A stretch of DNA of 64,000 nt, taken from the NCBI GenBank assembly GCA_028877265.1, contig JAPPGX010000191.1, forward strand, positions 66,144 to 130,143. The letters are read 5' to 3'. This DNA comes from Acidobacteriota bacterium (GTDB lineage Bacteria; Acidobacteriota; Vicinamibacteria; Marinacidobacterales; Marinacidobacteraceae). The notes beneath the pieces are model-generated. The model did not search any database, had not been told where the DNA came from, and saw only the letters and a program-made list of their open reading frames with translations. Positions within the stretch are counted from its first letter, which is position 1. Every line of letters starts with the position of its first letter. Position numbers and translations under genes: made by a program. Below are positions 1 through 64,000 of this stretch, one piece after another.

Positions 1-920
1 GGGACTGGGTCGGTAACTCTGCCGCCGCCGTTCGGATCCGCGGCGAAATCGCGACTGCCGCGCTCTCCGACGATCCCGTTCTCGTGGAAGCCGAAGACGG
101 AACCGGCCGACGGCTGGCCGCCGAGCTGATCCACCGGCTGAGCCCCGGCTCGACCCCGCGTTCGGCCGAGAACTTTCTCGCCATCGAGGCTGGCGGCAGG
201 CCGACGGAAGAGCTTGGTCCACACGTTGAAGCGGTGCTCGAAAACCCGCCCGGGAACGGAAAAGGGTCGAGGGTGCGGACCCTCTATCTGAGCGGGGCGG
301 AACGGAGCGCGATCGGACGATTTGCCTCCGGGACGGCGGGCGTCGGAGCGCCTCCCCGCTTCCGCCTCATCGCATCAACCGCGCCACCCTCCGCCGTCGG
401 CGGCAACGGGCAAACCAGGCGGCCGCCGGTCACCGCGGACCCGCCGACGATCGTCATCCGGATCCCGCCCCTGCGGGAGCGAAAGATGGACATCTCCGCG
501 CTGGCGCTCAGGTTCTTCGCCGATGCCTGCGACCACGCGGGGGTGGGGCCTTACGGAATCTCCAGCCGGATGATCGCGGCCTACCACGACTACGACTGGC
601 CGGGAAACGTGGTCGAACTCCGGTCAGTCATCGAAAGCGCCGTCTCGACGGCTGCGCTTGCCCACTTCCGGGGCCGGGTCCTGCCGGACTCGTTCTGTGC
701 GATCGCCTTCGATGGAGACCGAAGCGGCAGATCGCTGAAGGAGATGATCCGGGACATGGAAAGGAGCATCCTGGAGAGCACGCTCCACCGGGTCGGCGGC
801 AACCAGGCGCACGCGGCTCGGATACTCCGGCTCAACACGACCACCCTCCACGAAAAACTCAAACGCTACGGGATGTTGCGCGCATTTCGGCACCGGGACC
901 TACCGTCGCCTCGTCAATGA
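1..920 (+). CDS. Sigma-54-dependent transcriptional activator-like protein, 5'-partial (runs off window start). AAA+ core with degenerate Walker A/B, C-terminal Fis-type HTH
   Basis: The frame is open from position 3. The AAA+ segment reads VLVEAEDGTGRRLAAELIH, where canonical NtrC-family proteins have GESGTGKE. Conserved downstream blocks are present: IPPLRERKMDISALALRFF, YDWPGNVVELRSVIE, and the HTH GGNQAHAARILRLNTTTLHEKLKRYG. The GAFTGA loop and the Walker B DE are not recognisable. Confidence 0.6.
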   Translation, partial: DWVGNSAAAVRIRGEIATAALSDDPVLVEAEDGTGRRLAAELIHRLSPGSTPRSAENFLAIEAGGRPTEELGPHVEAVLENPPGNGKGSRVRTLYLSGAERSAIGRFASGTAGVGAPPRFRLIASTAPPSAVGGNGQTRRPPVTADPPTIVIRIPPLRERKMDISALALRFFADACDHAGVGPYGISSRMIAAYHDYDWPGNVVELRSVIESAVSTAALAHFRGRVLPDSFCAIAFDGDRSGRSLKEMIRDMERSILESTLHRVGGNQAHAARILRLNTTTLHEKLKRYGMLRAFRHRDLPSPRQ

Positions 921-978
921 AAAAGGTCGTGCTTCCCGTCCTGCTGCCGCCGGCGCCTGCCGATCGTGGACGGTCCGT

Positions 979-1419
979 TCAGGCCGCCTGACGGCGGAGC
1001 GCCCACCAGGTGACGATCGTCGAGGTGGCGAGGCTCAGCAGACCGCCGGTCAGGATGTCGATGGGAATGAGCGCCGCCGGCCAGTTGGCGATGGCGGCGA
1101 AGATGGGCACGCTGTAGGTGGCGTAGGCCGCGCAGCCCAGCACGAACGCGTTTTTCATCGCCCGCTGGAGGTTTCGCTCCCGGACTGCCGGTGCGATCGC
1201 CAGCTGGCTGTTCGCGAGCGAGATCAGCGCGAAGAACACCAGGAGGGCGACGATCTCGATGGCGCCCCAAGTGTCCATCGGCTTCCCGAAGCTCCAGTCG
1301 TTCCCGCTCGCCTCATGCAGACGCGCGTGCATCGCCACCGCCGGGGGCGACAGGCTCCAGGCCATGTCGATCACGGTGTAGACGACGAACGCGGAAAGGA
1401 AACGCGCGATCCTGCTCAT
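979..1419 (-). CDS. Hypothetical small integral membrane protein (about 146 aa, 4 predicted TM segments)
   Basis: ORF 979..1446 trimmed to the internal ATG at 1419, which is preceded by AGGAGG with 7-nt spacing. The sequence is hydrophobic (FLSAFVVYTVIDMAW, IVALLVFFALISL, VLGCAAYATYSVPIFAAIANW). It is the last gene of the minus-strand operon that begins with the TonB receptor. Confidence 0.5.
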   Translation of the reverse strand: MSRIARFLSAFVVYTVIDMAWSLSPPAVAMHARLHEASGNDWSFGKPMDTWGAIEIVALLVFFALISLANSQLAIAPAVRERNLQRAMKNAFVLGCAAYATYSVPIFAAIANWPAALIPIDILTGGLLSLATSTIVTWWALRRQAA

Positions 1420-1446
1420 GTCACAACCTCCTGACCCAGGCTGCAC

Positions 1447-3162
1447 TCACCCGCCGCGCTTGATGACCACCCCCGCCAGCGCCCCGATGGACCGGCCGTC
1501 CTCGATCGCGACCTGGCCGTTGACCAGCACCCAGGGCATCCCGACCACCGGACCGTCGGGGTCCATGATGGTCGCGTTGTCCTCCACCCGGTCGTAGTCA
1601 AAGGCGACGACGTCGGCCTTGCAGCCGACCCGCAGGCAGCCGCGGTCCGTCATGCCCACGATGGCGGCCGGCAGACTCGTCGAAGAGCGGACCATGAAGG
1701 GCAGGGTGATGAGCCCGCGGTCCCGCGTGTAGTGGGCGATCTTGCGGGTGTAGCTCCCCCAGAAGCGGGGATGCCGCCCCGGGGTCGCTTCAAGCGCGAT
1801 GCCGGCATCCGTCGAGGTCGCCGTGTAGTCCTGCGCCATGTACATCTCCACATCGAACCGGTCCCCGGCGATCGGCCGGATCAGCACCCCGTGGAGCAGT
1901 TCGTCGTTTCCGGTGCGGGCGAAGTCGATCAGCGTCTCGGCGACGCTCCTGCCGCTGTCCGCCGCCACTGTGGCCACCGTCTTCCCGATCAGCGAGGGAT
2001 CCTCCGGGAAAAGGACGACGATCAGCCGGTCGGCGCCTCCGAACAGGTCGATCTGCTGCTCGAGGTCCATCATCAACTCGGCGCGGATGGCTTCGTCGGC
2101 GAGGTTCGCCTCCAGGTTTGCAAGGCTCAGCAGCCCCGGCGTCCGCCGCCACTTCGGGTCGTCGAGTCCACCGGAACGGTCCGTCCCCGGGGGCGCGAAA
2201 CCCCACACGGGGATCACCCCGACCGGTCCGCCGCCGAAGGTCTCGAAGGGGTACTGATCCAGGAAGACCTGGACCCCCTGCGCCCGCGCGAGGTTGATCG
2301 CCTGCACGTCCTTCGCGGAGTGCCCCCAGCTCGAGGGTCCCTTGGCCTTGATGTGGGTCCCGACGACCCGGATGCCGGTCTCGCGGCCAATCCGGATGGT
2401 CTCGGCCATGCCGTCGGTCCCGGTCAGGGTCGGCCCGTCCACGATGCTCGGCACCTGCCAGCGCGGCATCGGCGACTGGCTGCGCTGGTGCGAGTAGTAG
2501 AACCCGTCGTAGTCCGCGACCACGTGGGCGAGCGCGATGATCTCCTCGGTCTCCGAGAAGCGGGCCGGGCGGTATTCCGGGCCCGCCCCGAGGCCCCAGG
2601 CGCCGTCCTCCATTCCTTCCCGGACCAGCTCGGCCATCCGGGCGACTTCCTCGTCGGTCGCCGGCCGCTCGTGGTCGTCGCCCATCACTTGGAGACGGAC
2701 GGTCGAGTGGCCCACGACGGGCACCACGTTGAGTCCCACTCCTTGGCTCTCGTAGGCGGCGATCTCGTCGCGGATCGGCCAGATCGGGTTCCGGCCGTCA
2801 GCGCCCATCACCACCGTGGTGATCCCCTGGGCGACCAGGTTCAGCGCCTTCCTCTCCTCCATGTCGTCGCCGACGAGCGACCGGTCGGCGTGGGAGTGGA
2901 GGTCCACCCAGCCCGGGGACACATGGAGTCCACTCACGTCGATGGTGCGGGCCGCCTCGTGTCCCTCCTGCCCGGCGAGGCGTCCCACCGCCACGACCTC
3001 GTCGCCCCGAATGCCGACGTCCGCCCGGATGGCGGGGTTGCCGCTCCCGTCGAACACCATTCCTCCGACGAGCAGCAGGTCATAGGCGGGCTGGGCGAAC
3101 CCAGGCGCCGCCAGGAGGCTCGCGACCGCCGCAAACAGCGCACTTCCGAGGACTTTCTTCAT
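1447..3162 (-). CDS. Secreted metal-dependent amidohydrolase, D-aminoacylase (N-acyl-D-amino-acid deacylase) family
   Basis: ATG at 3162 is preceded by GGAGGA. Signal peptide MKKVLGSALFAAVASLLAAPGFAQ. N-terminal DLLLVGGMVFDGSG...HVSPGWVDLHSHAD is the metal-binding HxH motif of the amidohydrolase superfamily. Length and C-terminal beta-sandwich region fit the D-aminoacylase family. Confidence 0.8.
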   Translation of the reverse strand: MKKVLGSALFAAVASLLAAPGFAQPAYDLLLVGGMVFDGSGNPAIRADVGIRGDEVVAVGRLAGQEGHEAARTIDVSGLHVSPGWVDLHSHADRSLVGDDMEERKALNLVAQGITTVVMGADGRNPIWPIRDEIAAYESQGVGLNVVPVVGHSTVRLQVMGDDHERPATDEEVARMAELVREGMEDGAWGLGAGPEYRPARFSETEEIIALAHVVADYDGFYYSHQRSQSPMPRWQVPSIVDGPTLTGTDGMAETIRIGRETGIRVVGTHIKAKGPSSWGHSAKDVQAINLARAQGVQVFLDQYPFETFGGGPVGVIPVWGFAPPGTDRSGGLDDPKWRRTPGLLSLANLEANLADEAIRAELMMDLEQQIDLFGGADRLIVVLFPEDPSLIGKTVATVAADSGRSVAETLIDFARTGNDELLHGVLIRPIAGDRFDVEMYMAQDYTATSTDAGIALEATPGRHPRFWGSYTRKIAHYTRDRGLITLPFMVRSSTSLPAAIVGMTDRGCLRVGCKADVVAFDYDRVEDNATIMDPDGPVVGMPWVLVNGQVAIEDGRSIGALAGVVIKRGG

Positions 3163-3213
3163 GGCATTCCTCCGCTGGGGTGGGCCGGCCATCGTACCGG
3201 AGGGGACAGGCTG

Positions 3214-4581
3214 CTAAGCCCTGGCCCGCCGTGCCCCAACCCCGAGCGCCAACCCGGAAGCCAGGATCAGGGTTATCGCGGCCGGGAATCCGGCCCGGGC
3301 CGCGTTGCCGGCAGGTGCCGCAGGCTCGAAGCGGGGCACCTGGTCCCACTTCACCGCATCGATCGGCGCGGTGGCGAAGAAGTGCGGGAAGAAGTGGTCC
3401 TTGAGGCGTTCGTGGAAGCGGCGCACCGCGTCCTGGTAGTCGAGTTGGGCCGCAAGGTCGGTCCCGGCGAGGCGATCCAGCGCGAGCTGGGTAGCGAGGG
3501 GCGGGGCGAACAGGGACCACCTGCGAGCCCACGCATCCCTCTCGCGCAGCACCTCGCGGTAGGCCCGGGAGGCGTCGCGGGCGGCCTGGTCTCCCCGGTG
3601 ATTCATGGCGTAATACCAGCCCCACGTGAACACGTCCTCGGGAACGGCTTGGCCGCTCCACTCGGGGTAGTCCCGGTAGAACGACTCCATCGTCGCGCTG
3701 GGCGGCAGGTCCCAGGCCTCGTGGTATCCCTGGCGCTGCTGCACCGTCAGCTCCAGCGCTTCCGGAACGGGGTGAAGAACCGCGTTGGCGAGACTCAGGG
3801 CCGCCGGAGCCAGGATCGTGAGGACGACCCAGGTGCCCGCGAGGATCATGGCGTTGGCGGTCGATGACCGGTTTCCCATCGCGACTCCGAGGCAGAGGGC
3901 GAACCAGAAGATCGTGTGCAGCGCGACGAGCGCGAACATCCAGCCGGCCCGGCCGTCGAGGTCGATGCCGGCCATCAGCGCCCCGGCGGCCATCACCACC
4001 GCGGCGACCGCGCCGACGAGAATCGCGCGGGATGCGAGCTTCGCGGCCAGGAGCCTCCGGCGGGGTGCGAACAGGCGGACCAGGTTCCAGGTGCCGCCCT
4101 CCCGTTCGCCCGAGATCAGGTCGTAGCTGACCGCGATGATGAAGAGCGGCAGCAGCGCGATGAGGAGGAATGCAAGGTCCAGATAGCCGGCGGCGGCAAG
4201 CCGCGGGTTCACGGTCTCGTGCTCGTAGAGCTGCCCTTCGAGGGCCAGGAGACGGATCCGGAGGCTCTCCGTTTCCACCGCGGCCCGGCCCCGTGCCAGG
4301 GCGGAAACCGGCAGCGGGGGCTGCGGGGCGGGAAAGGCCACGTAGTAGAGCACCTCTCCCGCGTCGGTGGTCGGCGGATAGACCGAGAGGAGAAAGTCCA
4401 ACTGGTCGTCGTAGGCGGTCTCGGCCGCCGCCAACGAAGACCGGGCGACTTCCGCGTTCCGCCCGGCGCGCCACGCGCCGTAGATTCCCAGGACGAGCAG
4501 AAGGATGATCGCGGCCGCGGTCCCGGCCGACCGGGTCAGCCGCCGGAGGTCGAGCGCCAGCAGCCGCGCCCAGGCTCTCAC
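3214..4581 (-). CDS. ABC-2-type transporter permease-like membrane protein (DUF3526-like), second of a tandem pair
   Basis: GTG start at 4581 overlaps the upstream TGA (GTGA). It has an N-terminal TM helix, a large predicted periplasmic region, then a polytopic domain with the ABC-2 signature ISGEREGGTWNLV. It is paralogous to the upstream gene. Confidence 0.6.
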   Translation of the reverse strand: MRAWARLLALDLRRLTRSAGTAAAIILLLVLGIYGAWRAGRNAEVARSSLAAAETAYDDQLDFLLSVYPPTTDAGEVLYYVAFPAPQPPLPVSALARGRAAVETESLRIRLLALEGQLYEHETVNPRLAAAGYLDLAFLLIALLPLFIIAVSYDLISGEREGGTWNLVRLFAPRRRLLAAKLASRAILVGAVAAVVMAAGALMAGIDLDGRAGWMFALVALHTIFWFALCLGVAMGNRSSTANAMILAGTWVVLTILAPAALSLANAVLHPVPEALELTVQQRQGYHEAWDLPPSATMESFYRDYPEWSGQAVPEDVFTWGWYYAMNHRGDQAARDASRAYREVLRERDAWARRWSLFAPPLATQLALDRLAGTDLAAQLDYQDAVRRFHERLKDHFFPHFFATAPIDAVKWDQVPRFEPAAPAGNAARAGFPAAITLILASGLALGVGARRARA

Positions 4582-6040
4582 GACGACCTCTCCGTTCCGA
4601 TCAGCGCCAGCCGTCTCCGCGCCAACCCGAGTCCGGTCAGCGGCAGGCCGATCCACAACCCGAGCGCGGCCAGGGAGACGGGACGGTCCGCCAGCGCTCC
4701 ACCGAGCGGCGGCGGCTCGGTCGCGAAGACGGGGAACTGCCCCCAGTGTTCGCGCGACAGCCGTTGCGCCCGGTCGTTCTCGTTCTGGATCTCGCGGATG
4801 TGGAGTTCGTTGAGACGCTGAATGATCGTGTAACGGTGCGCCTCGGCCTGGGCGAGGAACGCTTCCATCGCCTCCGGGCCGCTACCGGCGATGCCCATCG
4901 ACAGGTCCCGGGCCGCCAGGTACGGGGAGAGGAATCCCGACCATGCCATGACCCCGTTCTGGCGAAGATGACCCTTCACCAACTCCTGCCGGTGGTCCTC
5001 GAAGACCCGGCTGGTGAGTGCTTCCGATTCCCGGCTGAGCACCCCCCTCCAGTTCACCGGGAGGTCCTCGACGGCGCCGACCTGGTAGCGCTCCAGGTAC
5101 TCCTCCCGGAGCGCGTTGAAGAAGGGATCGTCCGGGCGGTGGCTATCCCCGACCTCGTTCAGCGCCTGCTCCACCTGAGCAGTGAGCTCGGCGCGCGAGG
5201 GAAGCGGATAGAGCGCTCCGGCGACGGAGGCCGCTACGCGGGGGGTGGCGACGCAGATCACCACCCACAGCGCGAGCAGTTGCGCGAGCGCGCTCCGCGA
5301 AGAGGTTCGGACGGCGGAAACGAGCACCGTGACGAGCACCCAGCCCGCGAGATAGATCCCGTAGATGCCGGCCAGGACGCCCAGCCGCGTGACGGAAGCG
5401 GGGCTGTCGAGCCCCGGCCCGGCCATGACGCCGACGGCCAGCGCGACCGGAAGCGTCGCCAGCGCCCCTACCGCTCCCGTGGCGAGAACCTTGCCCGCGA
5501 GGATCTGCGCCGGCGTCGCCCCCTGTGTCAGGAGGACGCCGAGCGTTCCCCCCTCTCGCTCGGCGCTGACCGCGGCGAAACCGGCGACAACCACCAGGAG
5601 CGGCAACAGGAGCGCGAGCACGCTCGCCGGGGTGAGGCGTCCGAAGCGCGTCATCCCGGTGGAATGACGCGCCTCGCCAAAGTTGGCCGTGTTCTGGCGA
5701 TGGCCTTCCAGGTAGATCGAGGTTCCCGCGTAATCGCTCACTCCGGGATCGACGAACTCGAGCGGCGCCTGTTCGCGAAAGACCAGGAACCCGTAGTGGA
5801 TGACCCGGTGCGGATGGCGTTCGGGCTGTTCCACCCACTGCCGATCGACCATCGCCTGGTAGCGGTCGCGCTGTTCGGTCGCGCCCGTGGCGTGATGCCG
5901 GGCGCCCACCACCGCGACCAGACCCAGGGCGATCACGAGCCCCAACAGGAACAGGACGGTGCCGTCCTGGCGAATCGCGCCCAACTGCCGTCGGGCGATG
6001 AGCAGGGTGTTGCGGAGGCCTTCCGGCGAGTTGCGCATCG
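4578..6040 (-). CDS. ABC-2-type transporter permease-like membrane protein (DUF3526-like), first of a tandem pair
   Basis: ATG at 6038 is preceded by AGAGAGG. It has an N-terminal TM helix and the ABC-2 motif VSAEREGGTLGVL within a multi-TM C-terminal half. No ABC ATPase gene is adjacent. Confidence 0.6.
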
Positions 6041-6248
6041 GTCCTCTCTTTCGGTCTGACGAGGGGGGAGCCGTGGTGTTGGTTACCGCCAGCCAAGTGG
6101 CGCGGAGTATTGCTCGCGCGGCCGCAGGGACAAAGGCGGTAGCGTCGTCCAACGGCCAGGCTCGCGCCGCCGGCCTGGAACGCCGGGTTCCCGAGCTACG
6201 AGGAATGGAGGCCGGCTGGCGCCGTCTCCCATCCCTCGTGCTCAAGGG

Positions 6249-6275
6249 GTCTCCGCAGAGCTATCGCTCTGCTTC
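6249..6275 (-). other. Stem-loop (GCAGAGC-TATC-GCTCTGC) in the 172-bp spacer between the TonB receptor and permease genes; possible attenuator or partial terminator
   Basis: A 7-bp perfect inverted repeat with a 4-nt loop lies immediately downstream of the receptor stop codon. There is no U-tract. Confidence 0.3.
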
Positions 6276-6417
6276 GGAAACAGCCGGCACAGCGACGCGC
6301 TGGTAGAGAACGATCCCGCAGATCGACACCGCGCCGCGCACTGCGCGGTCGCGCAGCACGCGGCTGGTCAGAAGTCGGCGTTCCAGGCGCTCCGTCACCG
6401 TCCGGCGTCGGCGAGCC

Positions 6418-8862
6418 CTAGTGGAACCGCAGCGCGTAGCTCAGCCGGAACCCGCGACCCATCTCGGGGGCCCGGTCCTTGATGTACGACGTGTGGTTGC
6501 GATAGAGCTCGTTCGTCAGGTTGTAGCCCGAGAACGACAGGATGTGGGACAGGTGCTGCCGCGGCCAGACGTACGAGCCGCGCACGTTGACGACGGCATA
6601 GCCGTCGGTTTCGGTCTCGCCGCGGAACCCGTCGGTCTGCCGTCCCGCAAACTCCACCTGCGGGCTCAGCGTGAACCCGCCGTAGAGGATGTCGAGTTTC
6701 ACCGAGCCTCGGAGCGGCGGAATCCGCGGCAGCGCTTCATCGTTCGCTGTCAGCCGCGCGTCCACGTAGCCGATCCCGAGGGTCAACCAGGTCCGTCCGA
6801 CGAGCCGGGCGCCGGCCTCGGCGTCGAATCCGGCGAAGCGGCTGTCGCCCTGCAGGATGTCGAACACCGGCAGGTTGTCGATGACCGCATCCCTGCGGCT
6901 GCCGAAGATGAAGTTGTCGATCTCGTACGTGAAGAAGTTCAGGTCGCCACGGGTGCGGACCCCCCGGTGCCGCAGGCTCACGTCCAGTCCGATGGTGGAC
7001 TCGGCGTCGAGGTCCGGGTTGCCGATGTCGAACGAGAACGTGCCGGCGTGGGCGCCGAAGTTGTACAGCTCCTCGATGGCCGGGGCGCGGTGGGAGCGCG
7101 TCAGGTTGGCCACCAGCGCGTTTCCGGCGCCGAGATCCGCGTGGACTCCGACCGACGCCGACAGACCCGCGAAGCTGCGGTCGCGCACGTCGGGCGCCTC
7201 GGGCCGAGGCTCTTCCTCCTCGTGCCCGTGCTCCTCGTGTCCATGCTCCTCGTGCCCATGTTCCTCGTGCCCGTGCTCCTCTTCGTGCCCGTGCTCCTCT
7301 TCGTGCCCGGCTCCACTGCTCCGCGCCGCCACGGCGTAGTCATCGCGGTCGATCCGGGCGCCGAACTGCACTCGAAACCGCCCGAAGGTCAGTTCTTCGT
7401 AGGCGAAGGCCGCGAAGGAGCTCAGGTCGGTCCGCGGCGCCAGCGCCTCGGCTCCGGCCGCCTCGAAGTCCCGCACCTGCGCCCAGGCGCCGAATCTCCC
7501 CGACAGACGCTCCGTCTGCCGCTGGTCCACGTCGGCCCGGAAGATGTAGACCTGGTTGTCGTAGCGCGTGCCCACGCGCTCCTGCCCGGCCTCGGTCTCC
7601 AGCTCGTCATGTCCCCAGTCCACGACGCTCAGGCTGAGCCGTCCTCCCTCGATGACGCTGTTGTCGAGGTCCCTCACCCCGAAGTCGAAGCGCCCGGCGC
7701 GACGCTGCCAGTCGAGTTCGATATCGGTCGTGCCATGCATTTCCTCCTCGTGCTCGCCTTCGTGCTCGTCATGATGTTCGTCTTCGTGTCCGCCGTGCTC
7801 GTCTCCGTGGTCATCGTGGTGCACGTGGAACTCGCCGACGATCGGAACTCCATAGCGGCCGTCGTTCACCGTCACGCCGGCGCTGGTGAAGAACCGTTCG
7901 CCGGTCCAGCCGAGCCCGGCCTGCGCATGGGTCGCCTCGGTCGCGGAATTCTCGACGACCCCCGCGGGCGTGTCGTAGTCCTCCGTCCGCCGCGTGCTGC
8001 CGGAGGCCCAGTAGTGGACTCCGTTCTGCTGTGCGTGCTGCACGCTGACGTTCCCGCCCGCCTGCGCGTTCGGACTCCCCACGTCGGCGCTCAACTGCGC
8101 CCGCGTGCCTTCCGTCGGCGACGCCCGGTAGCTCTCCTGGGGCGTGATCACGTTGACGAGCCCGCCGACCGCGTTGGAGCCGTATAGCAATGTCGCCGGC
8201 CCGCGGACGATCTCGACGCGTTCCACGCCGTTGGGGTCGATGGCGACGCCATGGTCGCCGGACTCGCTCGACAGGTCTCCGGTGCGGACGCCGTCCTCCA
8301 GGATCATGACCCGGTCGCCGTCGAAGCCGCGGATGATCGGCCGGTTCGCTCCGGGACCGAAGCCGCGCACCGCAATGCCGGGCTCGTTCCGCAGGGCGTC
8401 GGCGAGATTCGTGGCCGACTCCTTGGCGATATCGAACGAGTCCATGGTGGTGACCGCGTTGAATGCCTCGAGCGCGGTCTCGGTGCCGTCCACCGAGGCG
8501 GTCACTGTCACGTCCTCGCGAACGGGTGAGAGACTGAGTTCGAAGTCCACCGTCGCCGTCCCGCCCGGAAGGACGGTGACCGTCTGCCGTCCCGCGGTGA
8601 GGAGCTCGCGTTGCGCGAGGACGTCGTAGGAGCCGGCCGGCACGCCGGCGATCGCGAACCTTCCCTGTCCGTCGGTCAACGCGAATTTGCCCGTGCCCAC
8701 GAAGAGGACGACCGCGCCGTGAACGGGGCCGTACTCCTCAAGAGTCACGGTGCCGCGAACCGCGCCGGTCTCCTGCGCCGCCACCGGCGCAGTCCCGAAG
8801 GCCGCCAGCAGGCCGGCTGCCAGGAAACAAGTCAGAAAAGAAGTGAATTTGGATCGGTACAT
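6418..8862 (-). CDS. TonB-dependent outer membrane receptor with N-terminal carboxypeptidase-regulatory-like domain and two His/Glu-rich low-complexity insertions
   Basis: ATG at 8862 is preceded by GGGAGGA. It has a signal peptide, a CarbopepD-like segment (GAVRGTVT...GQGRFAIAGVPAGSYDV), a plug domain (NLADALRNEPGIAVRGFGPG...PIIRGFDGDRVMILEDGVR...GPATLLYGSNAVGGLVNVIT), and a C-terminal barrel ending in aromatic F/H. The His-rich tracts are HVHHDDHGDEHGGHEDEHHDEHEGEHEEEMHG and GHEEEHGHEEEHGHEEHGHEEHGHEEHGHEEEE. Confidence 0.85.
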   Translation of the reverse strand: MYRSKFTSFLTCFLAAGLLAAFGTAPVAAQETGAVRGTVTLEEYGPVHGAVVLFVGTGKFALTDGQGRFAIAGVPAGSYDVLAQRELLTAGRQTVTVLPGGTATVDFELSLSPVREDVTVTASVDGTETALEAFNAVTTMDSFDIAKESATNLADALRNEPGIAVRGFGPGANRPIIRGFDGDRVMILEDGVRTGDLSSESGDHGVAIDPNGVERVEIVRGPATLLYGSNAVGGLVNVITPQESYRASPTEGTRAQLSADVGSPNAQAGGNVSVQHAQQNGVHYWASGSTRRTEDYDTPAGVVENSATEATHAQAGLGWTGERFFTSAGVTVNDGRYGVPIVGEFHVHHDDHGDEHGGHEDEHHDEHEGEHEEEMHGTTDIELDWQRRAGRFDFGVRDLDNSVIEGGRLSLSVVDWGHDELETEAGQERVGTRYDNQVYIFRADVDQRQTERLSGRFGAWAQVRDFEAAGAEALAPRTDLSSFAAFAYEELTFGRFRVQFGARIDRDDYAVAARSSGAGHEEEHGHEEEHGHEEHGHEEHGHEEHGHEEEEPRPEAPDVRDRSFAGLSASVGVHADLGAGNALVANLTRSHRAPAIEELYNFGAHAGTFSFDIGNPDLDAESTIGLDVSLRHRGVRTRGDLNFFTYEIDNFIFGSRRDAVIDNLPVFDILQGDSRFAGFDAEAGARLVGRTWLTLGIGYVDARLTANDEALPRIPPLRGSVKLDILYGGFTLSPQVEFAGRQTDGFRGETETDGYAVVNVRGSYVWPRQHLSHILSFSGYNLTNELYRNHTSYIKDRAPEMGRGFRLSYALRFH
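7199..7320 (-). repeat. Tandem in-frame 15-bp (and 18-bp) nucleotide repeats encoding (H-E-E-H-G)n inside the TonB receptor gene
   Basis: The plus strand reads ctcgtgcccgtgctc ctcgtgtccatgctc ctcgtgcccatgttc ctcgtgcccgtgctc ctcttcgtgcccgtgctc ctcttcgtgcccggc. Units are multiples of 3 bp and code for a His/Glu-rich loop. Confidence 0.8.
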
Positions 8863-9067
8863 GGTTTGTCCTCCCGATTGCCTGCCCTCGGCAAGACGGT
8901 TCCGGCAGATGCCGTGCGTACCGCGGCGAACCTCGTTCTGAGGGCGTCCCGAACGGGGTCGGGGAACGCGGTGGCCGCGGGGGGACGCGCCCGGTCAGGC
9001 GACCGCTGGCGCGCGCCGGCCCGACGCCCGCCGCTTGGCGGCGGACGAGCACGGCGTGTTCTCGGAA

Positions 9068-9370
9068 CTACGCGGGAGGAGCGCGGGCGGGCTGGCGAAG
9101 GTAGAGCCGGGATCGGACCCGGACGACCTCGCGCGCTCGTTCAGGCGGATCCGCAGCATCGGCGAAGCCGATCTGCAACGAGCCGGAGAGCTCGGTGGCG
9201 GGCTGGTGTGGAGTCTGGCAGACCGCGCAGTGCTCATCGACGGAGTGCTCTTCGTGACAGAAGACCTCCGCCGCGGCGGCACCGGCCACCACCAACACCA
9301 GGAGAGCGATCCAGGCGCTCCAGCCAAGGCTGCGCCGGGCGAGCCTCGGGTGCGCGGTTCCTCGTCGCAT
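9068..9370 (-). CDS. Small N-terminally membrane-anchored Cys/His-rich protein (about 100 aa), putative metal-binding accessory protein of the downstream TonB receptor
   Basis: The sequence is MRRGTAHPRLARRSLGWSAWIALLVLVVAGAAAAEVFCHEEHSVDEHCAVCQTPHQP. A TM/signal helix is followed by C-H-x2-H...H-C-x2-C. It is reminiscent of DUF2946-type proteins found next to metal TonB-dependent receptors. There is no clear RBS. Confidence 0.35.
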   Translation of the reverse strand: MRRGTAHPRLARRSLGWSAWIALLVLVVAGAAAAEVFCHEEHSVDEHCAVCQTPHQPATELSGSLQIGFADAADPPERAREVVRVRSRLYLRQPARAPPA

Positions 9371-9572
9371 TGCTGTCGAATCGAACGGGCCAGTATACGG
9401 GCGACGAGTGTTTGCCGTAAGCCTCGTTTCGCCTCCGTCCCTGGATCATCGGTCTTCCACGTCCGGCCAAGACGCCACGCAGAACGCCTCGCAAAGGCGC
9501 AATTCGGCCGGGATCCATCTCCCGTCGGGCGCCGCCTGGGTTCTTGCCACGGGCTGCTAACGTCCACTCAAC

Positions 9573-12500
9573 ATGCTGGACCGACTCTCCGCCTGTCTCA
9601 CATTGCATCTGGTTTCCGGGTTTCTGGTGATTCCCTCGGGAGCGGCAATCGCGCAGCCCGTCCCGGTGGACTCCTCGCAGCTTGGCGGTCTCCAGTGGCG
9701 CACCATCGGGCCCGACGGGAACCGGCTGAGCGCCGCCGCTGGCGAGTGGGGCAACCCCGATGTCATCTACTTCGGCGCCGCGTCCGGGGGGATCTGGAAG
9801 ACCAGCGACCGGGGCGTCGCCTGGGAGCCGGTCTTCGACGACCAGGAGGCGGCTTCGATCAGCGCGCTCGCCGTTTCACCGTCCCATCCCGGCCAGGTGT
9901 GGGCCGGGACCGGCGAGACCTTCATCATCCGGCCGGCGCTCGCGATGGGGAACGGCATCTACCGTTCCACCGACGGCGGGCGGTCCTTCCATCACCGGGG
10001 CCTCGAGGCAACCGGGCGCATCGCCCGCATCCTGGTCCATCCCGAGGACCCGGACCTCGTCTACGCCTGCGCCCTGGGCCACTCCTATGCGCCGCAGCCG
10101 GAGCGCGGGGTCTATCGGACGCGGGACGGAGGCGCGAACTGGGACCTGGTGCTCCATGTGGACGAAGACACCGGTTGTTCCGACCTGGCGATGGACCTCC
10201 GCCATCCCGAGCGGCTGCTGGCCGGGATGTGGCAGCTCCAGATCGACACCGGCGGGCTCCGGAGCGGGGGGCCGGGCAGCGGGCTCTACCGCTCGCGCGA
10301 CGGGGGCGACTCCTGGGAACGAATTTCGGGCGCGAAGTCCGATTCCGCCGGAGGCCGGGGCCTGCCCGGCGGCGAAGACCATCCCATCGGCAAGGTCGCC
10401 GTGGGGATCGCCCCGAGCGACCCCGACCGCTGGTACGCCCTGATCGAGGACGAGAGTCCGGGCTTCTACCGCTCCGACGACGGCGGCGATTCCTGGCGCC
10501 TCATGATGACCCACCACGATCTCGCCGAACGGGCGCCCTACTACGTCCGGATCGCCGTGGATTCCGCGGACGCCAACCGCGTCTATTTCGCCTCGGTGCT
10601 CTTCAGTACCACCGTGGACGGCGGCCGCACGTTGATCGAGACCTCCTACCGCGCCGGCGGCGACAACCACGACGTCTGGGTGGATCCCTGGATGCCGGAG
10701 CGCATCCTGGTCGGGCACGACGGGGGCGGCAGCATCTCCGAGAACCGCGGCGCGAGCTGGCGCCGGGTCGTACCGCCGGTGGCCCAGATGTACCACGTCA
10801 CCGTGGACGACCGGATCCCCTACCGCGTCTACGGGAACCGCCAGGACGGCTACTCCTACCGGGGCCCCAGCCGGACCCCCGGCGGCGGAATCCCGCTCGG
10901 ACTCTGGGAGGGGGTCGGGGGCTGCGAGAGCGGCTGGGCTACCCCCGAACCCCACGACGACAACGTGGTCTGGTCGGGGTGTTACGACGGCGGGCTCGAG
11001 ATCTACGACGACCGCACGGGACACGTCCGTGACATCCGGGTCTGGCCGGAGGCGGGCTACGGCTGGGCGCCCGCGGACCTGAAGGTGCGCTGGCACTGGA
11101 ACTTCCCGATGGTCCTGTCGCGCCACGAACCGGGGACCACCTGGGTCGGCAGCCAGTTCGTGCACAAGAGCACGAACCGGGGCCAGTCGTGGGAGACCAT
11201 CAGCCCCGACCTGACCACGAACGACAAGTCGCGCCAGCAGGACTCCGGCGGCATCACCGTCGACAACCTCTACACCTTCGACGGCTCGGTGCTCTTCGCG
11301 CTCGCCGAGTCACCGGTCCAGGCGGGCCAGCTCTGGGCCGGAAGCGTGGACGGGAAGGTCCACGTCACCACCGACGGCGGGGAGACCTGGCTCGACCGCA
11401 GCGGGAACGTGCCGGAGCTCGACCAGGACGCCTGGATCAAGTTCATCGAGCCCTCGCACCACGATCCGGAGACCGCCTACCTGGCGGTGAGCTGGCACCA
11501 GTCGGGCGACTTCCGGCCGCACGTCTACCGCACCCGGAATCTCGGGGAGAGCTGGGAGCGCATCAGCGGCGGAATCCCCGAGTCCCCGTTCTCGTTCGTC
11601 CACGTGGTGCGGGAGGACCCGGGCCGCGCCGGCATCCTCTTCGCCGGCACCGACAACAAGGTCTGGGCCAGCCTCGACGACGGCGAATCCTGGTTCTCCC
11701 TCCAGCTCGACATGCCGCCGGCGCCCATCTACGGGATGGTCATCCAGGAACGCTTCCAGGACCTGGTGGTCGCGACCTACGGCCGCGGCTTCTACATCCT
11801 GGACGGTATCGGTCCGCTTCGGGATCTCGCCGAGGCGTCGAACGATCCGCTCCGGGTCTTCGATTCGCCGACCGCGTGGCGGTTCCTGCCGCGGCAGAGC
11901 ATCAAGTCGGAGCCGGGCAGCCTGGTGACCGGCCGGAACGCTCCCTATGGCGCTCCCATCTCCTGGTGGCTCGACGAGGATGCAGCTTCCGATCGGGCCG
12001 AAATCGCGATCGTGAACGCCGCAGGGGAGACCGTGCGAACGCTTCGCGGTCCCGGAGCCGCCGGGCTTTCACGGGTGTACTGGGACCTCCGCGGTGATAC
12101 CCCCGACCGGGCCACCCTCCGGACCCGGCCTCCCGACCGGGACTGGGTGGAAATGGGCGAGGACGGGCAGCGCCGGATCCGCACGTGGGACCTCGACATC
12201 TTCCCCGGTTACCGCGGTCTGCTTCAGCCACCCGGGTCCTACACTGCGCGGGTCACGGTGGGGGAGCACGCCGCGGAGACCACCCTGCGGGTGGAGGTCG
12301 ATCCCGCATCCGCCGCCACCCCCGACGACATCGGGGAGAAGTACGCGTTCCTGAACGCCATCCACGACCAGTTGAACGAACTGGCGGAGATGGTGGACGA
12401 GCTGGAGTGGGTGCGCCGCGAGATCGAGGGGCTCCGGGAGCGCCACGCCGGCGACGAGCGGTTCACCGCGCTGCTCGAAAGTGCGGGTGAGATCGCCGGC

Positions 12501-12791
12501 ACCGCGATCGCCATCGAGGGAAGGTTCTTCGACGTGGGGCTCACCGGAGCCCGCGAGGACGCTTTCCGGGCGCCGATGCGGCTCTACGGCCGCCTTGGCG
12601 CGCTCGCGAACGACGCCGGCTGGGACGGCGCCGACTTCGCGCCCACCGACCAGCAGCGCGAAGTCCACCGGGTTCTCACGGAGCGGTTCGAAACGGCCCG
12701 CGGGGAATACCGCCGGTTGATGGACGAACAGCTTCCGCCATTCTGGCGGGCGCTCGCCGAGGCGCGCGCAGGAGACGGCGGTCCGGATTAA
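9573..12791 (+). CDS. Secreted BNR/Asp-box repeat protein, sortilin/VPS10-like (Ycf48-like beta-propeller) family, about 1070 aa
   Basis: Multiple Asp-box motifs (S/T-x-D-x-G-x-S/T-W): RSTDGGRSF, RTRDGGANW, RSRDGGDSW, RSDDGGDSW, TTDGGETW, STNRGQSW, RTRNLGESW, SLDDGESW. It has an N-terminal signal-like segment. Confidence 0.8.
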   Translation: MLDRLSACLTLHLVSGFLVIPSGAAIAQPVPVDSSQLGGLQWRTIGPDGNRLSAAAGEWGNPDVIYFGAASGGIWKTSDRGVAWEPVFDDQEAASISALAVSPSHPGQVWAGTGETFIIRPALAMGNGIYRSTDGGRSFHHRGLEATGRIARILVHPEDPDLVYACALGHSYAPQPERGVYRTRDGGANWDLVLHVDEDTGCSDLAMDLRHPERLLAGMWQLQIDTGGLRSGGPGSGLYRSRDGGDSWERISGAKSDSAGGRGLPGGEDHPIGKVAVGIAPSDPDRWYALIEDESPGFYRSDDGGDSWRLMMTHHDLAERAPYYVRIAVDSADANRVYFASVLFSTTVDGGRTLIETSYRAGGDNHDVWVDPWMPERILVGHDGGGSISENRGASWRRVVPPVAQMYHVTVDDRIPYRVYGNRQDGYSYRGPSRTPGGGIPLGLWEGVGGCESGWATPEPHDDNVVWSGCYDGGLEIYDDRTGHVRDIRVWPEAGYGWAPADLKVRWHWNFPMVLSRHEPGTTWVGSQFVHKSTNRGQSWETISPDLTTNDKSRQQDSGGITVDNLYTFDGSVLFALAESPVQAGQLWAGSVDGKVHVTTDGGETWLDRSGNVPELDQDAWIKFIEPSHHDPETAYLAVSWHQSGDFRPHVYRTRNLGESWERISGGIPESPFSFVHVVREDPGRAGILFAGTDNKVWASLDDGESWFSLQLDMPPAPIYGMVIQERFQDLVVATYGRGFYILDGIGPLRDLAEASNDPLRVFDSPTAWRFLPRQSIKSEPGSLVTGRNAPYGAPISWWLDEDAASDRAEIAIVNAAGETVRTLRGPGAAGLSRVYWDLRGDTPDRATLRTRPPDRDWVEMGEDGQRRIRTWDLDIFPGYRGLLQPPGSYTARVTVGEHAAETTLRVEVDPASAATPDDIGEKYAFLNAIHDQLNELAEMVDELEWVRREIEGLRERHAGDERFTALLESAGEIAGTAIAIEGRFFDVGLTGAREDAFRAPMRLYGRLGALANDAGWDGADFAPTDQQREVHRVLTERFETARGEYRRLMDEQLPPFWRALAEARAGDGGPD

Positions 12792-14518
12792 TGAGCGAAG
12801 AGCGCTCCCGTTTCGGATCCCGGAATCTCCTGGCGGGGGTCGCGCTGGCTGCCTACGGCTGGTTCGCCGCCGCCTACGGGCCCGACGGCTCGTTCCCCGG
12901 ATCGGACTTCGGTTCGCTCGCCTACGGACTCTCCCGGCAGGGCCTCTGGTTTCTTCCCATCGGGATCCTCATCCCGCTGGTGCTGCCCCGGATGCGAGGC
13001 GTCCTCACCGGTTTCTTCCTGGTTCTGTTTCCGTCGCTGTTGATCGGAGCCGTAATGACCGCGCTCGTGGTCGCGGCTCCGGACGCCGCTCCCTGGTTGG
13101 TGCTGGAGAGCTTCGACTTTCCGGAAGTGGCAACGCTGCTCGCGCCGTTGACCGGAATGTTCGTCGGCGCGCTGTTCGGCGCCGTCATCGCGCGGGGGCC
13201 CGGCTCGGCGCTGGTCCTCATTCCGGTGCTGGTCGCCATCGCCGCGGTCCTCCTCGCGAGCGTCGCCGTGCTGCTCCTGCTGATCACCGACCGGGTTGCG
13301 GTGACGGATCCCATCGGGCCTCCCGGGTCTCCGGACGGCCAGTACCGCGACGCCTTCGCCGACTTCTATCGGGACGGAGCGCCCGGCTCGCAGGCGGCGC
13401 TGAACGCGGCCACCTTCGCCGCCGGCTTTCGCCTGGCGCTTGCCGCCGTGGGCGTGGACCCGGGCGTGCGGCTCCACGCGGCCCCGGCCGGCGATGCGAT
13501 GGAAATCGCCGGCTCGATGCCGATTGCCCTTCCCGCGTTCGGCGGGCGTTTCCTGAACATCGCGGCGACCGCGGCGCCGACCGTCGAGGACGGCGAGTTC
13601 CGGGCCGCGTTCCGGTCCGTCCGGGTTGGAGGCATCGAGGCGCCGGCCGTGCTCGTCCGGTCCTCGTCCCGGATCCTCTCACGCTGGCTGCGCGGGAACA
13701 CTGCGGTGGCGGCGCTGCTGGCGCCCTTCGATGAGGTCCGGGTTGCGGACTCGACGATCGTGGTGCGCTGGCGGGAGAGGGAGGACACGGGTGCGGGAGT
13801 CCATTCGCGGGTGGGCGGTTACCTGACGCTGCTCGTCCGGGACGCCGATCTTCTCCGGGAGCAACCGGACCGGACCTCCGCGGTGCTCAGGCGCACGTTC
13901 GCGCTCGCCGCCGTCCGTTCGGTGGGGGGCGACCCGCTGGCCGAGAACCGGGCCGCCCTGCTCGCCCTCGGGGGGGCGTTCGGACATCCCTCGCTGCTCG
14001 ACCTGGCGCGCGTGCCCGGTGGAGGGGAGGAAGCGCGAGGACTCCTGGACCGCCTGCCGCTCAGTCTGCACGGGCGTCGCGACTGGGCGCGCCATTTCTT
14101 CCTGAGCGCCGGCATGGTGCAGGTGGCGCCCGACGGCGTTTCGGGCGGGGCCGGGCTCTTGAAGGAACAACTCGACGCCGCGGAGGGCGGGACCGGGTTT
14201 TCCTTTGCCGACCTGTTGATGGACGAGGCGGGGACCCGCTTCGGGCTCACCGCGACCGGCGATGTGGCGCGGGCGCGCTGGATGCAGGTGCGGCTCGCCA
14301 ACGGCGTCCGGGAAGACGACCTCGCGCCGACCGATGCCGGGTTGCCCGAAGGGCTCAGCGCCGCGCGGCTGGAAGCCGAATTCGGCGGGGTGGGGGGCGA
14401 GGGCTTCCGGGACGTCGAGGCGGAGATCGTGCGCCTGGTGGACGCCCTGCCGCTCTACCGGATGCAGATTCCGGGGGCGCCGGCCGGCATCGCTCCTCCT
14501 TCGGGTACCCTGCCTTAG
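12791..14518 (+). CDS. Hypothetical membrane protein (N-terminal polytopic domain plus about 380-aa soluble domain), translationally coupled to the BNR protein gene
   Basis: Its ATG overlaps the upstream TAA (TAATG). The N-terminal 200 aa are strongly hydrophobic with about 5 helices. It has coding-like GC3 and no recognisable family. Confidence 0.6.
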   Translation: MSEERSRFGSRNLLAGVALAAYGWFAAAYGPDGSFPGSDFGSLAYGLSRQGLWFLPIGILIPLVLPRMRGVLTGFFLVLFPSLLIGAVMTALVVAAPDAAPWLVLESFDFPEVATLLAPLTGMFVGALFGAVIARGPGSALVLIPVLVAIAAVLLASVAVLLLLITDRVAVTDPIGPPGSPDGQYRDAFADFYRDGAPGSQAALNAATFAAGFRLALAAVGVDPGVRLHAAPAGDAMEIAGSMPIALPAFGGRFLNIAATAAPTVEDGEFRAAFRSVRVGGIEAPAVLVRSSSRILSRWLRGNTAVAALLAPFDEVRVADSTIVVRWREREDTGAGVHSRVGGYLTLLVRDADLLREQPDRTSAVLRRTFALAAVRSVGGDPLAENRAALLALGGAFGHPSLLDLARVPGGGEEARGLLDRLPLSLHGRRDWARHFFLSAGMVQVAPDGVSGGAGLLKEQLDAAEGGTGFSFADLLMDEAGTRFGLTATGDVARARWMQVRLANGVREDDLAPTDAGLPEGLSAARLEAEFGGVGGEGFRDVEAEIVRLVDALPLYRMQIPGAPAGIAPPSGTLP

Positions 14519-14701
14519 CAGCCTGTGGACAAAGTCACGCGGCATTCGAACGCCGATGCATCCCGCCTGAACCGCGCCTCTACGAGGCGCTCTGCGTTGC
14601 GTTTCGGTCGGAATACACTCGGTATTCCTCCCTCACGCGCCTGGTCAGCCGGGCGCCTCGGCGTTCTCGGTACTCACGTCACTTCATCCACAGGCTGCTA
14701 A
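14515..14701. repeat. MITE-like non-coding element: about 187 bp bounded by 25-bp terminal inverted repeats (15 bp perfect, 22/25 overall)
   Basis: TTAGCAGCCTGTGGA (14515-14529) is the reverse complement of TCCACAGGCTGCTAA (14687-14701). The flanks extend the match (CAAAGTCACG vs TGAAGTGACG). The interior carries hairpins GCGCCTC-TAC-GAGGCGC and GGAATAC-ACTCG-GTATTCC. Confidence 0.45.
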
Positions 14702-14753
14702 ACGCCATGAGGCTGATCGATCGAGCGCACCTCCCGGGAGACCGGGACCGCTG

Positions 14754-15857
14754 ATGGCCGACACGGCCTCGCTGCTCGACAGTTGGGAGAGCGAGGTCCA
14801 GGCGGCCTGGCTCTACCTGGTGCTCGCGGAGATCGAGACCGGAGAGAACAAGCGCCTCTTCGAAGCGCTCTCGGCGGACGCGCTGGAACAGAGCAAGTCG
14901 TGGGTCAAGGCGATCGAGGACGCGGGTGGTTCGCCTCCCGGCCCCTACGAGGCGCCCTTCCGGGTGCGGCTCGTGGGCACGCTGATCCGGCGGATCGGCC
15001 CGCGCTCGCTGCTGCCCGCGCTCGCCGCGCTGAAGGTGCGCGGCCTCTCCGTCTACCGGGCGGCGCCGTCGAGCCTCGAGGTGCTCATCGCGCAGGAGGC
15101 CGGTTCGAGCGTCCGCGCGGAGTCCCGCGATCACCTGCTGGGCGAAGAGCAGCGCCACCTCTACACCCGCGGGGCGGTCGCGCTTCACGCCGCGATCTTC
15201 GGGGCGAACGACGGGCTGGTGTCGAACACGGCCCTCATCCTGGCCGCGACGGGCGCCGGCGCCTCTCCGGGCACGGCGCTCCTCATCGGCGCCGCCGGAA
15301 TGGTGGCGGGCGCCGTTTCGATGGCCACCGGGGAGTACCTCGGGGTGCGCTCGCGGATCGAACTCTACGAGCGGCAGATCGCGCTCGAGGAGGAGGAGTT
15401 GCGGCTCTACCCGGACGACGAGGCCGAGGAGCTGGCGATGATCTTCGAGGCGCGTGGTCTCGAGCGCGAGGCCGCCCGCGATCTCGGCAAGCGCCTGATC
15501 AGCGAGCCCGCCCGCGCGCTCGATGTGCTGACGCGCGAGGAACTCGGCCTGAATCCGGACGATCTGGGTTCGCCCTGGGCATCGGCGCTGGCCTCGCTGC
15601 TGAGCTTCGGCGGCGGAGCGCTGGTCCCGCTGCTTCCCCTCGCGCTCCTCCCGGCGCTCGGTCTGGGCAGCGGCCCCGCACTGCTCGGAGCGGTGGCCCT
15701 GAGCGGGGTGGCGCTTTTCGTGTCGGGGGCGGCGACGAGCCTGTTCACGGGCCGTTCCGGCATTCGCAGCGGCTTTCGACTGGCCTCCGTGGGGCTTGCG
15801 CTCTCGGGTGTCCTTTACGGTCTCGGGCTCGTCGTCGGGGCGAGCCTCGGCGGCTGA
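14754..15857 (+). CDS. mbfA: Membrane-bound ferritin-like iron exporter: N-terminal erythrin (rubrerythrin/ferritin-like) domain fused to a VIT1/CCC1 family transporter (MbfA-like)
   Basis: The N-terminal ferritin-like helices carry E-x-x-H-type pairs (EIETGENKRLFEALSADALEQSKSW ... EEQRHL). The VIT1 signature AIFGANDGLVSNTALILAATGAG is followed by Gly-rich TM helices. The RBS is GGGAG. Confidence 0.8.
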   Translation: MADTASLLDSWESEVQAAWLYLVLAEIETGENKRLFEALSADALEQSKSWVKAIEDAGGSPPGPYEAPFRVRLVGTLIRRIGPRSLLPALAALKVRGLSVYRAAPSSLEVLIAQEAGSSVRAESRDHLLGEEQRHLYTRGAVALHAAIFGANDGLVSNTALILAATGAGASPGTALLIGAAGMVAGAVSMATGEYLGVRSRIELYERQIALEEEELRLYPDDEAEELAMIFEARGLEREAARDLGKRLISEPARALDVLTREELGLNPDDLGSPWASALASLLSFGGGALVPLLPLALLPALGLGSGPALLGAVALSGVALFVSGAATSLFTGRSGIRSGFRLASVGLALSGVLYGLGLVVGASLGG

Positions 15858-15864
15858 GGGCGAC

Positions 15865-16749
15865 ATGTTCAGGGGACGAGCGTCTGGTGCGGCGCTCGCC
15901 GCCCTCACGCTCCTGCTGGCGCTCGCCACGGGATGCGGATCGGATGACGCTCCCGCGCCCACGGCTCCGCCGCCTCTGGAGCCGCCCCCGGTCGGGCCGC
16001 CGCCGAACACGCTCGATCTTCCCGACGACCCCGGACATTTCTTCCTGGAAGTCTGGGAGGGCCCGGGTTTCGTTCCCATCGAATACTCGCTGGGACGGCC
16101 GCCCCGCTACGCGGTGACCGTCGGGGGCGAGCTCTATAGCGAGGGGCCGACCATCCAGATCTTTCCCGGCCCGCTGCTGCCGAACATCCAGGTGGGGCGG
16201 CTCTCCGCGGAGGACTTGGCGGCGATCATCGAGGCGACCGCGTCGACCGGGATCTCCCAGCTCGGGGAGGTGAACATTCCCCAGCCCACCACGGGTCCCG
16301 TGATCGCCGACGCGCCGACCTACGAGGTGGTGCTGCGTGACCGGCAGGGTTCGCACCTGCTCCGCATCGAGGCCCTGGGCTCGATATCGCACACCGATCC
16401 CCGGGTGATCGCGGTCCGCGAACTGATGCAGCGCCTCGACGAGGCCATCGCCGACACCGAGGCCGAGGTCTACCTCGGCGAACGCGTGCAGGTGTACGTC
16501 AGCGAGGGTCCCATGCCTCCCGAGCCGTCGGTGCTGAACGAGCGGCCCTGGCCGCTTCCGGACCCGCCGCCCGGGGACGAGGATGCGGAGGGCTTCGAGT
16601 GCCGGGTGTACGGGGGACAGGTTGCCGCGGGTCTCCTCGAGATCTTCGCGGACGCCGACCATGGAACGCGGTGGGACTACCACGGCGCCCTTCACCAGAT
16701 CCTCGCCCGTTCCCTGCTGCCTCACGAGGAGGGGTGCCGCACTTCGTGA
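15865..16749 (+). CDS. Hypothetical lipoprotein (Pro-rich linker, about 295 aa)
   Basis: ATG at 15865. Signal peptide plus lipobox LLLALATGCGSD, then a Pro-rich linker. It lies between mbfA and the serine hydrolase in the same orientation. Confidence 0.55.
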   Translation: MFRGRASGAALAALTLLLALATGCGSDDAPAPTAPPPLEPPPVGPPPNTLDLPDDPGHFFLEVWEGPGFVPIEYSLGRPPRYAVTVGGELYSEGPTIQIFPGPLLPNIQVGRLSAEDLAAIIEATASTGISQLGEVNIPQPTTGPVIADAPTYEVVLRDRQGSHLLRIEALGSISHTDPRVIAVRELMQRLDEAIADTEAEVYLGERVQVYVSEGPMPPEPSVLNERPWPLPDPPPGDEDAEGFECRVYGGQVAAGLLEIFADADHGTRWDYHGALHQILARSLLPHEEGCRTS

Positions 16750-18266
16750 ACGGCGGCGCAAGCTTCCGGCGTGCGGCGGCCCTGCTGCTCGCGGCGGTGC
16801 TGTGGTCGGCTCCCGTTTCGGCGTTCCAGGAGTTCGACGCCGGGGAGTTCCACGCCTACGTCGAGCAGGCGGTCGCCGACTGGGACGCCACCGGTCTCGC
16901 GGTCGCCGTCGTCCGGGGGCAGGAACTGTTGTTCGCTCGCGGTTACGGCGTCCTCGAACTCGGCAAGCCCGACGCGGTGGACCCCGACACCCTGTTCTCG
17001 GTCGGCTCGACCACCAAGGCGATGACCGCGGCGACGCTCGGCATCCTCGTGGATGAGGGGAAGCTGGCCTGGGACGATCCGGTGCGCCGGCACATCCCCG
17101 AGTTCGAGGTTGACGATCCCTGGGTCAGCGAGGCGATGACCGTGCGCGACCTCCTGACGCACCGCGGCGGGCTGCCGAACACCGATCTCTTCTGGTACGG
17201 CCAGGACACCGACATGGACGAGATGCTGTCGCGGCTCCGCCACGTCGAGCCCGCCTACTCGATGCGGTCCGGGTTCATCTACCAGAACGTGATGTACGCG
17301 ACCGCCGGCGAGGTCGTGAAGCGCGTCTCCGGGATGCCGTGGCATGACTTCGTGGACTCGCGCATCTTCGACCGGCTGGGGATGGAGCGAACGGTGGCCC
17401 TGCTCGCGCTCACCCGGGGCCGCGGCAACGTGGCCTCGCCCCACCATGTGGTGGACGGCGAGACGGTGGTGATCGAGAACGCGCCGGTGGATTCGGTGGC
17501 CGCGGCGGGATCGGTCTGGAGTTCCGTCCGCGAGATGTCGCTCTGGCTGCGCATGCTCCTCGCGTCCGGAGTGGCGGCCGACGGCACGCGGATTCTCAGC
17601 GAAGCGGTGGTCGAGGAGATGTTCCGCCCCCAGGCGCTGGTGGACCGGGCCGGTTTCTACCCGACCCAGCAACTGACGAAGCCCAAGTGGGTGACCTACG
17701 GCCTCGGCTGGTTCCAGCAGGACTACGACGGAGAGGCTCTCGACTTCCACACCGGGAGCATCGACGGGATGGTGGCCATCGCCGGCCTGATCCGGGACGA
17801 GGGGATCGGCGTCTATGTCCTCGGCAACCGCGACCACGTGGAGGTGCGGCACGCGCTGATGCTGCGCGGTCTCGATTCCCTGCTGGGAAAGCCGTTCCGG
17901 GACTGGAGCGCGGAGCTGAAGGAGGTCTACGTCGGCCTGGCCGAAGCGCAGGAGAAGACGCTCGCCGCGCTGCAGGCGGCGCGGACGGAGGACTCGCGGT
18001 CCCACCTCGAGCCGTCCGCGTACGCCGGGACCTACCGCCACGAGGTGGGAGGCGAGATCGTGGTCCGCGCCGGGGAGGAAGGCATCCGCCTCGAGTACGG
18101 CCCGGGTCTTCAGGGGCCGCTCACCCACTGGAGCCACGAGACCTTCCGGGTAGCCTGGGACGCCCGCTGGCGCGGCGAGTTGCTGGTGACCTTTGACCTC
18201 GATTCCGCGGGGAATCCCGCCGGCCTTTCGCTCGGCGAAACGAGGTTCCGGCGCGTCGCGGAGTAG
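16746..18266 (+). CDS. Secreted serine hydrolase of the beta-lactamase / penicillin-binding-protein (class C-like) family
   Basis: GTG at 16746 overlaps the upstream TGA (GTGA). Signal peptide RRAAALLLAAVLWSAPVSA. S-x-x-K active-site motif in FSVGSTTKAMTAATLGILV. The fold length fits family-EstB/AmpC-like esterases. Confidence 0.75.
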   Translation: MNGGASFRRAAALLLAAVLWSAPVSAFQEFDAGEFHAYVEQAVADWDATGLAVAVVRGQELLFARGYGVLELGKPDAVDPDTLFSVGSTTKAMTAATLGILVDEGKLAWDDPVRRHIPEFEVDDPWVSEAMTVRDLLTHRGGLPNTDLFWYGQDTDMDEMLSRLRHVEPAYSMRSGFIYQNVMYATAGEVVKRVSGMPWHDFVDSRIFDRLGMERTVALLALTRGRGNVASPHHVVDGETVVIENAPVDSVAAAGSVWSSVREMSLWLRMLLASGVAADGTRILSEAVVEEMFRPQALVDRAGFYPTQQLTKPKWVTYGLGWFQQDYDGEALDFHTGSIDGMVAIAGLIRDEGIGVYVLGNRDHVEVRHALMLRGLDSLLGKPFRDWSAELKEVYVGLAEAQEKTLAALQAARTEDSRSHLEPSAYAGTYRHEVGGEIVVRAGEEGIRLEYGPGLQGPLTHWSHETFRVAWDARWRGELLVTFDLDSAGNPAGLSLGETRFRRVAE

Positions 18267-18309
18267 CCTTGACGGCACTGTCGTTCCTTCCTATCCTGCT
18301 CGCACGAAG

Positions 18310-18462
18310 ATGAGGTCCAATACCAGTTTCTGGCAACGTCTTCCCGGCGCGAATCGCCCCGTCGTCAAGAAGATCGCCGGCGCGGCGTTCCTCTTCTTCC
18401 TGATCAAGGGCCTCGTCTGGCTCGGCGTGATTGCGGCCGGAGCGTGGGCCCTGACGCGGTAG
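18310..18462 (+). CDS. Possible small membrane protein (50 aa) with a C-terminal TM helix
   Basis: MRSNTSFWQRLPGANRPVVKKIAGAAFLFFLIKGLVWLGVIAAGAWALTR. It sits in an otherwise empty 200-bp gap and has no clear RBS, so it is speculative. Confidence 0.25.
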   Translation: MRSNTSFWQRLPGANRPVVKKIAGAAFLFFLIKGLVWLGVIAAGAWALTR

Positions 18463-18469
18463 CCACGAG

Positions 18470-19099
18470 TTGTCGGCCATGACCGGAGGACTCGCGGATC
18501 GCCTCAAGGCGGGGACCGCCGACCAGCACGCTGCGGCGGAGAACCACGTCTTCCAGCAAGACCTGGTCCGGGGCGAGGTTTCGCGCACGGCGCTCGTCGC
18601 GCACCAGTCCGCGATGCTCGATCTCGTCCGCCTGATCCACGCGCGCCTCCTCGCCCAGGGGCCGGACTGGCAGGACTTCGCCCAGGCCATGGGTGGCCAC
18701 GCCGGGAGGCTGGCCCACGATCTGGAGGAACTCGGCGGCGAATCTCAGGAACGGCCCTCCCGGGCGGTCATGGAGTTCGCCGGTGCGTTGGGCGGCGCGC
18801 GCTGGACTCCGGAAGCGACTCTCGCGGCCTTCTACGTGATCGAGGGCTCCATGAACGGCAACCGTTTCATCCGCCGCGTGCTCGTGGAGAACCGTCCGGA
18901 GCTGGCCGGTTGCCTGCGTTACTTCGATCCCTACGGTCAGGGTCAGCGGGCCCGCTGGAAGGAGTTCCGGAGCGCTATCGACAGGATCGGTGCGACGCTT
19001 TCCGACCCCGAGGCGGCGGTCCGCGCCGCGCGGGAGACGTTCACGCTGGCGGGAACGTTGGCGAGCGAGGCCCAGGCCGCGGACGCGGTAGCCGCCTGA
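18470..19099 (+). CDS. Heme oxygenase (canonical HO-1-type fold)
   Basis: N-terminal LADRLKAGTADQHAAAENHVFQQDLVRGEVSRTALVAHQSAML aligns with the HO-1 proximal-helix block [38 protein letters not shown], including the proximal His. The distal block YVIEGSMNGNRFI corresponds to YTRYLGDLSGGQVL. Confidence 0.8.
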   Translation: MSAMTGGLADRLKAGTADQHAAAENHVFQQDLVRGEVSRTALVAHQSAMLDLVRLIHARLLAQGPDWQDFAQAMGGHAGRLAHDLEELGGESQERPSRAVMEFAGALGGARWTPEATLAAFYVIEGSMNGNRFIRRVLVENRPELAGCLRYFDPYGQGQRARWKEFRSAIDRIGATLSDPEAAVRAARETFTLAGTLASEAQAADAVAA

Positions 19100-19127
19100 G
19101 GCGCCAGGAGACGAAACCCGGGATCCG

Positions 19128-19472
19128 ATGGCCGACTGCTGGATCGCGCTGACGACCCTGTCGAGCCGGGAGCAGGCCGAGCAACTGGCTGAGGCGCTGG
19201 TGGCGGAACGCCTTGCCGCCTGCGTCAACGTGCTCGGACCGGTAGCGTCCATCTACCGGTGGGAGGGCAAGGTCGCGCGCGACGAAGAAGTTCTTCTCCT
19301 CATCAAGACCACGAAGACGGGCGTCGCACCGCTGCAGACACGGGTGCTCGAACTCCACCCCTACGACACCCCTGAATTCCTCGCCTTCGAGGTCGGCTCC
19401 GGCTCGGCCGGGTACCTGGACTGGGTGGTGGATTCGGTCGCATCGGCCAGGCCGGACGAAGCGGAACCCTGA
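19128..19472 (+). CDS. cutA: Divalent-cation tolerance protein CutA (CutA1 family)
   Basis: 114 aa. The N-terminal block reads ALTTLSSREQAEQLAEALVAERLAACVNVLGPVASIYRWEGKV and the C-terminal block reads LLIKTTKTGVAPLQTRVLELHPYDTPEFLAFEV. This matches the CutA1 fold pattern. Confidence 0.85.
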   Translation: MADCWIALTTLSSREQAEQLAEALVAERLAACVNVLGPVASIYRWEGKVARDEEVLLLIKTTKTGVAPLQTRVLELHPYDTPEFLAFEVGSGSAGYLDWVVDSVASARPDEAEP

Positions 19473-19572
19473 CCCTGGGCCGCGCGGCGGCGCGCGCTGC
19501 CGCGCCCGGCGGCAACGCATTTGCGCCGGCCCCCCGCCGCGACCCATATTCAGTCTGCGGGAGGCGACGGAC

Positions 19573-22458
19573 ATGAGGCATGGTCGGACGGGGGCTCTTT
19601 CGGTATGGCCGCTTGCCGCGGCACTCGGTTGCGCGCTGCTGCCGGCGCTTGCCTGCACTCCGGACCAGGCCCCGCGAACGAGGCTGCTCATGGACGACGG
19701 GTGGCGCTTCTTTCGGGGCCGGGCGGAGGGATTCGTGCCGCTGCCTCAGGGGAATTCCGTCGAGACCTGGCGATTCCGGATGAGCGAGGCGGGGGAAGCG
19801 GAAGCGGAAACCCTGGCGGCGCCGGGGCTCGACGTCTCCGGTTGGCCGGAAGCGGCCCCGGGCGACGATGTGTTCGCGGGACAGCCGGGATTCGCCTGGT
19901 TCCGGGCGGAACTCGGTGCGCTGCCGCCGGGGCCCACCGGCCGGCCCCGGATCTACTTCCAGTCGGTGGACGACAACGCCACCGTGTACCTGAACGGCAA
20001 CCGTCTGGTGTACCACGAGGGTGCCGGGGCGCCCTTCGAGGTCACCCTGGACTCCGGTCAGGCCTGGAACCCGGGTGGGCCCAACGCGTTGGCGGTGCTG
20101 GTGGAGAACACCGGCGGCTCCGGCGGCATCGCGGGCGCCTCCTACTACAACCGGCCGGCCCATTGGCAAGACGACCCGGCAATGCGGTCGGCCCCTACGG
20201 CGGCGCCGGACTTCGACGACAGCGGCTGGGAGGAGGTCCGCGTTCCCCACGACTTCGTGGTGGGCGGCGAATTCGATCCCAGGGGGGCCGACAAGCCCGG
20301 CGGGAAGCGTCCCGGCTTCAACGAGCTCTGGTACGACCGGGACCATGGTTACAAGCCGAAGGGCGTCGGCTGGTACCGCCGGTCTTTCGACCTTCCGGCG
20401 GCCGACCGGGGAAAACGGATCTGGCTCGAGTTCGACGGGGTGTACCGGAACAGCGATGTGTGGGTGAACGGGGAGTGGCTCGGCCACCACTGGAGCGGCT
20501 ACACCGGGTTCCACTACGACATCACGGACGTGGCCGATTTCGGCGGCCGGAACGTCGTCGCGGTCCGCGCTGACGCGGACTGGGACGAGGGCTGGTGGTA
20601 CGAGGGCGGGGGCATCTACCGTCATGTCTGGCTGACCAAGCTGGACCCGCTGCACGTCGGGCGCTGGGGCACCTTCGTAACCACGCCGGAGGTGACGGAC
20701 GAATCGGCCCTGGTGCAGGTCGAGACCACCCTCGTCAATGACGGGGCCGTGCCGGCGGACGGCGCGCTCCGGATCGCGCTGATCGACGCGGAGGGCACCA
20801 CGGTCGCGACCACGGACACCACCGGCACTGTTCCCGCCCGGGGTGAGCTGGAGTTTCGCCAGGAGCTGGCGATCGAGGATCCGACGCTCTGGTCCCTGGA
20901 CGACCCCTACCTCTACACCGTGCAGACCACCGTGGAGGCGGGCGGACGGGTCACGGACCAGACCGGGACGCCGTTCGGCGTGCGGACGTTCCGCTTCGGC
21001 GGAGACGGTTTCTTCCTGAACGGCGAACACGTGAAGATCAACGGCGCCAACCTCCACACCGACTTTGCCGGGGTGGGAGTGGCCCTCCCGGACCGGATCA
21101 ACGTCTACCGGCTCGAGAAGCTCAGGGAGATGGGAGCGAACGCCATCCGCACCTCGCACAACCCGCCCGCGGCCGAGGTACTGGACGCGGCGGACCGGCT
21201 CGGGATGCTGGTGCTCGTCGAAAACCGACACATGGGCACTTCGGACGACGTGATCGGTGACGTCGAGAGCATGGTGCGGCGAGACCGGAACCATCCGAGC
21301 GTCATCGGCTGGAGCATGAACAACGAGGGCCTGCGGCAGGGTCCCGAGGTGGCCGGCGAGCAGCTGCGGGCGATGCACGCCGCGATCAAGCGGCTGGACC
21401 CCACCCGGCCCACGACGGGGAGCGTGGGTCCGCTGACCGGCGCCACTTCTCCCGACGAGATCGGGACGGAGCGGAATCTCATCAGCCTGGCGGAGGTCAT
21501 CGATGCCCGGGGGTTCGATCCGGCCAACTACGACGAGTACCACGCCGCCAACCCGGACCGGCCCATGCTGGCCCTCGAGGCCGGCTACGACCTCACCACC
21601 CGCGGGGTCTACGTGGACGACGAAGCCAGGGGCCACCACAGCTCCTATGACACCTCGGCAGCGGAGACGTGGGGACGGATCGCGGGGACCGACTACGTCT
21701 CGGGAGGTTTCGTCTGGAACGGAATGGATTACCGGGGCGAGCCGTTCCCCTTCGACTGGCCGGTCGTCACCGCCCAGTACGGCTTCATGGACACCTGCGG
21801 CTTCCCGAAGGACAACTACTACTACTACCGGTCCGCCTGGAGCTCGGACCCGCTCGTCCACCTGTTCCCGCACTGGAATGCGCCGCCCACCGCAGATGAC
21901 GGGACCGTGGAGGTCCGGTCCTTCAACAACTGCGAAGCCGTCGAACTGTTCCTCAACGGGGAGAGCCAGGGCCTGAAGGACCGCGAGCCCTACTCGGGCC
22001 TCTCGTGGGAGGTCCCGTGGGAGCCCGGGTCGCTCACGGCGACCTGTTACCGGGACGGGGAAGCCGTGGCGGAGACCCGGCGCGAGACCACCGGCGAGCC
22101 GGCCGGAATCGTGCTGGAGCCGGACCGGTCAACCATCCATGCGGATGGCGAAGACGTGTCGCTGGTCAAGGTCCTGATCGTGGATTCGGAGGGTCGGAAC
22201 GTCCCCACCGCCGGCAACGAGGTTCAGTTCCGGGTGGACGGACCGGGAGAGATCATCGGGGTGGGGAATGGCGATCCGTCGAGCCACGAGCCGGACCTGG
22301 CTGAGAGCCGCCGTGCGTTCAACGGCTTGGCCCTCGTCATCGTCCAGGCATCCAGGGAGCCCGGGACGATCCGCCTGATCGCGGAGTCGCCGGGGCTCGA
22401 GACCACCGCCGTCGAGATCACCGCGGCAACGGCGCCGATCCGCCCCCGCGTGCCGTAG
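19573..22458 (+). CDS. Glycoside hydrolase family 2 (beta-galactosidase/beta-mannosidase/glucuronidase-like), secreted
   Basis: It has a signal peptide. It has the GH2 TIM-barrel blocks IRTSHNPPAAEVLDAADRLGMLVLVE and SVIGWSMNNEG (acid/base NE). The sugar-binding N-terminal region includes the DDGWRF... motif. Confidence 0.8.
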   Translation: MRHGRTGALSVWPLAAALGCALLPALACTPDQAPRTRLLMDDGWRFFRGRAEGFVPLPQGNSVETWRFRMSEAGEAEAETLAAPGLDVSGWPEAAPGDDVFAGQPGFAWFRAELGALPPGPTGRPRIYFQSVDDNATVYLNGNRLVYHEGAGAPFEVTLDSGQAWNPGGPNALAVLVENTGGSGGIAGASYYNRPAHWQDDPAMRSAPTAAPDFDDSGWEEVRVPHDFVVGGEFDPRGADKPGGKRPGFNELWYDRDHGYKPKGVGWYRRSFDLPAADRGKRIWLEFDGVYRNSDVWVNGEWLGHHWSGYTGFHYDITDVADFGGRNVVAVRADADWDEGWWYEGGGIYRHVWLTKLDPLHVGRWGTFVTTPEVTDESALVQVETTLVNDGAVPADGALRIALIDAEGTTVATTDTTGTVPARGELEFRQELAIEDPTLWSLDDPYLYTVQTTVEAGGRVTDQTGTPFGVRTFRFGGDGFFLNGEHVKINGANLHTDFAGVGVALPDRINVYRLEKLREMGANAIRTSHNPPAAEVLDAADRLGMLVLVENRHMGTSDDVIGDVESMVRRDRNHPSVIGWSMNNEGLRQGPEVAGEQLRAMHAAIKRLDPTRPTTGSVGPLTGATSPDEIGTERNLISLAEVIDARGFDPANYDEYHAANPDRPMLALEAGYDLTTRGVYVDDEARGHHSSYDTSAAETWGRIAGTDYVSGGFVWNGMDYRGEPFPFDWPVVTAQYGFMDTCGFPKDNYYYYRSAWSSDPLVHLFPHWNAPPTADDGTVEVRSFNNCEAVELFLNGESQGLKDREPYSGLSWEVPWEPGSLTATCYRDGEAVAETRRETTGEPAGIVLEPDRSTIHADGEDVSLVKVLIVDSEGRNVPTAGNEVQFRVDGPGEIIGVGNGDPSSHEPDLAESRRAFNGLALVIVQASREPGTIRLIAESPGLETTAVEITAATAPIRPRVP

Positions 22459-22696
22459 GGAACGCCGGTCTTCAGACCGGCACCGCTGCGCGAGAGCGCA
22501 GCGAAACCGCGACTCTGTACCGCGCGGTATGGCGCCCACGGCTTGGAACGCCGGCTTCAGCCGGCACAGCCCGCCGAAGGCGGGCGGCGAGACCTCATTC
22601 GCCGGGATGGCGCGGCTGCGCACGCCAATCCACCAGGGGTAGCGAAGAACCGCCCGCGGCCCTGCGGGCCGCTGTGCCGGCTGAAGCCGGCGTTCC
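22459..22696. repeat. Cluster of three REP-like palindromic units (about 26-28 bp; consensus GGAACGCCGG-yTTCAG-mCCGGCAC-mGC) between convergent genes
   Basis: Copy 1 is 22459-22486 (GGAACGCCGGTCTTCAGACCGGCACCGC). Copy 2 is 22545-22570 (GGAACGCCGGCTTCAGCCGGCACAGC). Copy 3 is 22671-22696 and is the exact reverse complement of copy 2 (GCTGTGCCGGCTGAAGCCGGCGTTCC). Copies 2 and 3 form a 26-bp perfect inverted repeat across a 100-bp spacer. Each unit is internally palindromic around GCCGGC. Confidence 0.6.
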
Positions 22697-22753
22697 GGGC
22701 CGGCGCCACCATCACGACTAGGAACGTCTCACCCGGACGCTCCCCGGCCCCGT

Positions 22754-23719
22754 CTACTCCGCGATCCGCACCGCCGCGAGCTGCGCCCGGAGCTCCTCGT
22801 TCCCCGGCGCCTCCACGAACGTGTCGAACTCCAGGAAGTAGTTCCCCGGGTCGTAACCCACAAAGACGGTGACCCGGTCGCTCTCGCTGGTGATTCCGGT
22901 GCGGGAGCGGTAGCCCTCGGCCCTTTCGAGGTGCTCATGCCAGGGCGTCACGTCCTCCACGAAGAAGCTCACCGTCACCGCCTTGTCCTCGGTGAAGGAG
23001 TGCATGCCGCGGGTCGAATCCACCAGGCCGATGAATCCGGCGTAAGAGGTGCGCAGCCCCTTCACCCAGCCCTGGTCCAGGCTCTCGGGGAAGCCGAACG
23101 TCGTCTGGTACCAGTCGAGCATCTCGGGGATGTCCGGGTAGTAGAGCCAGACGATCATGGCCTCGAAACCCATTCCGGGCCCGGCCGCCGCCTCGTTCCC
23201 GCCGAGCGGCTCGGTAGTGTCCAGGATGGGCATCAGGTCCACGTTCTCGGCGTGGGGAAGGAAGCGCTCGAACTCCAGGATGTAGCCGCCGGGATCGAAG
23301 ACCGTGAAGCCGTGATGCGGAGCCTCGGGATCGGCCCCCTCCGCATCGAAGCGGCTCCGGAAGTTCGCGCCCGCGTCGTCGAGCCGCGCCTGCCAGTCCG
23401 CCAGCCGATCCGTGATGAGGGCGAAGGCCACCGTCTTCGGCTCGTCGGCGCTGTGCATCCCTTCGGCCTCGTCCACAAGCGTCAGATACGCGGACTCCGC
23501 GACCTGGAAGATCTTGGCGAACCCGAAGTCGGAGGCGAGCGGGAGTCCGAGCGTGTCGCGATAGAACGCCTCGGCCTCGGCCAGGTCGCTGTAGTAGAGG
23601 AAGGCGTTCTGGGCGAGGATCGGGGGCAGGGGTTCCGCCGGGTCCGCTGGCGCGTCGGCCGTTTCGGGCGGCGCCGAGCAGGCGGCGGCGAGGATCAGGG
23701 CAGGAAGAAGGCGATGCAT
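22754..23719 (-). CDS. Secreted tandem-domain VOC (glyoxalase/bleomycin-resistance/extradiol-dioxygenase) family protein
   Basis: It has a signal/lipobox-like N-terminus (ALILAAACSAPPE). It is two repeats of about 130 aa, each with VOC beta-alpha-beta-beta-beta topology and H/E metal ligands (FYRDTLGL..., GFTVFDPGGYILEF; YQTTFGF..., VFVGYDPGNYFLEF). Confidence 0.65.
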   Translation of the reverse strand: MHRLLPALILAAACSAPPETADAPADPAEPLPPILAQNAFLYYSDLAEAEAFYRDTLGLPLASDFGFAKIFQVAESAYLTLVDEAEGMHSADEPKTVAFALITDRLADWQARLDDAGANFRSRFDAEGADPEAPHHGFTVFDPGGYILEFERFLPHAENVDLMPILDTTEPLGGNEAAAGPGMGFEAMIVWLYYPDIPEMLDWYQTTFGFPESLDQGWVKGLRTSYAGFIGLVDSTRGMHSFTEDKAVTVSFFVEDVTPWHEHLERAEGYRSRTGITSESDRVTVFVGYDPGNYFLEFDTFVEAPGNEELRAQLAAVRIAE

Positions 23720-23765
23720 GGCCCGGAAACTAACACCGGGCTTTCCACCCCGACAACGGGCTCCC

Positions 23766-25433
23766 TCAGGACGGCTTCTCCCAGAGGACCCGGCCTCCCA
23801 CGATCGTCATCTCCACCTCGATGCCGAGCACCGCTTCCGGATCCACGGCGCGCGGATCGTCCGAGAGCACCACCGCGTCGGCGAGCATCCCCGGCGCCAG
23901 CGTGCCCTTGACGTCTTCCTCCCGGGTCACGAAGGCGCCGTTCCGGGTGTAGCCGATCAGCGCCTCCTCCATGGAGATCGCCTCGTCCGGGCCGTACACC
24001 TCCCCGGACATGCCCTTGCGCGTGGTCGCGGCGTAAAGCCCCACCATCGGACCGATGGGAAGGATGTCGCTGGAAAGGACCATGAACACCCCCCGGTCCA
24101 TCGCCGAGCGGACCGGGTTGTTCCGTTCCACCCGGTAGCCGTCCAGGTATTCACGGTAGCGCCCCTCGAGGGTGTAGGTGAAGTTGGGCTGCTGGATGAT
24201 CAGGATCCCGAGGTCCGCCATCCGGTCCAGCGTCTCGTCGGACGGCGGCACGGTGAAGTGGTTCAGGGCGTGACGGTGGTCCGGCCGGGGCACCTCCGCC
24301 AGCGCTTCGGCGAAGGCGTCCACCGCCAGCTCGATCGCCGCGTCACCGATCGCGTGGAACGCGAACTGCCAGCCCATTGCGTGCGCCTCGCGGACGATCT
24401 CGCGGAACTCCGCCTCCGGACGCACGAGGCTGCCGCGGTAGGTCTCCTCGCCCCGGTAAGGCTCCTTGGTGAAGGCCGCCGGCCCGGTGAAGCCCCCGTC
24501 CACGAAGACCTTCAGCGGGCCCACCCGCAGACGCTCGTCGCCCTCGCCGCTCAGCCGGCCGAACGCCTCCATCGCCTCAGTCCCCGCCCAGCGGATCTGC
24601 ACGGCGGCGCGGGGCAGCTCTTCTCCGAACTCGGCGTAGACCGATTCCCATTCCCCGAAGCCCGAGGGCGCCACGCCGGCGTGCACGATGCTCGTGATTC
24701 CGAGGCGCAGCAGGTCGCGGAGCGCGCCGACGAAGCTCTCCCGGAGCTCCTCCGGCGTCGCGTCGGGGACGAGCCGGGAGACGAGGTCCTGCCGTTCCCG
24801 GATGACGCCGTTCAACTCGCCGTCGGGTCCGCGCTCGATGACCCCGCCGTCCGGCTGCGGCGTGCTCCGGTCCACGCCCGCGAGCGACAGCGCGAGGCTC
24901 GACGCCACCGCGCTGTGGCCGCCCGCCCGGGTGAGGATGACCGGGTTCTCGGGAGCGGCGGCGTCGAGGTCCGCCCGGAGCGGCCGCCGCTGCTCCCGGA
25001 CCTCGTCCTCCGACCAGCCGTAGCCGGTGATCCATTCGCCGGGCCCGAGTTCGTCGGCCTTGGCCGCCACCACGTCCTGGAGTTCCTCGATCGAGGAGAG
25101 GCCGCCGAGTGGGATGTGACGCCGCGCGCGGCCGCGGATGTGAATGTGCGCGTCGTTGAACCCGGGCATGGCGGTGCGTCCGGCCAGGTCGACTTCGCGG
25201 TCCACCGCATACTGGTCGCGGAGCTCGTCACCGCCCACGGCCAGTACCCTGCCGTCGCGTACGGCGAGCGCGGTCCCCGTCGTCTCCGCCTCGTCGAGCA
25301 CCAGGACGGTCCCGGAGTGGAGCAGCAGGTCGGCCGGTTCCGGGGAGCTGCAGGCCACTGGAGTGGCGGCGGCTACGCAACCGAGAGCGGCCAGCCGCAG
25401 CAGCGTGGAACCCGCTGCCGGTTTCCGCCTCAC
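23766..25433 (-). CDS. Secreted metal-dependent amidohydrolase (Amidohydro_3 family)
   Basis: GTG start overlaps the upstream stop (GTGA). It has a signal/lipobox. It carries the HIHIRG and PGFNDAHIH metal-binding motif, the internal block HAIGDAAIELAVDAFAEA and a C-terminal beta-sandwich, consistent with the Amidohydro_3 fold. Confidence 0.8.
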   Translation of the reverse strand: MRRKPAAGSTLLRLAALGCVAAATPVACSSPEPADLLLHSGTVLVLDEAETTGTALAVRDGRVLAVGGDELRDQYAVDREVDLAGRTAMPGFNDAHIHIRGRARRHIPLGGLSSIEELQDVVAAKADELGPGEWITGYGWSEDEVREQRRPLRADLDAAAPENPVILTRAGGHSAVASSLALSLAGVDRSTPQPDGGVIERGPDGELNGVIRERQDLVSRLVPDATPEELRESFVGALRDLLRLGITSIVHAGVAPSGFGEWESVYAEFGEELPRAAVQIRWAGTEAMEAFGRLSGEGDERLRVGPLKVFVDGGFTGPAAFTKEPYRGEETYRGSLVRPEAEFREIVREAHAMGWQFAFHAIGDAAIELAVDAFAEALAEVPRPDHRHALNHFTVPPSDETLDRMADLGILIIQQPNFTYTLEGRYREYLDGYRVERNNPVRSAMDRGVFMVLSSDILPIGPMVGLYAATTRKGMSGEVYGPDEAISMEEALIGYTRNGAFVTREEDVKGTLAPGMLADAVVLSDDPRAVDPEAVLGIEVEMTIVGGRVLWEKPS

Positions 25434-26011
25434 TGCTGGATTTCCACCTCGGCGGCCTCCCCGAGCCCGAGATAGATCCGGACCCGGACCAGTTCACTCC
25501 CCCGGACCCGGAAGAACGCGGCTCCCGGGATGTACCAACGGGTCCCGTCGTCGAGGCGGGTCGCGGCGATCGTGAACTGAGCCGCGATCAGCGGCCCTCC
25601 CCACGGCCCTTCCGCCTCGGCCCAGACGGTTTCGGAGACCTCGGTGGCGGTCGCCACCTCGGGACGGATGGAATGGTCCTTCCACTCTCCCAGCAGCCGG
25701 TCCACCAGCAGCCCGACCTTTTCGCGCCCCCAGTAGGTCGCGGATCCCCGCTGGTGGTCCCCGGCCGGACCCTGAATGTGGAGCGCGTCCTCCGCGTAGA
25801 GGGCGAGAAGCGCCGCCCGGCTCTCCTCGCTGCCGTCCAGAGCGTCCACCAGCCGGAACCACCGTTCCGCCAGTTCCCGCCCGCCGGGTTCGGCTTCGCC
25901 GTCCTGGGCGCTGCCGACTGCCGCGGGCGGCGCCCATCCCAGGGTCAGTAGCACGATTCCGGCCGCCAATCTCGGGAAAACGCGGGGCCGGCGACTCACG
26001 AATCGGAGCAT
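25430..26011 (-). CDS. Hypothetical secreted protein, NTF2-like/SnoaL-like fold suspected
   Basis: ATG at 26011 (the track's first start is TTG at 26029). It has a signal peptide (RLAAGIVLLTLGWAPPAAVGSAQ), is about 190 aa, and has an alpha+beta pattern. It is translationally coupled to the amidohydrolase. Confidence 0.45.
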   Translation of the reverse strand: MLRFVSRRPRVFPRLAAGIVLLTLGWAPPAAVGSAQDGEAEPGGRELAERWFRLVDALDGSEESRAALLALYAEDALHIQGPAGDHQRGSATYWGREKVGLLVDRLLGEWKDHSIRPEVATATEVSETVWAEAEGPWGGPLIAAQFTIAATRLDDGTRWYIPGAAFFRVRGSELVRVRIYLGLGEAAEVEIQQ

Positions 26012-26039
26012 ACCGCCGCGCGCCGGCAACCCAGTCCGT

Positions 26040-28982
26040 CTATCTGGCAGCGGCGCAACGGGCGATGAAGTGCTCCTGCTCGTCGCTCAGGGGCGGGTCT
26101 TCGGCACACCGCGTCAGCGTGACCGCCGCCTCGTCGAAACGGTCGAGTGCAGTGAGGGCCTCGGCGCGGAACCAGAGGGCCCGCGCCTCCTGGGCCCGGT
26201 GGGAACGGCCCACGCCGAGGTTCTCGGGATAGGTGAGCGCCCGGTCGAAGTGGCCGAGAGCCGCCTCGGCATCTCCGGCCTCGAGCGCCTGGCGGCCGAG
26301 TTCGACCTCGGCCCGCGAGAAGAGTTGCCACACCGTGGCGTCGCCCTCCCGGAAGTTGACCCGGGTCGCGTCCAGCATGGCGATCGTTTCCTCGAACCGG
26401 CCGGTGGCGTTCAGCGCCCGGGCCAGTTCGATGGTGACGTCGTGGCGGCGGCGAACGTCCGCCGGGACGATCCGCAGCGCCCGCACCGCGTCCGCCGGAC
26501 GTCCCTCGGCGAGCAGCAGCCGCGCGAGGTCCCGGTAGAGGGTCTGGTCGGCCGGCCGGGCCGCGATCGCCTGCCGGAGGCGGTTCTCGGCCTCGGCCGT
26601 CCGACCCGCGACCTTCCAGTGCACCATCCCGAGCGCCCGGTGGGCGGTCGAGAGGCCCGGGTCGAGAGCCGTCGCCGCCTCCCAGGCCGCGGTCGCCTCC
26701 TCGAAGCGGCCCAGTCCGGCCAACAGGTGGCCGAGGAGGAGGCGCGGGGTCGCCGACGCCGGAAGATGCTCCGCCGCGGACCGGAGCACCGGCAGGGACT
26801 CGGGACGCGAGGGGAAGGCGTAGTCGAGCGGCGCGGCGAGCGCTTCGTCGCGGTAGCGGCGAGCCGCTTCGCCGCTCGCCCACTCCGCCGCGTGGAACAG
26901 GAGCACCGGTCCGGGCTCGAACCCGCCGTCCCCGCGGAGGCCGTCGAGCACCTTGAGCGCCATGTCCCCGAGCCCAAGCTCGGCGAGGGTCACGAGCAGT
27001 TCGGTGAAGGCGAACTCCGGCTCCCCCGCGAGCGCCGTCATGGCCCTCGCGGCTTCGGCCCGCGCCGGGCCGCTGGCGGTGTGGAGGCGCACCGCCCAGG
27101 GAATGAGTTCGACGGTGCCCCGCTCGATCATGCGTCCGGCGAGGTCCGCGGCCCGTTCGCGGTCGCTGCCGCGAAGGTGCGCGAGCGGTAGCAGGTCGCG
27201 GCCACCGCGCCGCAGCGCCGGGACTGCTTCGGTGGCATTGCCCTGCCGGACCTTCACCCGGCCGATCAGGCGCCAGGCCGAGGCTTCGACGCCGGCGAGC
27301 TTGGTGGCCAGATAGGCCGAGTCCAGCGCGCCCGCATCGTCACCGAGCCGGTAGCCGGCGACCGCGTGGAGGAAGCGCGCGAAACCGTGCTCGGGGTCCG
27401 CGGCGGCGACCCCGGCCAGCCGGTCGGCCGCCCGCTCGTAGAGCCCGGCCTTCAGGTCGAGTGCGGCCAGTCCGACCGCGGCGTCCGCGTGGCCGGGCGC
27501 CAGCGCGAGCGCCCGCTCGTAGAGCCGGCGGGCCTCGGCGCGGTTCAGGTCCTTGTCGGCGCGTTCGGCGGCCTGGAACGCTTCCTCGGCGTTTGCCGGT
27601 TCGGTCGCCTCGACGAGCGGCGGTGGCTCCTCGACCGGGATCTCGAGCGGAGACCGATAGGCGAGGACACTTCCGCCGTCAGCGGTTACCGCGACTTCGA
27701 TCGAGGCCGCGGGTGGCCCCGGCCATTCGACGGTCGCGACCGCCTCCGGGACCAGGTCGACGGTCGTGGAGTGCGCCGTTCCGCCGCTGCTCAGCCGGAT
27801 GTCCGCTCCGGGCAGTGCTCTCGTGGCGAGGAACAGGAAGCGCGTCTCTCGATCGCCCTCGATCCGCTCGACCACCAGGTCGGGGGTCGCGTATTCGAAA
27901 CCCTCACCGAGCCCGAACACCGGCGTCCACTCTTCGCGCCAGAAGACCCGCTGGCCCGGATGGACCCAGGCGTAGTCCGACTGGGTGGGCAGGGGACCGC
28001 TCTGCACCTCGATGTAGGGGCCGTCCTCGTCCGTGAGGGCGCGCTGGTTCATCATGCCGTCGTCGCCTTGGCCCCACGTCCAGCCCTTCTTCCCGGGCAG
28101 CTCGCGATGGTCCGCGGTCTGGACGATGCCCCGGTCATCCCCCGAGTCGTAGGCGCCGAAGAAGTCGTGGACCGCCCGGTAGGCGAAGATCGAGGTCGGT
28201 TCGGGATAGTTGGGAAGCCGGGTCATGTCCACCCCGTTGTCTTCGGGGAACCGGTAGAAGGTGGTCCCGAAGTGGTCGGTGGCGAGGGACATCGGATAGA
28301 CGAAGCGCGTGCCGTCGCGCTGGGGGAAGGCGGTGTTGTTCCAGAAGTAGTAGGGATGGGGGAGATCGGTCGGGTTGAAGATGGTGATCTCCTGGTCGAG
28401 CCGGGCCGTTCCCGGGCGGAGCGTGAGGCGCACTTCCCAACCGGTGCGGAAGCTCTGCTCGATCTCGCCGATCACGAGCGTCGCCGAGCCGTCCTCGTTC
28501 TGGACTCCGGTGACGTTCACCGGCGAATAACTGGTCACGGTGTGGCCCTGCGGACCCCGGTTCCACTCAATGCCGCCCGAGATCCAGGCGCCCCGGAGCG
28601 CGATCAGGCCGGGCCGGATGACCCGGTTGTTGTAGAACATCTGTTCGTTCTCGCGCTTGTCGAGGACCCACTGGATGCGGCCCCCGATCTCGGGAAGACA
28701 GGCCACCTTCAGGTACTCGTTCTCGAGGAAGAACGCCCTCCAGGTGTGGTCGGCCCGTTCCGTGCCCAGGTTGTCCTGCATCGTGTAGGGATAGACGATG
28801 GAGTTGTCGGTCTCGCGGAACTGCGGGTTCGGATCGTCGGGAAGGAGCGCGTAGGTCGGGAGGGTGAGTTCGCCTTCCCAGACGCGGACCGGCTCCTGGG
28901 CCGCCGCGGAAACGGAAACGGCGGCAGCGAGAAACAGCGCCTTCAGCAGGGTCGGGGGGCGTGGAGCGAGCATGCGCGTCAC
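26040..28982 (-). CDS. Large secreted protein: N-terminal DUF5107-like beta-rich domain plus C-terminal TPR-repeat region (about 980 aa)
   Basis: It has a signal peptide. The N-terminal 450 aa are Trp/Tyr-rich, as in DUF5107. The C-terminal 500 aa are TPR-like alanine-rich repeats (AEARRLYERALALAPGHADA..., ATAAWEAATALDP...). Confidence 0.6.
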   Translation of the reverse strand: MTRMLAPRPPTLLKALFLAAAVSVSAAAQEPVRVWEGELTLPTYALLPDDPNPQFRETDNSIVYPYTMQDNLGTERADHTWRAFFLENEYLKVACLPEIGGRIQWVLDKRENEQMFYNNRVIRPGLIALRGAWISGGIEWNRGPQGHTVTSYSPVNVTGVQNEDGSATLVIGEIEQSFRTGWEVRLTLRPGTARLDQEITIFNPTDLPHPYYFWNNTAFPQRDGTRFVYPMSLATDHFGTTFYRFPEDNGVDMTRLPNYPEPTSIFAYRAVHDFFGAYDSGDDRGIVQTADHRELPGKKGWTWGQGDDGMMNQRALTDEDGPYIEVQSGPLPTQSDYAWVHPGQRVFWREEWTPVFGLGEGFEYATPDLVVERIEGDRETRFLFLATRALPGADIRLSSGGTAHSTTVDLVPEAVATVEWPGPPAASIEVAVTADGGSVLAYRSPLEIPVEEPPPLVEATEPANAEEAFQAAERADKDLNRAEARRLYERALALAPGHADAAVGLAALDLKAGLYERAADRLAGVAAADPEHGFARFLHAVAGYRLGDDAGALDSAYLATKLAGVEASAWRLIGRVKVRQGNATEAVPALRRGGRDLLPLAHLRGSDRERAADLAGRMIERGTVELIPWAVRLHTASGPARAEAARAMTALAGEPEFAFTELLVTLAELGLGDMALKVLDGLRGDGGFEPGPVLLFHAAEWASGEAARRYRDEALAAPLDYAFPSRPESLPVLRSAAEHLPASATPRLLLGHLLAGLGRFEEATAAWEAATALDPGLSTAHRALGMVHWKVAGRTAEAENRLRQAIAARPADQTLYRDLARLLLAEGRPADAVRALRIVPADVRRRHDVTIELARALNATGRFEETIAMLDATRVNFREGDATVWQLFSRAEVELGRQALEAGDAEAALGHFDRALTYPENLGVGRSHRAQEARALWFRAEALTALDRFDEAAVTLTRCAEDPPLSDEQEHFIARCAAAR

Positions 28983-29057
28983 CTCGTCTGGGCGGGAGAG
29001 GCTATACGGGTTCGGCGTCAGGGTTCTGTCGCAAGAGAGGACCCGGACGAATGTTCA

Positions 29058-29726
29058 TCAGGGGACCAGACGCAACGGGCGGAAGGCCTCCGGCACGTGG
29101 AAGCTGGGGCTGCCGGTCGGGGACCAGGCGGCGAAGACGGCGCCCGCTTCCGGGGCCTCGGGACCGCCGGGCCGCTTGATGCGGAAGACGTTGAAGCGGA
29201 TTTCGGTGCCGGGGGCGGGAGGACCGGAGAGATCGAGGCCGGCCCAGGGCAGGAACAGGGTTCCGACCCAGCGGTCCTTCGACGTCGCCACGGCCGTCCT
29301 CAAGCCGGTGACCGAGTACCCCCGATCCATCGGTCCGATGGGATCGGAAGCCGTCTCTCCCGGTCCGAGCCTCCTCAGATCGCAGACCACGTTCGCCGGG
29401 TTGAGCTCCACTTCGACGTAACGGCCGTCGCCGAGGGGATCGAGGAAGATCTCGACCACCTCCTCTTCCCAGAGCCGGTCGTCGCGCTCCGTCATGGTGA
29501 ACCACGGTGCGTCGTCCTCCGAGTCGAACCGCAGGTGGAGACCGTGCTCGTTCCAAAGCGCCCGGAACCGGGTCCGGTAGGGCTCGGGCCCCCACACGAC
29601 TTCCCGGGCGCGTTCCCACTCCGGGGCGTCCCCGGCGAGGAGGGAGGCGGCGCCCGCCGACGTATTTCGGGCTTCGTAGAAGGGTTGGGGCTGCCACCCG
29701 AGCATCAGCAGGATCAACGAGACCAT
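29058..29726 (-). CDS. Secreted protein with CBM9/DOMON-like carbohydrate-binding fold (hypothetical)
   Basis: 222 aa with an N-terminal signal-like segment. Resemblance to family-9 carbohydrate-binding modules is recalled from blocks such as LHLRFDSEDDAPWFTMTERDDRLWEEEVVEIFLDP and YVEVELNP. Confidence 0.45.
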   Translation of the reverse strand: MVSLILLMLGWQPQPFYEARNTSAGAASLLAGDAPEWERAREVVWGPEPYRTRFRALWNEHGLHLRFDSEDDAPWFTMTERDDRLWEEEVVEIFLDPLGDGRYVEVELNPANVVCDLRRLGPGETASDPIGPMDRGYSVTGLRTAVATSKDRWVGTLFLPWAGLDLSGPPAPGTEIRFNVFRIKRPGGPEAPEAGAVFAAWSPTGSPSFHVPEAFRPLRLVP

Positions 29727-29931
29727 CGGTGCCGGGAATCGTTACTCAGTCTGCGTCTCGGTGACCGAAGGCCAGTGTGCAAAGAGTTGGAGTCGCCCGA
29801 TCCAATGGTCCGAATCCTCGGTCGGAACCACCGGCAGGAGTGGGTTCCAGTGGATCATCATGGAAATGTTTTTCAATGACTTGAGATCGTAACGGAGCCT
29901 TGCTGAAGCTCCGAGAACAGGGCATAAAATT

Positions 29932-29943
29932 TGCATATATGCA
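29932..29943. promoter_or_regulatory. 12-bp perfect palindrome TGCATATATGCA inside an AT-rich (about 45% GC) 250-bp island upstream of the TonB-receptor-like gene; candidate operator
   Basis: The sequence reads aaaaTTTGCATATATGCATaaaag. AT-rich tracts (tgtttttcaatgac) surround it in a roughly 70% GC genome. Downstream GTTCC/GGAAC palindromes lie at 29975-30030 (GTTCCAGAAGTTCCCGGAACGCC and GGAACGCCGCGTGGCGGGCGGTGTTCC). Confidence 0.45.
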
Positions 29944-30196
29944 TAAAAGTCACGAGATTCGCGTGGCCTGAACGGGAGTTCCAGAAGTTCCCGGAACGCC
30001 GCGTGGCGGGCGGTGTTCCATGGGGTGTTGACGGGCTTCGGATTTCGCTATCCGTCTACCTGGCTTCAGGAACGGAACCCGTCCCCCGGAATAAAACCGC
30101 TCGTTAGGGAAGACGCCCTTGTTCGGCGTCCCGAGTCCGGGAAAGCCTTGTCAGTTTCCAGCAGTTCTTCTGTTTCTCGAAGGGAGGAGGCGAACG

Positions 30197-33067
30197 ATGC
30201 GTTTCAGGAATAGACCAGTTCCAGCAGCTGTGGCGGCGGTGTCAGTCGTCGTCCTTCTCTTTCTTTCTGCGGCGCCGGAAGCGGGGGCGCAGGGAGCCGC
30301 GGCGCTCATGACCGGCACCGTGCAGGATGAGACCGGGGCGGTGCTGCCCGGGGCCACGGTGACCGCGACGAACCAGGAGAGCGGTGTACAGCGGGTAACC
30401 GTCACGGATGAGTTCGGGCGCTACCGGCTCCCCGCGCTGATTCCGGGCGTCTACCAGATCACCGGGCAGATCTCCGGTTTCGAGACGCTCACGATGACCG
30501 ACATCACGCTGCAGATCGGCCAGGAGGCGAGCCTCGACTTCACCCTCGGGGTCCGCTCGATCGAGGAGTCGGTCACCGTTACCGGAGCGTCGCCGTTGAT
30601 CGAGACCACGAAGTCGGAGATCGCTCAAGCGGTCACCGATCTCCAGATCCAGACCCTCCCGGTGAACACCCGCGAGTGGATCAACCTTGCGATGCTCGCC
30701 GCCGGCGTGAGCCAGGACAACATCCGGGGCTACTACAACAACGCCAACATCGGCGGCGGCTCGCGCTGGTACTCCAACGCCTTCGTGGTGGACGGGGTGC
30801 GGAACACCTGGGCGGAACAGGGAGAGCCGCGCCAGAACTTTCCGATGGATTCGATTGCGGAGTTCAGGGTCACCCAGTCGCTCTACAAGGCCGAGGAGGG
30901 ACTGGCCAGCGGCGGACTGCTCACCGCCGTGACGAAGTCGGGCACGAACACGCTGACCGGCAGCACCTTCCTCTACCTGCGCGACAAGGCGCTGAACGCG
31001 CTCGGCGAATTCGAGGACGAAAAGCCCGCCTTCAAGCGCTACCAGTTCGGAGGCAGCCTGGGCGGTCCCATCGTCGAGGACCGGACCCATTTCTTCTTCT
31101 CGTACGAGCGCACCGAGCTGGATCACTTCTTCACCGTGAACACCGGTGGCGCGCTGCCGGCGGAAGAGGGCACCTTCCCACGCGACGACTACCGGCAGAT
31201 GTACGTCCTTCGCTTCGACCACCTCTTCAACCCCTACCACTCCATGATGGTCCGCTATGCGCAGGAGGACGAGCGGCAGGAGGACATCGGGGCAGGCGGC
31301 ACCCGTCTGAAAGGCTCCGGCTTTACCCAGCACATCCCCCGCCGCGCCGTGGTCGGCACCTACTCGTGGATTCCGAACAACGATGCGCTGAACGAGTTCC
31401 GGGTCCAGTGGGCGTTCGCCGCCTACCAGATCTGGCCGGGCAGTTCCGCCGAGAACTTCACCGAGAACGGCATCTGGAGCGAGGCGCGCTTCAACGCGCT
31501 CGACCAGGTCATCATCCGGCCCAGCTCGCGTCGGGGCTTTTCCTGGGCCGACGTTGGGCCCGAGGTGCGTCTCCAGTTCCGCGACGACTTCTCCTACTTC
31601 GTGACGGGCCGGGGAGGCGAACACGCCATCAAGATGGGCGTGGACTACTCCTGGGTGGACTTCAGCGACGACTGGTCGGGGAACCCCCGCGGCACCTTCC
31701 GTTTCCCGACCGACGCGCCCTATGACCCCGGCAACCCGGAGACCCATCCCACCCTCTTCACCGCGTCCGGTCCCTTCGCTCTCCTCCGCGCGTTCCAGTA
31801 CGGCGGCTTTCCGGCCGAGTGGAACACCAACGTCAAGTCCGCCTACTACTCCGCGTACATCCAGGATGACTGGAAGCCCAATGACCGGATGACGCTGAAC
31901 CTCGGCCTCCGCTACGACCTCCAGACCGGCGTCTTCAACAAGGATCTGGACCGCTCCATCTCTCCTTTCATCGAGCCGGACGCGAGGGGCGACAACAACA
32001 ACTTCGGTCCCCGCTTCGGCTTCGCCTACGACCTTACGGGGGACGGCCGGTCGGTGATGCGCGGGGGCTACGGGCTCTACTACGACAACATCCGCACGTT
32101 GCCGCAGTTCGGTGAACGACGGAACTTCCAGTACATCAACCTGCAGATCCGGAACCCGGGGTATCCCGATCCGTTCGGCGGCCGGGACTTCCTCGAGTTC
32201 GCCTCCACCGCGGCCCCCGGGATCACCATTACCGACAACGGCTACGTGAACCCGTATTCCCACCAGGCGAACGTCAGCTTCACCCGGCAGATCAGTTCCG
32301 ACCTGGCCATGTCGGTGGACTTCAACTACACAAAGGGAAATGCGTACCGCTCGGTGCGGGACATCAACATCTTCCCCGGGCCGGGCCTCGCGCGCCCCAA
32401 CCCGGAGTACGCGCGCATCACGGAAGTCGGGAACCTCGGTGGGACGGAGTACAAGGCGATGTTCGTCCGCCTCGACAAGCGGTTCGCCGACAACTGGCAG
32501 TTGATGGCCTCCTACACCCTCTCGAAGTCGGACGACTATCCCGACGGTTTCCCCCAGGATCACACCAATGTGGATAACGACTGGGGGCCGGACAGCACCG
32601 ACCGGCGTCACCGGGCGGTGATCAGCGGCATCTGGATGCTTCCCTACGGCATCGAGTTGAGCGGTATTGCCGACATCCGGTCCGCTCGCCCGGTGAACAT
32701 CACCGCGGGCACCGACCTGAACGGAGATGCGATCAGCGGTGACCGGCCGCCGGGGGTGACCCGAAACCAGGGCTGCCGCGATCTCGATTTCGGCGCCGTC
32801 AACGCCTACCGGCAGTCGATCGGCCTCTCCGCGGTGAACGAAGGCGCCTTCGAATGCCCGAACTATTTCAACGTGGACTTTCGGCTGAGCAAGCGCTTCA
32901 ACATCGGGGGACCCCGGGATCTGGAACTCTTCGTCCAGGCGTTCAACCTGTTCAACCGTGCGCATTTCGCGATCCCGGTCGGTAACGTGCGTTCCGGCGC
33001 CTTCGGAACGTCGGTCAGCGCCGGGTTCCCGCGCCAGGTCGAGCTGGCGGCAAGGATCCATTTCTGA
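30197..33067 (+). CDS. TonB-dependent receptor-like outer membrane protein with N-terminal carboxypeptidase-regulatory-like domain (Acidobacteria/Gemmatimonadetes type, about 955 aa)
   Basis: ATG at 30197 is preceded by GGGAGGAGG. It has a signal peptide and a CarbopepD domain (GTVQDETGAVLPGATVTATNQESGVQRVTVTDEFGRYRLPALIPGVYQI). The plug-like block is LIETTKSEIAQAVTDLQIQTLP. The C-terminus has aromatic-rich beta-strands ending RIHF. Confidence 0.8.
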   Translation: MRFRNRPVPAAVAAVSVVVLLFLSAAPEAGAQGAAALMTGTVQDETGAVLPGATVTATNQESGVQRVTVTDEFGRYRLPALIPGVYQITGQISGFETLTMTDITLQIGQEASLDFTLGVRSIEESVTVTGASPLIETTKSEIAQAVTDLQIQTLPVNTREWINLAMLAAGVSQDNIRGYYNNANIGGGSRWYSNAFVVDGVRNTWAEQGEPRQNFPMDSIAEFRVTQSLYKAEEGLASGGLLTAVTKSGTNTLTGSTFLYLRDKALNALGEFEDEKPAFKRYQFGGSLGGPIVEDRTHFFFSYERTELDHFFTVNTGGALPAEEGTFPRDDYRQMYVLRFDHLFNPYHSMMVRYAQEDERQEDIGAGGTRLKGSGFTQHIPRRAVVGTYSWIPNNDALNEFRVQWAFAAYQIWPGSSAENFTENGIWSEARFNALDQVIIRPSSRRGFSWADVGPEVRLQFRDDFSYFVTGRGGEHAIKMGVDYSWVDFSDDWSGNPRGTFRFPTDAPYDPGNPETHPTLFTASGPFALLRAFQYGGFPAEWNTNVKSAYYSAYIQDDWKPNDRMTLNLGLRYDLQTGVFNKDLDRSISPFIEPDARGDNNNFGPRFGFAYDLTGDGRSVMRGGYGLYYDNIRTLPQFGERRNFQYINLQIRNPGYPDPFGGRDFLEFASTAAPGITITDNGYVNPYSHQANVSFTRQISSDLAMSVDFNYTKGNAYRSVRDINIFPGPGLARPNPEYARITEVGNLGGTEYKAMFVRLDKRFADNWQLMASYTLSKSDDYPDGFPQDHTNVDNDWGPDSTDRRHRAVISGIWMLPYGIELSGIADIRSARPVNITAGTDLNGDAISGDRPPGVTRNQGCRDLDFGAVNAYRQSIGLSAVNEGAFECPNYFNVDFRLSKRFNIGGPRDLELFVQAFNLFNRAHFAIPVGNVRSGAFGTSVSAGFPRQVELAARIHF

Positions 33068-33206
33068 CGTTCTCGTCGATGCGGAGCGCTGGAGCCTGCC
33101 AGCCAGCGCTCCGCTCAAGCGCCCCCGACCCATCGGGGCGCGTATGATGGAGATTCGGCCGGCCGCGAACCTTGCGGATCGGCCTTCAGGCAAGGGAGAC
33201 GGACGG

Positions 33207-34916
33207 ATGAACAGAAAACGACTTTTTCTGACCATGGCGAGTGCGGGGTTGGGACTCGCGCTGCTGCTCGGACCGGTGCTCCATGAGCCCGCCGAAGGCG
33301 GCGGGATGAGCGTCAACGGGATGGTGGTGACTTCTCATCCGCTCGCCGCCCAGGCCGGGCTCCGGATGCTCCAGGCCGGCGGGAACGCCTTTGACGCGGC
33401 GGTGGCGAGCGCGGCCGTGAAGGCGGTCGTGGAACCCCTCATGTCCGGCCTCGGTGGCGTGGGCGGCTACGCGCTGATCCATGACGCCGAAAAGGGGGAG
33501 ATCCGGTCGGTGGACTTCATCGGTGCCGCGCCCGCAGCGGCCGAACCCGAGGCCTTCACTGCGGGCAGCCGTCTCTGGGACCGGACCCATCCCGCCCGCG
33601 ACAGCTTCCTGGCGCCGCTCGTTCCCGGAAATCTCGCTGGCTGGGCGGCGCTGCTCGAGGAATACGGCTCCATGTCCTGGGCGGAGGTCCTGGCTCCGGC
33701 GATCGAGTACGCCGAGGGTGGCTTCGCGGTGTCCCCGGCGGTTCACGGTCCATTCGGAAGCAGCGGTTTCGGCGCCGATGTCGCCCGCTATCCCTACGGC
33801 GCCAGCATCTTCTTCAAGGACGGGAAGCCTTGGCCCGTGGGCGAGGTCTTGAAGCAACCCGATCTGGCCAAGACCTTCAAGGCCATCGCCGCCGACGGGC
33901 CGGGGGCCTTTTATGGCGGGCCGATCGCGGAATCCGTCGTGAACTTCTTCCAGCAGAACGGGGGCATCCTCACCGTTGAGGACTTCGCGAACTACCGGGC
34001 GCGGTGGAGCGAGCCGCTCTCGACCACCTACCGCGGCTACACGGTGTACAGCAACCCCCCCGGCGGCTCGGGGATGACGATCCTGCAGACCCTGAACATC
34101 CTGGAGCAGTTCGACGTGCCGGCGCTCGAGCACAACTCCGAGGAGTTCGTCCATCTGGTTGCGGAAGCGATGAAGCTGGCCTTCGTGGACGAGGACACCT
34201 GGAACACCGGCAAGGACTACGCCGACATTCCGCTCGACCGGCTGCTCTCGAAGGAGTATGCGGAGCAGCAGGCGGCTCGGATCGATCTCTCCCGGGCACA
34301 GTTCCATGCGGCGGTCCGTCCCGAGAGCGACGCTCCCACCGCGGTGGAGCACACCACGCACCACACCGTGGTGGACAAGGACCACAACGTGGTGACGATC
34401 ACCCAGACGCTGATGCTCCCCGCCGGGGTGGTGGTGCCCGAGACCGGGGTCATATTCAACAACGGCATGTCCTACTTCAGCCTCGATCCGGAGAGCGTGA
34501 ACCTGATCGAAGGCGGCCAGCGCCCGCGCTTCGTGATGAGCCCGACGATCGTGACCCGCTACGACAAACCCTATTTCGCGCTCGGGTCGGCGGGCGGCTG
34601 GACGATTCCCCAGACGATCCTGCAGGTGCTGGTGCGGGCCCTCGACTACGACATGGACGCGGCGGCGGCGGTGGATGCGCCGCGTTTCGTTGTCCGCTAC
34701 CTGGCGAACTCGATTCCCTACATGGATGGGACCGACCTCGTGCTGGAGAAGGATTTCTCGGACGAGGTCCGGGAGGCGCTGAACGCCAAGGGGCACCGCC
34801 TCCGTGAGCCTCCCAACCGGATCGGGATGCTGAACGCGATCAGGATCTTCCCTGGCTCGGGAGTACTGTCCGGGGGGCCTGACAAGCGCCGCGAGGGGGC
34901 CGCGGCAGGCTGGTAG
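33207..34916 (+). CDS. ggt: Gamma-glutamyltranspeptidase
   Basis: It has a signal peptide. The N-terminal block is GGNAFDAAVASAAVKAVVEPLMSGLGGVGGYALIHD. The autoprocessing Thr context is TTHHTVVDKDHNVVTITQTL. The small-subunit block is GSAGGWTIPQTILQVL. Confidence 0.85.
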   Translation: MNRKRLFLTMASAGLGLALLLGPVLHEPAEGGGMSVNGMVVTSHPLAAQAGLRMLQAGGNAFDAAVASAAVKAVVEPLMSGLGGVGGYALIHDAEKGEIRSVDFIGAAPAAAEPEAFTAGSRLWDRTHPARDSFLAPLVPGNLAGWAALLEEYGSMSWAEVLAPAIEYAEGGFAVSPAVHGPFGSSGFGADVARYPYGASIFFKDGKPWPVGEVLKQPDLAKTFKAIAADGPGAFYGGPIAESVVNFFQQNGGILTVEDFANYRARWSEPLSTTYRGYTVYSNPPGGSGMTILQTLNILEQFDVPALEHNSEEFVHLVAEAMKLAFVDEDTWNTGKDYADIPLDRLLSKEYAEQQAARIDLSRAQFHAAVRPESDAPTAVEHTTHHTVVDKDHNVVTITQTLMLPAGVVVPETGVIFNNGMSYFSLDPESVNLIEGGQRPRFVMSPTIVTRYDKPYFALGSAGGWTIPQTILQVLVRALDYDMDAAAAVDAPRFVVRYLANSIPYMDGTDLVLEKDFSDEVREALNAKGHRLREPPNRIGMLNAIRIFPGSGVLSGGPDKRREGAAAGW

Positions 34917-35001
34917 CCGCCCGGGACCGCCGGCCTCTCTCGTTTCCGGACCCGCGTCCTCTGAAATAGACTCGGCTCATGGGGCTCGGCAGAATGTCCC
35001 G

Positions 35002-36531
35002 GTGGGCTTGAGGAATCGCGTTCTCCTGGCGGCGATCCTTCTTGGCGGGGGATTTGTGTTTCCGGCGGCGGGCGGTTGCGCCCTGCGGTCGGGAGGTTCC
35101 CCCGACCTGGCGCAGGAGGCGGCCCCCGAACTGCCCTCCGACTTTGCCGAGAATCCAGCCAGCGGAGCCCGCCAGGCGCAGGAGTGGTGGCGGGCGTTCG
35201 CCGATCCCGCGCTCGACCACGTGGTCGAATCGGTACTGGACTCCAATTTCTCCGTGGCGGAAGCGGTAGCGCGGGTCGAGCAGGCCCGAACGCGGGCCCG
35301 GCTGGCCGACGCGGCGATCCTGCCCACGGTCGGAGCGAGCCTCACCGCGGAAACCTTCGACCTGCCCACGAACGCCGCGATCGGCGCCCAACTCGAGGAC
35401 CTCGGTCTCGATTTCCCGCTGCCCGACCGGCTGGGCTTCCCGACCTATACCCTGGGCGCGGACTTTGCCTACGAAGCGGATTTCTGGGGCCGCGTCCGGC
35501 ACACCGCACTCGCGGCGGGATCCGAACTGCTGGCCTCGGAGTTCGACCTGCGGGTCGCCCGCATCGGCATCCTCGCCGAGACGATCTCGGCCTACTTCGA
35601 AATCGGCCATCTCCGGCAACAACTCGCCATCGCTCGAGGGCACGTGGAACTGCTCGAGGAACGCGAGCGGCTGGTCGAGAGCCGCTACGAACGTGGGCTT
35701 GCCGTCTCGCTCGAACTGCACGGCGTGCGTCAGGCTCTCTCGAGCGCCCGGGCCGGCGTGCCGCAGGTCGAGAATCAACTCGCCGAGACCGAGTCGCGGC
35801 TCGCCGTGCTGCTGGGAGGCTACCGGGAGGATGTCGCGGCGATCCTTCCCGAATCCCTCTCCCCGGAATCTCCAGCCGAACCGGTGCCCGCAGGCATTCC
35901 GGCCGACCTCCTTTCGCAGCGCCCGGACGTGCAGGCCGCGGGTCACCGGCTGGAAGCCGCCGGACACACCGTCGAAGCCCGTCGGGCCGCGTTGATGCCG
36001 CAGCTTTCGCTCTCCGGATCCATTGGACTCCGGAGTACGGACGCCGGAGGCCTCTTCGACGTCAAGCAGTGGTTCACGAACCTCGCCGGCAACCTCCTTC
36101 GTCCGGTGTTCGACGGCGGCCGGCTCGCGAGCGGCGTGGAACTGGCCGAGGCCCGCTTCGACGAGTTGGCGGCGGCCTACGGCCGGACCATCGTTACCGC
36201 GGTCAACGAGGTGGAAGCGGCCCTGGCCACCCTCAGGAACGAAGGCCGGCGGCAGGAATCTCTCGCCGCGCAGCACGAGGAGGCCCGCGCCTCCGTCGAA
36301 GCTCAGTCCAGGCGCTATGAGGCGGGCATCAGCGGCTATGGCGATCTGCTCGATGCGAATGCCAGACTGCTGGATGCGGAATCGGCGCTCGCGGGTTCGG
36401 CGCGGAACCTGGCGCTCGCCCGCCTCGCCATCCACCGGGCTCTGGGGGGCGCCTGGACCGCCCCGGACGAGATGGCCAGCGCGCCGGCGAGCACGCCGGA
36501 TGCCCGCGCCAAAGGACCGGCCGACCGATGA
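35002..36531 (+). CDS. RND efflux system outer membrane factor lipoprotein (NodT/OprM family)
   Basis: Lipobox FPAAGGC. It has two tandem TolC-like repeats (SVAEAVARVEQARTRARLADAAILPTV..., coiled-coil segments, LALARLAIHRALGG). Confidence 0.85.
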   Translation: MGLRNRVLLAAILLGGGFVFPAAGGCALRSGGSPDLAQEAAPELPSDFAENPASGARQAQEWWRAFADPALDHVVESVLDSNFSVAEAVARVEQARTRARLADAAILPTVGASLTAETFDLPTNAAIGAQLEDLGLDFPLPDRLGFPTYTLGADFAYEADFWGRVRHTALAAGSELLASEFDLRVARIGILAETISAYFEIGHLRQQLAIARGHVELLEERERLVESRYERGLAVSLELHGVRQALSSARAGVPQVENQLAETESRLAVLLGGYREDVAAILPESLSPESPAEPVPAGIPADLLSQRPDVQAAGHRLEAAGHTVEARRAALMPQLSLSGSIGLRSTDAGGLFDVKQWFTNLAGNLLRPVFDGGRLASGVELAEARFDELAAAYGRTIVTAVNEVEAALATLRNEGRRQESLAAQHEEARASVEAQSRRYEAGISGYGDLLDANARLLDAESALAGSARNLALARLAIHRALGGAWTAPDEMASAPASTPDARAKGPADR

Positions 36532-37745
36532 ATCGAACGAAGGGATTCATCCTGGCGGCGATCATCCTGCTGGGATCGTTCGGGATCGCAACCCTGCTGA
36601 TCGCGCAGCGGCCGGAGCCCGAGCGGCGCGAACCTCCCTCCCGGATTCCGTTCGTCGTCACGGCGCCCGCGGTCGCGGGTTCGGGGCCGATCCCGGTCCA
36701 CGGCGCCGGGACGGTCCGGCCCCGCGTCCAGGTGGAGGTGGCCGCCGGGGTGAGTGGACGGGTCGTCCGGGTTGATCCGGGCTTCGAGAGCGGCGGCCGG
36801 GTCAGCGAGGGTCAGGCGCTCTTCCGCCTCGACGACGCCGACTACCGCTTCCGGGTGGAGCAGGCCCGTTCCGGCGTCGCCGTACAGCAGGTGGAACTGC
36901 TGAAGGTCGAGGAGGAAGCGCGGATCGCCCGCGAGCAGTACGAAGCGTTCCAGAGCCGCCGTGGCGCCGCCGGGGACGCGGAAGCGAGTCCCCTGGCGCA
37001 CTGGGAGCCGCAGCTCGAGGCGGCGCGGGCCGGTGTGGAACGGGCCCGCGCGCTCCTCGCGGAAGCCGAACTCCTGCTCGCGCGAACCGAAGTTCGGGCG
37101 CCCTTCGACGCCGTGGTGCGCTCCGAGAGCGTCGGGGTCGGACAGTTCGTGACCGCAGGGGTCGGCGTCGGCCGGATTTACGCCTCCGATGCGGTCGAGA
37201 TCGTCGTCCCGCTGTCCGACGCCGATGCGGCGCTCGTCCCGGGTCTGTGGGACCTGAGGCCGGGAGTCGCGGATCGTCGGGCGGCGGCCCGGGTCACCGC
37301 GGACTACGGGACCGGCGCCTATGCCTGGGACGGGTACGTGGACCGGGTCGAGGCCGCACTGGATGAAACGACGCGCACCCTCGATGTGATCGTGCGCGTT
37401 CCGAACCCCTTCACGGGTGGTTCCCGGGTGCAAGCGGGAGAAGCGAGCGCGGACGCCGGATCCGCGCCGCCGCTCCTGATCGGCCAGTTCGCGAACGTCG
37501 AGATATCGGGGATCGCGCCGGAGGAGTACTTCCGGATCCGGCGGCTGGGGCTCCGGCCGGGCAACGAGGTCTGGGCGGTGGACGGCGAGGCGGTGACCAT
37601 CGTTCCGGTCCGCGTGCTGCAGCGCTTCGACGACACCGTCTACGTCACCGGCGGGCTGCAGGAAGGCCAGGAGGTAGTCCTGAGTGGCATTCAGTTCGCG
37701 ACCGAGGGACTGAGGGTGCGGACCGCCGCGAACCCGGACCCTTGA
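36528..37745 (+). CDS. RND efflux periplasmic adaptor (membrane fusion protein, HlyD family)
   Basis: There is a 4-bp overlap with the OMF gene. It has an N-terminal TM anchor. The biotinyl/lipoyl-like hairpin is GVSGRVVRVDPGFESGGRVSEGQALFRLDDADYR. The coiled-coil is AVQQVELLKVEEEARIAREQYEAF. Confidence 0.85.
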   Translation: MNRTKGFILAAIILLGSFGIATLLIAQRPEPERREPPSRIPFVVTAPAVAGSGPIPVHGAGTVRPRVQVEVAAGVSGRVVRVDPGFESGGRVSEGQALFRLDDADYRFRVEQARSGVAVQQVELLKVEEEARIAREQYEAFQSRRGAAGDAEASPLAHWEPQLEAARAGVERARALLAEAELLLARTEVRAPFDAVVRSESVGVGQFVTAGVGVGRIYASDAVEIVVPLSDADAALVPGLWDLRPGVADRRAAARVTADYGTGAYAWDGYVDRVEAALDETTRTLDVIVRVPNPFTGGSRVQAGEASADAGSAPPLLIGQFANVEISGIAPEEYFRIRRLGLRPGNEVWAVDGEAVTIVPVRVLQRFDDTVYVTGGLQEGQEVVLSGIQFATEGLRVRTAANPDP

Positions 37746-37854
37746 ACCTGCGGGACGTTGTAAGGCCCGGAGCGCAGGTCGATCGCCCGCAGTCGGATCC
37801 GCCGGGGTGGGGCGGAGGAGGAAGGACCTTGGGCGAGAATGCCGGTCAGGACGC

Positions 37855-38850
37855 ATGAGTGAAGACGTGCTCTCCCCGTTCCCGGAGGGTTGGTATTTCG
37901 TTACCACCCGGGGATCACTGGAGAAGGCGAGGCTCATCCAGAAGACCTGGATGGGAAAGGACATCGTCGTCTGGTGCGACGACGCCGGCGGAATCTCCGT
38001 GGCCGAGTCGGTCTGTCCTCACCTGGGGTCCGAACTGGGCCCCGCCGCCGGCGGCCGAGTGCGGGATGGCCGTCTCGTGTGTCCTTTTCACGGCTACGAG
38101 TTCGACGTCAGCGGGCAATGCGTCGCCACGCCCTTCGCCCCGCCGCCGAAGACCGCGAGGCTGAGGTCGTTCGAGACTCGGGAGGTCCTGGGCATCGTCT
38201 TCGCCTGGTGGGGAATCGACGGACGGCCCCCGCAGTGGAGCCTTCCCGAGGACCCGCCGGCCGGCGCCGACTGGTGCGAACCGGCGTTCCGGACTCTCCG
38301 GTTTCGGGGGCACCCCCAGGAAACGAGCGAGAACGCCGTGGACATGGCGCACCTCCGGTACGTGCACGGCTACGGCAACGTCGGCCGGGTCGGCAAGGTA
38401 ACGGTGGACGGCGCGTATCTGCGGAGCTGCTTTGATTTCAAGCGCACCCAGCGCATCGCCGGAGCCATCAATCTCACCTTCGACGTCTCCGCCACCGCGC
38501 ATGTCGTCGGACTCGGATACTCGCTCGTGGAGTTCCACGAGCGCTCCATTGGAATGGACGGACGCCTCTGGGTCCTTGCGACGCCCGTCGACGGCACGCT
38601 CATCGACCTGGTGCTGGTCGGACAGTTGCGAAGAATCCGGAAACCGAAGCGGCTGATCGTCGGGTTGCGGTTCCTGCCGCCTGCTCTCCGTACCGGGACC
38701 ATGAACAAGCTGATGCTGTTCTTCCAAAGGCACGACGTCATGCAGGACGTGGAGATCTGGAGCCGGAAGCGGTACCGGTCGCGCCCGAGCCTCAGCCGGG
38801 CCGACGGCGAGATCGGGTTGTACCGGCGCTACTGCAGGCAGTTCTACTAG
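37855..38850 (+). CDS. Rieske [2Fe-2S] non-heme-iron oxygenase (KshA/SdmA/PAO-like ring- or sterol-hydroxylating oxygenase family)
   Basis: ATG at 37855. Rieske motif CPHLG...(19 aa)...CPFHGY. Mononuclear iron motif ENAVDMAHLRYVHG (D-x2-H-x4-H). It is about 330 aa. It is inserted between the MFP and RND pump genes. Confidence 0.8.
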   Translation: MSEDVLSPFPEGWYFVTTRGSLEKARLIQKTWMGKDIVVWCDDAGGISVAESVCPHLGSELGPAAGGRVRDGRLVCPFHGYEFDVSGQCVATPFAPPPKTARLRSFETREVLGIVFAWWGIDGRPPQWSLPEDPPAGADWCEPAFRTLRFRGHPQETSENAVDMAHLRYVHGYGNVGRVGKVTVDGAYLRSCFDFKRTQRIAGAINLTFDVSATAHVVGLGYSLVEFHERSIGMDGRLWVLATPVDGTLIDLVLVGQLRRIRKPKRLIVGLRFLPPALRTGTMNKLMLFFQRHDVMQDVEIWSRKRYRSRPSLSRADGEIGLYRRYCRQFY

Positions 38851-38872
38851 CGCGGCCAGGCGCCCGCCTGGC

Positions 38873-40252
38873 TCAGGCGCTCCGGAACCGCCAGCCGTAC
38901 ATCACCCGGCCGTAGAAGTTGAACCACTTTCTGGCCTCCGGGTCCTCGAACGGATAGTCCGCGCCGAGCTGTCTCGCCGTGACGAGGCCGGACACGAAAC
39001 AGGTCTCCTGGCTGTTGACCAGGGTGTGCGCGCCACAGTGCCAACTCCGCCGCTTTCCCTGGACGAAGCGAAACAACTGGGTCAGGAAGGCGACGTGAGG
39101 CACGTCGTGCACGATGTGCTGAAACCACCACCTCTTGACGATCCTGCTCTCGTCGATACGGCTGATCGGGTTGTAGGTCACGAGACACGGCTTGTCCGAC
39201 GTGTTCGCCCAGGGCTGCTGGTTGTGCATGATGTAGGTGATCTCGTAGTTGTCGGGCCGCGCGCCGTACTGCTCGATGTGGTTGCTCCGGGTGGCGAGCG
39301 GCCTGGCCTCGTTGTCGGGGAGGACCGAGGCGTCCGAATGCACGACCGTGTGGTTGTGCAGTTCGCTTTCGTACCGGATCGAGGAGAGGAGCCAACCCTC
39401 CAGCCGCGTCGGCCTGTCGAGGAGCATCAGCGTCTGGTTCGCGTTGCACGCGAAGACGACTTCGTCGAAGGTTTCGGTCCTTCCGTCCTCGTCCTCCACG
39501 ACAACCTCGTTACGGCGCCGGTGGACCCTTCGCACCGGCCGGTTCAGATAGATCTTCTCGCGAAAGGCTGCGGACAGATCCCGGTAGATCCGCCGGGTGC
39601 CCTGATCCCAGGTCTGCATCGGCGTCGCGGTCTCGATGTCGAAGAAGTCCAGGTACCGCGAAAAGAGCGACGCCGGCATGTCGAACACGTTCGTCGCCAT
39701 CAGGAAGTTGACGAACATGGGCTTCAGGACCTTGTACCGGAAGTCCCCCGAGTACCTTCCCAGGTTCAGCAGCGCTCCCATGCTGACGTAGTTGAACGGG
39801 TTAAGGGAGCTGAGCAGCTTCGACCTCGAGACGTTGAGCCGGCCGAACCACTTCAGACGTCTCAGGAGACGCTGGAACTTCTGGATTTCCGGTTGCAGTT
39901 GCCTCCTGATGTCGGAGTCGAAGTCGTGGGCATAGATTCCGCCTCGATACTTCACGCTGTAGTTGAACCGCGTTTCGAGCAGCTCGATGCCGTGCTGTTG
40001 CATGAGCAGGACGAAGTGGTGGTATGCCGACGGTATGCACGCGGTGACCGAGATATCGAACGGCACCGTGCTGCCGTCGTCCTGCGGCATGTCCGCAGTG
40101 ATCGCATTGCCGCCGAGCTGCGCCTGCGCTTCGAAGAGCCGAAAATCGAAACGGTCCCGGTGGCGGTTGAGCGCCCACGCCGTCCCGAGCCCCGAGGCGC
40201 CCCCACCGACAATGGCAACCCTTCTCGGCGCGCCGCCCTTCGCTTCACCCAC
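38873..40252 (-). CDS. FAD/NAD(P)-binding amine-oxidase-like oxidoreductase (COG2907-type)
   Basis: The Rossmann motif RRVAIVGGGASGLGTAWAL is followed by FEAQAQLGGNA. The C-terminal flavin-contact block WHCGAHTLVNSQETCFVSGLVTARQLG matches the W-x-C-G-A-x-T...QE...SG pattern of the family that classically pairs with CMAS-type methyltransferases. Confidence 0.75.
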   Translation of the reverse strand: MGEAKGGAPRRVAIVGGGASGLGTAWALNRHRDRFDFRLFEAQAQLGGNAITADMPQDDGSTVPFDISVTACIPSAYHHFVLLMQQHGIELLETRFNYSVKYRGGIYAHDFDSDIRRQLQPEIQKFQRLLRRLKWFGRLNVSRSKLLSSLNPFNYVSMGALLNLGRYSGDFRYKVLKPMFVNFLMATNVFDMPASLFSRYLDFFDIETATPMQTWDQGTRRIYRDLSAAFREKIYLNRPVRRVHRRRNEVVVEDEDGRTETFDEVVFACNANQTLMLLDRPTRLEGWLLSSIRYESELHNHTVVHSDASVLPDNEARPLATRSNHIEQYGARPDNYEITYIMHNQQPWANTSDKPCLVTYNPISRIDESRIVKRWWFQHIVHDVPHVAFLTQLFRFVQGKRRSWHCGAHTLVNSQETCFVSGLVTARQLGADYPFEDPEARKWFNFYGRVMYGWRFRSA

Positions 40253-40431
40253 ATTCCTACTCTACCTTTGGGGTGCGGCCGCCCCGTCCGCTCGCCGCCG
40301 CCGCAGTAGGCGGTCCGGGGACCCTGCCGACCCCTTGCCCGCCCGCTCCATCGACTAGACTCTGACCCGGACCATCCAGTGGCGGCGGATCGGTGGGGCT
40401 GTCGAGCCGCCTCGGCTGGAGGTTGAGCACC

Positions 40432-42450
40432 ATGAGCGAGGGCACCCGGTTTCCGATCCGAATCGCCGAGGAGTTGATCCTCCTCATGCTGGACGAGCAG
40501 AGCGGCTACCTCGAGATGGTTCCGAACTGGGACTTCTCCTGTGTCATGGCCGGGGCCGTGCTCGCCGACCTGGCCCTGGAGCGTCGCATCGAGACCGACC
40601 TGGAGCGGTTGTACCTGGTCGATCCCTCACCGACCGGAGATGAGTTGCTCGACCCGACGCTCAAGGACATCGCCGAATCCGACGAAAAATCGGACGCCCA
40701 GTTCTGGATCGAACGGAACACCCGCCAAGCCGACGAAATCGTCGCAGCCGCCCTCGAGCGCCTGGTGGAGCGGAACATCCTTACCCACGAGAGCGGCGGA
40801 TTCTGGGGGCTCTCGCGCTCTGTCGCCCGTTCAGGGACTTTTCCGACCCAGGCTGTCGCGACCCGCCGGGAATCCAAGGTGAGGGTCCTGAGCGTCATCC
40901 TGAACGACGAGATCCCGGACCCGCGGGACGCCATCCTGGTCGCGCTGATGCACACCTGCGGCGGCTTCAAGCTGCTGCTGGAGGAAGAGGACTACGAAGA
41001 GCGGCTCGCCCGCATCGAACTCGTCGCCAAGCTGGACCTCATCGGACGGACGGTCGCCGCCGCCGTGAAGGACAGCACGGCGAGGCCCAAGACCCGTCGC
41101 GTCGTTCAGACGAAGCCCATTCCCAAGCCTGGGTATCTCGTACTGCTACAGCGCGACTTCCTCTCCGGCAACATCTCGAAGGCGATGTACGGCATGTATC
41201 GAAAACACGGGCCGGTCGTCAGGATGCCCTTCAAGATCCGCGGCAAGCCCGTCGTTTCGTTGATGGGTGCCGATGTCAATCACTGGGTCAATCGGCACGG
41301 ACGGTTCTATCTCCGCTCGAAGGACTACATCGAAGGGCTGGAGCACGCGTTTGGCGCATCCCGGAGTCTCCCCGGAATGGATGGCGCCGAACACTATCGA
41401 ATGCGCAGGGAACTCCAGACTGCGTATTCCCGCGCCACGCTCGCGCAGCGGCTGCCGGAGCTGATCGACGACTGCCGGAAATCGCTGAGCCGTTGGAAGG
41501 AAGGGGATGTCTTCCGCGCCACCGAGAGCTTTCAGAACCACATCAGCAGTCAGATCTCCAATTTCGCGATGGGAGTGGATTGCAGCCACTATGTCGACGA
41601 ACTGTTGGCCTTTGAACACCGTGCACTGATAACGCGGGTCCAGGGCGCATTGCCGGATTTCATGCTGTCCACCCCAAGAATGAAACGGTATGGGAAGCGT
41701 GTCAGGGAACTCCAGGAGGCGATCACCGCGGGACACACGACGGCGCTGCGCAAGGGAAAGCCCCGGGATCTGGCCGACGCGATTCTCGATCTCCACAAGA
41801 GGGACCCGCAGTTCCTTCCCGAAACGGACCTCACCTTTCCCTTCGTGGCTTCCATGGTTGCGAGCATCTATCTCGGCAGCGGACTGGCCTTCACTGTTTA
41901 CAACATGGTTCGAAACCCGGACGTGTACGCGAGGGTCCGGAGCGAGGCCGAGTCGCTGTTCGGCAACGGTCGTGAACTTGCGGGAGATGACTTCAATCAC
42001 CAGAGCATCGACGTCACGGTGCGTCTCTGCATGGAATCCTCGCGTATGTACCCGGTGATTCCATGGCAGTTGAGAACGGTCATGAACGAGTGCATCGTCA
42101 GTGGTTACGAGATACCGCCGAAGACGATGTTGCTGATTTGCCAGACTGCGCCGCACTATGCCGAGGATCTGTACCGGGATCCGTTGAAGTTCGATATCGA
42201 TCGGTACTTGCCGGACCGGGCCGAGCATCTGCAACCGGGCGCCTATGCGCCCTACGGCCTGGGTACGCACATGTGCCTCGGCCACCGGTGGGTGGAACTT
42301 CAGATGGCCGTCAACGTCCTGCTCATCGCGCATCACCTGCAGCTCGAAGTGGTGCCCGGCAACTACAAGATGGGAATCAATCCGTTCCCGACCTTGGCCC
42401 CCAACAGGAAGCTGAAGTTCCGCGTCGCCGGGGTCCCGCGTCCCGTGTGA
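40432..42450 (+). CDS. Fusion protein: N-terminal GPP34/GOLPH3-like lipid-binding domain (about 220 aa) plus C-terminal cytochrome P450
   Basis: ATG at 40432 is preceded by GGAGG (the track's 40393 start is GTG). GPP34 blocks: IAEELILLMLDEQSGYL, SCVMAGAVLADLAL, LLDPTLKDIAESDEKSDAQFWIERN, DPRDAILVALMHTCGGFKLL. P450 blocks: ExxR ESSRMYP, PERF-like FDIDRY, heme loop YGLGTHMCLG. The I-helix region (YLGSGLAFTV) lacks the usual acid-alcohol pair. Confidence 0.8.
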   Translation: MSEGTRFPIRIAEELILLMLDEQSGYLEMVPNWDFSCVMAGAVLADLALERRIETDLERLYLVDPSPTGDELLDPTLKDIAESDEKSDAQFWIERNTRQADEIVAAALERLVERNILTHESGGFWGLSRSVARSGTFPTQAVATRRESKVRVLSVILNDEIPDPRDAILVALMHTCGGFKLLLEEEDYEERLARIELVAKLDLIGRTVAAAVKDSTARPKTRRVVQTKPIPKPGYLVLLQRDFLSGNISKAMYGMYRKHGPVVRMPFKIRGKPVVSLMGADVNHWVNRHGRFYLRSKDYIEGLEHAFGASRSLPGMDGAEHYRMRRELQTAYSRATLAQRLPELIDDCRKSLSRWKEGDVFRATESFQNHISSQISNFAMGVDCSHYVDELLAFEHRALITRVQGALPDFMLSTPRMKRYGKRVRELQEAITAGHTTALRKGKPRDLADAILDLHKRDPQFLPETDLTFPFVASMVASIYLGSGLAFTVYNMVRNPDVYARVRSEAESLFGNGRELAGDDFNHQSIDVTVRLCMESSRMYPVIPWQLRTVMNECIVSGYEIPPKTMLLICQTAPHYAEDLYRDPLKFDIDRYLPDRAEHLQPGAYAPYGLGTHMCLGHRWVELQMAVNVLLIAHHLQLEVVPGNYKMGINPFPTLAPNRKLKFRVAGVPRPV

Positions 42451-42517
42451 CCGCGGGGGCGCGTAACGGCGCGGCCGACCCCGGAGTGTTTCTCAGGACT
42501 CGCTTCCACACGTATCG

Positions 42518-45500
42518 ATGAGTTCCGATCCAGGCAACCACGCGGAACCCCGTGGACCGATCGCCTACATGGCGAGCAACGGCGTGGCGTCCAACTTGCT
42601 GATGTTCGGCATCCTCGCGGTGGGCCTCGTGTCGCTGACCGGCCTCGAGCAGCAAGCGTGGCCCACGGTGCCTTTCAACCAGTTCGAGATCTCGGTGCCG
42701 TTCCCGGGCGCAACGCCCCAAGAGGTGGAGGAGGCCATCGTCGTCAAGATCGAGGATGAGGTCAGGGGATTGGCGGAGGTGAAGACGGTCCGGTCCGTAG
42801 CGGCCCCGGGAATGGCGTCCGTCAGGGTCGAAGTCAACTCCGGTACGGACATGGGCGCGAAGAGGGACGAAATCGAGTCGGCGGTCGCGCGGATTCAGAC
42901 CTTCCCGGGTGGGGCCGAGCGGCCCCAGATCCGTGAAATGACGAACGCCCAGAGCATGATGCGTCTCGTCCTCTACGGCGACGTTCCAGAGCGCTCGCTG
43001 AAGGAGCTCGCCCACCGGATCGAAGACGATCTCGCGTCGCTCCCGAACGTGTCCCTGGTCGAGACCAGCGGGGTGCGCAACTACGAGATCTCGATCGAAG
43101 TGCCGCTCGAGCGGCTGCGGGCCCTTGGGCTCACGCTGACCGACATCGCCAACACGGTTCGCCGCGGTTCCCTGGACCTGTCGGCGGGCAGCATCGATAC
43201 CGCGCAATCCCGGGTGCGGATTCGGACCCTCGGCCAGAGCTACGACCAGCAGGACTTCGAGGACATCGTCGTCCTCGGCCGCGCCGACGGCACGGTGGTG
43301 CGCCTGGGTGAGATTGCCGAGGTGCGCGACGGCTTCCACGACTCAGGTTTGCTGGTGCGGTACCAGGGCGAGCCAGCCGTGTTCGTCGAGGTTTCGCGAG
43401 CCGATGGCGAGAGGGTGATGGACGTGGCGCGCGCCGTTCGGGAACACGTCGCGAACGAGATAGCGCCCTCGCTCCCGGACGGCATGGGCATCGACATCTG
43501 GAACGACGACTCTTCGGTCTTCTCGGAACGTGCCCTCCTTCTCCTCAAGAATGGAGCCTTGGGGCTGTTGCTGGTCCTGATCGCGCTGGGTCTGTTTCTC
43601 CAGCTTCGGCTGGCGTTCTGGGTCGCCGTCGGCCTCGGCGTTTCCGCGATCGGCGCCCTGGCCGCCATGATGGTGTTCGACATCCCGCTCCACGAGATTT
43701 CGCTCTTCGCCTTCGTGCTCGCCATCGGCATCGTCGTGGACGATGCGATCGTCGTGTCGGAGCACATCCACGAGGAACGAAAGCGCGGCACGCCGGGACT
43801 CGCGGCGGCGATCCGGGGCGCGCGACGCATCAAGGTGCCGCTGGTCTTCGCGGTGCTGACGACCATCGTGGCGTTCCTTCCGCTGCTCTTCATACCCGCG
43901 GGGTTCGGAGAGGTGTGGAAGGCACTGCCGATCGTCGCTATTGCCACGCTGCTCTTTTCGCTGGTCGAATCGCTCCTGGTGCTGCCCAATCATCTGTCCC
44001 ATCATCTGCACGGCCCGGATTGGGCGCCCCGGACGGGCATGGAGCGGTTCGTCGCCCGGATCCAGAATCGGGTCGATTCCTGGTTGAACCGCTTCATCCA
44101 GGGACCCGTGGACCGCGGGATCCAGTTGGCGACGGACTGGCCCGGGGTGACGGTTTCGGCGGCCGTTGCGCTGCTCGTCCTGAGCATTTCCCTTCTTCCG
44201 GCCGGCATCGTTCCCACCACCTTCGCGACGAAGGTCGAAGGCGACTTCGCGATCGCCACCCTTGAGATGCCGGAAGGAACGACCGCGCCGCAAACGTACG
44301 CCGTGGCGCAACACCTGGAATCGGCCGGCCGCCGGGCCGTCGAGCGGCTCTCCCAAAGCCGGCCCGCTGACGCGCCTCCCCTCTTGTCCGGAGTTACGGT
44401 CGTCGTCGGCCAGCGGTCGCGGCTCGAAACCGGAGGCCTCAATCCCTCGCCCACTTTGAACCCGGAAGCCAATGTCGCGACCATCGAGTTCAAGCTCCTG
44501 AGCGCCCAGCTGCGGAGCATCACTTCGGGAGACGTCGTGCAGGCATGGCGCGAGGAGGTGGGTGTCCTGCCTCAGGTACGCGCGGTCACCTTCATCAGCG
44601 AGATCTACACATTGGGCAACCCCGTCGAGGCGGCGCTGTCCCACCCGGATCCGGAACGCCTCAACGAGATCGCGAATTCCACCGTCGCCGGCCTCGGCAG
44701 GGTCGGAGGCGTCTTCGACATACGCTCGGATCACACTCCCGGGATCCCGGAAGTCCAGGTGGGACTACTTCCCGAAGCGCGCACCCTGGGCCTCACGCTG
44801 GATGATCTTGCCCGGCAGACGCGAGCGGCCTTCTTCGGTGAGGAGGCCGTGCGGGTGCAGCGGGGACGTGACGAAGTTCGGGTCTACGTCCGGTTACCCG
44901 AGGAGCAACGGAACGCGATCACCGACGTCGAGAGTTACCGGCTCCGGACGCCAACTGGCGCCGACGTGCCGGTCAGCCGCGTGGCTTCGCTGAGTTCGGG
45001 CACCTCGCCGCCGGCCATCCGGCGCCAGGACGGCCAGCGGATTGTGACCGTTACCGCGGATGTCGATCCGAGTGTGACTTCCGCCGCGACCGCCAACGAC
45101 ATTCTGGAGAACACCATCCTGGCGGGGCTCATCGCGGAGAACCCGGAACTGACCTATACCTTCGGAGGGGAACAGCAACAACAGCTCGACTCCCTGGGCG
45201 GTCTCTATCGCGGATTCGTGATCGCGCTGCTCCTGATCTTCGCGCTGCTGGCCATTCCCCTGCGCTCCTACACGAAACCGTTCATTGTCATGGCCATCAT
45301 CCCGTTCGGGTTCGTCGGGGTGATCCTGGGTCACTGGATGCTGGGGGTCGCCGTGAGCGCGGAGTCCTTCGTCGGGATCTTCGGGTTGGCCGGCGTGGTC
45401 GTCAACGACTCCCTGGTGATGATCGATTTCACCGACCAGAAGCTCCGGGACGGCATCCCGGTGCGAACCGCGATCATCGAGGGCGCGAAGGGACGCTTCC

Positions 45501-45721
45501 GCCCGATCATGCTGACTTCCCTGACGACCTTCCTGGGTTTCACCCCCCTGATTCTCGAGGACGCGATTCAGGCGCAGTTCTTTGTTCCCTTCTCCGCCTC
45601 GATCGGTTGCGGCATTCTCTTCACCACGGTGATCATCATGTTTCTGGTGCCCGCGCTTTCCTCGATCCACCTGCGCCTTGGCTCGGCCCGGCAACAACTG
45701 GCCGCCGAGGGTTCCGGTTGA
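42518..45721 (+). CDS. RND efflux transporter permease (AcrB/HAE1-like, 12 TM, about 1067 aa)
   Basis: It has an N-terminal TM followed by the large periplasmic loop (PFPGATPQEVEEAIVVKIEDEVRGLAEVKTVRS). Conserved TM4-like block: AFVLAIGIVVDDAIVVSEHI. Its second half is a repeat of the first. Confidence 0.9.
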   Translation: MSSDPGNHAEPRGPIAYMASNGVASNLLMFGILAVGLVSLTGLEQQAWPTVPFNQFEISVPFPGATPQEVEEAIVVKIEDEVRGLAEVKTVRSVAAPGMASVRVEVNSGTDMGAKRDEIESAVARIQTFPGGAERPQIREMTNAQSMMRLVLYGDVPERSLKELAHRIEDDLASLPNVSLVETSGVRNYEISIEVPLERLRALGLTLTDIANTVRRGSLDLSAGSIDTAQSRVRIRTLGQSYDQQDFEDIVVLGRADGTVVRLGEIAEVRDGFHDSGLLVRYQGEPAVFVEVSRADGERVMDVARAVREHVANEIAPSLPDGMGIDIWNDDSSVFSERALLLLKNGALGLLLVLIALGLFLQLRLAFWVAVGLGVSAIGALAAMMVFDIPLHEISLFAFVLAIGIVVDDAIVVSEHIHEERKRGTPGLAAAIRGARRIKVPLVFAVLTTIVAFLPLLFIPAGFGEVWKALPIVAIATLLFSLVESLLVLPNHLSHHLHGPDWAPRTGMERFVARIQNRVDSWLNRFIQGPVDRGIQLATDWPGVTVSAAVALLVLSISLLPAGIVPTTFATKVEGDFAIATLEMPEGTTAPQTYAVAQHLESAGRRAVERLSQSRPADAPPLLSGVTVVVGQRSRLETGGLNPSPTLNPEANVATIEFKLLSAQLRSITSGDVVQAWREEVGVLPQVRAVTFISEIYTLGNPVEAALSHPDPERLNEIANSTVAGLGRVGGVFDIRSDHTPGIPEVQVGLLPEARTLGLTLDDLARQTRAAFFGEEAVRVQRGRDEVRVYVRLPEEQRNAITDVESYRLRTPTGADVPVSRVASLSSGTSPPAIRRQDGQRIVTVTADVDPSVTSAATANDILENTILAGLIAENPELTYTFGGEQQQQLDSLGGLYRGFVIALLLIFALLAIPLRSYTKPFIVMAIIPFGFVGVILGHWMLGVAVSAESFVGIFGLAGVVVNDSLVMIDFTDQKLRDGIPVRTAIIEGAKGRFRPIMLTSLTTFLGFTPLILEDAIQAQFFVPFSASIGCGILFTTVIIMFLVPALSSIHLRLGSARQQLAAEGSG

Positions 45722-45758
45722 CGGGGCGGGCGGACGAAGAGCCCGTCGGGGCGCCGGG

Positions 45759-46814
45759 CTAGCCCGAAAGGGGCCGGCGCGCCACGAAACAGTAGAGCGG
45801 GGTGAAGATCCCCGTCTTGCCCCCCGCGACGTAAGCGTCCGCGGTCCGGTCCAGGAGAGCCACCACCTCCGCCGAGCCCCTCGGGAACGCACCGAAGAAC
45901 TCGGCCAGCCGGACTCCCCACCGCAGCGCCTTGCGGCCCATCGGAATCCGGCGGAACGCGCTGCCGGGCAACCCGCGGAGGGTTTCCATGGGCTGATACC
46001 ACGGCGTGTCCTGACGGTGCCCGTCGGCGGCGAGGTCCTCACCCTCCAGGACTTCGAATCCTGCGGTTGCGAGCGCCCGGTTGACCTCCCCGAACGTCGC
46101 AATGTCCTTGAGCGCGATGCCGTGCATGAGCTCCTGCTTGATGGCGCGGTGCCGGTCGTCCCCCGGGTCGTACAGGTCCGTCATGCACATTTCCTGGCCC
46201 CAGAAGAGGGCTCCAGGTTTCAGCACTCGGTAGATCTCGGCGAACGCGCCCGCCTTGTCGTCCGCGTGGCAGGTTGATTCGATCGCGTAGCCGCGGTCGA
46301 AGGTCCGGTCCGCGATCGCGCTCATGTCCATGAAGCTGCACTGGAGACAGTCGGTCTGGCCGGCGAGCCCCGCGGCCTCGTTCAAGCGCCTTGCGTTGTT
46401 GCACTGGACTTCGCTGGCGTTGATTCCGACAACGCGGACTCCAACCTCCCTCGCCACGCGGCGCATCGGACCGCCGATCCCGCATCCGACATCCACGACG
46501 GTCATGCCCGGACGCAGTTCGAGCCTGGACATCATGAGTCTCTGGTGCCGGATCTTGGAGTCCTCCAGGCTTTCGCCGGGCGACAGCGGCGCAAAGTGCA
46601 GGGACTCTCCCCAACCCATGACCATGAACTCGGTGCAAAGGTCGTAGTACTCCTTGACGGTCCGCGTGTGGTCGTACCCCCCGTCGGCATCCCCCCGGGG
46701 GGATGCCCTGTCGGTCCATCCTTCGAAGTCCCGCACGCGGTTCGTGACGTTTGATCCGCCGAACGCAGTTCTCAACCCATCGGATAGCCCACGGATTTGT
46801 CCGGTGAACTTCAC
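45759..46814 (-). CDS. Sterol 24-C-methyltransferase (Erg6/SMT) homolog, SAM-dependent
   Basis: GTG start at 46814. It shows block-by-block similarity to yeast Erg6 as recalled from memory. [21 protein letters not shown] matches [37 protein letters not shown] matches [25 protein letters not shown] matches [21 protein letters not shown] matches [28 protein letters not shown] matches [27 protein letters not shown] matches [32 protein letters not shown] matches LVAGGKSKLFTPMMLFVARKP. Confidence 0.8.
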   Translation of the reverse strand: [351 protein letters not shown]

Positions 46815-47144
46815 GGCGTGTTCTGGCCCGGTTCCGGCTCTCGCAGGCCACCCGGACGTGCGAAACCGGTTCTTCGCACCGGGGGCCGTTGAAGACGGGG
46901 CCCCGCGGGTCGCGGTTCCGCCAGCGGTCGCGGGGACGCACGGCGGATAGCCGCCACGTCAGCCGGCACCCGGACTTCCCTCCCCCCCAAGACAGTGGAT
47001 AGTCTAGTGGAGGCGTTGCGGACCCCGGGAGCACGCCGAAGGAGATGGACGGATGCGCAGGAAACGCCAACTCTCGCTGTTTCCGGCCGTATCCGGGGTG
47101 CTCTCTGGACGCCCGGACCACCGCCGCGAAGGAGCCGCTGCCGG

Positions 47145-48851
47145 TTGGTGACGTTTCGCTATCTCCTTGTTGCGGGCCTCCTCGGGTTCGCCGGTTGTGC
47201 GCCGGGGCCGGCGGAAACCCGTTTCGAGGTTTCCTTCCCGGCGGAGCTTCACGAAGGACCGATCACCGGCAGGGCCTACGTGGTCATCGGGACCGAGCCG
47301 GACATCGCGGCGATCCGGCAGCGGAGCCTCGGTCACCAGCCGGTGTCCGCCGCGCGCGGCGTCCCGTTCTTCGCGGTGGACGTCGAGGGGCTGGCGTCCG
47401 GCCAACCCGCGGTGATCGACGGTTCCACCCTGGGATACCCGGTTGAGCGCCTCGCCGAACTCCCCGCCGGGGACTACTACGTGCAGGCGCTCCTCGTCCC
47501 GTACACCGAGTTTCACCGCGCCGACGGGCACGTGATCTGGGCCCACCGGGACGAGTGGGAAGGGCAGCACTTCAACTGGGCCCCCGGCACCCTGCTCAGC
47601 GACGCGGAGAGAGTCCGGCTCGATCCGGCGAGCGGCTTCTCCTTCCGCCTGCGCCTCGTCGAGGAACTTCCCGAGATCGAGGTGCCGCCCGACGACATGT
47701 GGGTGCGGCGGGTGAAATTCGAGAGCCCGATGCTCAGCGAGTTCTGGGGCCAACCGGTCTATCTCGGAGCCACCGTGCTGCTTCCGGAGGGATACGACTC
47801 GCATCCGGACACCTGGTACCCAACGGTGTATCAGCAGGGCCATTTCAGCCTCGACCCGCCGTTCGGGTTTTCGGCGGACCCGGTGGAGGAATCGGCAGCC
47901 GCCCGCGCCGCAAGGCTCGAACGCGGGGTCGAGAACGGTTTCGAGTTCTTCGAGTCCTGGCGGTCTCCAGGCTTCCCGCGGATGGTCGCGGTCACCTTCC
48001 AGCACCCGACCCCTTATTTCGACGACTCCTACGCGGTGAATTCGGCCAACAACGGCCCCTACCAGGACGCCCTCATGACCGAGTTGATCCCTTACCTCGA
48101 GGAGCGGTTCCGGATGATCCCGGAGGGGTGGGCGCGCCTGCTCACCGGCGGATCCACCGGCGGATACGAAGCGCTCGCCCTCCAGGCGCACCGGCCGACC
48201 GACTTCGGGGGCGCCTGGGTCTTCTATCCGGATCCCATCGACTTCCGGCGGTTCTTCCTGATCAACATCTACGAGGACGAGAACGCGTTTCGCGCGCCCG
48301 GCTGGAGTGACGGGCAACTCGCTCCCGAGCGCTACGCGTTCCGCGACGATGACGGCCAGCCGCTGCAGAGCATCCGCGAGCTGAGTCGACTGGCGTCCGT
48401 CCTCGGCAGCCGCGGGAGGTCGACCGACTATCTGGAAGCTTGGGAAGCGTCCTTCGGGCCCGTCGGCGAGGACGGCTACCCCCGTCCTCTCTGGGACAAG
48501 CGGACCGGTGTCATCGACCGCGAGGTGGCGCGCTACTGGCGGGAGAACGGCTACGACCTCCGCCACTACCTCGAGACGAACTGGGGAGAGATCGGCCCCG
48601 ACCTGGTGGGCAAACTCCACTTCATCTGCGGGGACATGGACAACTACTACTTCAACCACCCGGTCTATCTCATCGAGGAATTCCTGGAGGCCACCGAGAG
48701 CCCCCACTACGGCGGTTCGTTCCGCTACGGGCGGCCCAACAAGGGACACGGCTGGACGCCGATCACGAACGCGGAGCTGTTCCGGGAAATGGCGGCGCAC
48801 CTGACGCGGAACGCGCCGCCGGGCGCCGACACCCGCGGGTGGAAGTACTGA
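47145..48851 (+). CDS. Putative esterase-family alpha/beta hydrolase lipoprotein (enterochelin-esterase/esterase-D-like)
   Basis: TTG/GTG start at 47145-47148 is preceded by GGAG. Lipobox LLGFAGCA. The serine-hydrolase nucleophile elbow LLTGGSTGGYEAL lies within an alpha/beta region. It has an N-terminal beta-sandwich region. Confidence 0.55.
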   Translation: MVTFRYLLVAGLLGFAGCAPGPAETRFEVSFPAELHEGPITGRAYVVIGTEPDIAAIRQRSLGHQPVSAARGVPFFAVDVEGLASGQPAVIDGSTLGYPVERLAELPAGDYYVQALLVPYTEFHRADGHVIWAHRDEWEGQHFNWAPGTLLSDAERVRLDPASGFSFRLRLVEELPEIEVPPDDMWVRRVKFESPMLSEFWGQPVYLGATVLLPEGYDSHPDTWYPTVYQQGHFSLDPPFGFSADPVEESAAARAARLERGVENGFEFFESWRSPGFPRMVAVTFQHPTPYFDDSYAVNSANNGPYQDALMTELIPYLEERFRMIPEGWARLLTGGSTGGYEALALQAHRPTDFGGAWVFYPDPIDFRRFFLINIYEDENAFRAPGWSDGQLAPERYAFRDDDGQPLQSIRELSRLASVLGSRGRSTDYLEAWEASFGPVGEDGYPRPLWDKRTGVIDREVARYWRENGYDLRHYLETNWGEIGPDLVGKLHFICGDMDNYYFNHPVYLIEEFLEATESPHYGGSFRYGRPNKGHGWTPITNAELFREMAAHLTRNAPPGADTRGWKY

Positions 48852-48911
48852 CCGGCGGTCGTCCGCCGTTCGGGCTGAGACTGCGGCTCCCCGGAGCGTC
48901 GGTTCCAGAGC

Positions 48912-50171
48912 ATGCGTGAGGCCGGACCGGACCGGGCCTTCCGGCGGTTGCGGCTGCTCCTGGCGGCGCTCCTCTTCGTCGGCTACGCGGGCTACTACCT
49001 CGGCCGGGTCACGGTTCCGGTGGCGCTGCCCCTCATCGGCGAAGCCTTCGGTTACTCGAACACCGAGGTCGGCCTGATCCTCTCCGTGTATTTCGCGGTG
49101 TACGCCGCCTCGAAACTCGTGAACGGTTTCCTGGGCGACCGGATCGGCGGCAAGGCGATGTTCTTCATCGGACTGTTCGGGTCCGTCCTGATGAATGCGG
49201 CCTTCGGTTTCGGCCGGGAGCTCTTCCTTTTCGTCGCGATCTGGGGGGTCAACGCCTATTTCCAGACGATGGGCTGGCTCGCCGTCATGCCGATCATGGC
49301 CCGCTGGTACCCGAGCCGCGAGAGCGGCCGCGTGATGGGCTTCATGTCGATCAGCTATCAACTCGGCGACTTCCTCGCCCGGGCCTCGGCCGCGGTGCTG
49401 ATCGTGGCGCTCGGATGGTCGGGACTCTTCTGGGCGCACGCCGTCCTGCTCGCCCTGTTCGGCCTGGCGCTCTTCCGTCTCATCAGACCCGAGCCGCCGT
49501 CGGCAACCTATCCGGCCGGGCTGCGGGAGGCGCAGCCGGAGCCGGCGGCTCCGGGAGCCGAACGGAGCCGATCGCGCCACCGGATGCTCACGAGTCCGGC
49601 CTTCTGGATCCTGTGCACGAGCTACGTCCTCCTTTCCGTCGTCCGTTACAGCTTCTGGGGCTGGTCCGTGGACTATCTGGTCCAGGCCGGTGCCGGGATC
49701 GGCGCGGCGGCCGCGACGTCCGCCCTCTTCCCGCTGCTCGGCTCGGCCGGATCGATCACCGCGGGGTGGGTCTCGGACCGGCTGGGTGCTCGCCGGGGGC
49801 CGGTGCTCGCCGTCATGTGCGCGGTGCTGACCCTTTCCATCTACGTCTTCAGCCGCCTGCCGGTCGCGGAGGGGCCCTGGCTCGCGGCCGCCCTTGGGCT
49901 CGTGGGCTTCACGCTCTACGGCCCGTATTCGCTGATGTCGGGGGCCATGGTCATGGACTTCGGGGGGACGGAGGCCTCGGCCTCCGCTTCGGGCATCGTG
50001 GACGGGATCGGGGCGGCCGGGGCCGTCTTCGCGGGAGTCGGGATGGGGTACCTGATCGATGCCTATGGCTGGGACGGCGCGTTTGGCATCATCGTGGCGA
50101 TGGCTTCGGTCGCGACCGTCCTGAACGCTCTGCTCTGGAGCCATAGGCCGCTGCGCGCGGAGCGCGGCTGA
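48912..50171 (+). CDS. MFS transporter (organophosphate:phosphate / oxalate:formate antiporter-like)
   Basis: 12 predicted TM helices. The MFS motif is GFLGDRIGGK and the loop motif is MARWYPSRESGRVMG. It has two 6-TM halves. Confidence 0.75.
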   Translation: MREAGPDRAFRRLRLLLAALLFVGYAGYYLGRVTVPVALPLIGEAFGYSNTEVGLILSVYFAVYAASKLVNGFLGDRIGGKAMFFIGLFGSVLMNAAFGFGRELFLFVAIWGVNAYFQTMGWLAVMPIMARWYPSRESGRVMGFMSISYQLGDFLARASAAVLIVALGWSGLFWAHAVLLALFGLALFRLIRPEPPSATYPAGLREAQPEPAAPGAERSRSRHRMLTSPAFWILCTSYVLLSVVRYSFWGWSVDYLVQAGAGIGAAAATSALFPLLGSAGSITAGWVSDRLGARRGPVLAVMCAVLTLSIYVFSRLPVAEGPWLAAALGLVGFTLYGPYSLMSGAMVMDFGGTEASASASGIVDGIGAAGAVFAGVGMGYLIDAYGWDGAFGIIVAMASVATVLNALLWSHRPLRAERG

Positions 50172-50186
50172 TCCGGGGGAACGAAC

Positions 50187-51200
50187 ATGCAGGCATCACG
50201 CTGGCTGAATGCGGTGGACACCCACACCGAGGGAGAGCCCACCCGGATCATCACCGGCGGGGTCGGCCATCTGGCCGGCGACTCGGTTTCCGCGAAGCGG
50301 GACTCCTTCCGGCGCCACCTCGACCATCTGCGCACCGCGCTCGTCGCGGAGCCCCGCGGACACAAGGACATGTTCGGATGCGTGCTGACCGAGCCGGCGG
50401 GTCCGGACGCCGAGTTCGGCATGTTCTTCATGGACAACGGCGGCTACCAGGACATGTGCGGTCACGCGACCATCGGGGTTTCGACGGCGCTCGTCGAACT
50501 GGGGATGGCTCCCGGTGAGGGCCCGCGCCGCCGCATCCGGTTCGAGACCCCGGCCGGACCCGTCGAGTCCGTGGTGGCGGTCGAAGACGGGCGGGCCGTC
50601 TCGGTCACATTCCGCGGCGTCCCCTCGTTCGTGGCGCACCTGAACGCCTCCCTGCCGGCGCCCGGGTTCGGCGATCTGAAGGTCGACGTCGCCTACGGTG
50701 GCAACTGGTTCGTCTTCGTGGACGCCGGCGAGCTGGGACTCGAGGTTTCACTCCGGAACATCCGCGAGGTCGTGGATCTGGGGATGCGGGCGCGGGAAGC
50801 CGCGAACCGGATCCTGCCGGTCCGCCATCCGGAAATCCCCGGGAGCGACCACATCAACATCGCCACCGTGCTGGCGCGCCCGGAGAACCCCGCGGCGACC
50901 TATCGGAACGTGCACGTCTTCGGGCCGCGTCAGTTCGACCGCTCCCCCGGCGGCACCGGCAACTGCGCCCGCCTGGCGGTGCTGCATCGGAAAGGAGAGC
51001 TGGGCCCGAAGCGCTCGGTACGCATCGAGAGCGTGACCGGCGGGACGTTCGTGGCGCGGATGCTTGGGGAGACCCGGGTTGGGGACCGGCAGGCCGTCGT
51101 GCCGGAAATCACGGGCTCCGCGCACGTCACCGGGTTCCACCAGTTCCCGCTGGATCCCCGCGACCGCCTGGGTCACGGGTTCTCGACGGAATCGGTGTAA
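50187..51200 (+). CDS. Proline racemase family protein (4-hydroxyproline epimerase / 3-hydroxyproline dehydratase-like)
   Basis: Family blocks present: VDTHTEGEPTRII, GGYQDMCGHATIG (first catalytic Cys) and DRSPGGTGNCARLA (second catalytic position atypical). Confidence 0.8.
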   Translation: MQASRWLNAVDTHTEGEPTRIITGGVGHLAGDSVSAKRDSFRRHLDHLRTALVAEPRGHKDMFGCVLTEPAGPDAEFGMFFMDNGGYQDMCGHATIGVSTALVELGMAPGEGPRRRIRFETPAGPVESVVAVEDGRAVSVTFRGVPSFVAHLNASLPAPGFGDLKVDVAYGGNWFVFVDAGELGLEVSLRNIREVVDLGMRAREAANRILPVRHPEIPGSDHINIATVLARPENPAATYRNVHVFGPRQFDRSPGGTGNCARLAVLHRKGELGPKRSVRIESVTGGTFVARMLGETRVGDRQAVVPEITGSAHVTGFHQFPLDPRDRLGHGFSTESV

Positions 51201-51222
51201 CCGTCGAGCGACCCCGGCGGAC

Positions 51223-52011
51223 TTAACCGGGCTCTTCGACGAGGGACAACGTCAGCTCCGCGAACGGCTCCTCCCGCACACTCGCGGGCAGTTCCTGAAT
51301 GAGGCCGATCGGTTCATGGGGTGTGACATCGGCGTTCCGGGCGGTGAACGTCGCCCCGCTGTCGGTCCCCGAGTCGTAGCCGATCAGCTCCACCCCGATT
51401 CGTTCCATCCAGCATCCACCGGCTTCCATCAGGGGCATCCCGCTCACCCCGACGAACCAGTCGGGGCTGGGTGCGATCATCGAGACCAGAGTCATCAGCG
51501 GGTGTTCTGCCGTCGCCTCGAAGATCAGCCCGACCGATCCCGGCGACGGGAAGGAGGCCTCCGAGCCTCTCACGCAGGTGGTGCTCCCACCGCGATCCGC
51601 CTCCGCGTCGATTTCCCGGCAGAGCGAGGACACGCTGCCGGTCTCAGCCATGTTCTCGATGCCCGGAGTGGCAATGCCGCCGGAACTCCAGAACGAAACC
51701 TCCGGCGCGTGGGCTGCCCCGGCCACGCGGGAAAAGTGCGCTCCCGACGGGAAGGGCGGCTGGTTGCCGTGCGAGGACGCATTCCAGACGGCCCGGAACG
51801 TCACCGCGTAGGTCGCTGAATCCGGGCACTCGGGTTCGGGTTCCGGCATCGGCGTCGGAGCCGGCGAAGGCGGAGCCGGGGGCGCAGGCGCCGGGGGAGG
51901 CGTCGGCGCCGGCGTGGAAGGTGCATCGGACCCGCACGCCAGCGCGAACAGAGCGAGGACGAGACAGGCGAACGCGCCAAGGCGGGAAGTGCGCGTGACT
52001 GACGGGAGCAT
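51223..52011 (-). CDS. Spondin_N (reeler-like) domain lipoprotein with Pro-rich linker
   Basis: Lipobox LFALACGSD, then a PAPTPPPAPAPPAPPSPAPTP linker. The spondin_N-like core is CPDSATYAVTFRAVWNASSHG ... FPSGAHFSRVAGAAH ... PDWFVGVSG. Confidence 0.6.
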   Translation of the reverse strand: MLPSVTRTSRLGAFACLVLALFALACGSDAPSTPAPTPPPAPAPPAPPSPAPTPMPEPEPECPDSATYAVTFRAVWNASSHGNQPPFPSGAHFSRVAGAAHAPEVSFWSSGGIATPGIENMAETGSVSSLCREIDAEADRGGSTTCVRGSEASFPSPGSVGLIFEATAEHPLMTLVSMIAPSPDWFVGVSGMPLMEAGGCWMERIGVELIGYDSGTDSGATFTARNADVTPHEPIGLIQELPASVREEPFAELTLSLVEEPG

Positions 52012-52071
52012 CCCCCGCCACGGTAGCGCAGCGCCCGACGGATTCACCGAGCAGCCCCGTCCGCGCGCCGG

Positions 52072-54018
52072 TCAGCGGATCAGGAAGGGGAGTTCTCCGA
52101 CTGCCGAGCGATTGCGGCTGGCGTCGGTGACCCGGATCACCGCGGTGTATCTCCCGGCCCGGAGCGGCCCGGTCTGGAGCGGCAGCATGATGGGCGTCCC
52201 TTCCAGGCGACGCGGATCGAGATCGAAGCGTCCCGGCCGTTCGGCCTCGACGGCAACGTCGCCGATCGCGTTCCGGATCTCGTAGGCCACCCGCACCTGG
52301 GAGACCGGATCCTCGTTCCCCGGAAAGATGAAGAAGGCCACCCGGGCATCCTCCGCCTGCGCGAACGTGGCGACGGGCCTCACCGGCGGGCCGACCGCTT
52401 CCGGTGCGTGAGCCTCGGCGACGAAAGGAAAGACGCTCGAGAGCGAGAAGGTTTCTCCGAATCCGGTGGGGATGACCAACGCGGACGACCCCGCGTGCAC
52501 CCTTTCTCCTCCCCGCTCCACCACCAGCTCGAGCCGGTGTTCTCCGGATGGCAACTCCGCGGGCGTTGAAACCCAGAAACGCCGGATGTCCACCCGCCCG
52601 GCCGCCTCGCTCAGGACCGCCCCGCCGGGCCCCACCACGCGCAGCCGCACCTCGGCCGGCTCTTCCAGGTATGACTCCGGCAGTGCGGCGGCGAGCACCC
52701 CGAAGGCGCCGTGTGGACTGGGGTTCAGCAGGTATGCGTAGGTGTTCAGATCCTCCGGGAAGGCGTAGTCGTAGTCGCCGCGCGCGGCCGCTTCGACCAC
52801 GTCGCCGCGGCGCCGCGCGAAATAGCCCGGTCGGGCGATGACCCGCAGGTCGGGCCGATCCCGTACCCGGACCTCGATCTGCCGGTACTCGCCGTCCAGT
52901 TCCGTCTTCGTCGGTGAAAACGACAGGAGGTAGTAGAGCTGGTTCTGGATGCCGATTCGGTTCAGGGCGACGGCGAAGTTGGTCTGGTTCGGGAAGTAGG
53001 TGCCCCCGGTCGCCACCGCGAGGGAGGCGGTGCCGCCCTCCATCGGGACGTTGGCCGCCGCATCCATGCGCGTCAAGGGGTGGTCGTCCGGCTCGACCGG
53101 CAGGGGATTCCCCATCACGTCGAAGGCGTTCAGCGCAGGATTCAGGATGTTGTTTTCGAAGCCGTACACCCCCGCGAGATTCACCGCGTAGAGCGTCGCA
53201 TTGGCGTGGTTCAACTGGAGGATCGCATCCCGGAGCGAGTTCGTTTCGTCGAGGGCGCGCCGTCCCGGGAACTCATCCACCTCGGTTCCGGCGATCTCGC
53301 CGACGACCTGGCGTGGATCCGCAAAGGTCTGGAGGTCCATGGACAGGAACACCACGATCTTGCGGCCTTCCACCCTCTCGAGCGCTTCCGCGAGCGCGAA
53401 GAGCATGCGGAACGAGTCGCGGGCGTCGATTTCGGGACCGACGGGACTCTGGTAGGTGCCCGGCACGATCCGCCGCACGTTGGCCAGCGTCTGTTCCTTT
53501 CCGGAATAGAACTCCTGGAGAACCCGGACGGTGTGCGCGAACTCCAGGATCATGGTTTCGTCGCCGTCCACCATGTGCTGGGACACGAATTCCTCGAGGC
53601 CCCGCTTGGCGCGCCGCAGGTTCACGGGGTCGGCGCCGCGACGGTTGAAGACGATCACGAACCGGCGGGGCGACGCGTTGCCGGCGTCGTCCGCCTCGAG
53701 TTCCGGCGCCGGGGGCGGGACATCGTCCGGGACGGCCTCCCCGAGTTCGTAGCGTTCCCAGTCCACGACGTCGAGGCTCGCTACGCGCTGCTCCTCTCCG
53801 TCCTCGAACAGTTCGAAATCCCCGGGGCTCAGACCGGGAACGGGGTTCCCGTCGCCGTCGAGCACCAGTACGTCCACGATGACCCGGGTGGCGGCGGCCC
53901 GGAACCGGAAGGTCTGGCCGGCCGCCGCGGCGGCAGCAAGGACGGCCCCGAGGACGATCAGCCCGCAAGCGAGTCTCGTCCCTCGGAGGGTCTTCACCGA
54001 GTCGGGTTTCCGGAGCAT
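52072..54018 (-). CDS. Secreted VWA-domain protein of the Acidobacterial-type (TIGR03436-like) family, long form
   Basis: It has a signal peptide. The conserved N-terminal block is FRFRAAATRVIVDVLVLDGDGNPVPGLSPGDFELFEDGEEQRVASLDVV. The VWA-like middle is RRFVIVFNRRGADPVNLRRAKRGLEEFVS. It has a paralog immediately upstream. Confidence 0.65.
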   Translation of the reverse strand: MLRKPDSVKTLRGTRLACGLIVLGAVLAAAAAAGQTFRFRAAATRVIVDVLVLDGDGNPVPGLSPGDFELFEDGEEQRVASLDVVDWERYELGEAVPDDVPPPAPELEADDAGNASPRRFVIVFNRRGADPVNLRRAKRGLEEFVSQHMVDGDETMILEFAHTVRVLQEFYSGKEQTLANVRRIVPGTYQSPVGPEIDARDSFRMLFALAEALERVEGRKIVVFLSMDLQTFADPRQVVGEIAGTEVDEFPGRRALDETNSLRDAILQLNHANATLYAVNLAGVYGFENNILNPALNAFDVMGNPLPVEPDDHPLTRMDAAANVPMEGGTASLAVATGGTYFPNQTNFAVALNRIGIQNQLYYLLSFSPTKTELDGEYRQIEVRVRDRPDLRVIARPGYFARRRGDVVEAAARGDYDYAFPEDLNTYAYLLNPSPHGAFGVLAAALPESYLEEPAEVRLRVVGPGGAVLSEAAGRVDIRRFWVSTPAELPSGEHRLELVVERGGERVHAGSSALVIPTGFGETFSLSSVFPFVAEAHAPEAVGPPVRPVATFAQAEDARVAFFIFPGNEDPVSQVRVAYEIRNAIGDVAVEAERPGRFDLDPRRLEGTPIMLPLQTGPLRAGRYTAVIRVTDASRNRSAVGELPFLIR

Positions 54019-54386
54019 GGACAGTCTGCCCGCGGCCCTATTCCGGGGCGGAGCTCGGCGCCGGCAGCACGGTGCAGCCGCTGCATCCCGGGACCCGGAC
54101 CTGCAGGACTCCGGATTCTCTCTCGCCGGCCTCCGTTTCTCCAACACGCCGCACGAACGTCAGGCGGTACCAGACCCGGTGGCGGGCTTCGATGCAGTCG
54201 AGCGGCCGCCGGAACCCGGTGGCGCGGGCGAAGTAGAGCCCGCCGGTTGCAGCCGCCAAGCCGGAAAGGATGTCGTCCTCCCTGCGGGGCGAGACGGTTC
54301 GGACACGGCTTTCATGGGAGGTGGAGGAAAAGGCCCGGAACGGGTTCGACTCGTCGCGTTCGGCCGTCAGGATGCGCTACTCGTGG

Positions 54387-55559
54387 TCAGTTGGGGACCA
54401 CGTGACCCGGGCGGACGACCACCCGCAGACCGGGAATCTTGCGCACCCGGACTTCGTGGGCTTGATAGCGGCCGGGGACGTTGCTGCCGAAGGGCTCGAA
54501 GCTGAGTTCGTACCAGAGCCGGTTCGAGTACTCGATGTCCTCCAGGATTCGGGCGAAATCGGTCGCCCTGGCGGTGTAAGTTCCGCCGGTGTCGGAAGCG
54601 AGGGAAGAGAGGAAATCATCGCCAGGCCGATCGAAAGCGTTCATTCTCCGGCCGGACAGCGAAGCGGATGAGTTTCGCACTCGGCGTGCTGTTATCCCGC
54701 GGCCATCCCCATAGTCCCTCATCGGACCGGAGTACTCGTCCCGATTGGACACGAGAATGCCTTCCTCCTGGCGCCGCGCCCCTTCGAGATGGATCGTGTA
54801 GAGGGAGGCGTTCGCCGCGCTGAAGACGTGAGCGAGCATGCTTGGAGCGTCATCCGAGCCTGCCTTGGACGAGGGAAAGTCCGCCCAGCCCCAGGGCGCT
54901 ACCGGTTCGAGATCGCCTCCCGGAGTTCCGACAAAGGTGCTGAGGCTCCCTGAGAAGACCACGACCACTTTCCTGCCCGGAAGCTCGCGGAGGCGCTCGG
55001 CGAGCGCGGAGAACATGAAAACAGCGTCTGCGGTGTCCTCGGCGGGCCCGAGGGCACTCCGGAAACCCATCGCGGGGATGTTCTCCACCTCGGGAAGCAG
55101 GTCGCCGGGCCCCCGCCGCCAACCACGGGTGATTCGCGGCGCCGCGGCGAAATCGATGACGAGCGCTTGGTCCCGACTGCGGAAGCGTGTCGATACGAAC
55201 TCGGCCAGTCCATCCTTCACGCGCCGGAGTTGGGCCGGCAGGGCGCCACGCCGGTTGACGACGAAGACGAAACGGCGGGGGCCCACGTCGGCCTCGACCA
55301 TCCTGGCGTCGGAGACCGGACGGACCCGCTCTCCGATGATGACCTCGAAGTCCCCGCGGTTCAGTCCGCGCACCGGGTTCCCATCCTGGTCGAGCACCAG
55401 CGCGTCCACCATGACCCGCGCCTCTTCAGGGGGCGGGACGGCGAGGGCGGACGACGCCGCGAGCAGAACCGCGACCAGCGCGCCCGGGGCGACACGGGAT
55501 CGTCGCGAGCCGCCCGCCCGCGAGCCGGTATTGGCAAGTACCACCTGTTTCTTCGGCAT
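54387..55559 (-). CDS. Secreted VWA-domain protein of the Acidobacterial-type (TIGR03436-like) family, short paralog
   Basis: ATG at 55559 is preceded by GGAGG. The same N-terminal block occurs (ARVMVDALVLDQDGNPVRGLNRGDFEVIIGERVRPVSDARMV). The VWA-like block is RRFVFVVNRRGALPAQLRRVKDGLAEFVS. Confidence 0.65.
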   Translation of the reverse strand: MPKKQVVLANTGSRAGGSRRSRVAPGALVAVLLAASSALAVPPPEEARVMVDALVLDQDGNPVRGLNRGDFEVIIGERVRPVSDARMVEADVGPRRFVFVVNRRGALPAQLRRVKDGLAEFVSTRFRSRDQALVIDFAAAPRITRGWRRGPGDLLPEVENIPAMGFRSALGPAEDTADAVFMFSALAERLRELPGRKVVVVFSGSLSTFVGTPGGDLEPVAPWGWADFPSSKAGSDDAPSMLAHVFSAANASLYTIHLEGARRQEEGILVSNRDEYSGPMRDYGDGRGITARRVRNSSASLSGRRMNAFDRPGDDFLSSLASDTGGTYTARATDFARILEDIEYSNRLWYELSFEPFGSNVPGRYQAHEVRVRKIPGLRVVVRPGHVVPN

Positions 55560-55949
55560 GGGAGCGACCTCCGTCCGGATCACGACGCGAAGAACATGTC
55601 CGGACCCGCAGATCCGGGCGTAACGGGATGTCACGTCCTTGCAATTTCGTTGCCACGAGCGCCGGCCTGGAGCGCCGGACTCTGGCCGGCATCGCGGCGA
55701 CAGGCCGCGAAACGCACCCCGCCACGGACCCGTGTGACGCGAGCCTCGGAGCGCCAGCCTCCGGCTGGCATCGCCGACCGCAGGGAGGCGAAACAAGCGC
55801 CGCCACCGATCCAGGTGGCGTGAGCCCGACCGCACGCGGCGCACCGCCGCCCGAGAGAAGCCGAGCGGCGCCCATCAGGCTGAACGCAGCGCCGCGAGCA
55901 CTGGTTTCGCGCTCCCGCGCGATGCCGGCCGGAGGCCGGCGCTCCGAGC

Positions 55950-58304
55950 TCAGATCCTGAACAAATAGTTCAGCTTGACCGAGAGGCTGCGGTTCCGCAC
56001 GAAGAACATGTCGGACCACTCGTCGACTTCCGTGTAGACGAGGAAGAAGTCGGTGCCCGGTTTCGGGATCCAGTTGAAGCGGACGTTCGAGGCCAGATCG
56101 CCCGTCGTGTTGTTGTACTGGAAGAGGCCGAGGAGGATCAGGTCGTTGCGGAGGGCGAGCTGCATCCGGGTGGAAACGAGATGGGTGTCGAGGTCCCCGC
56201 GCGGCAGCCGGATCCGGTTGTAGGCGTAGTTGCCGCGCAGCCCGAAGTTCTTGTTGATCCGGTAGTTGCCCCCGAGCCGCCAGAGGTCCCGCGTGCCGCC
56301 CCAGAAACCGCCGAACTCGTAGCTCGCGCGGACCGATGCGTAGCGGCGCCGGTAGGTGTTGAGCGAGAACTGCATCCTTCGGAACGGGTATTCCCCGGCA
56401 GGGACGACCACGTCGCTGATCGAGTAGTCGTAGGTGGTGAACTCGTACTGGTCGGTCACTTCTACCGAGATTTCGTCGCCGCTCTCGAAGGTGGCGCGGC
56501 TGGTCAGGCTGGCGCGCCGCGTTTCCAGGACGTTCTCGAGGTTCAGGGTGTTGTTCAGGCTCGCCTGCAGGTGGACCTGCCGGAGCCGCGGGACCTCGGG
56601 ACGGGGCGAGACTCGCGCCTGAAGGTACGTCTTGCGCATCCCCTTCCGCTGCACGAAGCCGATTCCGGGGTCGAAGTTCTCTCCGATCTCGATGAACTTG
56701 ACCGTGCCTCCCAGCAGGTCGTCGTTGTAGTCCAGCCGACCGGTGGCGAGCCCCGTGCTGCTCTGCCCGGTCTCCTCGAACACCTGCGCCCAGATGCCCT
56801 CGAAGCTCCACGCATCGCGAAAATGGAGGCTCGTGTCCAGCCCGGCCACCCGGTTGAAGGCGCCGTCGCTGCTCCGGTCGGTGAAGACCGCGCCGATCGT
56901 GGAGCGGGAGAAGATGTCCCGCCGCACCCTGGCGACGGTGAAACGCTCGGCGACGGAGTTCTCGGTGGCGCCGGTCGACATTCCCATCAGACCCACGGTG
57001 TAGGCGCCCTGGCGTCCGGAGAGCCGGGCGCCGCCCGTGATCGGGACTGCGTGGCCGTCGTCGGAGAGCCCGATCCGCCGGGTGAACACGATGTCGGCGT
57101 CACGCCGCTCGCTGAAGGTGAAGTTGCGCTGGCCCTCGAGGAAGATCTGCCGTTTCTCGGGAAAACGAAGCGAGAACCGGGTGAAGTTGATCTGGAGGTC
57201 GTCCACCTCCTCCTGGGCGAAGTCGGTGTTCCAGGTGAAGTCCGCGGTGAGGCCGGGAGTCACGCCCCACTTGAGGTCGAGTCCGCCGTCGCTGCGCCCC
57301 CGGTCGCCGGTCCACTCCCCGCCTCCGTTCACCTGGCCGAGCGCGTAAGGCCGGATCTCCACGTGGCGGCCGGGCTGGATTCCTTCGATTCCCCGGAGCT
57401 TGCCGAGTTCGGCCGGCCGGTACCAGGTGGAGTCGTTGGGGACGAAGGGCCAGTAGACCTCCTCGGTCTTCACGGGGATGTTCCGCTTGAAGCCGACTCC
57501 GAACACCACCTCCTGGCCCGGCAGGTGGCGCCGGAAGCGGAGGGACTTGAACGGGATCCGGATTTCGGCTGTCCAGCCGCCGGGGATCGTCTGCCCGCGC
57601 GACTCCCAGACCGCGTCCCAGTTCATGTTGCGGGTCTCCGGCCCCTGGCCGTTCTGGCTCATGTCGAACAGGATGCCGTTCGCGTTGGTCGCCAGGAAGA
57701 TGGCGCTGCGCTGGTCGTTGTAGGCGTCCAGCATGACGGCCACCGCGTCGTCGCTCCCGATGTTCTCGTCGCGGAACATCGTGCGCGGACGGCTGTCCTC
57801 GGCGGAGCGCCGCGCGTGCGCCGTCTCGTGCCCCTCGTCCATGTTCTCGCCGACCGTGCAATAGAACCCGAAGTAGAGGTTCTCGTCGTCGTAGGCGACG
57901 CGCACGATGGTCCGTTCCGTGGAGGGCAGCCCCTCGTCGGTTTCCTGTTCGTAGAAGTCGCCGATCGGACGGGCGCGTTCCCAGACCGCCTCGTCCAGCC
58001 AGCCGTCCATCTCGATGGGTTCCCGGACCCGTTCGGCGTGGATCTCCCACGTCCGGGCTCTGAGGGCCCGGACCCGTTCCTCCCGGGTCATGCGGCGGAG
58101 TTCCGCGCCGCTCGGCGACGTTGCCGGAGGCGCCGGCAGACTGGCGGCGACGGACGAACGGCCAGAGGCGGTACTGCCCTGCAGCCGGTCGCCCTGCGGG
58201 TCGTCCCTGTCCTGGCCGGCGCCGGCCGCAGCCAGTCCGAGCGCCACGATTGCCGACGCGCCAGCACGCCGGGTGCGCACCGTTACCGGTCCTTCGTGGG
58301 ACAC
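55950..58304 (-). CDS. DUF5916-family outer membrane protein with N-terminal CBM9-like domain (about 780 aa)
   Basis: The N-terminal CBM9-like blocks are DGWLDEAVWERARPIGDFYEQETDEG and YDDENLYFGFYC. A long C-terminal region of alternating aromatic beta-strands ends KLNYLFRI (a terminal aromatic, typical of outer membrane proteins). Confidence 0.6.
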   Translation of the reverse strand: MSHEGPVTVRTRRAGASAIVALGLAAAGAGQDRDDPQGDRLQGSTASGRSSVAASLPAPPATSPSGAELRRMTREERVRALRARTWEIHAERVREPIEMDGWLDEAVWERARPIGDFYEQETDEGLPSTERTIVRVAYDDENLYFGFYCTVGENMDEGHETAHARRSAEDSRPRTMFRDENIGSDDAVAVMLDAYNDQRSAIFLATNANGILFDMSQNGQGPETRNMNWDAVWESRGQTIPGGWTAEIRIPFKSLRFRRHLPGQEVVFGVGFKRNIPVKTEEVYWPFVPNDSTWYRPAELGKLRGIEGIQPGRHVEIRPYALGQVNGGGEWTGDRGRSDGGLDLKWGVTPGLTADFTWNTDFAQEEVDDLQINFTRFSLRFPEKRQIFLEGQRNFTFSERRDADIVFTRRIGLSDDGHAVPITGGARLSGRQGAYTVGLMGMSTGATENSVAERFTVARVRRDIFSRSTIGAVFTDRSSDGAFNRVAGLDTSLHFRDAWSFEGIWAQVFEETGQSSTGLATGRLDYNDDLLGGTVKFIEIGENFDPGIGFVQRKGMRKTYLQARVSPRPEVPRLRQVHLQASLNNTLNLENVLETRRASLTSRATFESGDEISVEVTDQYEFTTYDYSISDVVVPAGEYPFRRMQFSLNTYRRRYASVRASYEFGGFWGGTRDLWRLGGNYRINKNFGLRGNYAYNRIRLPRGDLDTHLVSTRMQLALRNDLILLGLFQYNNTTGDLASNVRFNWIPKPGTDFFLVYTEVDEWSDMFFVRNRSLSVKLNYLFRI

Positions 58305-58308
58305 CGCA

Positions 58309-59307
58309 CTAGTTGTCGGGCCCGGCGCTCACGTTCCCGGCGCTGCTCGCGAACCGGGTGGCGATCTCGGCGAGCCAGGGCTCGATGGCGCGGTAGAGGG
58401 TGTTGCGGCAGTGGAAGCGGTACAGGTAGGTCTTGCCGTCCACCAGGTTGTAGATCACCCACTCCAGATAGTCGGCGAGCTGGGTTTCCACCGAGTAGAG
58501 CACCGCGATCCCGCGGCCGTCGTCGAGGATGTCGTGGCGGAGCATCCGGTAGTTCTCGCCGAGGCTCTCGGCGGCCGCGCTGTAGAAGCCCTCGAGCGTC
58601 GTCCCGGGTTCCGCGTTGGCGACGGTGACCTCGAGGGTCGCGTGCACCGTGGTGCCGTCGGTATCCACCGCGAGCGGTCCGCTCCGGAAGCCGACGAAGA
58701 GCGTTTCGCCGGGTTCGCGGAGAAAGTGGGAGCGCGTCCAGCTCTGCGGGTACCCCAGGGCGAGATCGAACTCCGGATCCTCGTATACGTCGAAATAGTC
58801 GGCGGACTCGATGGAAAAGCCCTCGTACATGCGGTCAAGAGTCGGCCCGTAGGCCTGGACGCTCCGCGCCTCGCCGGTGGCGAAGACTCCGTAGAGGAGT
58901 CCTTCCCGCTCGATGAGGAGCAGTCGCCCGGATTGCGGCCGCCGTTCCCACTCGAAGGTCCAGAGAAAGCCCTCCTCCGAACCGATCCGCACCGGCTCCT
59001 CCGAGAGCACGATCTGTTCGCCGATGTAGAACCGGTCCGCGACCTCCCGGAGCGTCTGGTCCGCCGGGGCCGGACCGGCCATGACCTGCACCTGGATTCC
59101 GTCCCGCTCCGGGACGTCCACCGAAGGACCGCTGAAGGTGGTCATCCGGTAGCCGCCCTGCTGGTTGGCGGCCGAGGTCCATCCCTGCGGAAGGGGCAGG
59201 GACACGGCGATGTCGGGCACGTACACGGTGATGAGGCGCGGCTGGCCGGTTGGCAGGCAGGAGAGCGAAAGGGTCGTCCCGAGCGCCAGGACCAGGAAAC
59301 CGGCCAT
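58309..59307 (-). CDS. Hypothetical secreted/lipoprotein (about 330 aa)
   Basis: ATG at 59307 is preceded by GAGGGGG. The signal sequence is MAGFLVLALGTTLSLSCLPTG. It has no recognisable family. It lies 4 bp upstream of the DUF5916 gene. Confidence 0.5.
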   Translation of the reverse strand: MAGFLVLALGTTLSLSCLPTGQPRLITVYVPDIAVSLPLPQGWTSAANQQGGYRMTTFSGPSVDVPERDGIQVQVMAGPAPADQTLREVADRFYIGEQIVLSEEPVRIGSEEGFLWTFEWERRPQSGRLLLIEREGLLYGVFATGEARSVQAYGPTLDRMYEGFSIESADYFDVYEDPEFDLALGYPQSWTRSHFLREPGETLFVGFRSGPLAVDTDGTTVHATLEVTVANAEPGTTLEGFYSAAAESLGENYRMLRHDILDDGRGIAVLYSVETQLADYLEWVIYNLVDGKTYLYRFHCRNTLYRAIEPWLAEIATRFASSAGNVSAGPDN

Positions 59308-59442
59308 CCCCCTCACGCCGGGGAAACCGGTTCGCGAAAGGCCGGTGCCGAGTGTGGTCATCACCGACCACCTGTGGCGAGTGCATCACGCCATCCATTC
59401 GCGGCGCAAGGCGCCGCGGGGGAGGGGTTTCCCCTCCCCGCG

Positions 59443-59484
59443 AAAAAGGATGGCGCGGATCGCGGAGCGAACCGCGCCATCACC
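59443..59484 (-). terminator. Putative intrinsic terminator of guaB (minus strand): stem GATGGCGCGG / CCGCGCCATC followed by CTTTTT
   Basis: On the plus strand the sequence reads GATGGCGCGGATCGCGGAGCGAACCGCGCCATC, preceded by GCGAAAAAGG. Read on the minus strand this gives a 10-bp stem, a 13-nt loop, then CCTTTTTCGC. Confidence 0.5.
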
Positions 59485-59577
59485 CGTGGGAGGGGCGCCC
59501 CGCGCCTGAAACCCTCCGGCGGATGCGGCGTGTGCATCACGTCGAGTGTCACGCGGGGTGCTCTTTTCACGGGTGGC

Positions 59578-61038
59578 TTATTCCAACCGGTAGTTCGGCG
59601 CTTCCTTGGTCACCACGATGTCGTGCGCGTGGCTCTCCCGGTGCCCGGCGCCGGTCACCTGGACGAAATCCTCGTACTCCATCAACTCCCGAATGTTGCG
59701 GCAGCCGGTGTAGCCCATGCCGGAGCGCAGGCCCCCGATGAGCTGTTCCACGACTCCGGCGAGCGGTCCCTTGGTCGGCACCCGGCCCTCGATGCCCTCC
59801 GGCACCAGCTTCGAGGCCGGCCGGCCGGCCTGGTAGTAGCGGTCGGCCGACTCGCCGCTCATGGCGCCGAGCGACCCCATCCCGCGATAGCTCTTGAAGG
59901 TGCGTCCCTGGTAGAGGATCGTCTCGCCGGGGCTCTCGTCGCTGCCGGCGAGCAGGTTGCCGGCCATGACGCATTCCGCCCCGGCGGCGATCGCCTTCAC
60001 GATGTCCCCGCTGAAGCGGATCCCACCGTCGGCGATGACCGGCACTTCGGCGGCCGTGCGCACCTGCCGGATAGCCGAGAACTGAGGCATTCCGGTCCCC
60101 GCCACCACCCGCGTGGTGCAGATCGAGCCGGGGCCCATGCCGACCTTCACCCCATCGGCGCCGGCTTCCTTGAGGTCGCGCGCCGCTTCGGGGGTGGCGA
60201 TGTTCCCGGCCACCACGTCCACCGTATCGGGAAGCGCCGCCTTGAGCCGCCGCACCGTTTCGAGTCCGCTTTCGGTGTGGCCGTGGGCGGTGTCCATCAC
60301 GATCGCGTCCACCTGGCGCTCGGCCAGCAGCTCGGCGCGGGCGATCGCGCCATCCCCGACCCCCACGGCGGCGGCGCAGCGGAGCCTGCCCAGCTCGTCC
60401 TTGGTGGCGTTGGGATAGGCCATCGCCTTCTGGATGTCCTTGACGGTCAGGAGCCCGGCCAGCGCCCCCCGGTCGTCCAGCACCGGCAGCTTCTCCACCC
60501 GGTGCTCGTGGAGAATGGCCTTGGCCTCTTCGAGCGTGGTCCCGAGCGGTGCCGTGTGGAGCGGCGCCCGGGTCATGAGTTCGCGGACCCGGAGGTCGTA
60601 GCGGGATTCGAAACGCAGATCCCGGCTGGTCAGGATGCCCACCAGCCGGCCGTCCTCGATCACGGGGAGCCCGGAGATGCCGTGCCGCTGCATCAGCTCG
60701 AGAGCGGCCGCGATGGGGGCGTCGGGAGGGACCGTCACCGGATCCACGACCATGCCGCTCTCCGAGCGCTTCACCTTGGCCACCTCGGCGGCCTGCGCCT
60801 CGGCCGAGAGGTTGCGGTGGATGACCCCGATGCCTCCGAGCTGGGCGATGGCGATCGCGAGGCGGGCTTCCGTGACCGTGTCCATCGCGGCGCTCACCAG
60901 GGGGATCGCGAGGCCGATGTGGCGGCTGAACCGGGTGCCGAGGTCCGCTTCGGCCGGGAGCACGTCCGAATAGCGCGGACGCAGCAGGACGTCGTCGAAG
61001 GTCAGGGCCGGGCGCGGCAGGTTGGGCAGCTCGGTCAT
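59578..61038 (-). CDS. guaB: Inosine-5'-monophosphate dehydrogenase
   Basis: The full-length IMPDH TIM barrel carries a tandem CBS insertion. The catalytic loop is [20 protein letters not shown]. The phosphate-binding segment is [21 protein letters not shown]. Confidence 0.95.
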
Positions 61039-61045
61039 TGGGGTC

Positions 61046-63832
61046 TCACGCGGCGTGGCACTTCTTGTACTTCTTCCCGCTGCCGCAGGGACACGGGTCG
61101 TTCCTCCCCACCTTCTTCTGGCCGCTCTTCACCTGGACGAGGCGGCCGCCCGCCGGCGCGGCGGCGGGCGCCGGAGCTCCCTCGGGAGCCTGCAGACCGC
61201 CGCCGCCAGCCCCTACCGCGGCGAGGCCGGCGCCCGCGTTCGAACCCGCTCCGCTGAACGTAAGCGGCCGCCTCGCCGGCGCGGGCGGTTTCGGGGCGGG
61301 GGCCGCCCGGACCGCCTTGAGCACGAACAGGAGGCGGACCGTTTCCCGCTCGATCCGGTCCCACATCTCCTCGAACAGAACGAAGGACTCCTTCTTGTAT
61401 TCGATCAGCGGGTTGCGCTGGCCGTAGCCGCGGAGTCCGATGCCCTGCTTGAGGTGGTCCATCGCGTAGAGATGGTCCTTCCACTGCGCATCCAGGATGT
61501 GGAGCATGATGTAGCGCTCCTGGATCCGCATCAGTTCGGCGCCGATCTCCGCTTCCTTCTCCGCGTAGCGGGCGGGCACCGCCTCCTCGAGCAGCGACTT
61601 CATCTCATCCCGGCCCAGTTCATTGAACGCGTGTCCGTCCGGCGACTCCGGGATGAAGCCGTACTGGCCGCGGATGCCTTCCTGGAGACCCGGGTAGTCC
61701 CACTCGTCCGGGTCCGTCTCGGTCGAGAGCCAGGTGTCGATGAGCGAATCGGCGGCGACCGCGGCGAGGTCGAGGACGTAGTCGCGCTGGTCCTGCCCTT
61801 CCAGGATGCGGCGGCGGAGGCCGTAGATCGCAACCCGCTGCTTGTTCATCACGTCGTCGTATTCGAGGAGGTGCTTGCGGTAGGCGAAGTTCTGCGCCTC
61901 GACCTGCTTCTGCGCGCGCTCGATGGCCCGCGTCACCATCCCGGCCTCCACCGGAACGCCTTCCTCCATCCCCAGACGCTGCATCAGTCCGCTCATCCGG
62001 TCGCTGCCGAAGATCCGCATCAGGTCGTCCTCGAGCGAGAGGAAGAAGCGGGAACTGCCGGGGTCCCCCTGGCGGCCGGCGCGGCCCCGGAGCTGGTTGT
62101 CGATCCGGCGGGCCTCGTGGCGCTCGGTGCCCACGATGTGGAGGCCGCCGAGCGCGACCACGTCGTCGTGGGCCGCCTTCGTTTCGTCCCGCGCCCGGGA
62201 CACCGCGCCTTCCCAGACCGCGGCCTCGGCCTCGGCCCAGTCCACCCCTTCCTTGCGGAGACGCGCCTTGGCGATTTCGTCCGGGTTCCCGCCGAGCAGG
62301 ATGTCCGTCCCGCGGCCCGCCATGTTCGTCGAGATCGTCACGGAGCCGCTCCGTCCCGCCTGGGCCACGATCTCGGCCTCTTTCTGGTGGTACTTGGCGT
62401 TCAGCACCACGTGCTGAACCTGCTGGCGCTTCAGCACCCGGGAGAGCCGCTCGCTCTTCTCGATCGAAGTGGTGCCGACGAGGATGGGACGGCCGCGCTG
62501 CTGCTCGGCCTTGATCTCCTCGGCGATGGCGTTCAGCTTCTCCCGCTCGGTCCGGTACACGACGTCCGCATGCTCCACCCGCACCAGATCGCGGTTCGTC
62601 GGGATCGGGACGACTTCGAGGTCGTAGATCTTCTCGAACTCCGCCGCCTCCGTCTCGGCGGTTCCGGTCATGCCCGCCAGCTTTCCGTACATGCGGAAGT
62701 AGTTCTGGAAGGTGATGGTGGCGAGCGTCTGGTTCTCCCGCTCGATCTTGACGTTTTCCTTGGCTTCGACCGCCTGGTGGAGGCCGTCGGACCAGCGCCG
62801 TCCCGGCATCAGGCGTCCGGTGAACTCGTCCACGATGACGACCTGGCCGTCCTTCACCGTGTAGTCCTTCTCCCGCTTGTAGAGAGCGTGGGCCCGGAGC
62901 GCCTGCAGCAGGTGATGGAGAAGCGTCATCTGGGCCGGGTCGTAGAGGTTGTCGACGTGCAGGAGTTCCTCGGCCTTCGGCACTCCCTCCTCGGTCAGGG
63001 TGACGGAGCGCGACTTCTCGTCCACCGTGAAGTCGAGCTCGCGGCGGAGTCTCGGAATGATCCGGTCCACCGTGTAGTACAGGTCGGTGGAGTCCTCGGC
63101 GGGGCCGCTGATGATGAGGGGGGTCCGCGCCTCGTCGATGAGGATCGAATCCACCTCGTCCACGATCGCGTAGTGGAAGAGCCGCTCCACCTGCTTGCCG
63201 TCGCGGTCGCGTTCGGTGCGCGGGTAGGTGCGATGGACGAAGTTCTCGGCGCGGAACTTCATGTTGTCCCGCAGGTAGTCGAAACCGAACTCGTTGTTGG
63301 TCCCGTAGGTGATGTCGGCCCCGTAGGCCGCGCGCCGCTCCTCGTCGCTCAGGTCGTGCTGGATCACACCGACGCTGAGGCCCAGGAACTTGTAGAGGCG
63401 GCCCATCCACTCCGAGTCGCGGCGCGCGAGGTAGTCGTTCACGGTGACCACGTGGACGCCCTTGCCGGAGAGCGCGTTCAGGACCGCCGGGAGGGTCGCC
63501 ACCAGCGTCTTGCCCTCGCCGGTCTTCATTTCGGCGATGCGGCCCCGGTGCAGGATGGCGCCGCCCAGGAGTTGCACGTCGAAGTGGCGCATTCCCAGCG
63601 TACGCCGGGCGCCTTCCCGGCACACGGCGAACACGTCGGCCATCAGCTCCTCAAGGGGCTCACCGTTCTCCGCGCGGGTGCGGAGCCCCGCGATCCGGCC
63701 GGCGAGTTCCGGATCCTCGAGTTCCTGCAGCTCGGGCTCGAGCGCGCCGACTTCGGCGACCCACGACCGGAGCCGTTTCAGTTCCCGGTCGGATTTCTTC
63801 CCGACGATCTTGGTCAGGACGTTCTGAAACAC
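61046..63832 (-). CDS. secA: Preprotein translocase ATPase SecA
   Basis: Walker A is [10 protein letters not shown]. Conserved SecA blocks: [33 protein letters not shown]. The C-terminal zinc finger is [13 protein letters not shown]. Confidence 0.95.
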
Positions 63833-63948
63833 GCGTCGGAGCCGGGTAAACCGGATGAATTTAGCATTTGGGGAGGGTCAGAGAGGTGGGCGTTTCCACC
63901 TGTGCTCGCCCCCGATCAGCTTCAGGTGCTCTCGTCGGTGCGCCATTC

Positions 63949-63987
63949 GGGGGGAAAGTGTGAAAGGGGGGCTGGCCCCCCTTTCAC
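63949..63987. other. Strong GC hairpin with mirror repeat at the window edge: GGGGGGAAAGTG / GTGAAAGGGGGG-CTGG-CCCCCCTTTCAC
   Basis: A 12-bp perfect stem with a 4-nt loop lies at 63960-63987. It is preceded by the mirror copy GGGGGGAAAGTG at 63949-63960. It sits in the non-coding region upstream of secA (which is on the minus strand). Confidence 0.5.
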
Positions 63988-64000
63988 AAGAAGACAGCGC

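Follow-up and report, generated by a model that had tools for sequence, protein, structure and literature searches.

The leader and receptor of the locus described here most closely resemble the cruR-bfrG operon of Bordetella pertussis, in which a small exported DUF2946 protein in first position, CruR (Bp2923), is separated by a 162-nt intergenic region from the gene of a TonB-dependent receptor, and the published family has an N-terminal export signal or Nin-Cout TM segment, a CxxC and, shortly ahead of the stop, RAPP or RGPP, with a CxxC-to-RAPP spacing of 45 ± 1–2 residues (Roy et al., mBio 2022, PMC9426467). Ribosome arrest by CruR has been demonstrated in vitro, and RAPP uORFs upstream of TonB receptors have been reported across Gram-negative phyla. 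For the permeases, the comparison is with the Zur-regulated znuK and znuGHI genes of Caulobacter crescentus, which encode a TonB receptor, an 'ABC-2 type' ATPase and two permeases; ZnuGHI is induced by zinc starvation and has been proposed as a high-affinity uptake system (Mazzon et al., BMC Genomics 2014, PMC4176598). A literature search found no mention of DUF3526 transporters, the family to which the permeases of our locus belong.

The 64-kb stretch of DNA analysed here (the window) carries six minus-strand genes between 979 and 9370, and both the places and the families that an earlier, sequence-only reading had given them are confirmed (Table 1). The metal-acquisition theme of that reading is likewise supported, whereas its single self-contained operon is not. 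The interpretation we favour, with moderate confidence, is a mosaic of three separable units: the leader with the receptor, the pA/pB permease pair, and the D-aminoacylase-like enzyme with the DUF2177 protein.

Table 1. Features of the locus, in window coordinates.
Feature	Position	Strand	Basis
CruR-like (divergent DUF2946) leader, putative arrest-peptide ORF, 100 aa	9068..9370	-	Pfam, alignment A1, motif spacing
Leader-to-receptor intergenic region, 205 nt, candidate attenuation region	8863..9067	-	Conservation, fold
TonB-dependent receptor, 814 aa	6418..8862	-	Pfam; NCBIfam; PDB match
Present/absent segment (leader, receptor and flanks), ~3.5 kb	6150..9649		blastn, window vs L096
Receptor-permease spacer, 379 nt	6039..6417	-	Fold, conservation
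Permease pA, DUF3526/ABC2_membrane_2, 486 aa	4578..6038	-	Pfam
Permease pB, DUF3526/ABC2_membrane_2, 455 aa	3214..4581	-	Pfam
D-aminoacylase-family amidohydrolase with N-terminal signal-like sequence, 571 aa	1447..3162	-	PDB 1M7J, E = 7.5e-53
DUF2177 small membrane protein, 146 aa from ATG 1419	979..1419	-	Pfam, E = 3.4e-12

The first gene had been read as a small Cys/His protein; the ORF is real, but its regulatory character had been missed. Judged from its sequence, it is a CruR/DUF2946-type arrest-peptide leader, since its hydrophobic export segment (about W17–A34, WSAWIALLVLVVAGAAAA, after an Arg-rich N-terminus), its CxxC (C48-A-V-C51), the 44 residues from there to RAPP (R96–P99), its first position in the unit and the 205-nt spacer that precedes the receptor gene all fit published CruR features. 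The CxxC lies in a Cys/His block, CHEEHSVDEHCAVCQTPH. Alignment A1 shows no variation at C48, C51 or R96-A97-P98-P99, RAPP is present in all of the more than 50 leaders found, and the CxxC-to-RAPP spacing is 42–46 in related leaders. Among the six frames of the 64 kb this is the sole such ORF; it is divergent from a BNR gene. Of the 80 ATPase-anchored loci, 49 have a like leader at the front of their ATPase operon. Unlike B. pertussis CruR, the window leader is divergent in sequence and matches Pfam DUF2946 (PF11162) below the gathering threshold (E = 0.0034, 18.6 bits against 23.7), while the sibling leader at L006:1659-1982 passes it with 24.2 and the annotated DUF2946 protein of Eleftheria scores 28.9. 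It also differs in its His-rich sensor block (Cys3/His4), in having one residue (A100) rather than three between RAPP and the stop, and in the lack of a PepSY gene downstream.

By analogy with Bordetella CruR, scarcity of metal would stall the ribosome at the C-terminal RAPP, so that transcription continues through the spacer into the receptor gene; binding of metal by the Cys/His block of the nascent peptide would then relieve the stall and turn receptor expression off. The spacer itself is 94% identical at the nucleotide level to that of L004, against 80% identity for the leader protein, its hairpin-forming sequence is kept in the window, L004 and L014, and its fold has z = −2.1. The C content of the spacer is not strikingly high (C/G 1.15), which leaves a Rho-dependent mechanism unproven.

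The receptor comprises a signal peptide, a CarboxypepD_reg domain, a TonB-box-like DVTVTAS, a plug and a barrel, with Pfam matches to PF07715 (3.5e-25) and PF00593 (8.4e-29). Its top NCBIfam match is ZnuD (NF038289), at 224 bits far under the cutoff of 950, and its top PDB match is ZnuD of Neisseria meningitidis (4RDR, E = 2.9e-32; OprC, 3e-12); it is predicted to be a ZnuD-like receptor and not a ZnuD orthologue. The match to the meningococcal protein covers the plug and the first barrel strands, and both have His-rich segments. The additional CarboxypepD_reg domain at the N-terminus and HEEH/HDDH repeats of far greater length set the window receptor apart from it. Two His/Glu-rich stretches occur in the window receptor, HVHHDDHGDEHGGHEDEHHDEHEGEH and HEEEHGHEEEHGHEEHGHEEHGHEEHGH, and variable His-rich repeats (HDDH/HEEH) are likewise found in its orthologues from Gemmatimonadota and Vicinamibacterales (67–89% identity). 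As to the metal that would be taken up, we estimate an even chance for zinc, a lesser though substantial one for copper and a small one for another metal.

Beyond the receptor lie, as first read, two adjacent paralogous ABC-2-type DUF3526 permeases, of a pA and a pB subtype, coupled by a GTGA in which the GTG start of pB overlaps the stop of pA. The start of pA is ATG 6038, as in the ENA gene call on an identical contig and in almost every homologue that is at least 83% identical, and not TTG 6245, which lengthens the supposed 172-bp spacer behind the receptor to 379 nt. On sequence grounds pA and pB are orthologous to the second of the permease pairs that related Longimicrobiales loci carry (73% identity of pA to perm3 and 76% of pB to perm4 of L006). 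Both are under purifying selection, with dN/dS of 0.16–0.29 for pA and 0.12–0.21 for pB; their ORFs are intact in the window, L004, L014 and L096 and called full length in L099, and they retain the family-wide motifs. The periplasmic parts of both are large and bear conserved His/Asp clusters. Conserved positions include periplasmic His, Asp and Glu residues in pA (H75, H77, H81, E111, H113, D298, H300 and D304; alignment A4, 68 sequences) and H287, D291, D331, H390 and E391 in pB (alignment A7).

The AlphaFold model of pA (pLDDT 89.6) has the six-helix ABC-2 membrane fold, and its top PDB match in Foldseek is NosY in NosDFY (7O0Y_D, E = 5.3e-5, TM (target) 0.73), which supports a predicted NosY-like ABC-2 fold. 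With NosFY of the NosDFY(L) copper-site assembly machinery (PDB 7O0Y, 7ZNQ), pA shares the structure of the membrane core, the ABC2_membrane_2 superfamily and a link to metal handling; it is only 13–15% identical to NosY, a homodimer of ~270-aa subunits without a DUF3526 domain, and the Pfam calls for neighbouring genes include neither a NosD partner nor a NosL/NosZ context. We propose that pA and pB may form a heterodimer that takes charge of a metal ion in the periplasm and passes it inward. The direction is assumed, since to our knowledge the ABC-2/NosY-type modules investigated so far are exporters or mechanotransducers and not importers. Coupling to the receptor is not obligatory, as L096 keeps the permease pair without a receptor.

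The sequence-only reading found no ABC ATPase within 9 kb, and the absence extends to the whole window: a motif scan of the 64 kb found no ABC signature motif and one Walker A match, in a frame not used by the ENA gene calls, and tblastn of the window with three cognate ATPases gave no match. Its further premise, that DUF3526 pairs normally accompany such an ATPase, holds, across about 90 related loci, wherever the permease pair and enough flanking sequence are present, with the sole exception of the window's own sublineage. This sublineage consists of five loci (the window, L004, L014, L096 and L099), none with an ATPase within about 10 kb. When permease and ATPase match lists were compared, no ATPase match fell on a contig bearing the sublineage pair, and the 3.44-Mb contig of L096 had none among the cluster members listed (15 of up to 86 per cluster).

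Related Longimicrobiales loci have the order cruR-ATPase-pA1-pB1-pA2-pB2 with a single ATPase; one ATPase stands with four permeases in 16 of them, and with two permease pairs and a receptor in L006/L007, L086 and L092. The Eleftheria locus reads DUF2946-receptor-ATPase-DUF3526x2. Because one ATPase serves two pairs in these relatives and the ATPase-less pair stays intact under selection, pA and pB are probably powered by a shared ATPase encoded in trans, outside the 64 kb; in the sublineage, the pair would have become separated from its ATPase module.

The comparison with the Caulobacter znu cluster that the sequence-only reading had suggested is apt. In Brevundimonas, a receptor gene divergent from ATPase-DUF3526x2 reproduces the znuK/znuGHI layout, with permeases 41% identical to the window's pA and a Zur-box site with one mismatch, and by analogy with this locus ZnuH and ZnuI of Caulobacter may themselves be DUF3526 proteins. 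Like znuK/znuGHI, the window combines a TonB receptor with an ABC-2 permease pair and no periplasmic binding protein (PMC4176598). It differs in that it lacks a cis ATPase and has a CruR-type leader where the Caulobacter genes are controlled by Zur; no Caulobacter-type Zur box (GTTATNNNATAAC, at most two mismatches, a consensus that may not be this phylum's) was found near the cluster.

The relatives also show where the locus comes apart. The present/absent segment has no counterpart in L096, where ~110 nt stand in its place, yet pA of L096 is 95% identical to that of the window. In L014, an opposite-strand MerC gene lies between receptor and permeases. Within the receptor-permease spacer, the stretch 6039–6149, next to the permease pair, is conserved: these proximal ~110 nt are kept in L096, L004 and L014 regardless of the gene upstream. 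The stretch 6140–6397 is window-specific and strongly structured and differs in L004, L099 and L014. The hairpin noted here earlier was found again, as strong hairpins with a fold z of −4.9. The 379 nt belong to no Rfam family: the one Rfam match was at chance level and the structured part is not conserved in relatives, so that a riboswitch or other conserved RNA element was rejected, and a repeat or mobile element was set aside as no second copy occurs within the window. In the same sample, two ENA contigs share a 55-nt overlap at 6176–6230, beside the boundary of the present/absent segment, which raised the question of a chimera joining receptor and permeases; it was rejected because L004 and the long-read contig L099 have the same adjacency. 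A sigma-70 scan of the locus returned no promoter-like site, and the single terminator-like site in an intrinsic terminator scan, 5969–5952, lies inside pA and is at chance level.

The amidohydrolase gene stands as first read, but the gap before it is probably 51 nt and not 21 bp, its most likely start being ATG 3162, an exact ENA gene-call match; the small membrane protein does follow after 27 nt with an AGGAGG ribosome-binding site. The enzyme has full-length homology to Alcaligenes faecalis D-aminoacylase (PDB 1M7J) and N-acyl-D-glutamate deacylase (3GIP), with E about 1e-52, and carbohydrate de-N-acetylases score nearly as high. In 1M7J, we take the ligands to be the HxH motif, Cys96, His220 and His250, with Asp366 as the catalytic residue; HxH, the two His and the catalytic Asp align in the window enzyme, which has Asp at the position of the metal ligand Cys96. 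It differs further in its signal peptide, indicating a periplasmic location, and in an insertion of ~80 aa. Only in the window's sublineage does the gene adjoin DUF3526 genes; all 80 ATPase-anchored loci (L016–L095) lack it, and in L096 a toxin-antitoxin insertion (AbiEii) separates it from pB. DUF2177 is missing from L004 and L014; in L099 a PP2C gene takes its place, and in L096 an AAA_14 gene stands between it and the amidohydrolase gene. The amidohydrolase thus looks like a bystander, a lineage-specific neighbour, and DUF2177 is a variable syntenic one.

The sequence-only reading had instead made the enzyme a metallophore-processing partner: one co-transcribed operon would import a metal-metallophore complex by way of receptor and permeases, and the periplasmic amidohydrolase would cleave the N-acyl or peptide-like metallophore and free the metal. 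The genes do share a strand, with short gaps from pA on (the GTGA overlap, 51 nt and 27 nt) and no terminator-like site predicted between them, the order pA-pB-amidohydrolase is kept in all five sublineage loci, and the enzyme bears a signal peptide, with an active site that is nearly complete. The idea is nevertheless weak, because outside the sublineage neither enzyme nor DUF2177 goes with the permeases, with insertions or replacements in relatives, and the enzyme is missing from plasmid loci as well as from the ATPase-anchored ones; the loss of the receptor unit in L096 and its separation in L014 also count against it, and the putative His-rich loops point to binding of a bare ion and not of a chelate. 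We consider this account improbable. Still less probable is metal efflux or detoxification by an ABC-2 exporter pair with an outer-membrane channel. The ABC-2 fold is typical of exporters and MerC genes adjoin the cluster in L004 and L014, but a TonB-dependent receptor that has a plug and a TonB box works in import, CruR-type control turns genes off when metal is plentiful (PMC9426467), and the Caulobacter counterpart responds to zinc starvation (PMC4176598).

The Nos system works by handing copper over in the periplasm and is not known to transport it across the membrane. A NosFY-like mechanotransducer would likewise spend ATP on passing metal from one periplasmic partner to another and none across the inner membrane, for instance by stripping the receptor or by loading periplasmic metalloenzymes such as the amidohydrolase. 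The NosY match of pA, the conserved His/Asp clusters in both periplasmic regions and the lack of a binding protein encoded nearby all agree with this, but the analogy is purely structural at such low identity, NosD- and NosL-like partners are missing from the neighbouring Pfam calls, and Caulobacter, with the same layout, is proposed to use ZnuGHI for uptake (PMC4176598); we regard this mechanism as unlikely. A broader version is quite unlikely too: DUF3526 pairs in general would be NosY-like periplasmic metal handlers and not importers of the classical type, several to one ATPase that is perhaps encoded elsewhere, the Cys3/His4 leader would sense zinc and not copper, and the orphan pair could carry metal from the receptor to metalloenzymes such as the amidohydrolase. 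That the pair is a nonfunctional remnant decaying after loss of its ATPase would account for the absence of a cis ATPase from all five sublineage loci, but is scarcely credible given the intact ORFs, the low dN/dS and the retained motifs. The mosaic, with pA/pB as an importer energised in trans, is the reading we retain.

For annotation, the locus cautions that an 'incomplete ABC transporter' is not necessarily broken and that same-strand neighbours are not necessarily functional partners. In no fewer than five phyla, DUF3526 transporters adjoin metal receptors, and the main zinc-uptake system of Caulobacter is probably one of them. CruR-type leaders head both receptor operons and ATPase-permease operons in Gemmatimonadota and Acidobacteriota, a single ATPase routinely serves two permease pairs, and a pair can persist under selection without an ATPase nearby. 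Taken together with permeases that join a predicted NosY-like fold to a conserved periplasmic histidine cluster, these findings lead to testable hypotheses on how metal may cross the periplasm and the inner membrane without a binding protein.

All six minus-strand genes named in the sequence-only reading were found, with the families it had assigned, in a window of ~69% G+C whose proteins have their nearest relatives in MAGs of Gemmatimonadota (Candidatus Palauibacter/Longimicrobiales group); to judge from the names of samples and organisms, these MAGs are probably sponge-associated. The first permease, pA, comprises 486 aa from ATG 6038, as in the ENA gene call on an identical contig and in nearly all homologues of at least 83% identity, and the spacer between receptor and permeases is therefore 379 nt rather than 172. 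The ENA call for the amidohydrolase is an exact match of 571 aa, a 581-aa version not being on record, and with its start at ATG 3162 the gap to the second permease, pB, becomes 51 nt, which differs from the earlier value. The regulator gene convergent with the cluster is present in full in L008 (5311-6291); its 326-aa product carries only an AAA lid and a Fis-type HTH, with a faint match to the ATPase core, and has the appearance of a truncated activator that lacks both a receiver domain and most of the AAA+ module. Genes related to the divergent BNR gene also lie beside ATPase-permease clusters (L016, L017, L019 and L023), and the neighbourhood thus recurs.

Features of the cluster and its surroundings, with positions in the window
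Feature	Position	Strand	Remarks
Sigma-54 enhancer-binding-protein-like regulator	1-920	+	Convergent with the cluster; cut by the window start
DUF2177 membrane protein		-	27 nt after the amidohydrolase; AGGAGG site
D-aminoacylase-family amidohydrolase		-	Best PDB match 1M7J, E = 7.5e-53
Two DUF3526/ABC2_membrane_2 permeases (pA, pB)		-	Pair joined by a GTGA overlap
Strongly folded, window-specific spacer part	6140-6397		z = -4.9
TonB-dependent receptor, 814 aa	6418-8862	-	CarboxypepD_reg, plug and barrel domains; two His/Glu-rich runs
Cys/His protein (leader), 100 aa	9068-9370	-	
~99-nt stretch, first copy	9462-9560	-	Upstream of the leader-receptor unit
BNR/Sortilin-Vps10-repeat protein, 1072 aa	9573-12791	+	Divergent from the cluster
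~99-nt stretch, second copy	14515-14612	+	Begins at the stop of a 575-aa ORF
VIT1-family metal transporter gene	14754-15857		About 140 nt 3' of the second copy

The absence of an ATPase beside the permeases, claimed at the outset for the cluster, extends to the whole 64 kb. A motif scan of the window found no ABC signature and a single Walker A match, in a frame unused by the ENA gene calls, and tblastn with three cognate ATPases gave no match even though permeases and receptor were recovered. The same pair is carried by five loci of one sublineage (the window, L004, L014, L096 and L099), in which pA is 81-95% identical to that of the window, and none of the five encodes an ATPase within the available flanks (10 kb where the contig allows).

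Around homologues elsewhere, the recurrent unit consists of a receptor, an ABC ATPase and two DUF3526 permeases in varying order: ATPase-receptor-pA-pB in Flammeovirgaceae, receptor-pA-pB-ATPase in Spirosoma, DUF2946-receptor-ATPase-pA-pB in Eleftheria, and a receptor divergent from ATPase-pA-pB in Brevundimonas. The Brevundimonas arrangement is the one published for the Zur-regulated znuK/znuGHI genes of Caulobacter, with permeases termed 'ABC-2 type' (PMC4176598), and the comparison with the Caulobacter znu cluster proposed from the sequence is apt. At the ATPase gene start of the Brevundimonas locus lies GTTATAGTGTAAC (L097:7199-7211), which differs at one position from the Zur-box core of Caulobacter, GTTATnnnATAAC; such a site would fit regulation of Caulobacterales DUF3526 systems by Zur. 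The literature searched held no mention of the DUF3526 family. The permease pair always combines two subtypes, pA with the conserved motifs HPH, HYG, LEGHRQN and GDSH, and pB, which lacks them and has conserved His/Asp/Glu residues of its own.

A survey with the ATPase of a related Gemmatimonadales locus as query, limited to one genome per species, returned 80 loci, which were classified by tblastn and a regular expression for the leader. One ATPase is followed by four permeases, (cruR)-ATPase-pA1-pB1-pA2-pB2, in 16 Longimicrobiales/Palauibacter loci (two of them from earlier protein look-ups), and in L006 and L007 a second leader and receptor are inserted before pA2-pB2. L086 and L092, from MAGs labelled Vicinamibacterales and Acidobacteriota, likewise carry one ATPase, two permease pairs and a receptor, and Vicinamibacterales loci show the order [leader-receptor]-[leader-ATPase-pA1-pB1]. 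The window's pA and pB are 73% and 76% identical to the respective members of the second pair of L006 and 30-37% identical to the first pair; judged by these identities, they are orthologues of pA2-pB2. This second pair is often without an ATPase of its own and adjoins that of another module instead. When Vicinamibacterales (L045-L061) and Holophagales/Thermoanaerobaculia (L036-L044) loci were compared with L006 and the window, ATPase, pA1 and pB1 proved 73-88% identical between Gemmatimonadota- and Acidobacteriota-labelled MAGs, the His-rich receptor was 67-72% identical across the labels and the leader peptide was nearly the same. Such similarity points to movement of the ATPase, permease and receptor modules between phyla, as these are labelled in the MAGs, perhaps among sponge symbionts, unless it reflects mis-binning.

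An isolated permease pair might be a decaying remnant. Decay is unlikely because in the sublineage both reading frames are intact, dN/dS against the window is 0.12-0.29 and the residues conserved across the family are kept; the ATPase-less pair appears to be a stable state. The most economical reading is that pA and pB are powered by an ATPase encoded elsewhere in the genome, a plausible source being a cruR-ATPase-pA1-pB1 operon that stands alone, as in L027 and L034. The contigs carrying the sublineage pair gave no ATPase matches, and the cluster members listed included none for the 3.44-Mb L096 contig.

The Cys/His protein that heads the cluster shows all the features listed for the DUF2946/CruR family, namely an export signal, a CxxC, a RAPP arrest motif at the C-terminus some 45 residues away (conserved to within 1-2), and first place in the operon, ahead of a long intergenic region and often of a TonB receptor (Roy et al., PMC9426467). 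It has a hydrophobic N-terminal segment, C48-xx-C51 and, 44 residues further on, R96-A-P-P99 one residue short of the stop, and 205 nt separate it from the receptor. It is the sole ORF in six frames of the window to fit the CxxC-RAPP pattern; an alignment with small ORFs of five related loci shows no variation in C48, C51 or RAPP, and more than 50 CruR-type leaders occur in the retrieved loci. Since its Pfam DUF2946 score of 18.6 bits falls below the threshold of 23.7, while the scores are 24.2 for a sibling leader and 28.9 for an Eleftheria protein annotated as DUF2946 (CxxC, 47 residues, RGPP), we file it as a divergent member. Between the window and L004, identity is 94% in the leader-receptor spacer and just 80% in the leader protein, which suggests constraint on the spacer itself. 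RAPP/RGPP uORFs 5' of TonB receptors have been reported across Gram-negative phyla, and CruR arrest has been demonstrated in vitro (PMC12992588), so the leader is a known kind of element rather than a new one.

Comparison within the sublineage shows the cluster to be a mosaic and not the single operon first proposed. The segment holding leader and receptor (9649-6150) has no counterpart in L096, a long contig with a 95% identical pA, where 140 nt separate the BNR gene from pA; because the unit is present in L004, L014 and L099, parsimony favours a loss in L096. One ENA metagenome has the window sequence divided between two contigs of the same sample (scaffold_1041 and scaffold_9949), which end with a 55-nt overlap at 6176-6230, ~30 nt from the edge of the segment that L096 lacks, and this break hints at a mixture of strains with and without the unit in the sample. 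Between receptor and pA the sequence is hypervariable (it spans 379 nt in the window, 245 in L004, 279 in L099 and 1.5 kb in L014, where an opposite-strand MerC gene lies inside it), and the folded part of the window's spacer is not conserved in relatives and matches no Rfam family. The ~110 nt directly 5' of pA are conserved whatever gene precedes them, which argues for a promoter and 5' region belonging to the permease pair. Two unrelated receptor types precede pA2-pB2, the His-rich one of the window and one without His-rich segments in L006 (~30% identity, in the plug only); a receptor in this position therefore seems favoured, though not obligatory.

Genes of the MerC family (mercury/heavy-metal transporter; L004:4716-5174, L014:7898-8317 and L015:356-775), absent from the window, shift around the cluster on the opposite strand, from 5' of the leader in L004 to the receptor-permease gap in L014. 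The two copies of the ~99-nt stretch are 74% identical, are oriented alike with respect to the gene downstream of each, and both lie within segments absent from L096; they may represent a small repeat, the scar of an insertion or regulatory sequence common to the two places.

The amidohydrolase retains the active-site HxH, His, His and Asp, with Asp replacing Cys96 of 1M7J, has a signal-like N-terminus and is strongly conserved (dN/dS 0.05-0.11). It adjoins DUF3526 genes only in the window's sublineage, being found in 0 of the 80 ATPase-anchored loci and in none of the plasmid loci. In L096 an AbiEii toxin-antitoxin pair separates it from pB and an AAA_14 gene separates it from DUF2177, a PP2C gene follows it in L099, and L004 and L014 have no DUF2177. 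The order is thus conserved, but co-transcription is not required, and the proposal that the enzyme hydrolyses an imported metallophore gains no support from any wider association.

The AlphaFold model of pA (pLDDT 89.6) has six transmembrane helices and, among PDB entries, most closely matches the NosY chains of NosDFY/NosFY (E = 5e-5; target TM 0.73). The usual N-in topology would expose two regions to the periplasm, the loop following TM1 and the DUF3526 domain, which lies between TM5 and TM6; these regions hold the conserved residues H75, H77, H81, E111, H113, D298, H300 and D304. In the mechanism we propose, scarcity of the metal would stall the leader at RAPP and allow the receptor to be made; its His-rich segments would capture the ion, which TonB energy would carry into the periplasm, and a pA/pB heterodimer would bind it through the periplasmic His cluster, a shared ATPase dimer driving its passage inward. 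By analogy, zinc would be favoured by the ZnuD-like receptor and the Caulobacter precedent, and copper by the CruR precedent and the relationship to NosY. That relationship also sustains a serious rival, in which the DUF3526 pair has a non-import role like that of NosFY, because NosFY is a mechanotransducer for periplasmic copper hand-over and is not known to be a transporter.

The CruR-type uORF, ZnuD-like receptor, ZnuGHI-like ABC-2 system and D-aminoacylase are of known kinds. New are the predicted NosY-like fold and the His cluster of the DUF3526 family, the CruR-type leaders at the head of Gemmatimonadota and Acidobacteriota DUF3526 systems, the pattern in which two permease pairs share one ATPase, and an orphan permease pair kept by selection without an ATPase in cis.

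Follow-up and report, generated by a model that had tools for sequence, protein, structure and literature searches.

The window, a 64,000-nucleotide stretch of Acidobacteriota DNA, carries on its reverse strand a gene for a ZnuD-like TonB-dependent transporter, which is preceded by a small conserved ORF and followed by genes for two ABC-2 permeases and an amidohydrolase. Read along that strand, the locus comprises:

9392-9420 (-), promoter-like element, TTACGG-17 nt-TATACT, upstream of the leader ORF; found by eye, weak evidence
9068-9370 (-), probable leader ORF, 100 aa, CruR/CutF-like, divergent DUF2946; conserved, on the same strand as the receptor gene and directly upstream of it
8863-9067 (-), untranslated leader-to-receptor spacer, 205 nt, with a conserved hairpin and a mildly C-rich middle
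6418-8862 (-), receptor gene, ZnuD-like TonB-dependent transporter, 814 aa, ATG start, GGGAGG 7 nt 5' of the start
4578-6038 (-), ABC-2 permease with DUF3526, probably 486 aa; ORF open to 6245; Pfam DUF3526 1.9e-31, ABC2_membrane_2 3.3e-19
3214-4656 (-), second ABC-2 permease with DUF3526, start uncertain; Pfam DUF3526 9.9e-37
1447-3192 (-), secreted amidohydrolase, 581 aa, Pfam Amidohydro_3, 21 nt downstream of the permeases

Pfam analysis confirmed the plug-plus-barrel TonB-dependent receptor with an N-terminal CarbopepD domain that an earlier note on this DNA had recognised, with matches to CarboxypepD_reg, Plug and the TonB barrel (residues 403-782). From N to C terminus, the protein features a signal peptide, the CarboxypepD_reg domain, a TonB box, the plug and a barrel with 22 strands in an AlphaFold model, whose overall confidence is low (pLDDT 59, and below 50 in the plug). 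The following features were located within the gene:

8533-8760 (-), CarboxypepD_reg N-terminal domain, residues 35-110; Pfam E = 3e-11, pLDDT 72-91
8494-8517 (-), TonB box EDVTVTAS, residues 116-123, aligning with the N-terminal ETMTVTAT of ShuA/ChuA
8161-8463 (-), Plug domain, residues 134-234 (Pfam), containing D203-H204
8251-8256 (-), D203-H204 of the plug, aligning with ZnuD Asp99-His100
7726-7848 (-), extracellular loop L3, residues 339-379, with His/Asp/Glu tract 1; between model strands 5 and 6, aligning with ZnuD L3 cluster 1 (HSHEYDDCHAD)
7603-7611 (-), H418-D419-E420, in which E420 aligns with ZnuD Glu340
7180-7329 (-), extracellular loop L6, residues 512-561, with His/Glu tract 2; between model strands 11 and 12, at the position of ZnuD L6 (residues 430-459)
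7048-7050 (-), H605 in L7, aligning with ZnuD His499

Within the TonB box, E116, T119, V120, T121 and A122 are invariant among homologues. ZnuD is by far the nearest solved relative of the receptor: it ranked first in a PDB sequence search (E = 2.9e-32; runner-up 3e-16) and in a PDB search with the family profile (7e-49 versus 1.9e-20 for the next match), and the ZnuD entries 4rdr, 4rdt and 4rvw occupied the top Foldseek ranks for the receptor model (E = 2e-28), with an identity across the fold of ∼18-20%. ZnuD (NF038289) was also the top match in an NCBIfam profile search (E = 4e-66), but at 224.1 bits against a curated cut-off of 950. By the NCBI criterion, the receptor is thus a distant relative of ZnuD and not an orthologue, and its specificity may have changed.

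The four zinc ligands of ZnuD (Asp99, His100, Glu340 and His499; PMC4557270) align with D203, H204, E420 and H605 of the receptor, which are invariant across 65 homologues. Nearly all of ∼80 receptors from several phyla retain the full set, and four SAR86-type and related receptors feature Asp instead of Glu at the E420 position. The description of the receptor as ZnuD-like is therefore borne out, as ZnuD is its nearest characterised relative and all four zinc ligands are conserved.

Two His/Glu low-complexity tracts are present exactly as first quoted: tract 1 spans residues 345-377 (window positions 7732-7830, reverse strand) and tract 2 spans residues 519-551 (7210-7308, reverse strand). 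Each contains 11 His in 33 residues, compared with 14 in 748 (1.9%) for the rest of the receptor (binomial P = 1.3e-11 per tract; ∼1e-8 when corrected for all windows). The suggestion that these tracts are surface loops agrees with mapping of the barrel topology, in which they lie in the extracellular loops L3 and L6 of the model, the same loops as in ZnuD, and neither in periplasmic turns nor in the plug. Tract 2 is encoded by ∼5.9 tandem copies of a 15-nt unit, and homologues with 80-97% identity differ by insertions and deletions of whole repeat units. This slippage-prone repeat encoding a His/Glu loop represents a natural series for how loop length tunes metal capture.

The small Cys/His protein noted earlier upstream of the receptor proved to be a real, conserved ORF that is linked to the receptor gene. 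Its main features are:

9269-9322 (-), hydrophobic core of the signal peptide, residues 17-34, read by inspection, with an Arg-rich N-terminus before it and AAA-E after it
9218-9259 (-), putative metal-sensing motif, C38-H39-E-E-H42 ... C48-A-V-C51, identified by conservation
9074-9085 (-), predicted arrest motif, R96-A-P-P99, one residue (A) before the stop and 44 residues past CxxC

Across 138 relatives, C48 and C51 are invariant and H39 and H42 are at least 90% conserved; R96, P98 and P99 are likewise invariant among relatives. The spacing between CxxC and RxPP is 44 residues in 96 of 148 representatives and 42-46 residues in 141, and the C-terminal motif of these 148 is RAPP in 91 and RGPP in 52. 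RAPP and RGPP are proven arrest motifs that ordinary proteins strongly avoid, whereas small leader ORFs are enriched in them at the C-terminus (PMC12992588), while the Bordetella pertussis leader Bp2923 (CruR) has 45 residues between CxxC and RAPP (PMC9426467). The Pfam DUF2946 profile (PF11162) matched the small ORF at profile positions 57-117 with 18.6 bits (E = 0.0034), below its gathering score of 23.7 bits; 55 of the 138 relatives matched it at E ≤ 0.01 (best 7e-7) and one leader match carries a precomputed PF11162 label. The ORF is probably a regulator, because its anatomy is that of a DUF2946-type (CruR/CutF) RAPP arrest-peptide leader. The class comprises 619 clusters, most of them unannotated. 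Gene callers often overlook such leaders or call an antisense ORF over them.

The leader precedes the receptor gene in every Vicinamibacteria orthologue examined, and comparable leaders also occur before distant ZnuD-like receptors in several phyla. In 53 of 88 loci, a sample enriched for His-rich receptors since related loci were retrieved partly with His-tract peptides, the receptor gene is accompanied by a leader in the same orientation. One relative, L087, encodes four such leaders, which precede the receptor, an ABC ATPase with two DUF3526 permeases, a CobN-like protein and an SGL/NHL protein, respectively.

The region at 8863-9067, in which the earlier note suggested looking for metal-responsive operators, is no promoter region but the spacer between leader and receptor, and is 204-266 nt long in orthologues. 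A hairpin (9025-9047) that starts 20 nt past the leader stop codon is conserved with one compensatory change. The spacer does not demonstrate a Rho site, as its overall fold is not significant (z = -0.88) and its C-over-G skew is mild. The promoter-like element upstream of the leader reads TTTACA, 18 nt, TACACT in the close relatives L005 and L020, and a scan for consensus promoters returned nothing at its threshold. The proposed Zur/Fur/CsoR-like operator was not found: no such palindrome, nor any inverted repeat of at least 12 nt, is present in 8840-9600, although absence of a Zur site is not provable in the case of an acidobacterial operator sequence that lacks a reference.

The first of the two permease genes also lies behind the receptor gene in L005, L006 and L020, as does the second, whereas synteny of the amidohydrolase gene, which possibly shares a transcript with the permeases, is limited to the window's own clade. 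No ABC ATPase for the DUF3526 permeases is encoded anywhere in the window, and this clade also lacks one, while L087 has an ATPase as well as both permeases. In Caulobacter, Zur controls a receptor encoded next to an ABC-2 ATPase and two ABC-2 permeases (ZnuK with ZnuGHI), and ZnuD-like and CobN-like genes are under Zur in Pseudomonas aeruginosa. The earlier association of the receptor with a CutA gene did not hold: this gene (19128-19472, forward strand) is separated from the receptor gene by 10 kb and five unrelated genes, lies on the opposite strand and has no conserved synteny in the relatives L006 and L007.

We propose that this locus encodes a ZnuD-type importer of free divalent metal under nascent-peptide control, a reading to which we give a probability of about 60%. 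The receptor would need no chelator to move free ions of a divalent transition metal across the outer membrane. The flexible, acidic, His-rich loops L3 and L6 would serve as low-affinity capture sites and hand the ion to a buried site formed by D203/H204 at the plug tip, E420 in the barrel wall and H605 in L7, and TonB acting on the EDVTVTAS box would free it into the periplasm. Expression would probably be set after transcription start by the 100-codon leader ORF, whose nascent peptide is predicted to stall the ribosome at its C-terminal RAPP. The two-His plus CxxC motif would then lie just outside the exit tunnel, because it is 44 residues upstream of RAPP, and could bind metal. By analogy with Bordetella CruR, bound metal would relieve the stall and leave the 205-nt spacer unprotected, so that transcription (perhaps through Rho) or translation of the receptor gene stops. 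When metal is scarce, the stall would be kept and the receptor made, probably along with the two DUF3526 permeases encoded behind it.

Zn2+ is the most likely substrate, at slightly less than even odds, and copper is its main rival. Ligands of the His/Asp/Glu type and motifs of two His and two Cys also bind Cu(II), Ni and Co. The earlier reading as a zinc-type, divalent-metal uptake receptor is therefore retained in part: the ZnuD-like site, the loops and the linked Cys/His ORF support it, but the CutA link does not, and the metal is less settled than "zinc" because those relatives of such leaders that have been characterised are copper-responsive. Nothing supports metal "piracy", in the sense of taking metal from host proteins, since the organism is not known as a pathogen.

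In the copper alternative, the leader would be a functional CruR orthologue that senses Cu through CxxC and switches the receptor off under Cu sufficiency, in the manner of Bordetella bp2923-crtA, with the loops capturing Cu(II). Both tested DUF2946 leaders, CruR and CutF, are Cu-responsive, DUF2946 genes in Pseudomonas show cofitness with copper receptors, His and carboxylate ligands are favoured by Cu(II), and the metals in OprC and ZnuD are bound just 2.8 Å apart. In addition, one relative (L002) alone has a PepSY_TM gene nearby, and ABC2_membrane_2 is the NosY-type family. However, the receptor does not resemble OprC: its mature form contains no Cys and four Met (the full protein has five Met, and its sole Cys, at position 12, belongs to the signal peptide), the CxxxM-HxM copper site and methionine track of OprC/NosA are absent from its sequence, and the OprC/NosA model TIGR01778 gave 52.8 bits, below its 472-bit cut-off. 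Likeness to CrtA, which has a conserved site of Y130, W265, E337, Q356, H358 and R395, is not shown either, as CrtA was not among the PDB matches to the receptor. A PepSY_TM gene is found downstream of CrtA in >75% of loci, yet there is none behind this receptor, where the DUF3526 permeases lie instead. No CopC, PCuAC, Sco, YcnI or multicopper-oxidase gene was found at any Pfam-labelled locus, the two conserved His residues of this leader subclass are not reported for the DUF2946 logo, and the partner gene classes are under Zur elsewhere. We consider copper import unlikely on balance, while regarding it as the strongest of the alternatives.

A nickel/cobalt or broad divalent-cation scavenger, in which the His loops form a general metal sponge and the leader answers to whichever borderline metal is abundant, is improbable. 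His-rich tracts are classic Ni/Co binders and a CobN-like gene belongs to the leader-controlled set of L087, but no NikR, B12 riboswitch, urease or hydrogenase genes occur near the receptor in the window, and the binding site is that of ZnuD.

Even less probable is a small ORF that encodes a stable exported metallochaperone or accessory protein and not a regulator, with the receptor under an unrecognised transcription factor. Its signal peptide and Cys/His metal motif would suit such a role, arrest and regulation by the leader are predictions, and the lack of a reference Zur operator applies here too. In contrast, the motifs and their spacing are the sole conserved parts of an otherwise fast-evolving peptide (17 nonsynonymous versus 6 synonymous codon changes relative to L005), its C-terminal motif is one that ordinary proteins shun, a constant 44-residue spacing and a long spacer are functional hallmarks of CruR, and paralogous leaders precede unrelated genes in the single L087 locus.

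A receptor for haem or another chelate of the ShuA/HasR type, with the His tracts as incidental low-complexity insertions, is highly improbable: such receptors also have a plug-tip His and a His between FRAP- and NPNL-like motifs (H605 falls between HRAP and NPDL), ShuA, ChuA and PhuR come next in the PDB ranking, and a haem oxygenase gene is present in the window (18470-19099), but the haem-receptor models TIGR01786 and TIGR01785 gave only 164 and 155 bits against curated cut-offs of 324 and 317, the matches to haem receptors are confined to the TonB box, plug and first barrel strands, ZnuD itself has been shown to be no haem translocator, the Asp and Glu ligands and His-rich L3 are ZnuD traits, the haem oxygenase gene is separated by 10 kb and lies on the other strand, in a region that is not syntenic in L006/L007, and the leader has a metal-ion motif.

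What is known of outer-membrane metal uptake comes largely from a handful of pathogens and from transcriptional repressors, Zur and Fur among them. A ZnuD-type importer behind a predicted arrest-peptide leader brings together two concepts of recent date, metal receptors that need no chelator (ZnuD type) and arrest peptides that sense metal (CruR/CutF type), and the pairing of leader and receptor is widespread among abundant uncultured soil, sediment and marine bacteria. We tentatively raise the possibility, which we would still bet against, that leaders of the form His2+CxxC...44...R(A/G)PP constitute a zinc-sensing and not copper-sensing branch of DUF2946, which would replace or supplement Zur in Vicinamibacteria, many marine Gammaproteobacteria, SAR86 and Verrucomicrobia. 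The branch would have a small post-transcriptional regulon of the ZnuD-like receptor, the ABC-2/DUF3526 transporter and CobN-like, MerC-like and SGL/NHL proteins. To our knowledge, no riboswitch, cis-acting RNA or peptide sensor is known for zinc, so these leaders, if they do sense zinc, would include the first nascent-peptide zinc sensor and would open post-transcriptional zinc control to direct testing.

ZnuD from Neisseria meningitidis (4RDR/4RDT/4RVW) has the same plug and 22-strand barrel, and its buried site of a plug-tip Asp-His, barrel-wall Glu and L7 His corresponds to the one predicted here. It also has His/Asp/Glu clusters in a long, flexible L3, an L6 over the pocket and no need for a metallophore. 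The receptor differs in its additional CarboxypepD_reg domain and in the second His/Glu tract in L6, a repeat at the DNA level, and no Zur box was found at its locus, which features a RAPP leader ORF instead. Caulobacter crescentus ZnuK with ZnuGHI is a comparable TonB-dependent receptor beside an ABC-2-type transporter, of which L087 has the same complement and the window's clade has all but the ATPase; Zur represses znuK and znuGHI through a defined operator. OprC/NosA likewise import ionic metal without a chelator and bind it at almost the same barrel position, and oprC has a cruR homologue in front, as the receptor has its leader. OprC combines a CxxxM-HxM site with a track of surface methionines, whereas the receptor features His/Glu tracts.

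The predicted leader shares with Rhodobacter capsulatus CutF the layout of a nascent peptide exported by Sec, in which a Cys/His metal motif comes ∼45 residues ahead of a proline arrest motif at the C-terminus. In the "CutF-like" class, which is stated not to be Cu-specific throughout, TonB-type genes rank second in frequency among the neighbours. High Cu switches on a detoxifying oxidase through CutF by melting a stem-loop over an adjacent ribosome-binding site. Here, the downstream gene encodes an importer and is 205 nt away, so the opposite, CruR-type logic would be expected.

Acidobacteriota is not among the phyla listed in a 2022 survey, and the leader differs from CruR in scoring under the DUF2946 threshold, in two additional conserved His ahead of CxxC and in a RAPP one residue from the end (three residues in Bp2923). 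CrtA clusters separately and has a different site that binds a chelate, as well as a PepSY_TM partner, whereas the receptor is ZnuD-like. A close parallel in gene order and leader anatomy is CruR with CrtA/BfrG in Bordetella pertussis, where a small exported ORF with CxxC, 44-45 residues and a C-terminal RAPP comes first in the operon and is followed by a long GC-rich spacer (162 nt there, 205 nt here) and a TonB-dependent transporter.

The TonB-dependent receptor and the small Cys/His ORF that precedes it (the leader) were delimited together with their domains, spacer and downstream genes.

Features of the receptor locus (window coordinates; residue numbers refer to the receptor)
3214-6038, downstream of the receptor: two ABC-2 permeases with DUF3526
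6418-8862, reverse strand: receptor ORF, 814 aa, ATG start, GGGAGG Shine-Dalgarno sequence 7 nt upstream
Residues 35-110: CarboxypepD_reg domain (Pfam)
Residues 134-234: Plug domain (Pfam)
Residues 403-782: TonB-dependent barrel (Pfam)
7732-7830, reverse strand: His-rich tract 1, residues 345-377
7210-7308, reverse strand: His-rich tract 2, residues 519-551
8863-9067, reverse strand: leader-receptor spacer, 205 nt (204-266 nt in orthologues)
9025-9047, reverse strand: 10-bp hairpin 20 nt past the leader stop codon, conserved with one compensatory change
9068-9370, reverse strand: leader, 100 codons, conserved directly upstream of the receptor

Pfam analysis recovered the CarboxypepD-type N-terminal domain, plug and barrel described in the earlier note, and both low-complexity tracts quoted there were read in the receptor. 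Its GC content at third codon positions (0.88) is usual for genes of this window, which has 68-70% GC. Each tract holds 11 His in 33 residues versus 14 in the other 748 residues of the protein (P ~1e-11 per tract). The DNA of tract 2 is a 15-nt tandem repeat of ~5.9 copies, and homologues that are 80-97% identical differ there by whole repeat units. These whole-unit differences and the His statistics indicate that the tracts are genuine, variable features rather than assembly artefacts. The receptor C-terminus (6418-6423) reads ...RFH; outer-membrane proteins do not usually end their C-terminal beta-signal with His, and among the 120 closest homologues the last residue is His in 51 and Phe in 67.

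Neisseria ZnuD was the top match of the receptor in NCBIfam, with a score of 224 bits versus a cut-off of 950, which indicates distant kinship with ZnuD rather than orthology. ZnuD also ranked first in a PDB sequence search (E 2.9e-32; next 3e-16), in the same search with a family profile (7e-49 versus 1.9e-20 for the next) and in a fold comparison of the receptor model. The buried zinc site of ZnuD has four ligands, Asp99, His100, Glu340 and His499 (PMC4557270), which align with receptor residues D203, H204, E420 and H605. These four residues are invariant in 65 homologues, and nearly all of ~80 receptors spread over Acidobacteriota, Gammaproteobacteria, SAR86, Verrucomicrobia and others keep them. 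The proposed ZnuD-like kinship is upheld by NCBIfam, PDB sequence, fold and ligand conservation.

The receptor model, made with AlphaFold2 from 65 homologues, was of modest confidence (mean pLDDT 59), with most barrel strands at 70-85 and a plug below 50, so this last part of the model is unreliable. The model has 22 barrel strands. Counted from the plug, strands 5 and 6 flank tract 1, which falls in L3, and strands 11 and 12 flank tract 2, in L6. L3 and L6 are predicted to be extracellular loops; the turns on the periplasmic side span 2-7 residues and contain hardly any His. Sequence homology, independently of the model, agrees on this probable loop placement and on ZnuD as the nearest relative: tract 1 aligns with cluster 1 of ZnuD L3 (HSHEYDDCHAD), and the position of tract 2 matches ZnuD L6 (residues 430-459). 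The topology check by model and alignment thus put the tracts where a metal-catching role had been envisaged for them, on extracellular loops.

At E<=1e-10 the receptor has more than 4,200 matches among database proteins, and the best 120 are all at least 60% identical. The closest genomes are Vicinamibacteria MAGs: 'Acidobacteria bacterium SB0661_bin_8', at 97% identity, and a Vicinamibacteraceae MAG, at 82%. Among the best 120 of these matches, a strong His tract is present in L3 in 26, in L6 in 50 and in both in 18; a lower threshold raises the counts to 91 for L3 and 78 for L6. The window receptor stands at the His-rich end of this range. Repeat units differ between homologues (HE, HD, HDD and others), which marks L3 and L6 as hypervariable, probably metal-binding low-complexity regions.

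The leader is found on the same strand and immediately 5' of every Vicinamibacteria orthologue of the receptor (43-100% identity), so the small Cys/His protein noticed upstream is a real ORF. Its N-terminus is Arg-rich; a hydrophobic stretch of 18 residues, CHEEH and CxxC follow, and it ends in ...ARAPPA before the stop codon. In a pattern search of all related loci fetched from other genomes (L numbers below), 53 of 88 had a leader-type ORF preceding the receptor, among them loci of marine Gammaproteobacteria, SAR86, Bryobacterales, Acanthopleuribacteraceae and Verrucomicrobia. As these loci were retrieved with receptor peptides only, the association does not stem from the way they were selected. 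Searching 1.84 billion representatives with a profile expanded the leader class to 619 clusters. In the best 148 relatives, the CxxC-to-R(A/G)PP spacing is 42-46 residues in 141 and exactly 44 in 96, the C-terminal motif is RAPP in 91 and RGPP in 52, and about three His occur in the 20 residues preceding CxxC. An alignment of 138 relatives showed C48, C51, R96, P98 and P99 to be invariant and two His to be at least 90% conserved. The sole recurrent Pfam family was DUF2946 (55/138 at E<=0.01), and the window leader itself falls below the Pfam threshold for it. Nearly all of the class is unannotated ('hypothetical protein' or no Pfam label), and public annotation often omits the leader or has an antisense ORF across it, as in L002 (7458-7736) and L003 (7268-7489).

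Inverted repeats of at least 12 nt were absent from 8840-9600, so the suggested search for a Zur/Fur/CsoR-type operator upstream of the receptor came back empty. A sigma-70 consensus scan upstream of the leader gave nothing at the threshold used; a weak promoter-like element was spotted there by eye (TTACGG-17-TATACT), for which close relatives have TTTACA-18-TACACT. In the spacer, the skew of C over G that a candidate Rho site might show is mild. Folded as a single sequence it was no better than shuffles (z = -0.88), and in an alignment of spacers the covariation term was almost nil (-0.69), with the one short hairpin alone kept; a conserved RNA switch in the spacer is therefore unsupported.

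Past the receptor, the two DUF3526 permeases are followed by a secreted amidohydrolase. No ORF with Walker A and LSGGQ motifs that could supply their ABC ATPase exists anywhere in the 64-kb window, nor does any remnant of an L087-type ATPase or a second leader. In relatives outside the window's clade, an ATPase and a second leader separate the permeases from the receptor. In L087 (Vicinamibacterales; 2315-16702), four paralogous leaders precede the receptor, an ABC ATPase with two DUF3526 permeases, a CobN-like protein (1,597 aa) and an SGL/NHL protein, and a leader precedes a MerC-like protein in L019 and L078. Three or four paralogous CxxC...RxPP leaders per Vicinamibacterales locus were likewise observed in L011, L013, L015, L018, L019 and L078. 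Paralogous leaders, each before a different unit, look like a leader-controlled regulon. Among distant receptors, those of Gammaproteobacteria mostly have the leader for company and no informative partner genes besides. No literature on DUF3526 was found. In Caulobacter, the receptor ZnuK, which has an ABC-2 ATPase and a pair of ABC-2 permeases (ZnuGHI) as neighbours, is Zur-regulated (PMC4176598), and Zur regulates ZnuD-like and CobN-like genes in Pseudomonas aeruginosa (PMC4542158).

A VIT1-family iron/manganese transporter, a beta-lactamase-fold protein, haem oxygenase and CutA are encoded in a row at 14754-19472 on the forward strand. The earlier note had counted CutA as support for metal uptake; this link is ruled out, as CutA lies 10 kb off on the opposite strand, with unrelated genes between, and is missing from the L006 and L007 neighbourhoods. 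CutA, haem oxygenase and VIT1 (6-10 kb from the receptor, other strand) are metal-related by name, with no receptor link shown. A sortilin/BNR-repeat protein (1,072 aa; 9573-12791, forward strand) is divergent from the leader, an arrangement kept in the window's own clade (L001, L005, L006, L020); past this gene, synteny is lost in L006 and L007. Elsewhere, 30119-34916 (forward strand) encodes a 982-aa outer-membrane protein (CarboxypepD_reg and OMP_b-brl_4), the second such, with gamma-glutamyltranspeptidase directly after. At the window edge is secA (61046-63832, reverse strand), whose upstream region runs beyond the window; SecM/Apd-type RAPP arrest peptides are found upstream of secA in other bacteria.

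We favour zinc as the receptor metal, at a rough probability of 45-50%, because the binding site is that of ZnuD, the partner gene classes are Zur-regulated in other bacteria, and the leader subclass adds two conserved His, not reported in the DUF2946 logo, to give a Cys2His2-like set. In addition, any Cys or Met site or track is lacking from the mature receptor, unlike OprC, which needs CxxxM-HxM. Copper is the main rival, albeit an unlikely one: the sole tested leaders sense Cu, and His and carboxylate ligands also suit Cu(II), but the leader class is not uniformly Cu-specific according to the CutF authors (PMC9973294). The CruR-controlled receptor CrtA belongs to a separate cluster, with a different site that takes copper in chelated form (PMC12914433); it was not among the PDB matches. 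Nickel/cobalt or broad specificity seems decidedly improbable.

In the manner proposed for ZnuD, the His/Glu loops would catch a free cation and hand it over to the D/H/E/H site. Ribosomes may stall at the leader RAPP with the two His and CxxC newly out of the exit tunnel; metal bound by these residues would alter the stall and thereby set receptor expression on or off. The switch expected of an importer is that of CruR, in which release of the stall by metal shuts expression down. Zinc sensing by the leaders, if true, would make the finding of greater interest.

CruR of Bordetella (Bp2923; PMC9426467) and CutF of Rhodobacter (PMC9973294) are exported nascent peptides that control the next gene over a long spacer, and their defining traits, a CxxC or CxxxC metal motif, ~45-residue spacing and a C-terminal proline arrest motif (PMC9426467, PMC9973294), recur in the window leader and its class. 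Experiments have shown RAPP and RGPP to be robust arrest motifs, and small ORFs ahead of TonB-related genes are enriched in them at their C-termini (PMC12992588). Both His-rich ZnuD-like receptors and RAPP leaders upstream of TonB-dependent genes were known kinds already; new are the pairing of the two across several phyla, the mostly unannotated His-bearing leader subclass, the second His/Glu loop, in L6, encoded by a repeat, and the multi-leader gene set of Vicinamibacteria.

Follow-up and report, generated by a model that had tools for sequence, protein, structure and literature searches.

A candidate module for sterol tailoring and export, conserved as a gene set among bacterial symbionts of sponges

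In the genome of an uncultured sponge symbiont of the Acidobacteriota (Vicinamibacteria, 'Bin61'), the genes of a tripartite efflux pump enclose three enzyme genes and adjoin a fourth, raising the question of what such a pump and such enzymes do together. A sequence-only reading of the 64-kb stretch analyzed here (the window) had proposed a sterol/triterpenoid modification-and-export module. The explanation we favor, with a probability somewhat better than even, is a horizontally spread module that tailors a sterol or sterol-like polycyclic lipid and then removes the product via a dedicated transporter of the RND superfamily. The three tests of the earlier proposal, addressing the affiliation of the pump, the conservation of the intervening genes and the family of the methyltransferase, all came out in its favor, while its subsidiary claims of a split operon, an Erg6-like enzyme and rare bacterial sterol methyltransferases (SMT) needed revision.

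The copy of the module in the window is a 12.2-kb block (34911-47093), in which seven open reading frames (ORF) with coding-type GC3 values (0.81-0.87) were verified:

35002..36531, + strand: outer membrane factor (OMF), NodT/OprM-type lipoprotein (OEP, TIGR01845)
36528..37745, + strand: periplasmic adaptor, or membrane fusion protein (MFP) (TIGR01730, HlyD_3)
37807..38850, + strand: KshA-like Rieske non-haem-iron oxygenase (Rieske + KshA_C)
38873..40252, - strand: FAD-dependent amine-oxidase-fold oxidoreductase, an accessory member (Amino_oxidase, NAD_binding_8)
40393..42450, + strand: GPP34-P450 fusion of the 'GPP34_L' architecture (GPP34 + p450 in one ORF)
42518..45721, + strand: RND inner-membrane permease, HAE1-like, of an uncharacterised clade (ACR_tran)
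45759..46814, - strand: SAM-dependent methyltransferase from a divergent clade within the SMT family (CMAS/Methyltransf_11 + Sterol_MT_C)

The layout agrees with the earlier description: the OMF and MFP genes overlap by 4 bp, the pump gene starts 4.77 kb beyond the MFP stop codon, Pfam and NCBIfam models recover the Rieske, FAD and GPP34-P450 genes in between, and the SMT gene directly follows the pump gene in convergent orientation, at a distance of 37 bp. The FAD gene, described as divergently transcribed, is divergent only from the P450 gene and convergent with the Rieske gene. Translation of the fusion probably starts at Met14 (nt 40432), and that of the Rieske enzyme may begin 16 codons later than annotated here, as the 331-aa protein predicted in ENA suggests. 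The absence of oxidosqualene cyclase (OSC) and squalene epoxidase was borne out by a Pfam scan covering nearly all coding-type ORFs of at least 100 aa in the window, which detected neither these enzymes nor SHC or CYP51.

The interrupted pump genes, together with a GC content that is slightly lower in the 38-46 kb stretch (0.63-0.66) than in the OMF-MFP region (0.68-0.70), could be taken to mean that tailoring genes were inserted by chance into an ordinary acrAB-tolC-type operon and are functionally uncoupled from it. We surveyed at least 8 kb on either side of GPP34-P450 in 30 species-level genomes of Acidobacteriota, Gammaproteobacteria and Rhodothermales, scoring neighbors within 10 kb. Orthologues of the MFP (50-98% identity) are present in 29 of these genomes and those of the OMF (36-97%) in 20; RND orthologues (58-97%) adjoin GPP34-P450 in 27, and SMT and Rieske genes lie nearby in 23 and 21, respectively, with a single genome lacking all three scored markers (transporter, SMT and Rieske). 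Contigs centered on the SMT add Gemmatimonadota, Alphaproteobacteria and Dadabacteria, and in 7/7 such loci an RND-superfamily gene directly adjoins the SMT: an orthologue of the RND permease in five, and an MMPL transporter occupying its position in two near-identical copies of one alphaproteobacterial locus. The module thus recurs in symbionts of at least six bacterial phyla, whose hosts are sponges except for one relative from coral, and the intervening genes are kept beside the pump. Gene order and orientation vary among Vicinamibacteria, Bryobacterales, Gammaproteobacteria, Rhodothermales, Gemmatimonadota and Alphaproteobacteria: what is retained is the gene set, not the operon. Because order is freely permuted between lineages, the layout in the window, previously read as an operon split by insertion, is merely one permutation of a conserved set. 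Co-localisation of the RND, MFP, SMT, Rieske and GPP34-P450 families in 20-29 of the 30 genomes, across varied phyla and in shuffled orders, contradicts a fortuitous insertion, to which we attach hardly any credence. Identities across phyla are unusually high (RND 58-65%, SMT 59-63%, FAD 77-84%), a pattern consistent with horizontal transfer, and unbiased clustering of all neighboring ORFs yielded no other cross-taxon family near the module.

Carriers of the module appear to differ in their access to sterols. Kelly et al. (Table S1) enter 'CSG present: No' for all five 'Bin61' metagenome-assembled genomes (MAG), four of which contribute loci to the present analysis, an entry denoting absence of a three-gene cluster in MAGs that are 87-91% complete and hence not proving absence of OSC; two module-bearing Rhodothermales MAGs are listed in the same table as 'CSG present: Yes'. 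Since the related MAGs are devoid of the OSC-CYP51-ERG24 cluster, the proposed sterol substrate of this Acidobacteriota lineage is probably acquired from its host or from other microbes of the community.

The pump components are readily assigned to their families. The OMF matches Pfam OEP (151 bits) and TIGR01845 (284.6 bits; cut-off 210) and has a lipoprotein-type N-terminal signal ending in GGC, and the MFP, with an N-terminal membrane anchor, matches HlyD_3 and TIGR01730 (152 bits; cut-off 94.9). The permease matches ACR_tran over residues 23-1047 (512 bits) and misses the cut-off of every curated subfamily and equivalog model, the best being NF033617 (396 bits; cut-off 1250), and thus reaches that of no characterised drug or metal pump; its best PDB match scores 237 bits. 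In Alphaproteobacteria and Dadabacteria an HAE3/HpnN-like MMPL transporter takes the place of the tripartite pump within this neighborhood, a pointer to a transported lipid. In the dadabacterial locus, moreover, the SMT and GPP34-P450 genes flank one for an ERG4/ERG24 sterol reductase, and the MMPL gene beside it matches the sterol-sensing domain, both of which point to a sterol substrate.

These data bear on the possibility that the module serves detoxification, with the enzymes tagging intruding sterols, terpenoids or saponin-like compounds by hydroxylation and methylation and the RND pump expelling them, protecting the bacterial membrane from membrane-active toxicants of the sponge or neighboring microbes without any role for the host. 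Tripartite HAE1-type RND pumps are classic devices against hydrophobic toxicants, and this one best matches generic multidrug pumps; the module is confined to host-associated bacteria, whose habitat is tissue rich in sterols and terpenoids, occurs in lineages without the sterol synthesis cluster and has no 'early' biosynthetic genes nearby. Methylation of carbon by SMT-type enzymes, however, is a biosynthetic tailoring step not known as a detoxification reaction, the reductase of the Dadabacteria variant is a biosynthetic partner of SMTs, and the HpnN-like substitute is a lipid-trafficking transporter rather than a drug pump. Moreover, the Rhodothermales carriers also make sterols themselves, and clustering of neighboring ORFs revealed no TetR/efflux-type regulator conserved alongside the module. 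We consider detoxification unlikely, although still deserving of attention: export of a finished product and removal of an unwanted compound cannot be told apart, as RND pumps are classic detoxification devices too.

The methyltransferase is a further pointer to a sterol. It aligns over its full length with Erg6 (37% identity, E = 3e-72), is 44% identical to rice cycloartenol-C24-MT and matches Sterol_MT_C (59 bits; cut-off 21.7) besides CMAS/Methyltransf_11, grouping with SMTs rather than with tocopherol, ubiquinone or cyclopropane-fatty-acid methyltransferases. Region I lies at nt 46593-46631, and the catalytic residues H90, D125, G129, P133 and E195 are kept. Of the 25 positions that are invariant among SMTs of demonstrated activity, only one is changed (F89L). 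The earlier assignment to an Erg6 homolog therefore stands as to family, but not as to canonical Erg6 type, given the replaced pocket residues. The enzyme belongs to a clade with the signature M81/L89/A218/L219/Q223/M225/I249 (in 147-156 of 157 members, by position) that stands apart when 1.84 billion representatives are searched, bit scores falling from 370 to 271, although its monophyly is recovered in only 24 of 40 bootstrap replicates of a neighbor-joining tree. By sequence it is a true SMT-family member, in a tight clade whose sterol pocket is remodelled (M81, L89, L219, Q223, M225, I249); because L89 replaces F89 and the aromatic Y/F81, Y223 and W225 are missing, its sterol activity is not assured. 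Three different SMT subclades each adjoin a GPP34-P450 gene. Bacterial SMT homologues, previously called rare, are not so: Brown et al. count 7,966 in IMG, and the subfamily of this locus alone yields over 120 clusters when grouped at 90% identity. In sponge microbiomes they are common.

The oxidative enzymes are more distant from characterised proteins. The Rieske enzyme (Rieske + KshA_C, 87 bits), with an intact CPH...CPFH cluster motif and ENAVDMAHLRYVH iron motif, best matches 3-ketosteroid 9-alpha-hydroxylases in the PDB (77-89 bits); the SdmA equivalog model gives only 37 bits (cut-off 600). The FAD enzyme (Amino_oxidase, NAD_binding_8; GGGASG at residue 16) best matches LkcE (98 bits), followed by the P. 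acnes fatty-acid isomerase 2b9w (29 bits); its counterparts in Acidobacteriota, Gemmatimonadota and Alphaproteobacteria are 77-94% identical to it, the one in Dadabacteria 81%, and no FAD gene lies within 10 kb in Gammaproteobacteria or Rhodothermales. Pfam confirms the proposed fusion in a single ORF, with GPP34 at aa 24-226 (117 bits) and P450 at aa 243-664 (124 bits). The P450 domain best matches CYP46A1 cholesterol 24-hydroxylase (77-78 bits), followed by the sesquiterpene P450 CYP170A1, CYP51 and CYP24A1. It retains the haem Cys ligand and the ExxR motif, but the I-helix reads ASIYLG in place of AGxET (nt 41857-41898); since the acid-alcohol pair is missing, the domain is perhaps not a typical monooxygenase. 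The module contains no genes for redox partners. The P450, Rieske and FAD enzymes resemble characterised proteins only distantly (77-98 bits), which does not fix a substrate.

An alternative is that the SMT-clade enzyme was recruited to methylate a different olefin, the substrate being, for example, a hopanoid or other triterpenoid, a polyene resembling a carotenoid, or an unsaturated acyl chain. Changes at residues 81 and 249, which contact the side chain in models, and at other Region I/IV residues would accord with such a substrate, as would the only PDB relatives of the FAD enzyme (a polyketide amine oxidase and a double-bond isomerase), the CYP170A1 match, the terpene oxygenases that are the best NCBIfam matches of the P450, far under cut-off, and the lack of a sterol cluster in the lineage of the window. 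The resemblance to SMTs along the entire protein, down to the sterol-specific C-terminal domain and the 24 conserved residues, argues otherwise, as do the reductase of Dadabacteria, their MMPL transporter with its sterol-sensing domain and the KshA and CYP46A1/CYP51 relatives; furthermore, no hpn, shc or carotenoid genes occur in the 60 loci examined. We regard a non-sterol substrate as rather improbable.

The fusion was known before, under another functional hypothesis, its gene neighborhood being outside the scope of that work: as 'GPP34_L' it was described as sponge-symbiont-specific, transcribed in Aplysina aerophoba and a putative PI4P-binding effector, eukaryotic GPP34/GOLPH3 being a PI4P binder. 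Rare GPP34+Rieske fusions are also published, and constitute a Rosetta-stone link between the two functions. In the effector hypothesis the protein is secreted and blocks phagosome maturation in sponge cells, with unrelated neighbors; its restriction to sponge symbionts and expression in hospite fit this proposal. No signal peptide or transmembrane segment was found in any of the four enzymes, however, from which we take them to be cytoplasmic, and a P450 depends on haem and on electron donors of the cytoplasm; across phyla, moreover, the fusion keeps company with the same lipid enzymes and pump. Three of the four PI4P-contact residues described in the GOLPH3/Vps74 literature are replaced in 52/52 relatives (R90 to A, R171 to D/E, R174 to V/I). 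A secreted effector is accordingly very improbable.

In the favored explanation of sterol tailoring and export, the genes with their domains and intact catalytic motifs, the pocket changes of the SMT clade and the co-localisation across phyla are observed, and we infer that the substrate is a sterol, in what order the enzymes act, and which way and where to the product is moved. Sterol, which in other lineages such as Rhodothermales may be self-made, would partition into the inner membrane, where the four cytoplasmic enzymes would act on it. The GPP34 domain, devoid of its PI4P pocket, would bind lipid for the fused P450 or dock it to the membrane; among solved structures, this P450 is closest to those acting on the sterol side chain and nucleus. 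The SMT-clade enzyme would use SAM to methylate an olefin of the substrate, the Rieske enzyme would hydroxylate or desaturate it and the FAD enzyme, where present, would desaturate, isomerise or reduce a C-C bond. The RND-MFP-OMF pump, or its HpnN-like MMPL substitute, would then extract the product from the membrane and pass it on to the outer membrane or the cell exterior, so that a tailored sterol-like lipid is pumped out, possibly towards the sponge host.

The proposed system departs from its known counterparts in defined ways. Sterols are the only known substrates of the SMT family, and the pocket of the module clade differs from that of every SMT with demonstrated action on desmosterol or 24-methylenecholesterol. 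Likewise, GOLPH3 binds PI4P with four contact residues, whereas the GPP34 domain of the module has lost three of the four.

Seven open reading frames (ORFs) occupy positions 35002-46814 of the window. A sequence-only reading had singled them out, and the observation holds: all seven are ORFs with coding-type codon bias and a GC3 of 0.81-0.87. They encode the following products:

35002-36531, + strand: outer membrane factor (OMF) of the NodT type (TIGR01845, 284.6 bits, cut-off 210)
36528-37745, + strand: RND adaptor (TIGR01730, 152 bits, cut-off 94.9), overlapping the OMF gene by 4 bp
37807-38850, + strand: oxygenase with Rieske and KshA_C domains (Pfam)
38873-40252, - strand: flavoprotein of the Amino_oxidase fold (Pfam), the FAD enzyme
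40393-42450, + strand: GPP34 domain followed by a P450 domain in a single ORF (Pfam; GPP34 117 bits, p450 124 bits)
42518-45721, + strand: ACR_tran permease of the RND pump (Pfam, 512 bits, 1,025 residues)
45759-46814, - strand: methyltransferase with CMAS/Methyltransf_11 and Sterol_MT_C domains (Sterol_MT_C 59 bits, cut-off 21.7), here termed the SMT

None of the seven proteins reaches a curated NCBIfam equivalog cut-off, and their function is thus not assignable by name. Scanning 34.7-47.1 kb returned no promoters, and six terminator-like sites against a chance expectation of 6.9, an outcome that carries no information in so GC-rich an organism. The remainder of the window encodes unrelated functions: SecA, IMPDH, TonB-dependent receptors, ABC-2 permeases, glycosidases, amidohydrolases, a gamma-glutamyltranspeptidase (GGT), an MFS transporter and a proline racemase. 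Pfam scans of ORFs detected no oxidosqualene or squalene cyclase, squalene epoxidase or CYP51 in the 64-kb window, in agreement with the earlier statement that it holds neither oxidosqualene cyclase (OSC) nor squalene epoxidase, and no OSC together with squalene epoxidase, CYP51 or ERG24 in the related loci. The window also encodes eukaryote-like domain proteins of the kind typical of sponge symbionts, comprising a Sortilin/Vps10-BNR protein (9573-12791, + strand), a DUF5107 and TPR protein (26040-28982, - strand) and a Spondin_N protein (51223-52047, - strand); a Spond_N gene also adjoins the module in one related locus (L008).

The seven window proteins were compared by tblastn with 56 related loci, obtained from contigs encoding SMT relatives and from relatives of the GPP34-P450 protein, taking one genome per GTDB species. 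Neighbourhoods were counted within a 10-kb radius in 30 species-level genomes with at least 8 kb on either side of the fusion gene. An orthologous RND pump (58-97% identity) is found in 27 of these genomes, an adaptor in 29 and an OMF in 20; the SMT (59-84% identity) is present in 23, the Rieske enzyme in 21 and the FAD enzyme in nine, the latter being absent from this radius in Gammaproteobacteria and Rhodothermales. Only one of the 30 genomes lacks all three scored markers (transporter, SMT and Rieske), and an RND-superfamily gene lies immediately beside the SMT in each of the SMT-centred loci (7/7). All-against-all clustering of every neighbouring ORF yielded no further cross-taxon family, and no conserved ferredoxin, reductase, regulator, or OSC or other sterol-synthesis gene. 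The single additional 'family' in this clustering was a truncated RND gene at contig ends. The upstream GGT gene was likewise rejected as a module member, since the GGT genes that neighbour the module in other phyla share just 31-36% identity with it.

Relative to the window, P450 identity is 69% in Bryobacterales/Terriglobia, 60-68% in two groups of Gammaproteobacteria, 55% in Rhodothermales and 44% in Gemmatimonadota and Alphaproteobacteria. Across phyla, the RND pump retains 58-65% identity, the SMT about 60% and the FAD enzyme 77-84%, values far in excess of those for unrelated RND pumps or methyltransferases. Inside the window's own lineage, synteny extends over the entire block; distant lineages carry the same families with order and orientation changed, and the three pump genes are contiguous in three loci (L032, L033 and L056). 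Given that the same families recur in shuffled orders across lineages, the proposal of an RND operon split by an insertion should be replaced by one in which the window displays one permutation of a putatively mobile, functionally linked gene set. The intervening families are conserved near the pump across phyla, which removes fortuitous insertion as an objection to the sequence-only reading. That these genes merely happen to lie together is contradicted by the synteny data and is, in our assessment, extremely improbable.

Comparison of window positions 34901-46900 with a sister MAG from an Ircinia sponge (jk18x22bins.33, locus L012) reveals mosaic nucleotide identity with a break near 42400: the OMF, adaptor, Rieske and FAD genes are 97-98% identical, the P450 93-96%, and the RND and SMT genes 86-91%. 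The convergent RND-SMT pair seems to have been exchanged by recombination as a unit of its own. In two further sister MAGs (L031 and L013), the 12.2-kb block corresponding to 34911-47093 lies upstream, not downstream, of the GGT gene, and the esterase gene at 46995-48851 is missing; a TonB-dependent-receptor-like gene (30119-33067) is absent from most relatives. Repeats flanking the 12-kb block are short, low-identity matches at chance level, and provide no evidence of a transposon or integron boundary. In two other loci, from a Bryobacterales MAG and an Aplysina aerophoba metagenome (L003 and L004), the SMT-RND pair is bordered by DDE_3 and DDE_Tnp_1_4 transposase fragments and by a toxin-antitoxin pair of the ParE/RHH type, an arrangement consistent with mobility of the module.

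Several loci depart from the common pattern. A Vicinamibacteraceae MAG (L017, 4640-7347) carries an inverted OMF-adaptor pair, 60% identical, between its FAD and P450 genes; here the RND-SMT-P450 part was kept (84-87% identity), and replacement seems to have affected only the genes for adaptor and channel. Two GPP34-P450 paralogues, 82% and 73% identical to that of the window, enclose a FAD gene in a MAG of the GTDB group Bin61 (L019, 10001-15654), and another locus (L024) harbours a second, 44% identical GPP34-P450 copy 7 kb away. Among Rhodothermales of the Bin80 group (L041, L051 and L053; about 12.2-20.2 kb), the GPP34-P450 gene is directly followed by genes of haem-biosynthesis type, encoding a PPOX-like Amino_oxidase protein (173 bits), uroporphyrinogen decarboxylase and glutamyl-tRNA reductase. 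This adjacency may reflect either lineage synteny or a link to haem supply.

The variants help to delineate the module. In Alphaproteobacteria, a 775-aa MMPL protein occupies the same neighbourhood in place of the tripartite pump; the models it comes closest to are HAE3 and HpnN, a hopanoid transporter, without reaching either cut-off. A Dadabacteria contig (ENA ERZ26693581; L058, 4477-15863) encodes an MMPL protein with a sterol-sensing-domain match, a TP_0789/LolA-like protein, a 360-aa protein without a Pfam match, an SMT whose Region I reads EFCERGWGQSIHF, an ERG4/ERG24 enzyme, a GPP34-P450 protein and a FAD enzyme; identity to the window is 81% for the FAD enzyme, 43% for the SMT and 41% for the P450. 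Beta-oxidation genes (thiolase, ECH, 3HCDH and ACAD) lie directly beyond the module on this contig. In a third SMT subclade, represented by P0126 and placed by neighbour joining (NJ) as sister to the window's clade, the SMT gene directly adjoins a GPP34-P450 gene. The invariant core that follows from these loci consists of the SMT and the GPP34-P450 protein; judging by gene content, nearly every copy adds an RND-superfamily transporter, with the Rieske, FAD and ERG4/24 enzymes as accessory members. An ERG4/ERG24 enzyme in the Dadabacteria variant and the exchange of an efflux-type for an HpnN-type pump are the strongest contextual arguments that the substrate would be a sterol-like membrane lipid leaving the inner membrane. 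That the module acts instead on a non-sterol lipid we regard as unlikely.

All three parts of a tripartite pump (OMF, adaptor and RND permease) are present in one locus, non-contiguously in the window; a lipoprotein signal was detected in the OMF, and an anchor at the N-terminus of the adaptor. The pump scores below the cut-offs of the characterised drug and metal subfamilies NF033617 (396 vs 1250), TIGR00915 (291 vs 940) and CusA/CzcA (252 vs 701), and the sequence-only reading, which would have been undermined by membership in a drug or metal clade of known substrate, survives this comparison. Homologues of BstA, BstB and BstC are absent: the window pump has no BstA match and the alphaproteobacterial MMPL protein reaches 23.9 bits against a cut-off of 1400; matches to the HpnN model attain at most 108 bits against 752. 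To a role in the detoxification and efflux of host sterols or terpenoids we grant a small but appreciable chance.

The methyltransferase had been proposed to be an SMT homologue, and its family membership is upheld by full-length similarity and motifs. It is 37% identical to yeast Erg6 over 332 aligned residues (E = 3e-72), which falls inside the 35-42% range reported for bacterial SMTs proven active (Brown et al. 2023 Supplementary Data 1, PMC10070321), and 44% identical to rice cycloartenol-C24-methyltransferase. The Region II motif DxGxGxxGP is present, with D125, G127, G129, G132 and P133 invariant in all 157 clade members, and Sterol_MT_C (PF08498) spans residues 286-348, with G333, L341, G352, F357 and P359 kept. 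A search of 1.84 billion representative proteins delineates a tight SMT family at 52% identity or more, beyond which scores fall from 370 to 271 bits to other SMTs. The nearest named proteins outside the clade are SMTs of sponge symbionts (Dadabacteria and the Acidimicrobiia 'Ca. Poriferisocius') and the rice enzyme.

Every SMT shown to be active conserves 25 residues, including the Region I motif GWGxxFHF (Brown & Welander 2025 preprint). Of these, 24 are retained by the window SMT, among them H90, D125, G129, P133 and E195, which are essential; the set is left incomplete by F89, which is leucine in the window SMT and in 156 of the 157 clade members. About 100 other SMT representative clusters read YE[Y/F/W]GWGxSFHF (YE[YFW]GWG..Y..W) in Region I and carry Y223 and W225. 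The window SMT has M81, M83, Q223 and M225 where aromatic residues are the rule in Regions I and IV (Y/F81, Y/F/W83, Y223, W225), and M81, L89, A218, L219, Q223, M225 and I249 are each found in 147-156 of the 157 clade members. In a docking model (Brown & Welander 2025 preprint), the side chain of the sterol is bordered by positions 81 and 249, and Erg6 mutants indicate that positions 81, 218, 219 and 223 set the number of methylations. Because F89 is reported to be conserved in all active SMTs, no member of the L89 clade should be among the enzymes shown to be active on desmosterol or 24-methylenecholesterol; the clade would then be either untried or among the inactive SMTs. NJ analysis recovers it in 24 of 40 bootstrap replicates, and we consider the signature residues and the score gap to outweigh this support as evidence that the clade is distinct. 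SMT-family enzymes of the STRM type methylate C-4 of 3-ketosteroids (PMC9136925). Representatives with an unusual Region I that were searched by name for STRM-like C-4 methyltransferases bear either the generic name 'sterol 24-C-methyltransferase' or no name, and the PDB, which holds no true SMT structure, returns generic methyltransferases as best matches.

The fusion protein comprises 685 aa, with GPP34 (PF05719) and P450 (PF00067) domains in one polypeptide. The best solved relatives of its P450 domain are the cholesterol 24-hydroxylase CYP46A1 (77-78 bits), CYP170A1, several CYP51 enzymes and CYP24A1, a set that leans weakly, if consistently, towards sterols. The haem cysteine ligand and ExxR motif are intact. 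The I-helix (41857-41898; aa 489-502), aligned to AGHETS of CYP46A1, reads VASIYLGSGLAFTV: the canonical acid-alcohol pair of (A/G)Gx(D/E)T is missing and the ASIYLG core is conserved in all relatives. With AGxET replaced by ASIYLG, the P450 may be chemically atypical, and the substitution suggests non-standard chemistry or substrate-assisted oxygen activation.

The GPP34 domain aligns with human GOLPH3, whose PI4P pocket we take to consist of W81, R90, R171 and R174. At these positions all 52 sequences keep the tryptophan and replace the arginines (R90 by A, R171 by D/E and R174 by V/I). Fusions of GPP34 with P450 have been described as exclusive to sponge symbionts and expressed in hospite (PMC11706023, Microbiome 2025), and the GPP34 domain has been proposed to act as a secreted, PI4P-binding anti-phagocytosis effector (PMC11706023). 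That study examined flanking genes just for short GPP34 proteins in Actinobacteriota, mentions Rieske solely in reporting rare GPP34-Rieske domain fusions, without any neighbouring gene, and makes no mention of sterols, methyltransferases or efflux. The window protein has the exact GPP34_L architecture described there, and its relatives all come from sponge or coral MAGs; unlike in the published interpretation, its GPP34 domain lacks the PI4P arginines and its gene sits in a lipid-tailoring and pump module. No signal peptide or membrane segment was detected in any of the four module enzymes. The effector hypothesis is in our view very improbable for the fusion protein.

The Rieske protein has intact cluster (CPH-x17-CPFH at residue 70) and mononuclear iron (ENAVDMAHLRYVH at residue 175) motifs, a KshA_C match of 87 bits against a cut-off of 23.3 and KshA enzymes as best solved relatives (77-89 bits). 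Its earlier placement in the SdmA/KshA class is thereby narrowed to the KshA type: the SdmA equivalog model (NF052579) gives 37.1 bits against 600, through the Rieske domain only, and the protein is no SdmA orthologue. Solved relatives of the FAD enzyme are limited to LkcE (98 bits) and, as a weak match, a fatty-acid double-bond isomerase. It is the most conserved member of the module across phyla, with 77-84% identity among Acidobacteriota, Gemmatimonadota, Alphaproteobacteria and Dadabacteria in loci (L005, L006 and L058) where its neighbours reach only 41-74%.

An SMT protein identical to that of the window is encoded on a 63-kb ENA metagenome scaffold (ROBB21-1_SAMN13943213), and the closest genomes by P450 fusion (91-98% identity) are MAGs that bear the label Acidobacteria or Vicinamibacteria bacterium; several originate from Ircinia sponges and were placed in GTDB 'Bin61' by Kelly et al. 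2022 (PMC9531527). The GPP34-P450 protein retrieved 49 genome loci, all of them in MAGs from sponge projects, with one coming from a coral, Porites lutea. Closed Vicinamibacteria chromosomes (OY821641.1, OZ220713.1 and OZ219815.1) also carry the module. These relatives, together with the sample label, lead us to infer a sponge origin for the window's own sample. Kelly et al. 2022 (PMC9531527) found sterol synthesis clusters (CSGs; OSC-CYP51-ERG24) in 115 of 537 MAGs from Ircinia, and all five 'Bin61' Acidobacteriota MAGs, with completeness of 87-91%, are listed as lacking one (Kelly et al. Table S1, PMC9531527). Our locus set includes the module from four of those five. Two module-carrying Rhodothermales MAGs also possess a CSG, on other contigs (Kelly et al. 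Table S1, PMC9531527).

On balance, we lean towards a horizontally spread module, specific to sponge symbionts save for one coral relative, for tailoring a sterol-type lipid and exporting it through a dedicated RND-superfamily transporter. The lipid would be tailored in the cytoplasm or inner membrane and then handed to the transporter, and in the window's lineage it would probably be acquired from host or community. Gene content, domains, intact catalytic motifs, clade-specific pocket changes, loss of PI4P arginines and conserved co-localisation are direct observations; the identity of the substrate, the order of reactions and the direction of transport are inferences.

A more speculative extension, which we rate as decidedly unlikely, holds that symbionts start from sterols of the host, make unconventional alkylated sterols or steroid signals from them and return these to the sponge via the tripartite pump. 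Enzymes of the remodelled SMT clade would target a position or olefin for alkylation beyond the reach of canonical SMTs, acting with the atypical GPP34-P450 and Rieske enzymes on host-supplied sterol; the target might be, for example, a Δ25 side chain, giving 26-methyl sterols of the aplysterol or 26-methylstigmastane type, or the outcome might be further alkylation or cyclopropanation. The pump would deliver the product to the sponge as membrane lipid or signal. If true, 'sponge biomarker' sterols would be a joint host-symbiont product, demosponge unconventional sterol chemistry would be partly symbiont-made and the symbiosis-specific GPP34-P450 would gain a concrete biochemical role.

The module as a whole suggests that symbionts without a sterol pathway of their own modify and export host sterols. 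Each part is of a known kind, and bacterial SMTs in sponge symbionts and GPP34_L proteins have recently been published; the module tying both to a Rieske enzyme and a tripartite RND pump appears undescribed in the searchable literature, as do the separate SMT clade and the lost PI4P pocket. Full-text searches, whose coverage takes in few subscription journals, returned no paper linking GPP34 to sterols in sponges, or a sponge-symbiont SMT to P450 and efflux genes. Bacterial SMTs make it harder to rely on steranes as the oldest biomarkers of animals, and the GPP34-P450 fusion is a hallmark of sponge symbiosis; these two recent, unconnected observations on the sponge microbiome turn out to concern neighbours in one conserved module. 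The fusion protein thereby acquires a testable hypothesis, tailoring of a sterol-type lipid rather than hijacking of PI4P, and an SMT clade with a rebuilt substrate pocket is identified outside the enzymes shown active so far. If confirmed, the proposed function would matter for the question of which partner produces unusual sponge sterols and for lipid exchange in one of the oldest animal-microbe symbioses, and would add dedicated lipid export to what tripartite RND pumps are known to do.

Among known systems, the module resembles HpnN, which serves hopanoids, and BstA of BstABC in tying a lipid-tailoring set to an RND-superfamily transporter leading out of the inner membrane. Nearer to this type are the versions in Alphaproteobacteria and Dadabacteria, with their HAE3/HpnN-like MMPL proteins; unlike it, the window has a three-component HAE1-type pump, whose outer-membrane channel implies expulsion across the whole envelope. 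The steroid-hormone triad of animals combines a Rieske cholesterol 7-desaturase (Neverland/DAF-36), P450s (DAF-9 and the Halloween genes) and STRM-1, and acts on exogenous sterol in sterol auxotrophs; its enzymes are eukaryotic, reside in ER and mitochondria and work without a pump. The module shares all three of these enzyme classes, a functional resemblance that we take as analogy only; STRM-1 itself is an SMT-family C-4 methyltransferase in which an altered pocket goes with methylation away from C-24 (PMC9136925). Actinobacterial steroid catabolism (KshAB, CYP125/CYP142, KstD) likewise applies a KshA-type Rieske enzyme and a sterol-type P450 to host sterol; unlike it, the module has no KshB, KstD, hsa, fadD/fadE or mce uptake genes, and its methyltransferase and exporter do not fit catabolism.

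The closest comparison is with the clusters of Brown et al. 2023 (PMC10070321), in which SMTs from sponge-symbiont metagenomes were active, and of Kelly et al. 2022 (PMC9531527). Those clusters serve de novo synthesis, combining the SMT with OSC, squalene epoxidase, CYP51, ERG24 and SdmA/SdmB in the absence of a transporter; the module lacks these synthesis genes, and has instead an SMT of a separate clade with an altered pocket, the GPP34-P450 fusion and, almost always, an RND-superfamily transporter. Both occur in uncultured sponge symbionts of the same phyla, encode ERG6-family enzymes with Sterol_MT_C and show apparent horizontal transfer, and both bear on the debate over which partner makes the side-chain-alkylated 'sponge' sterols.
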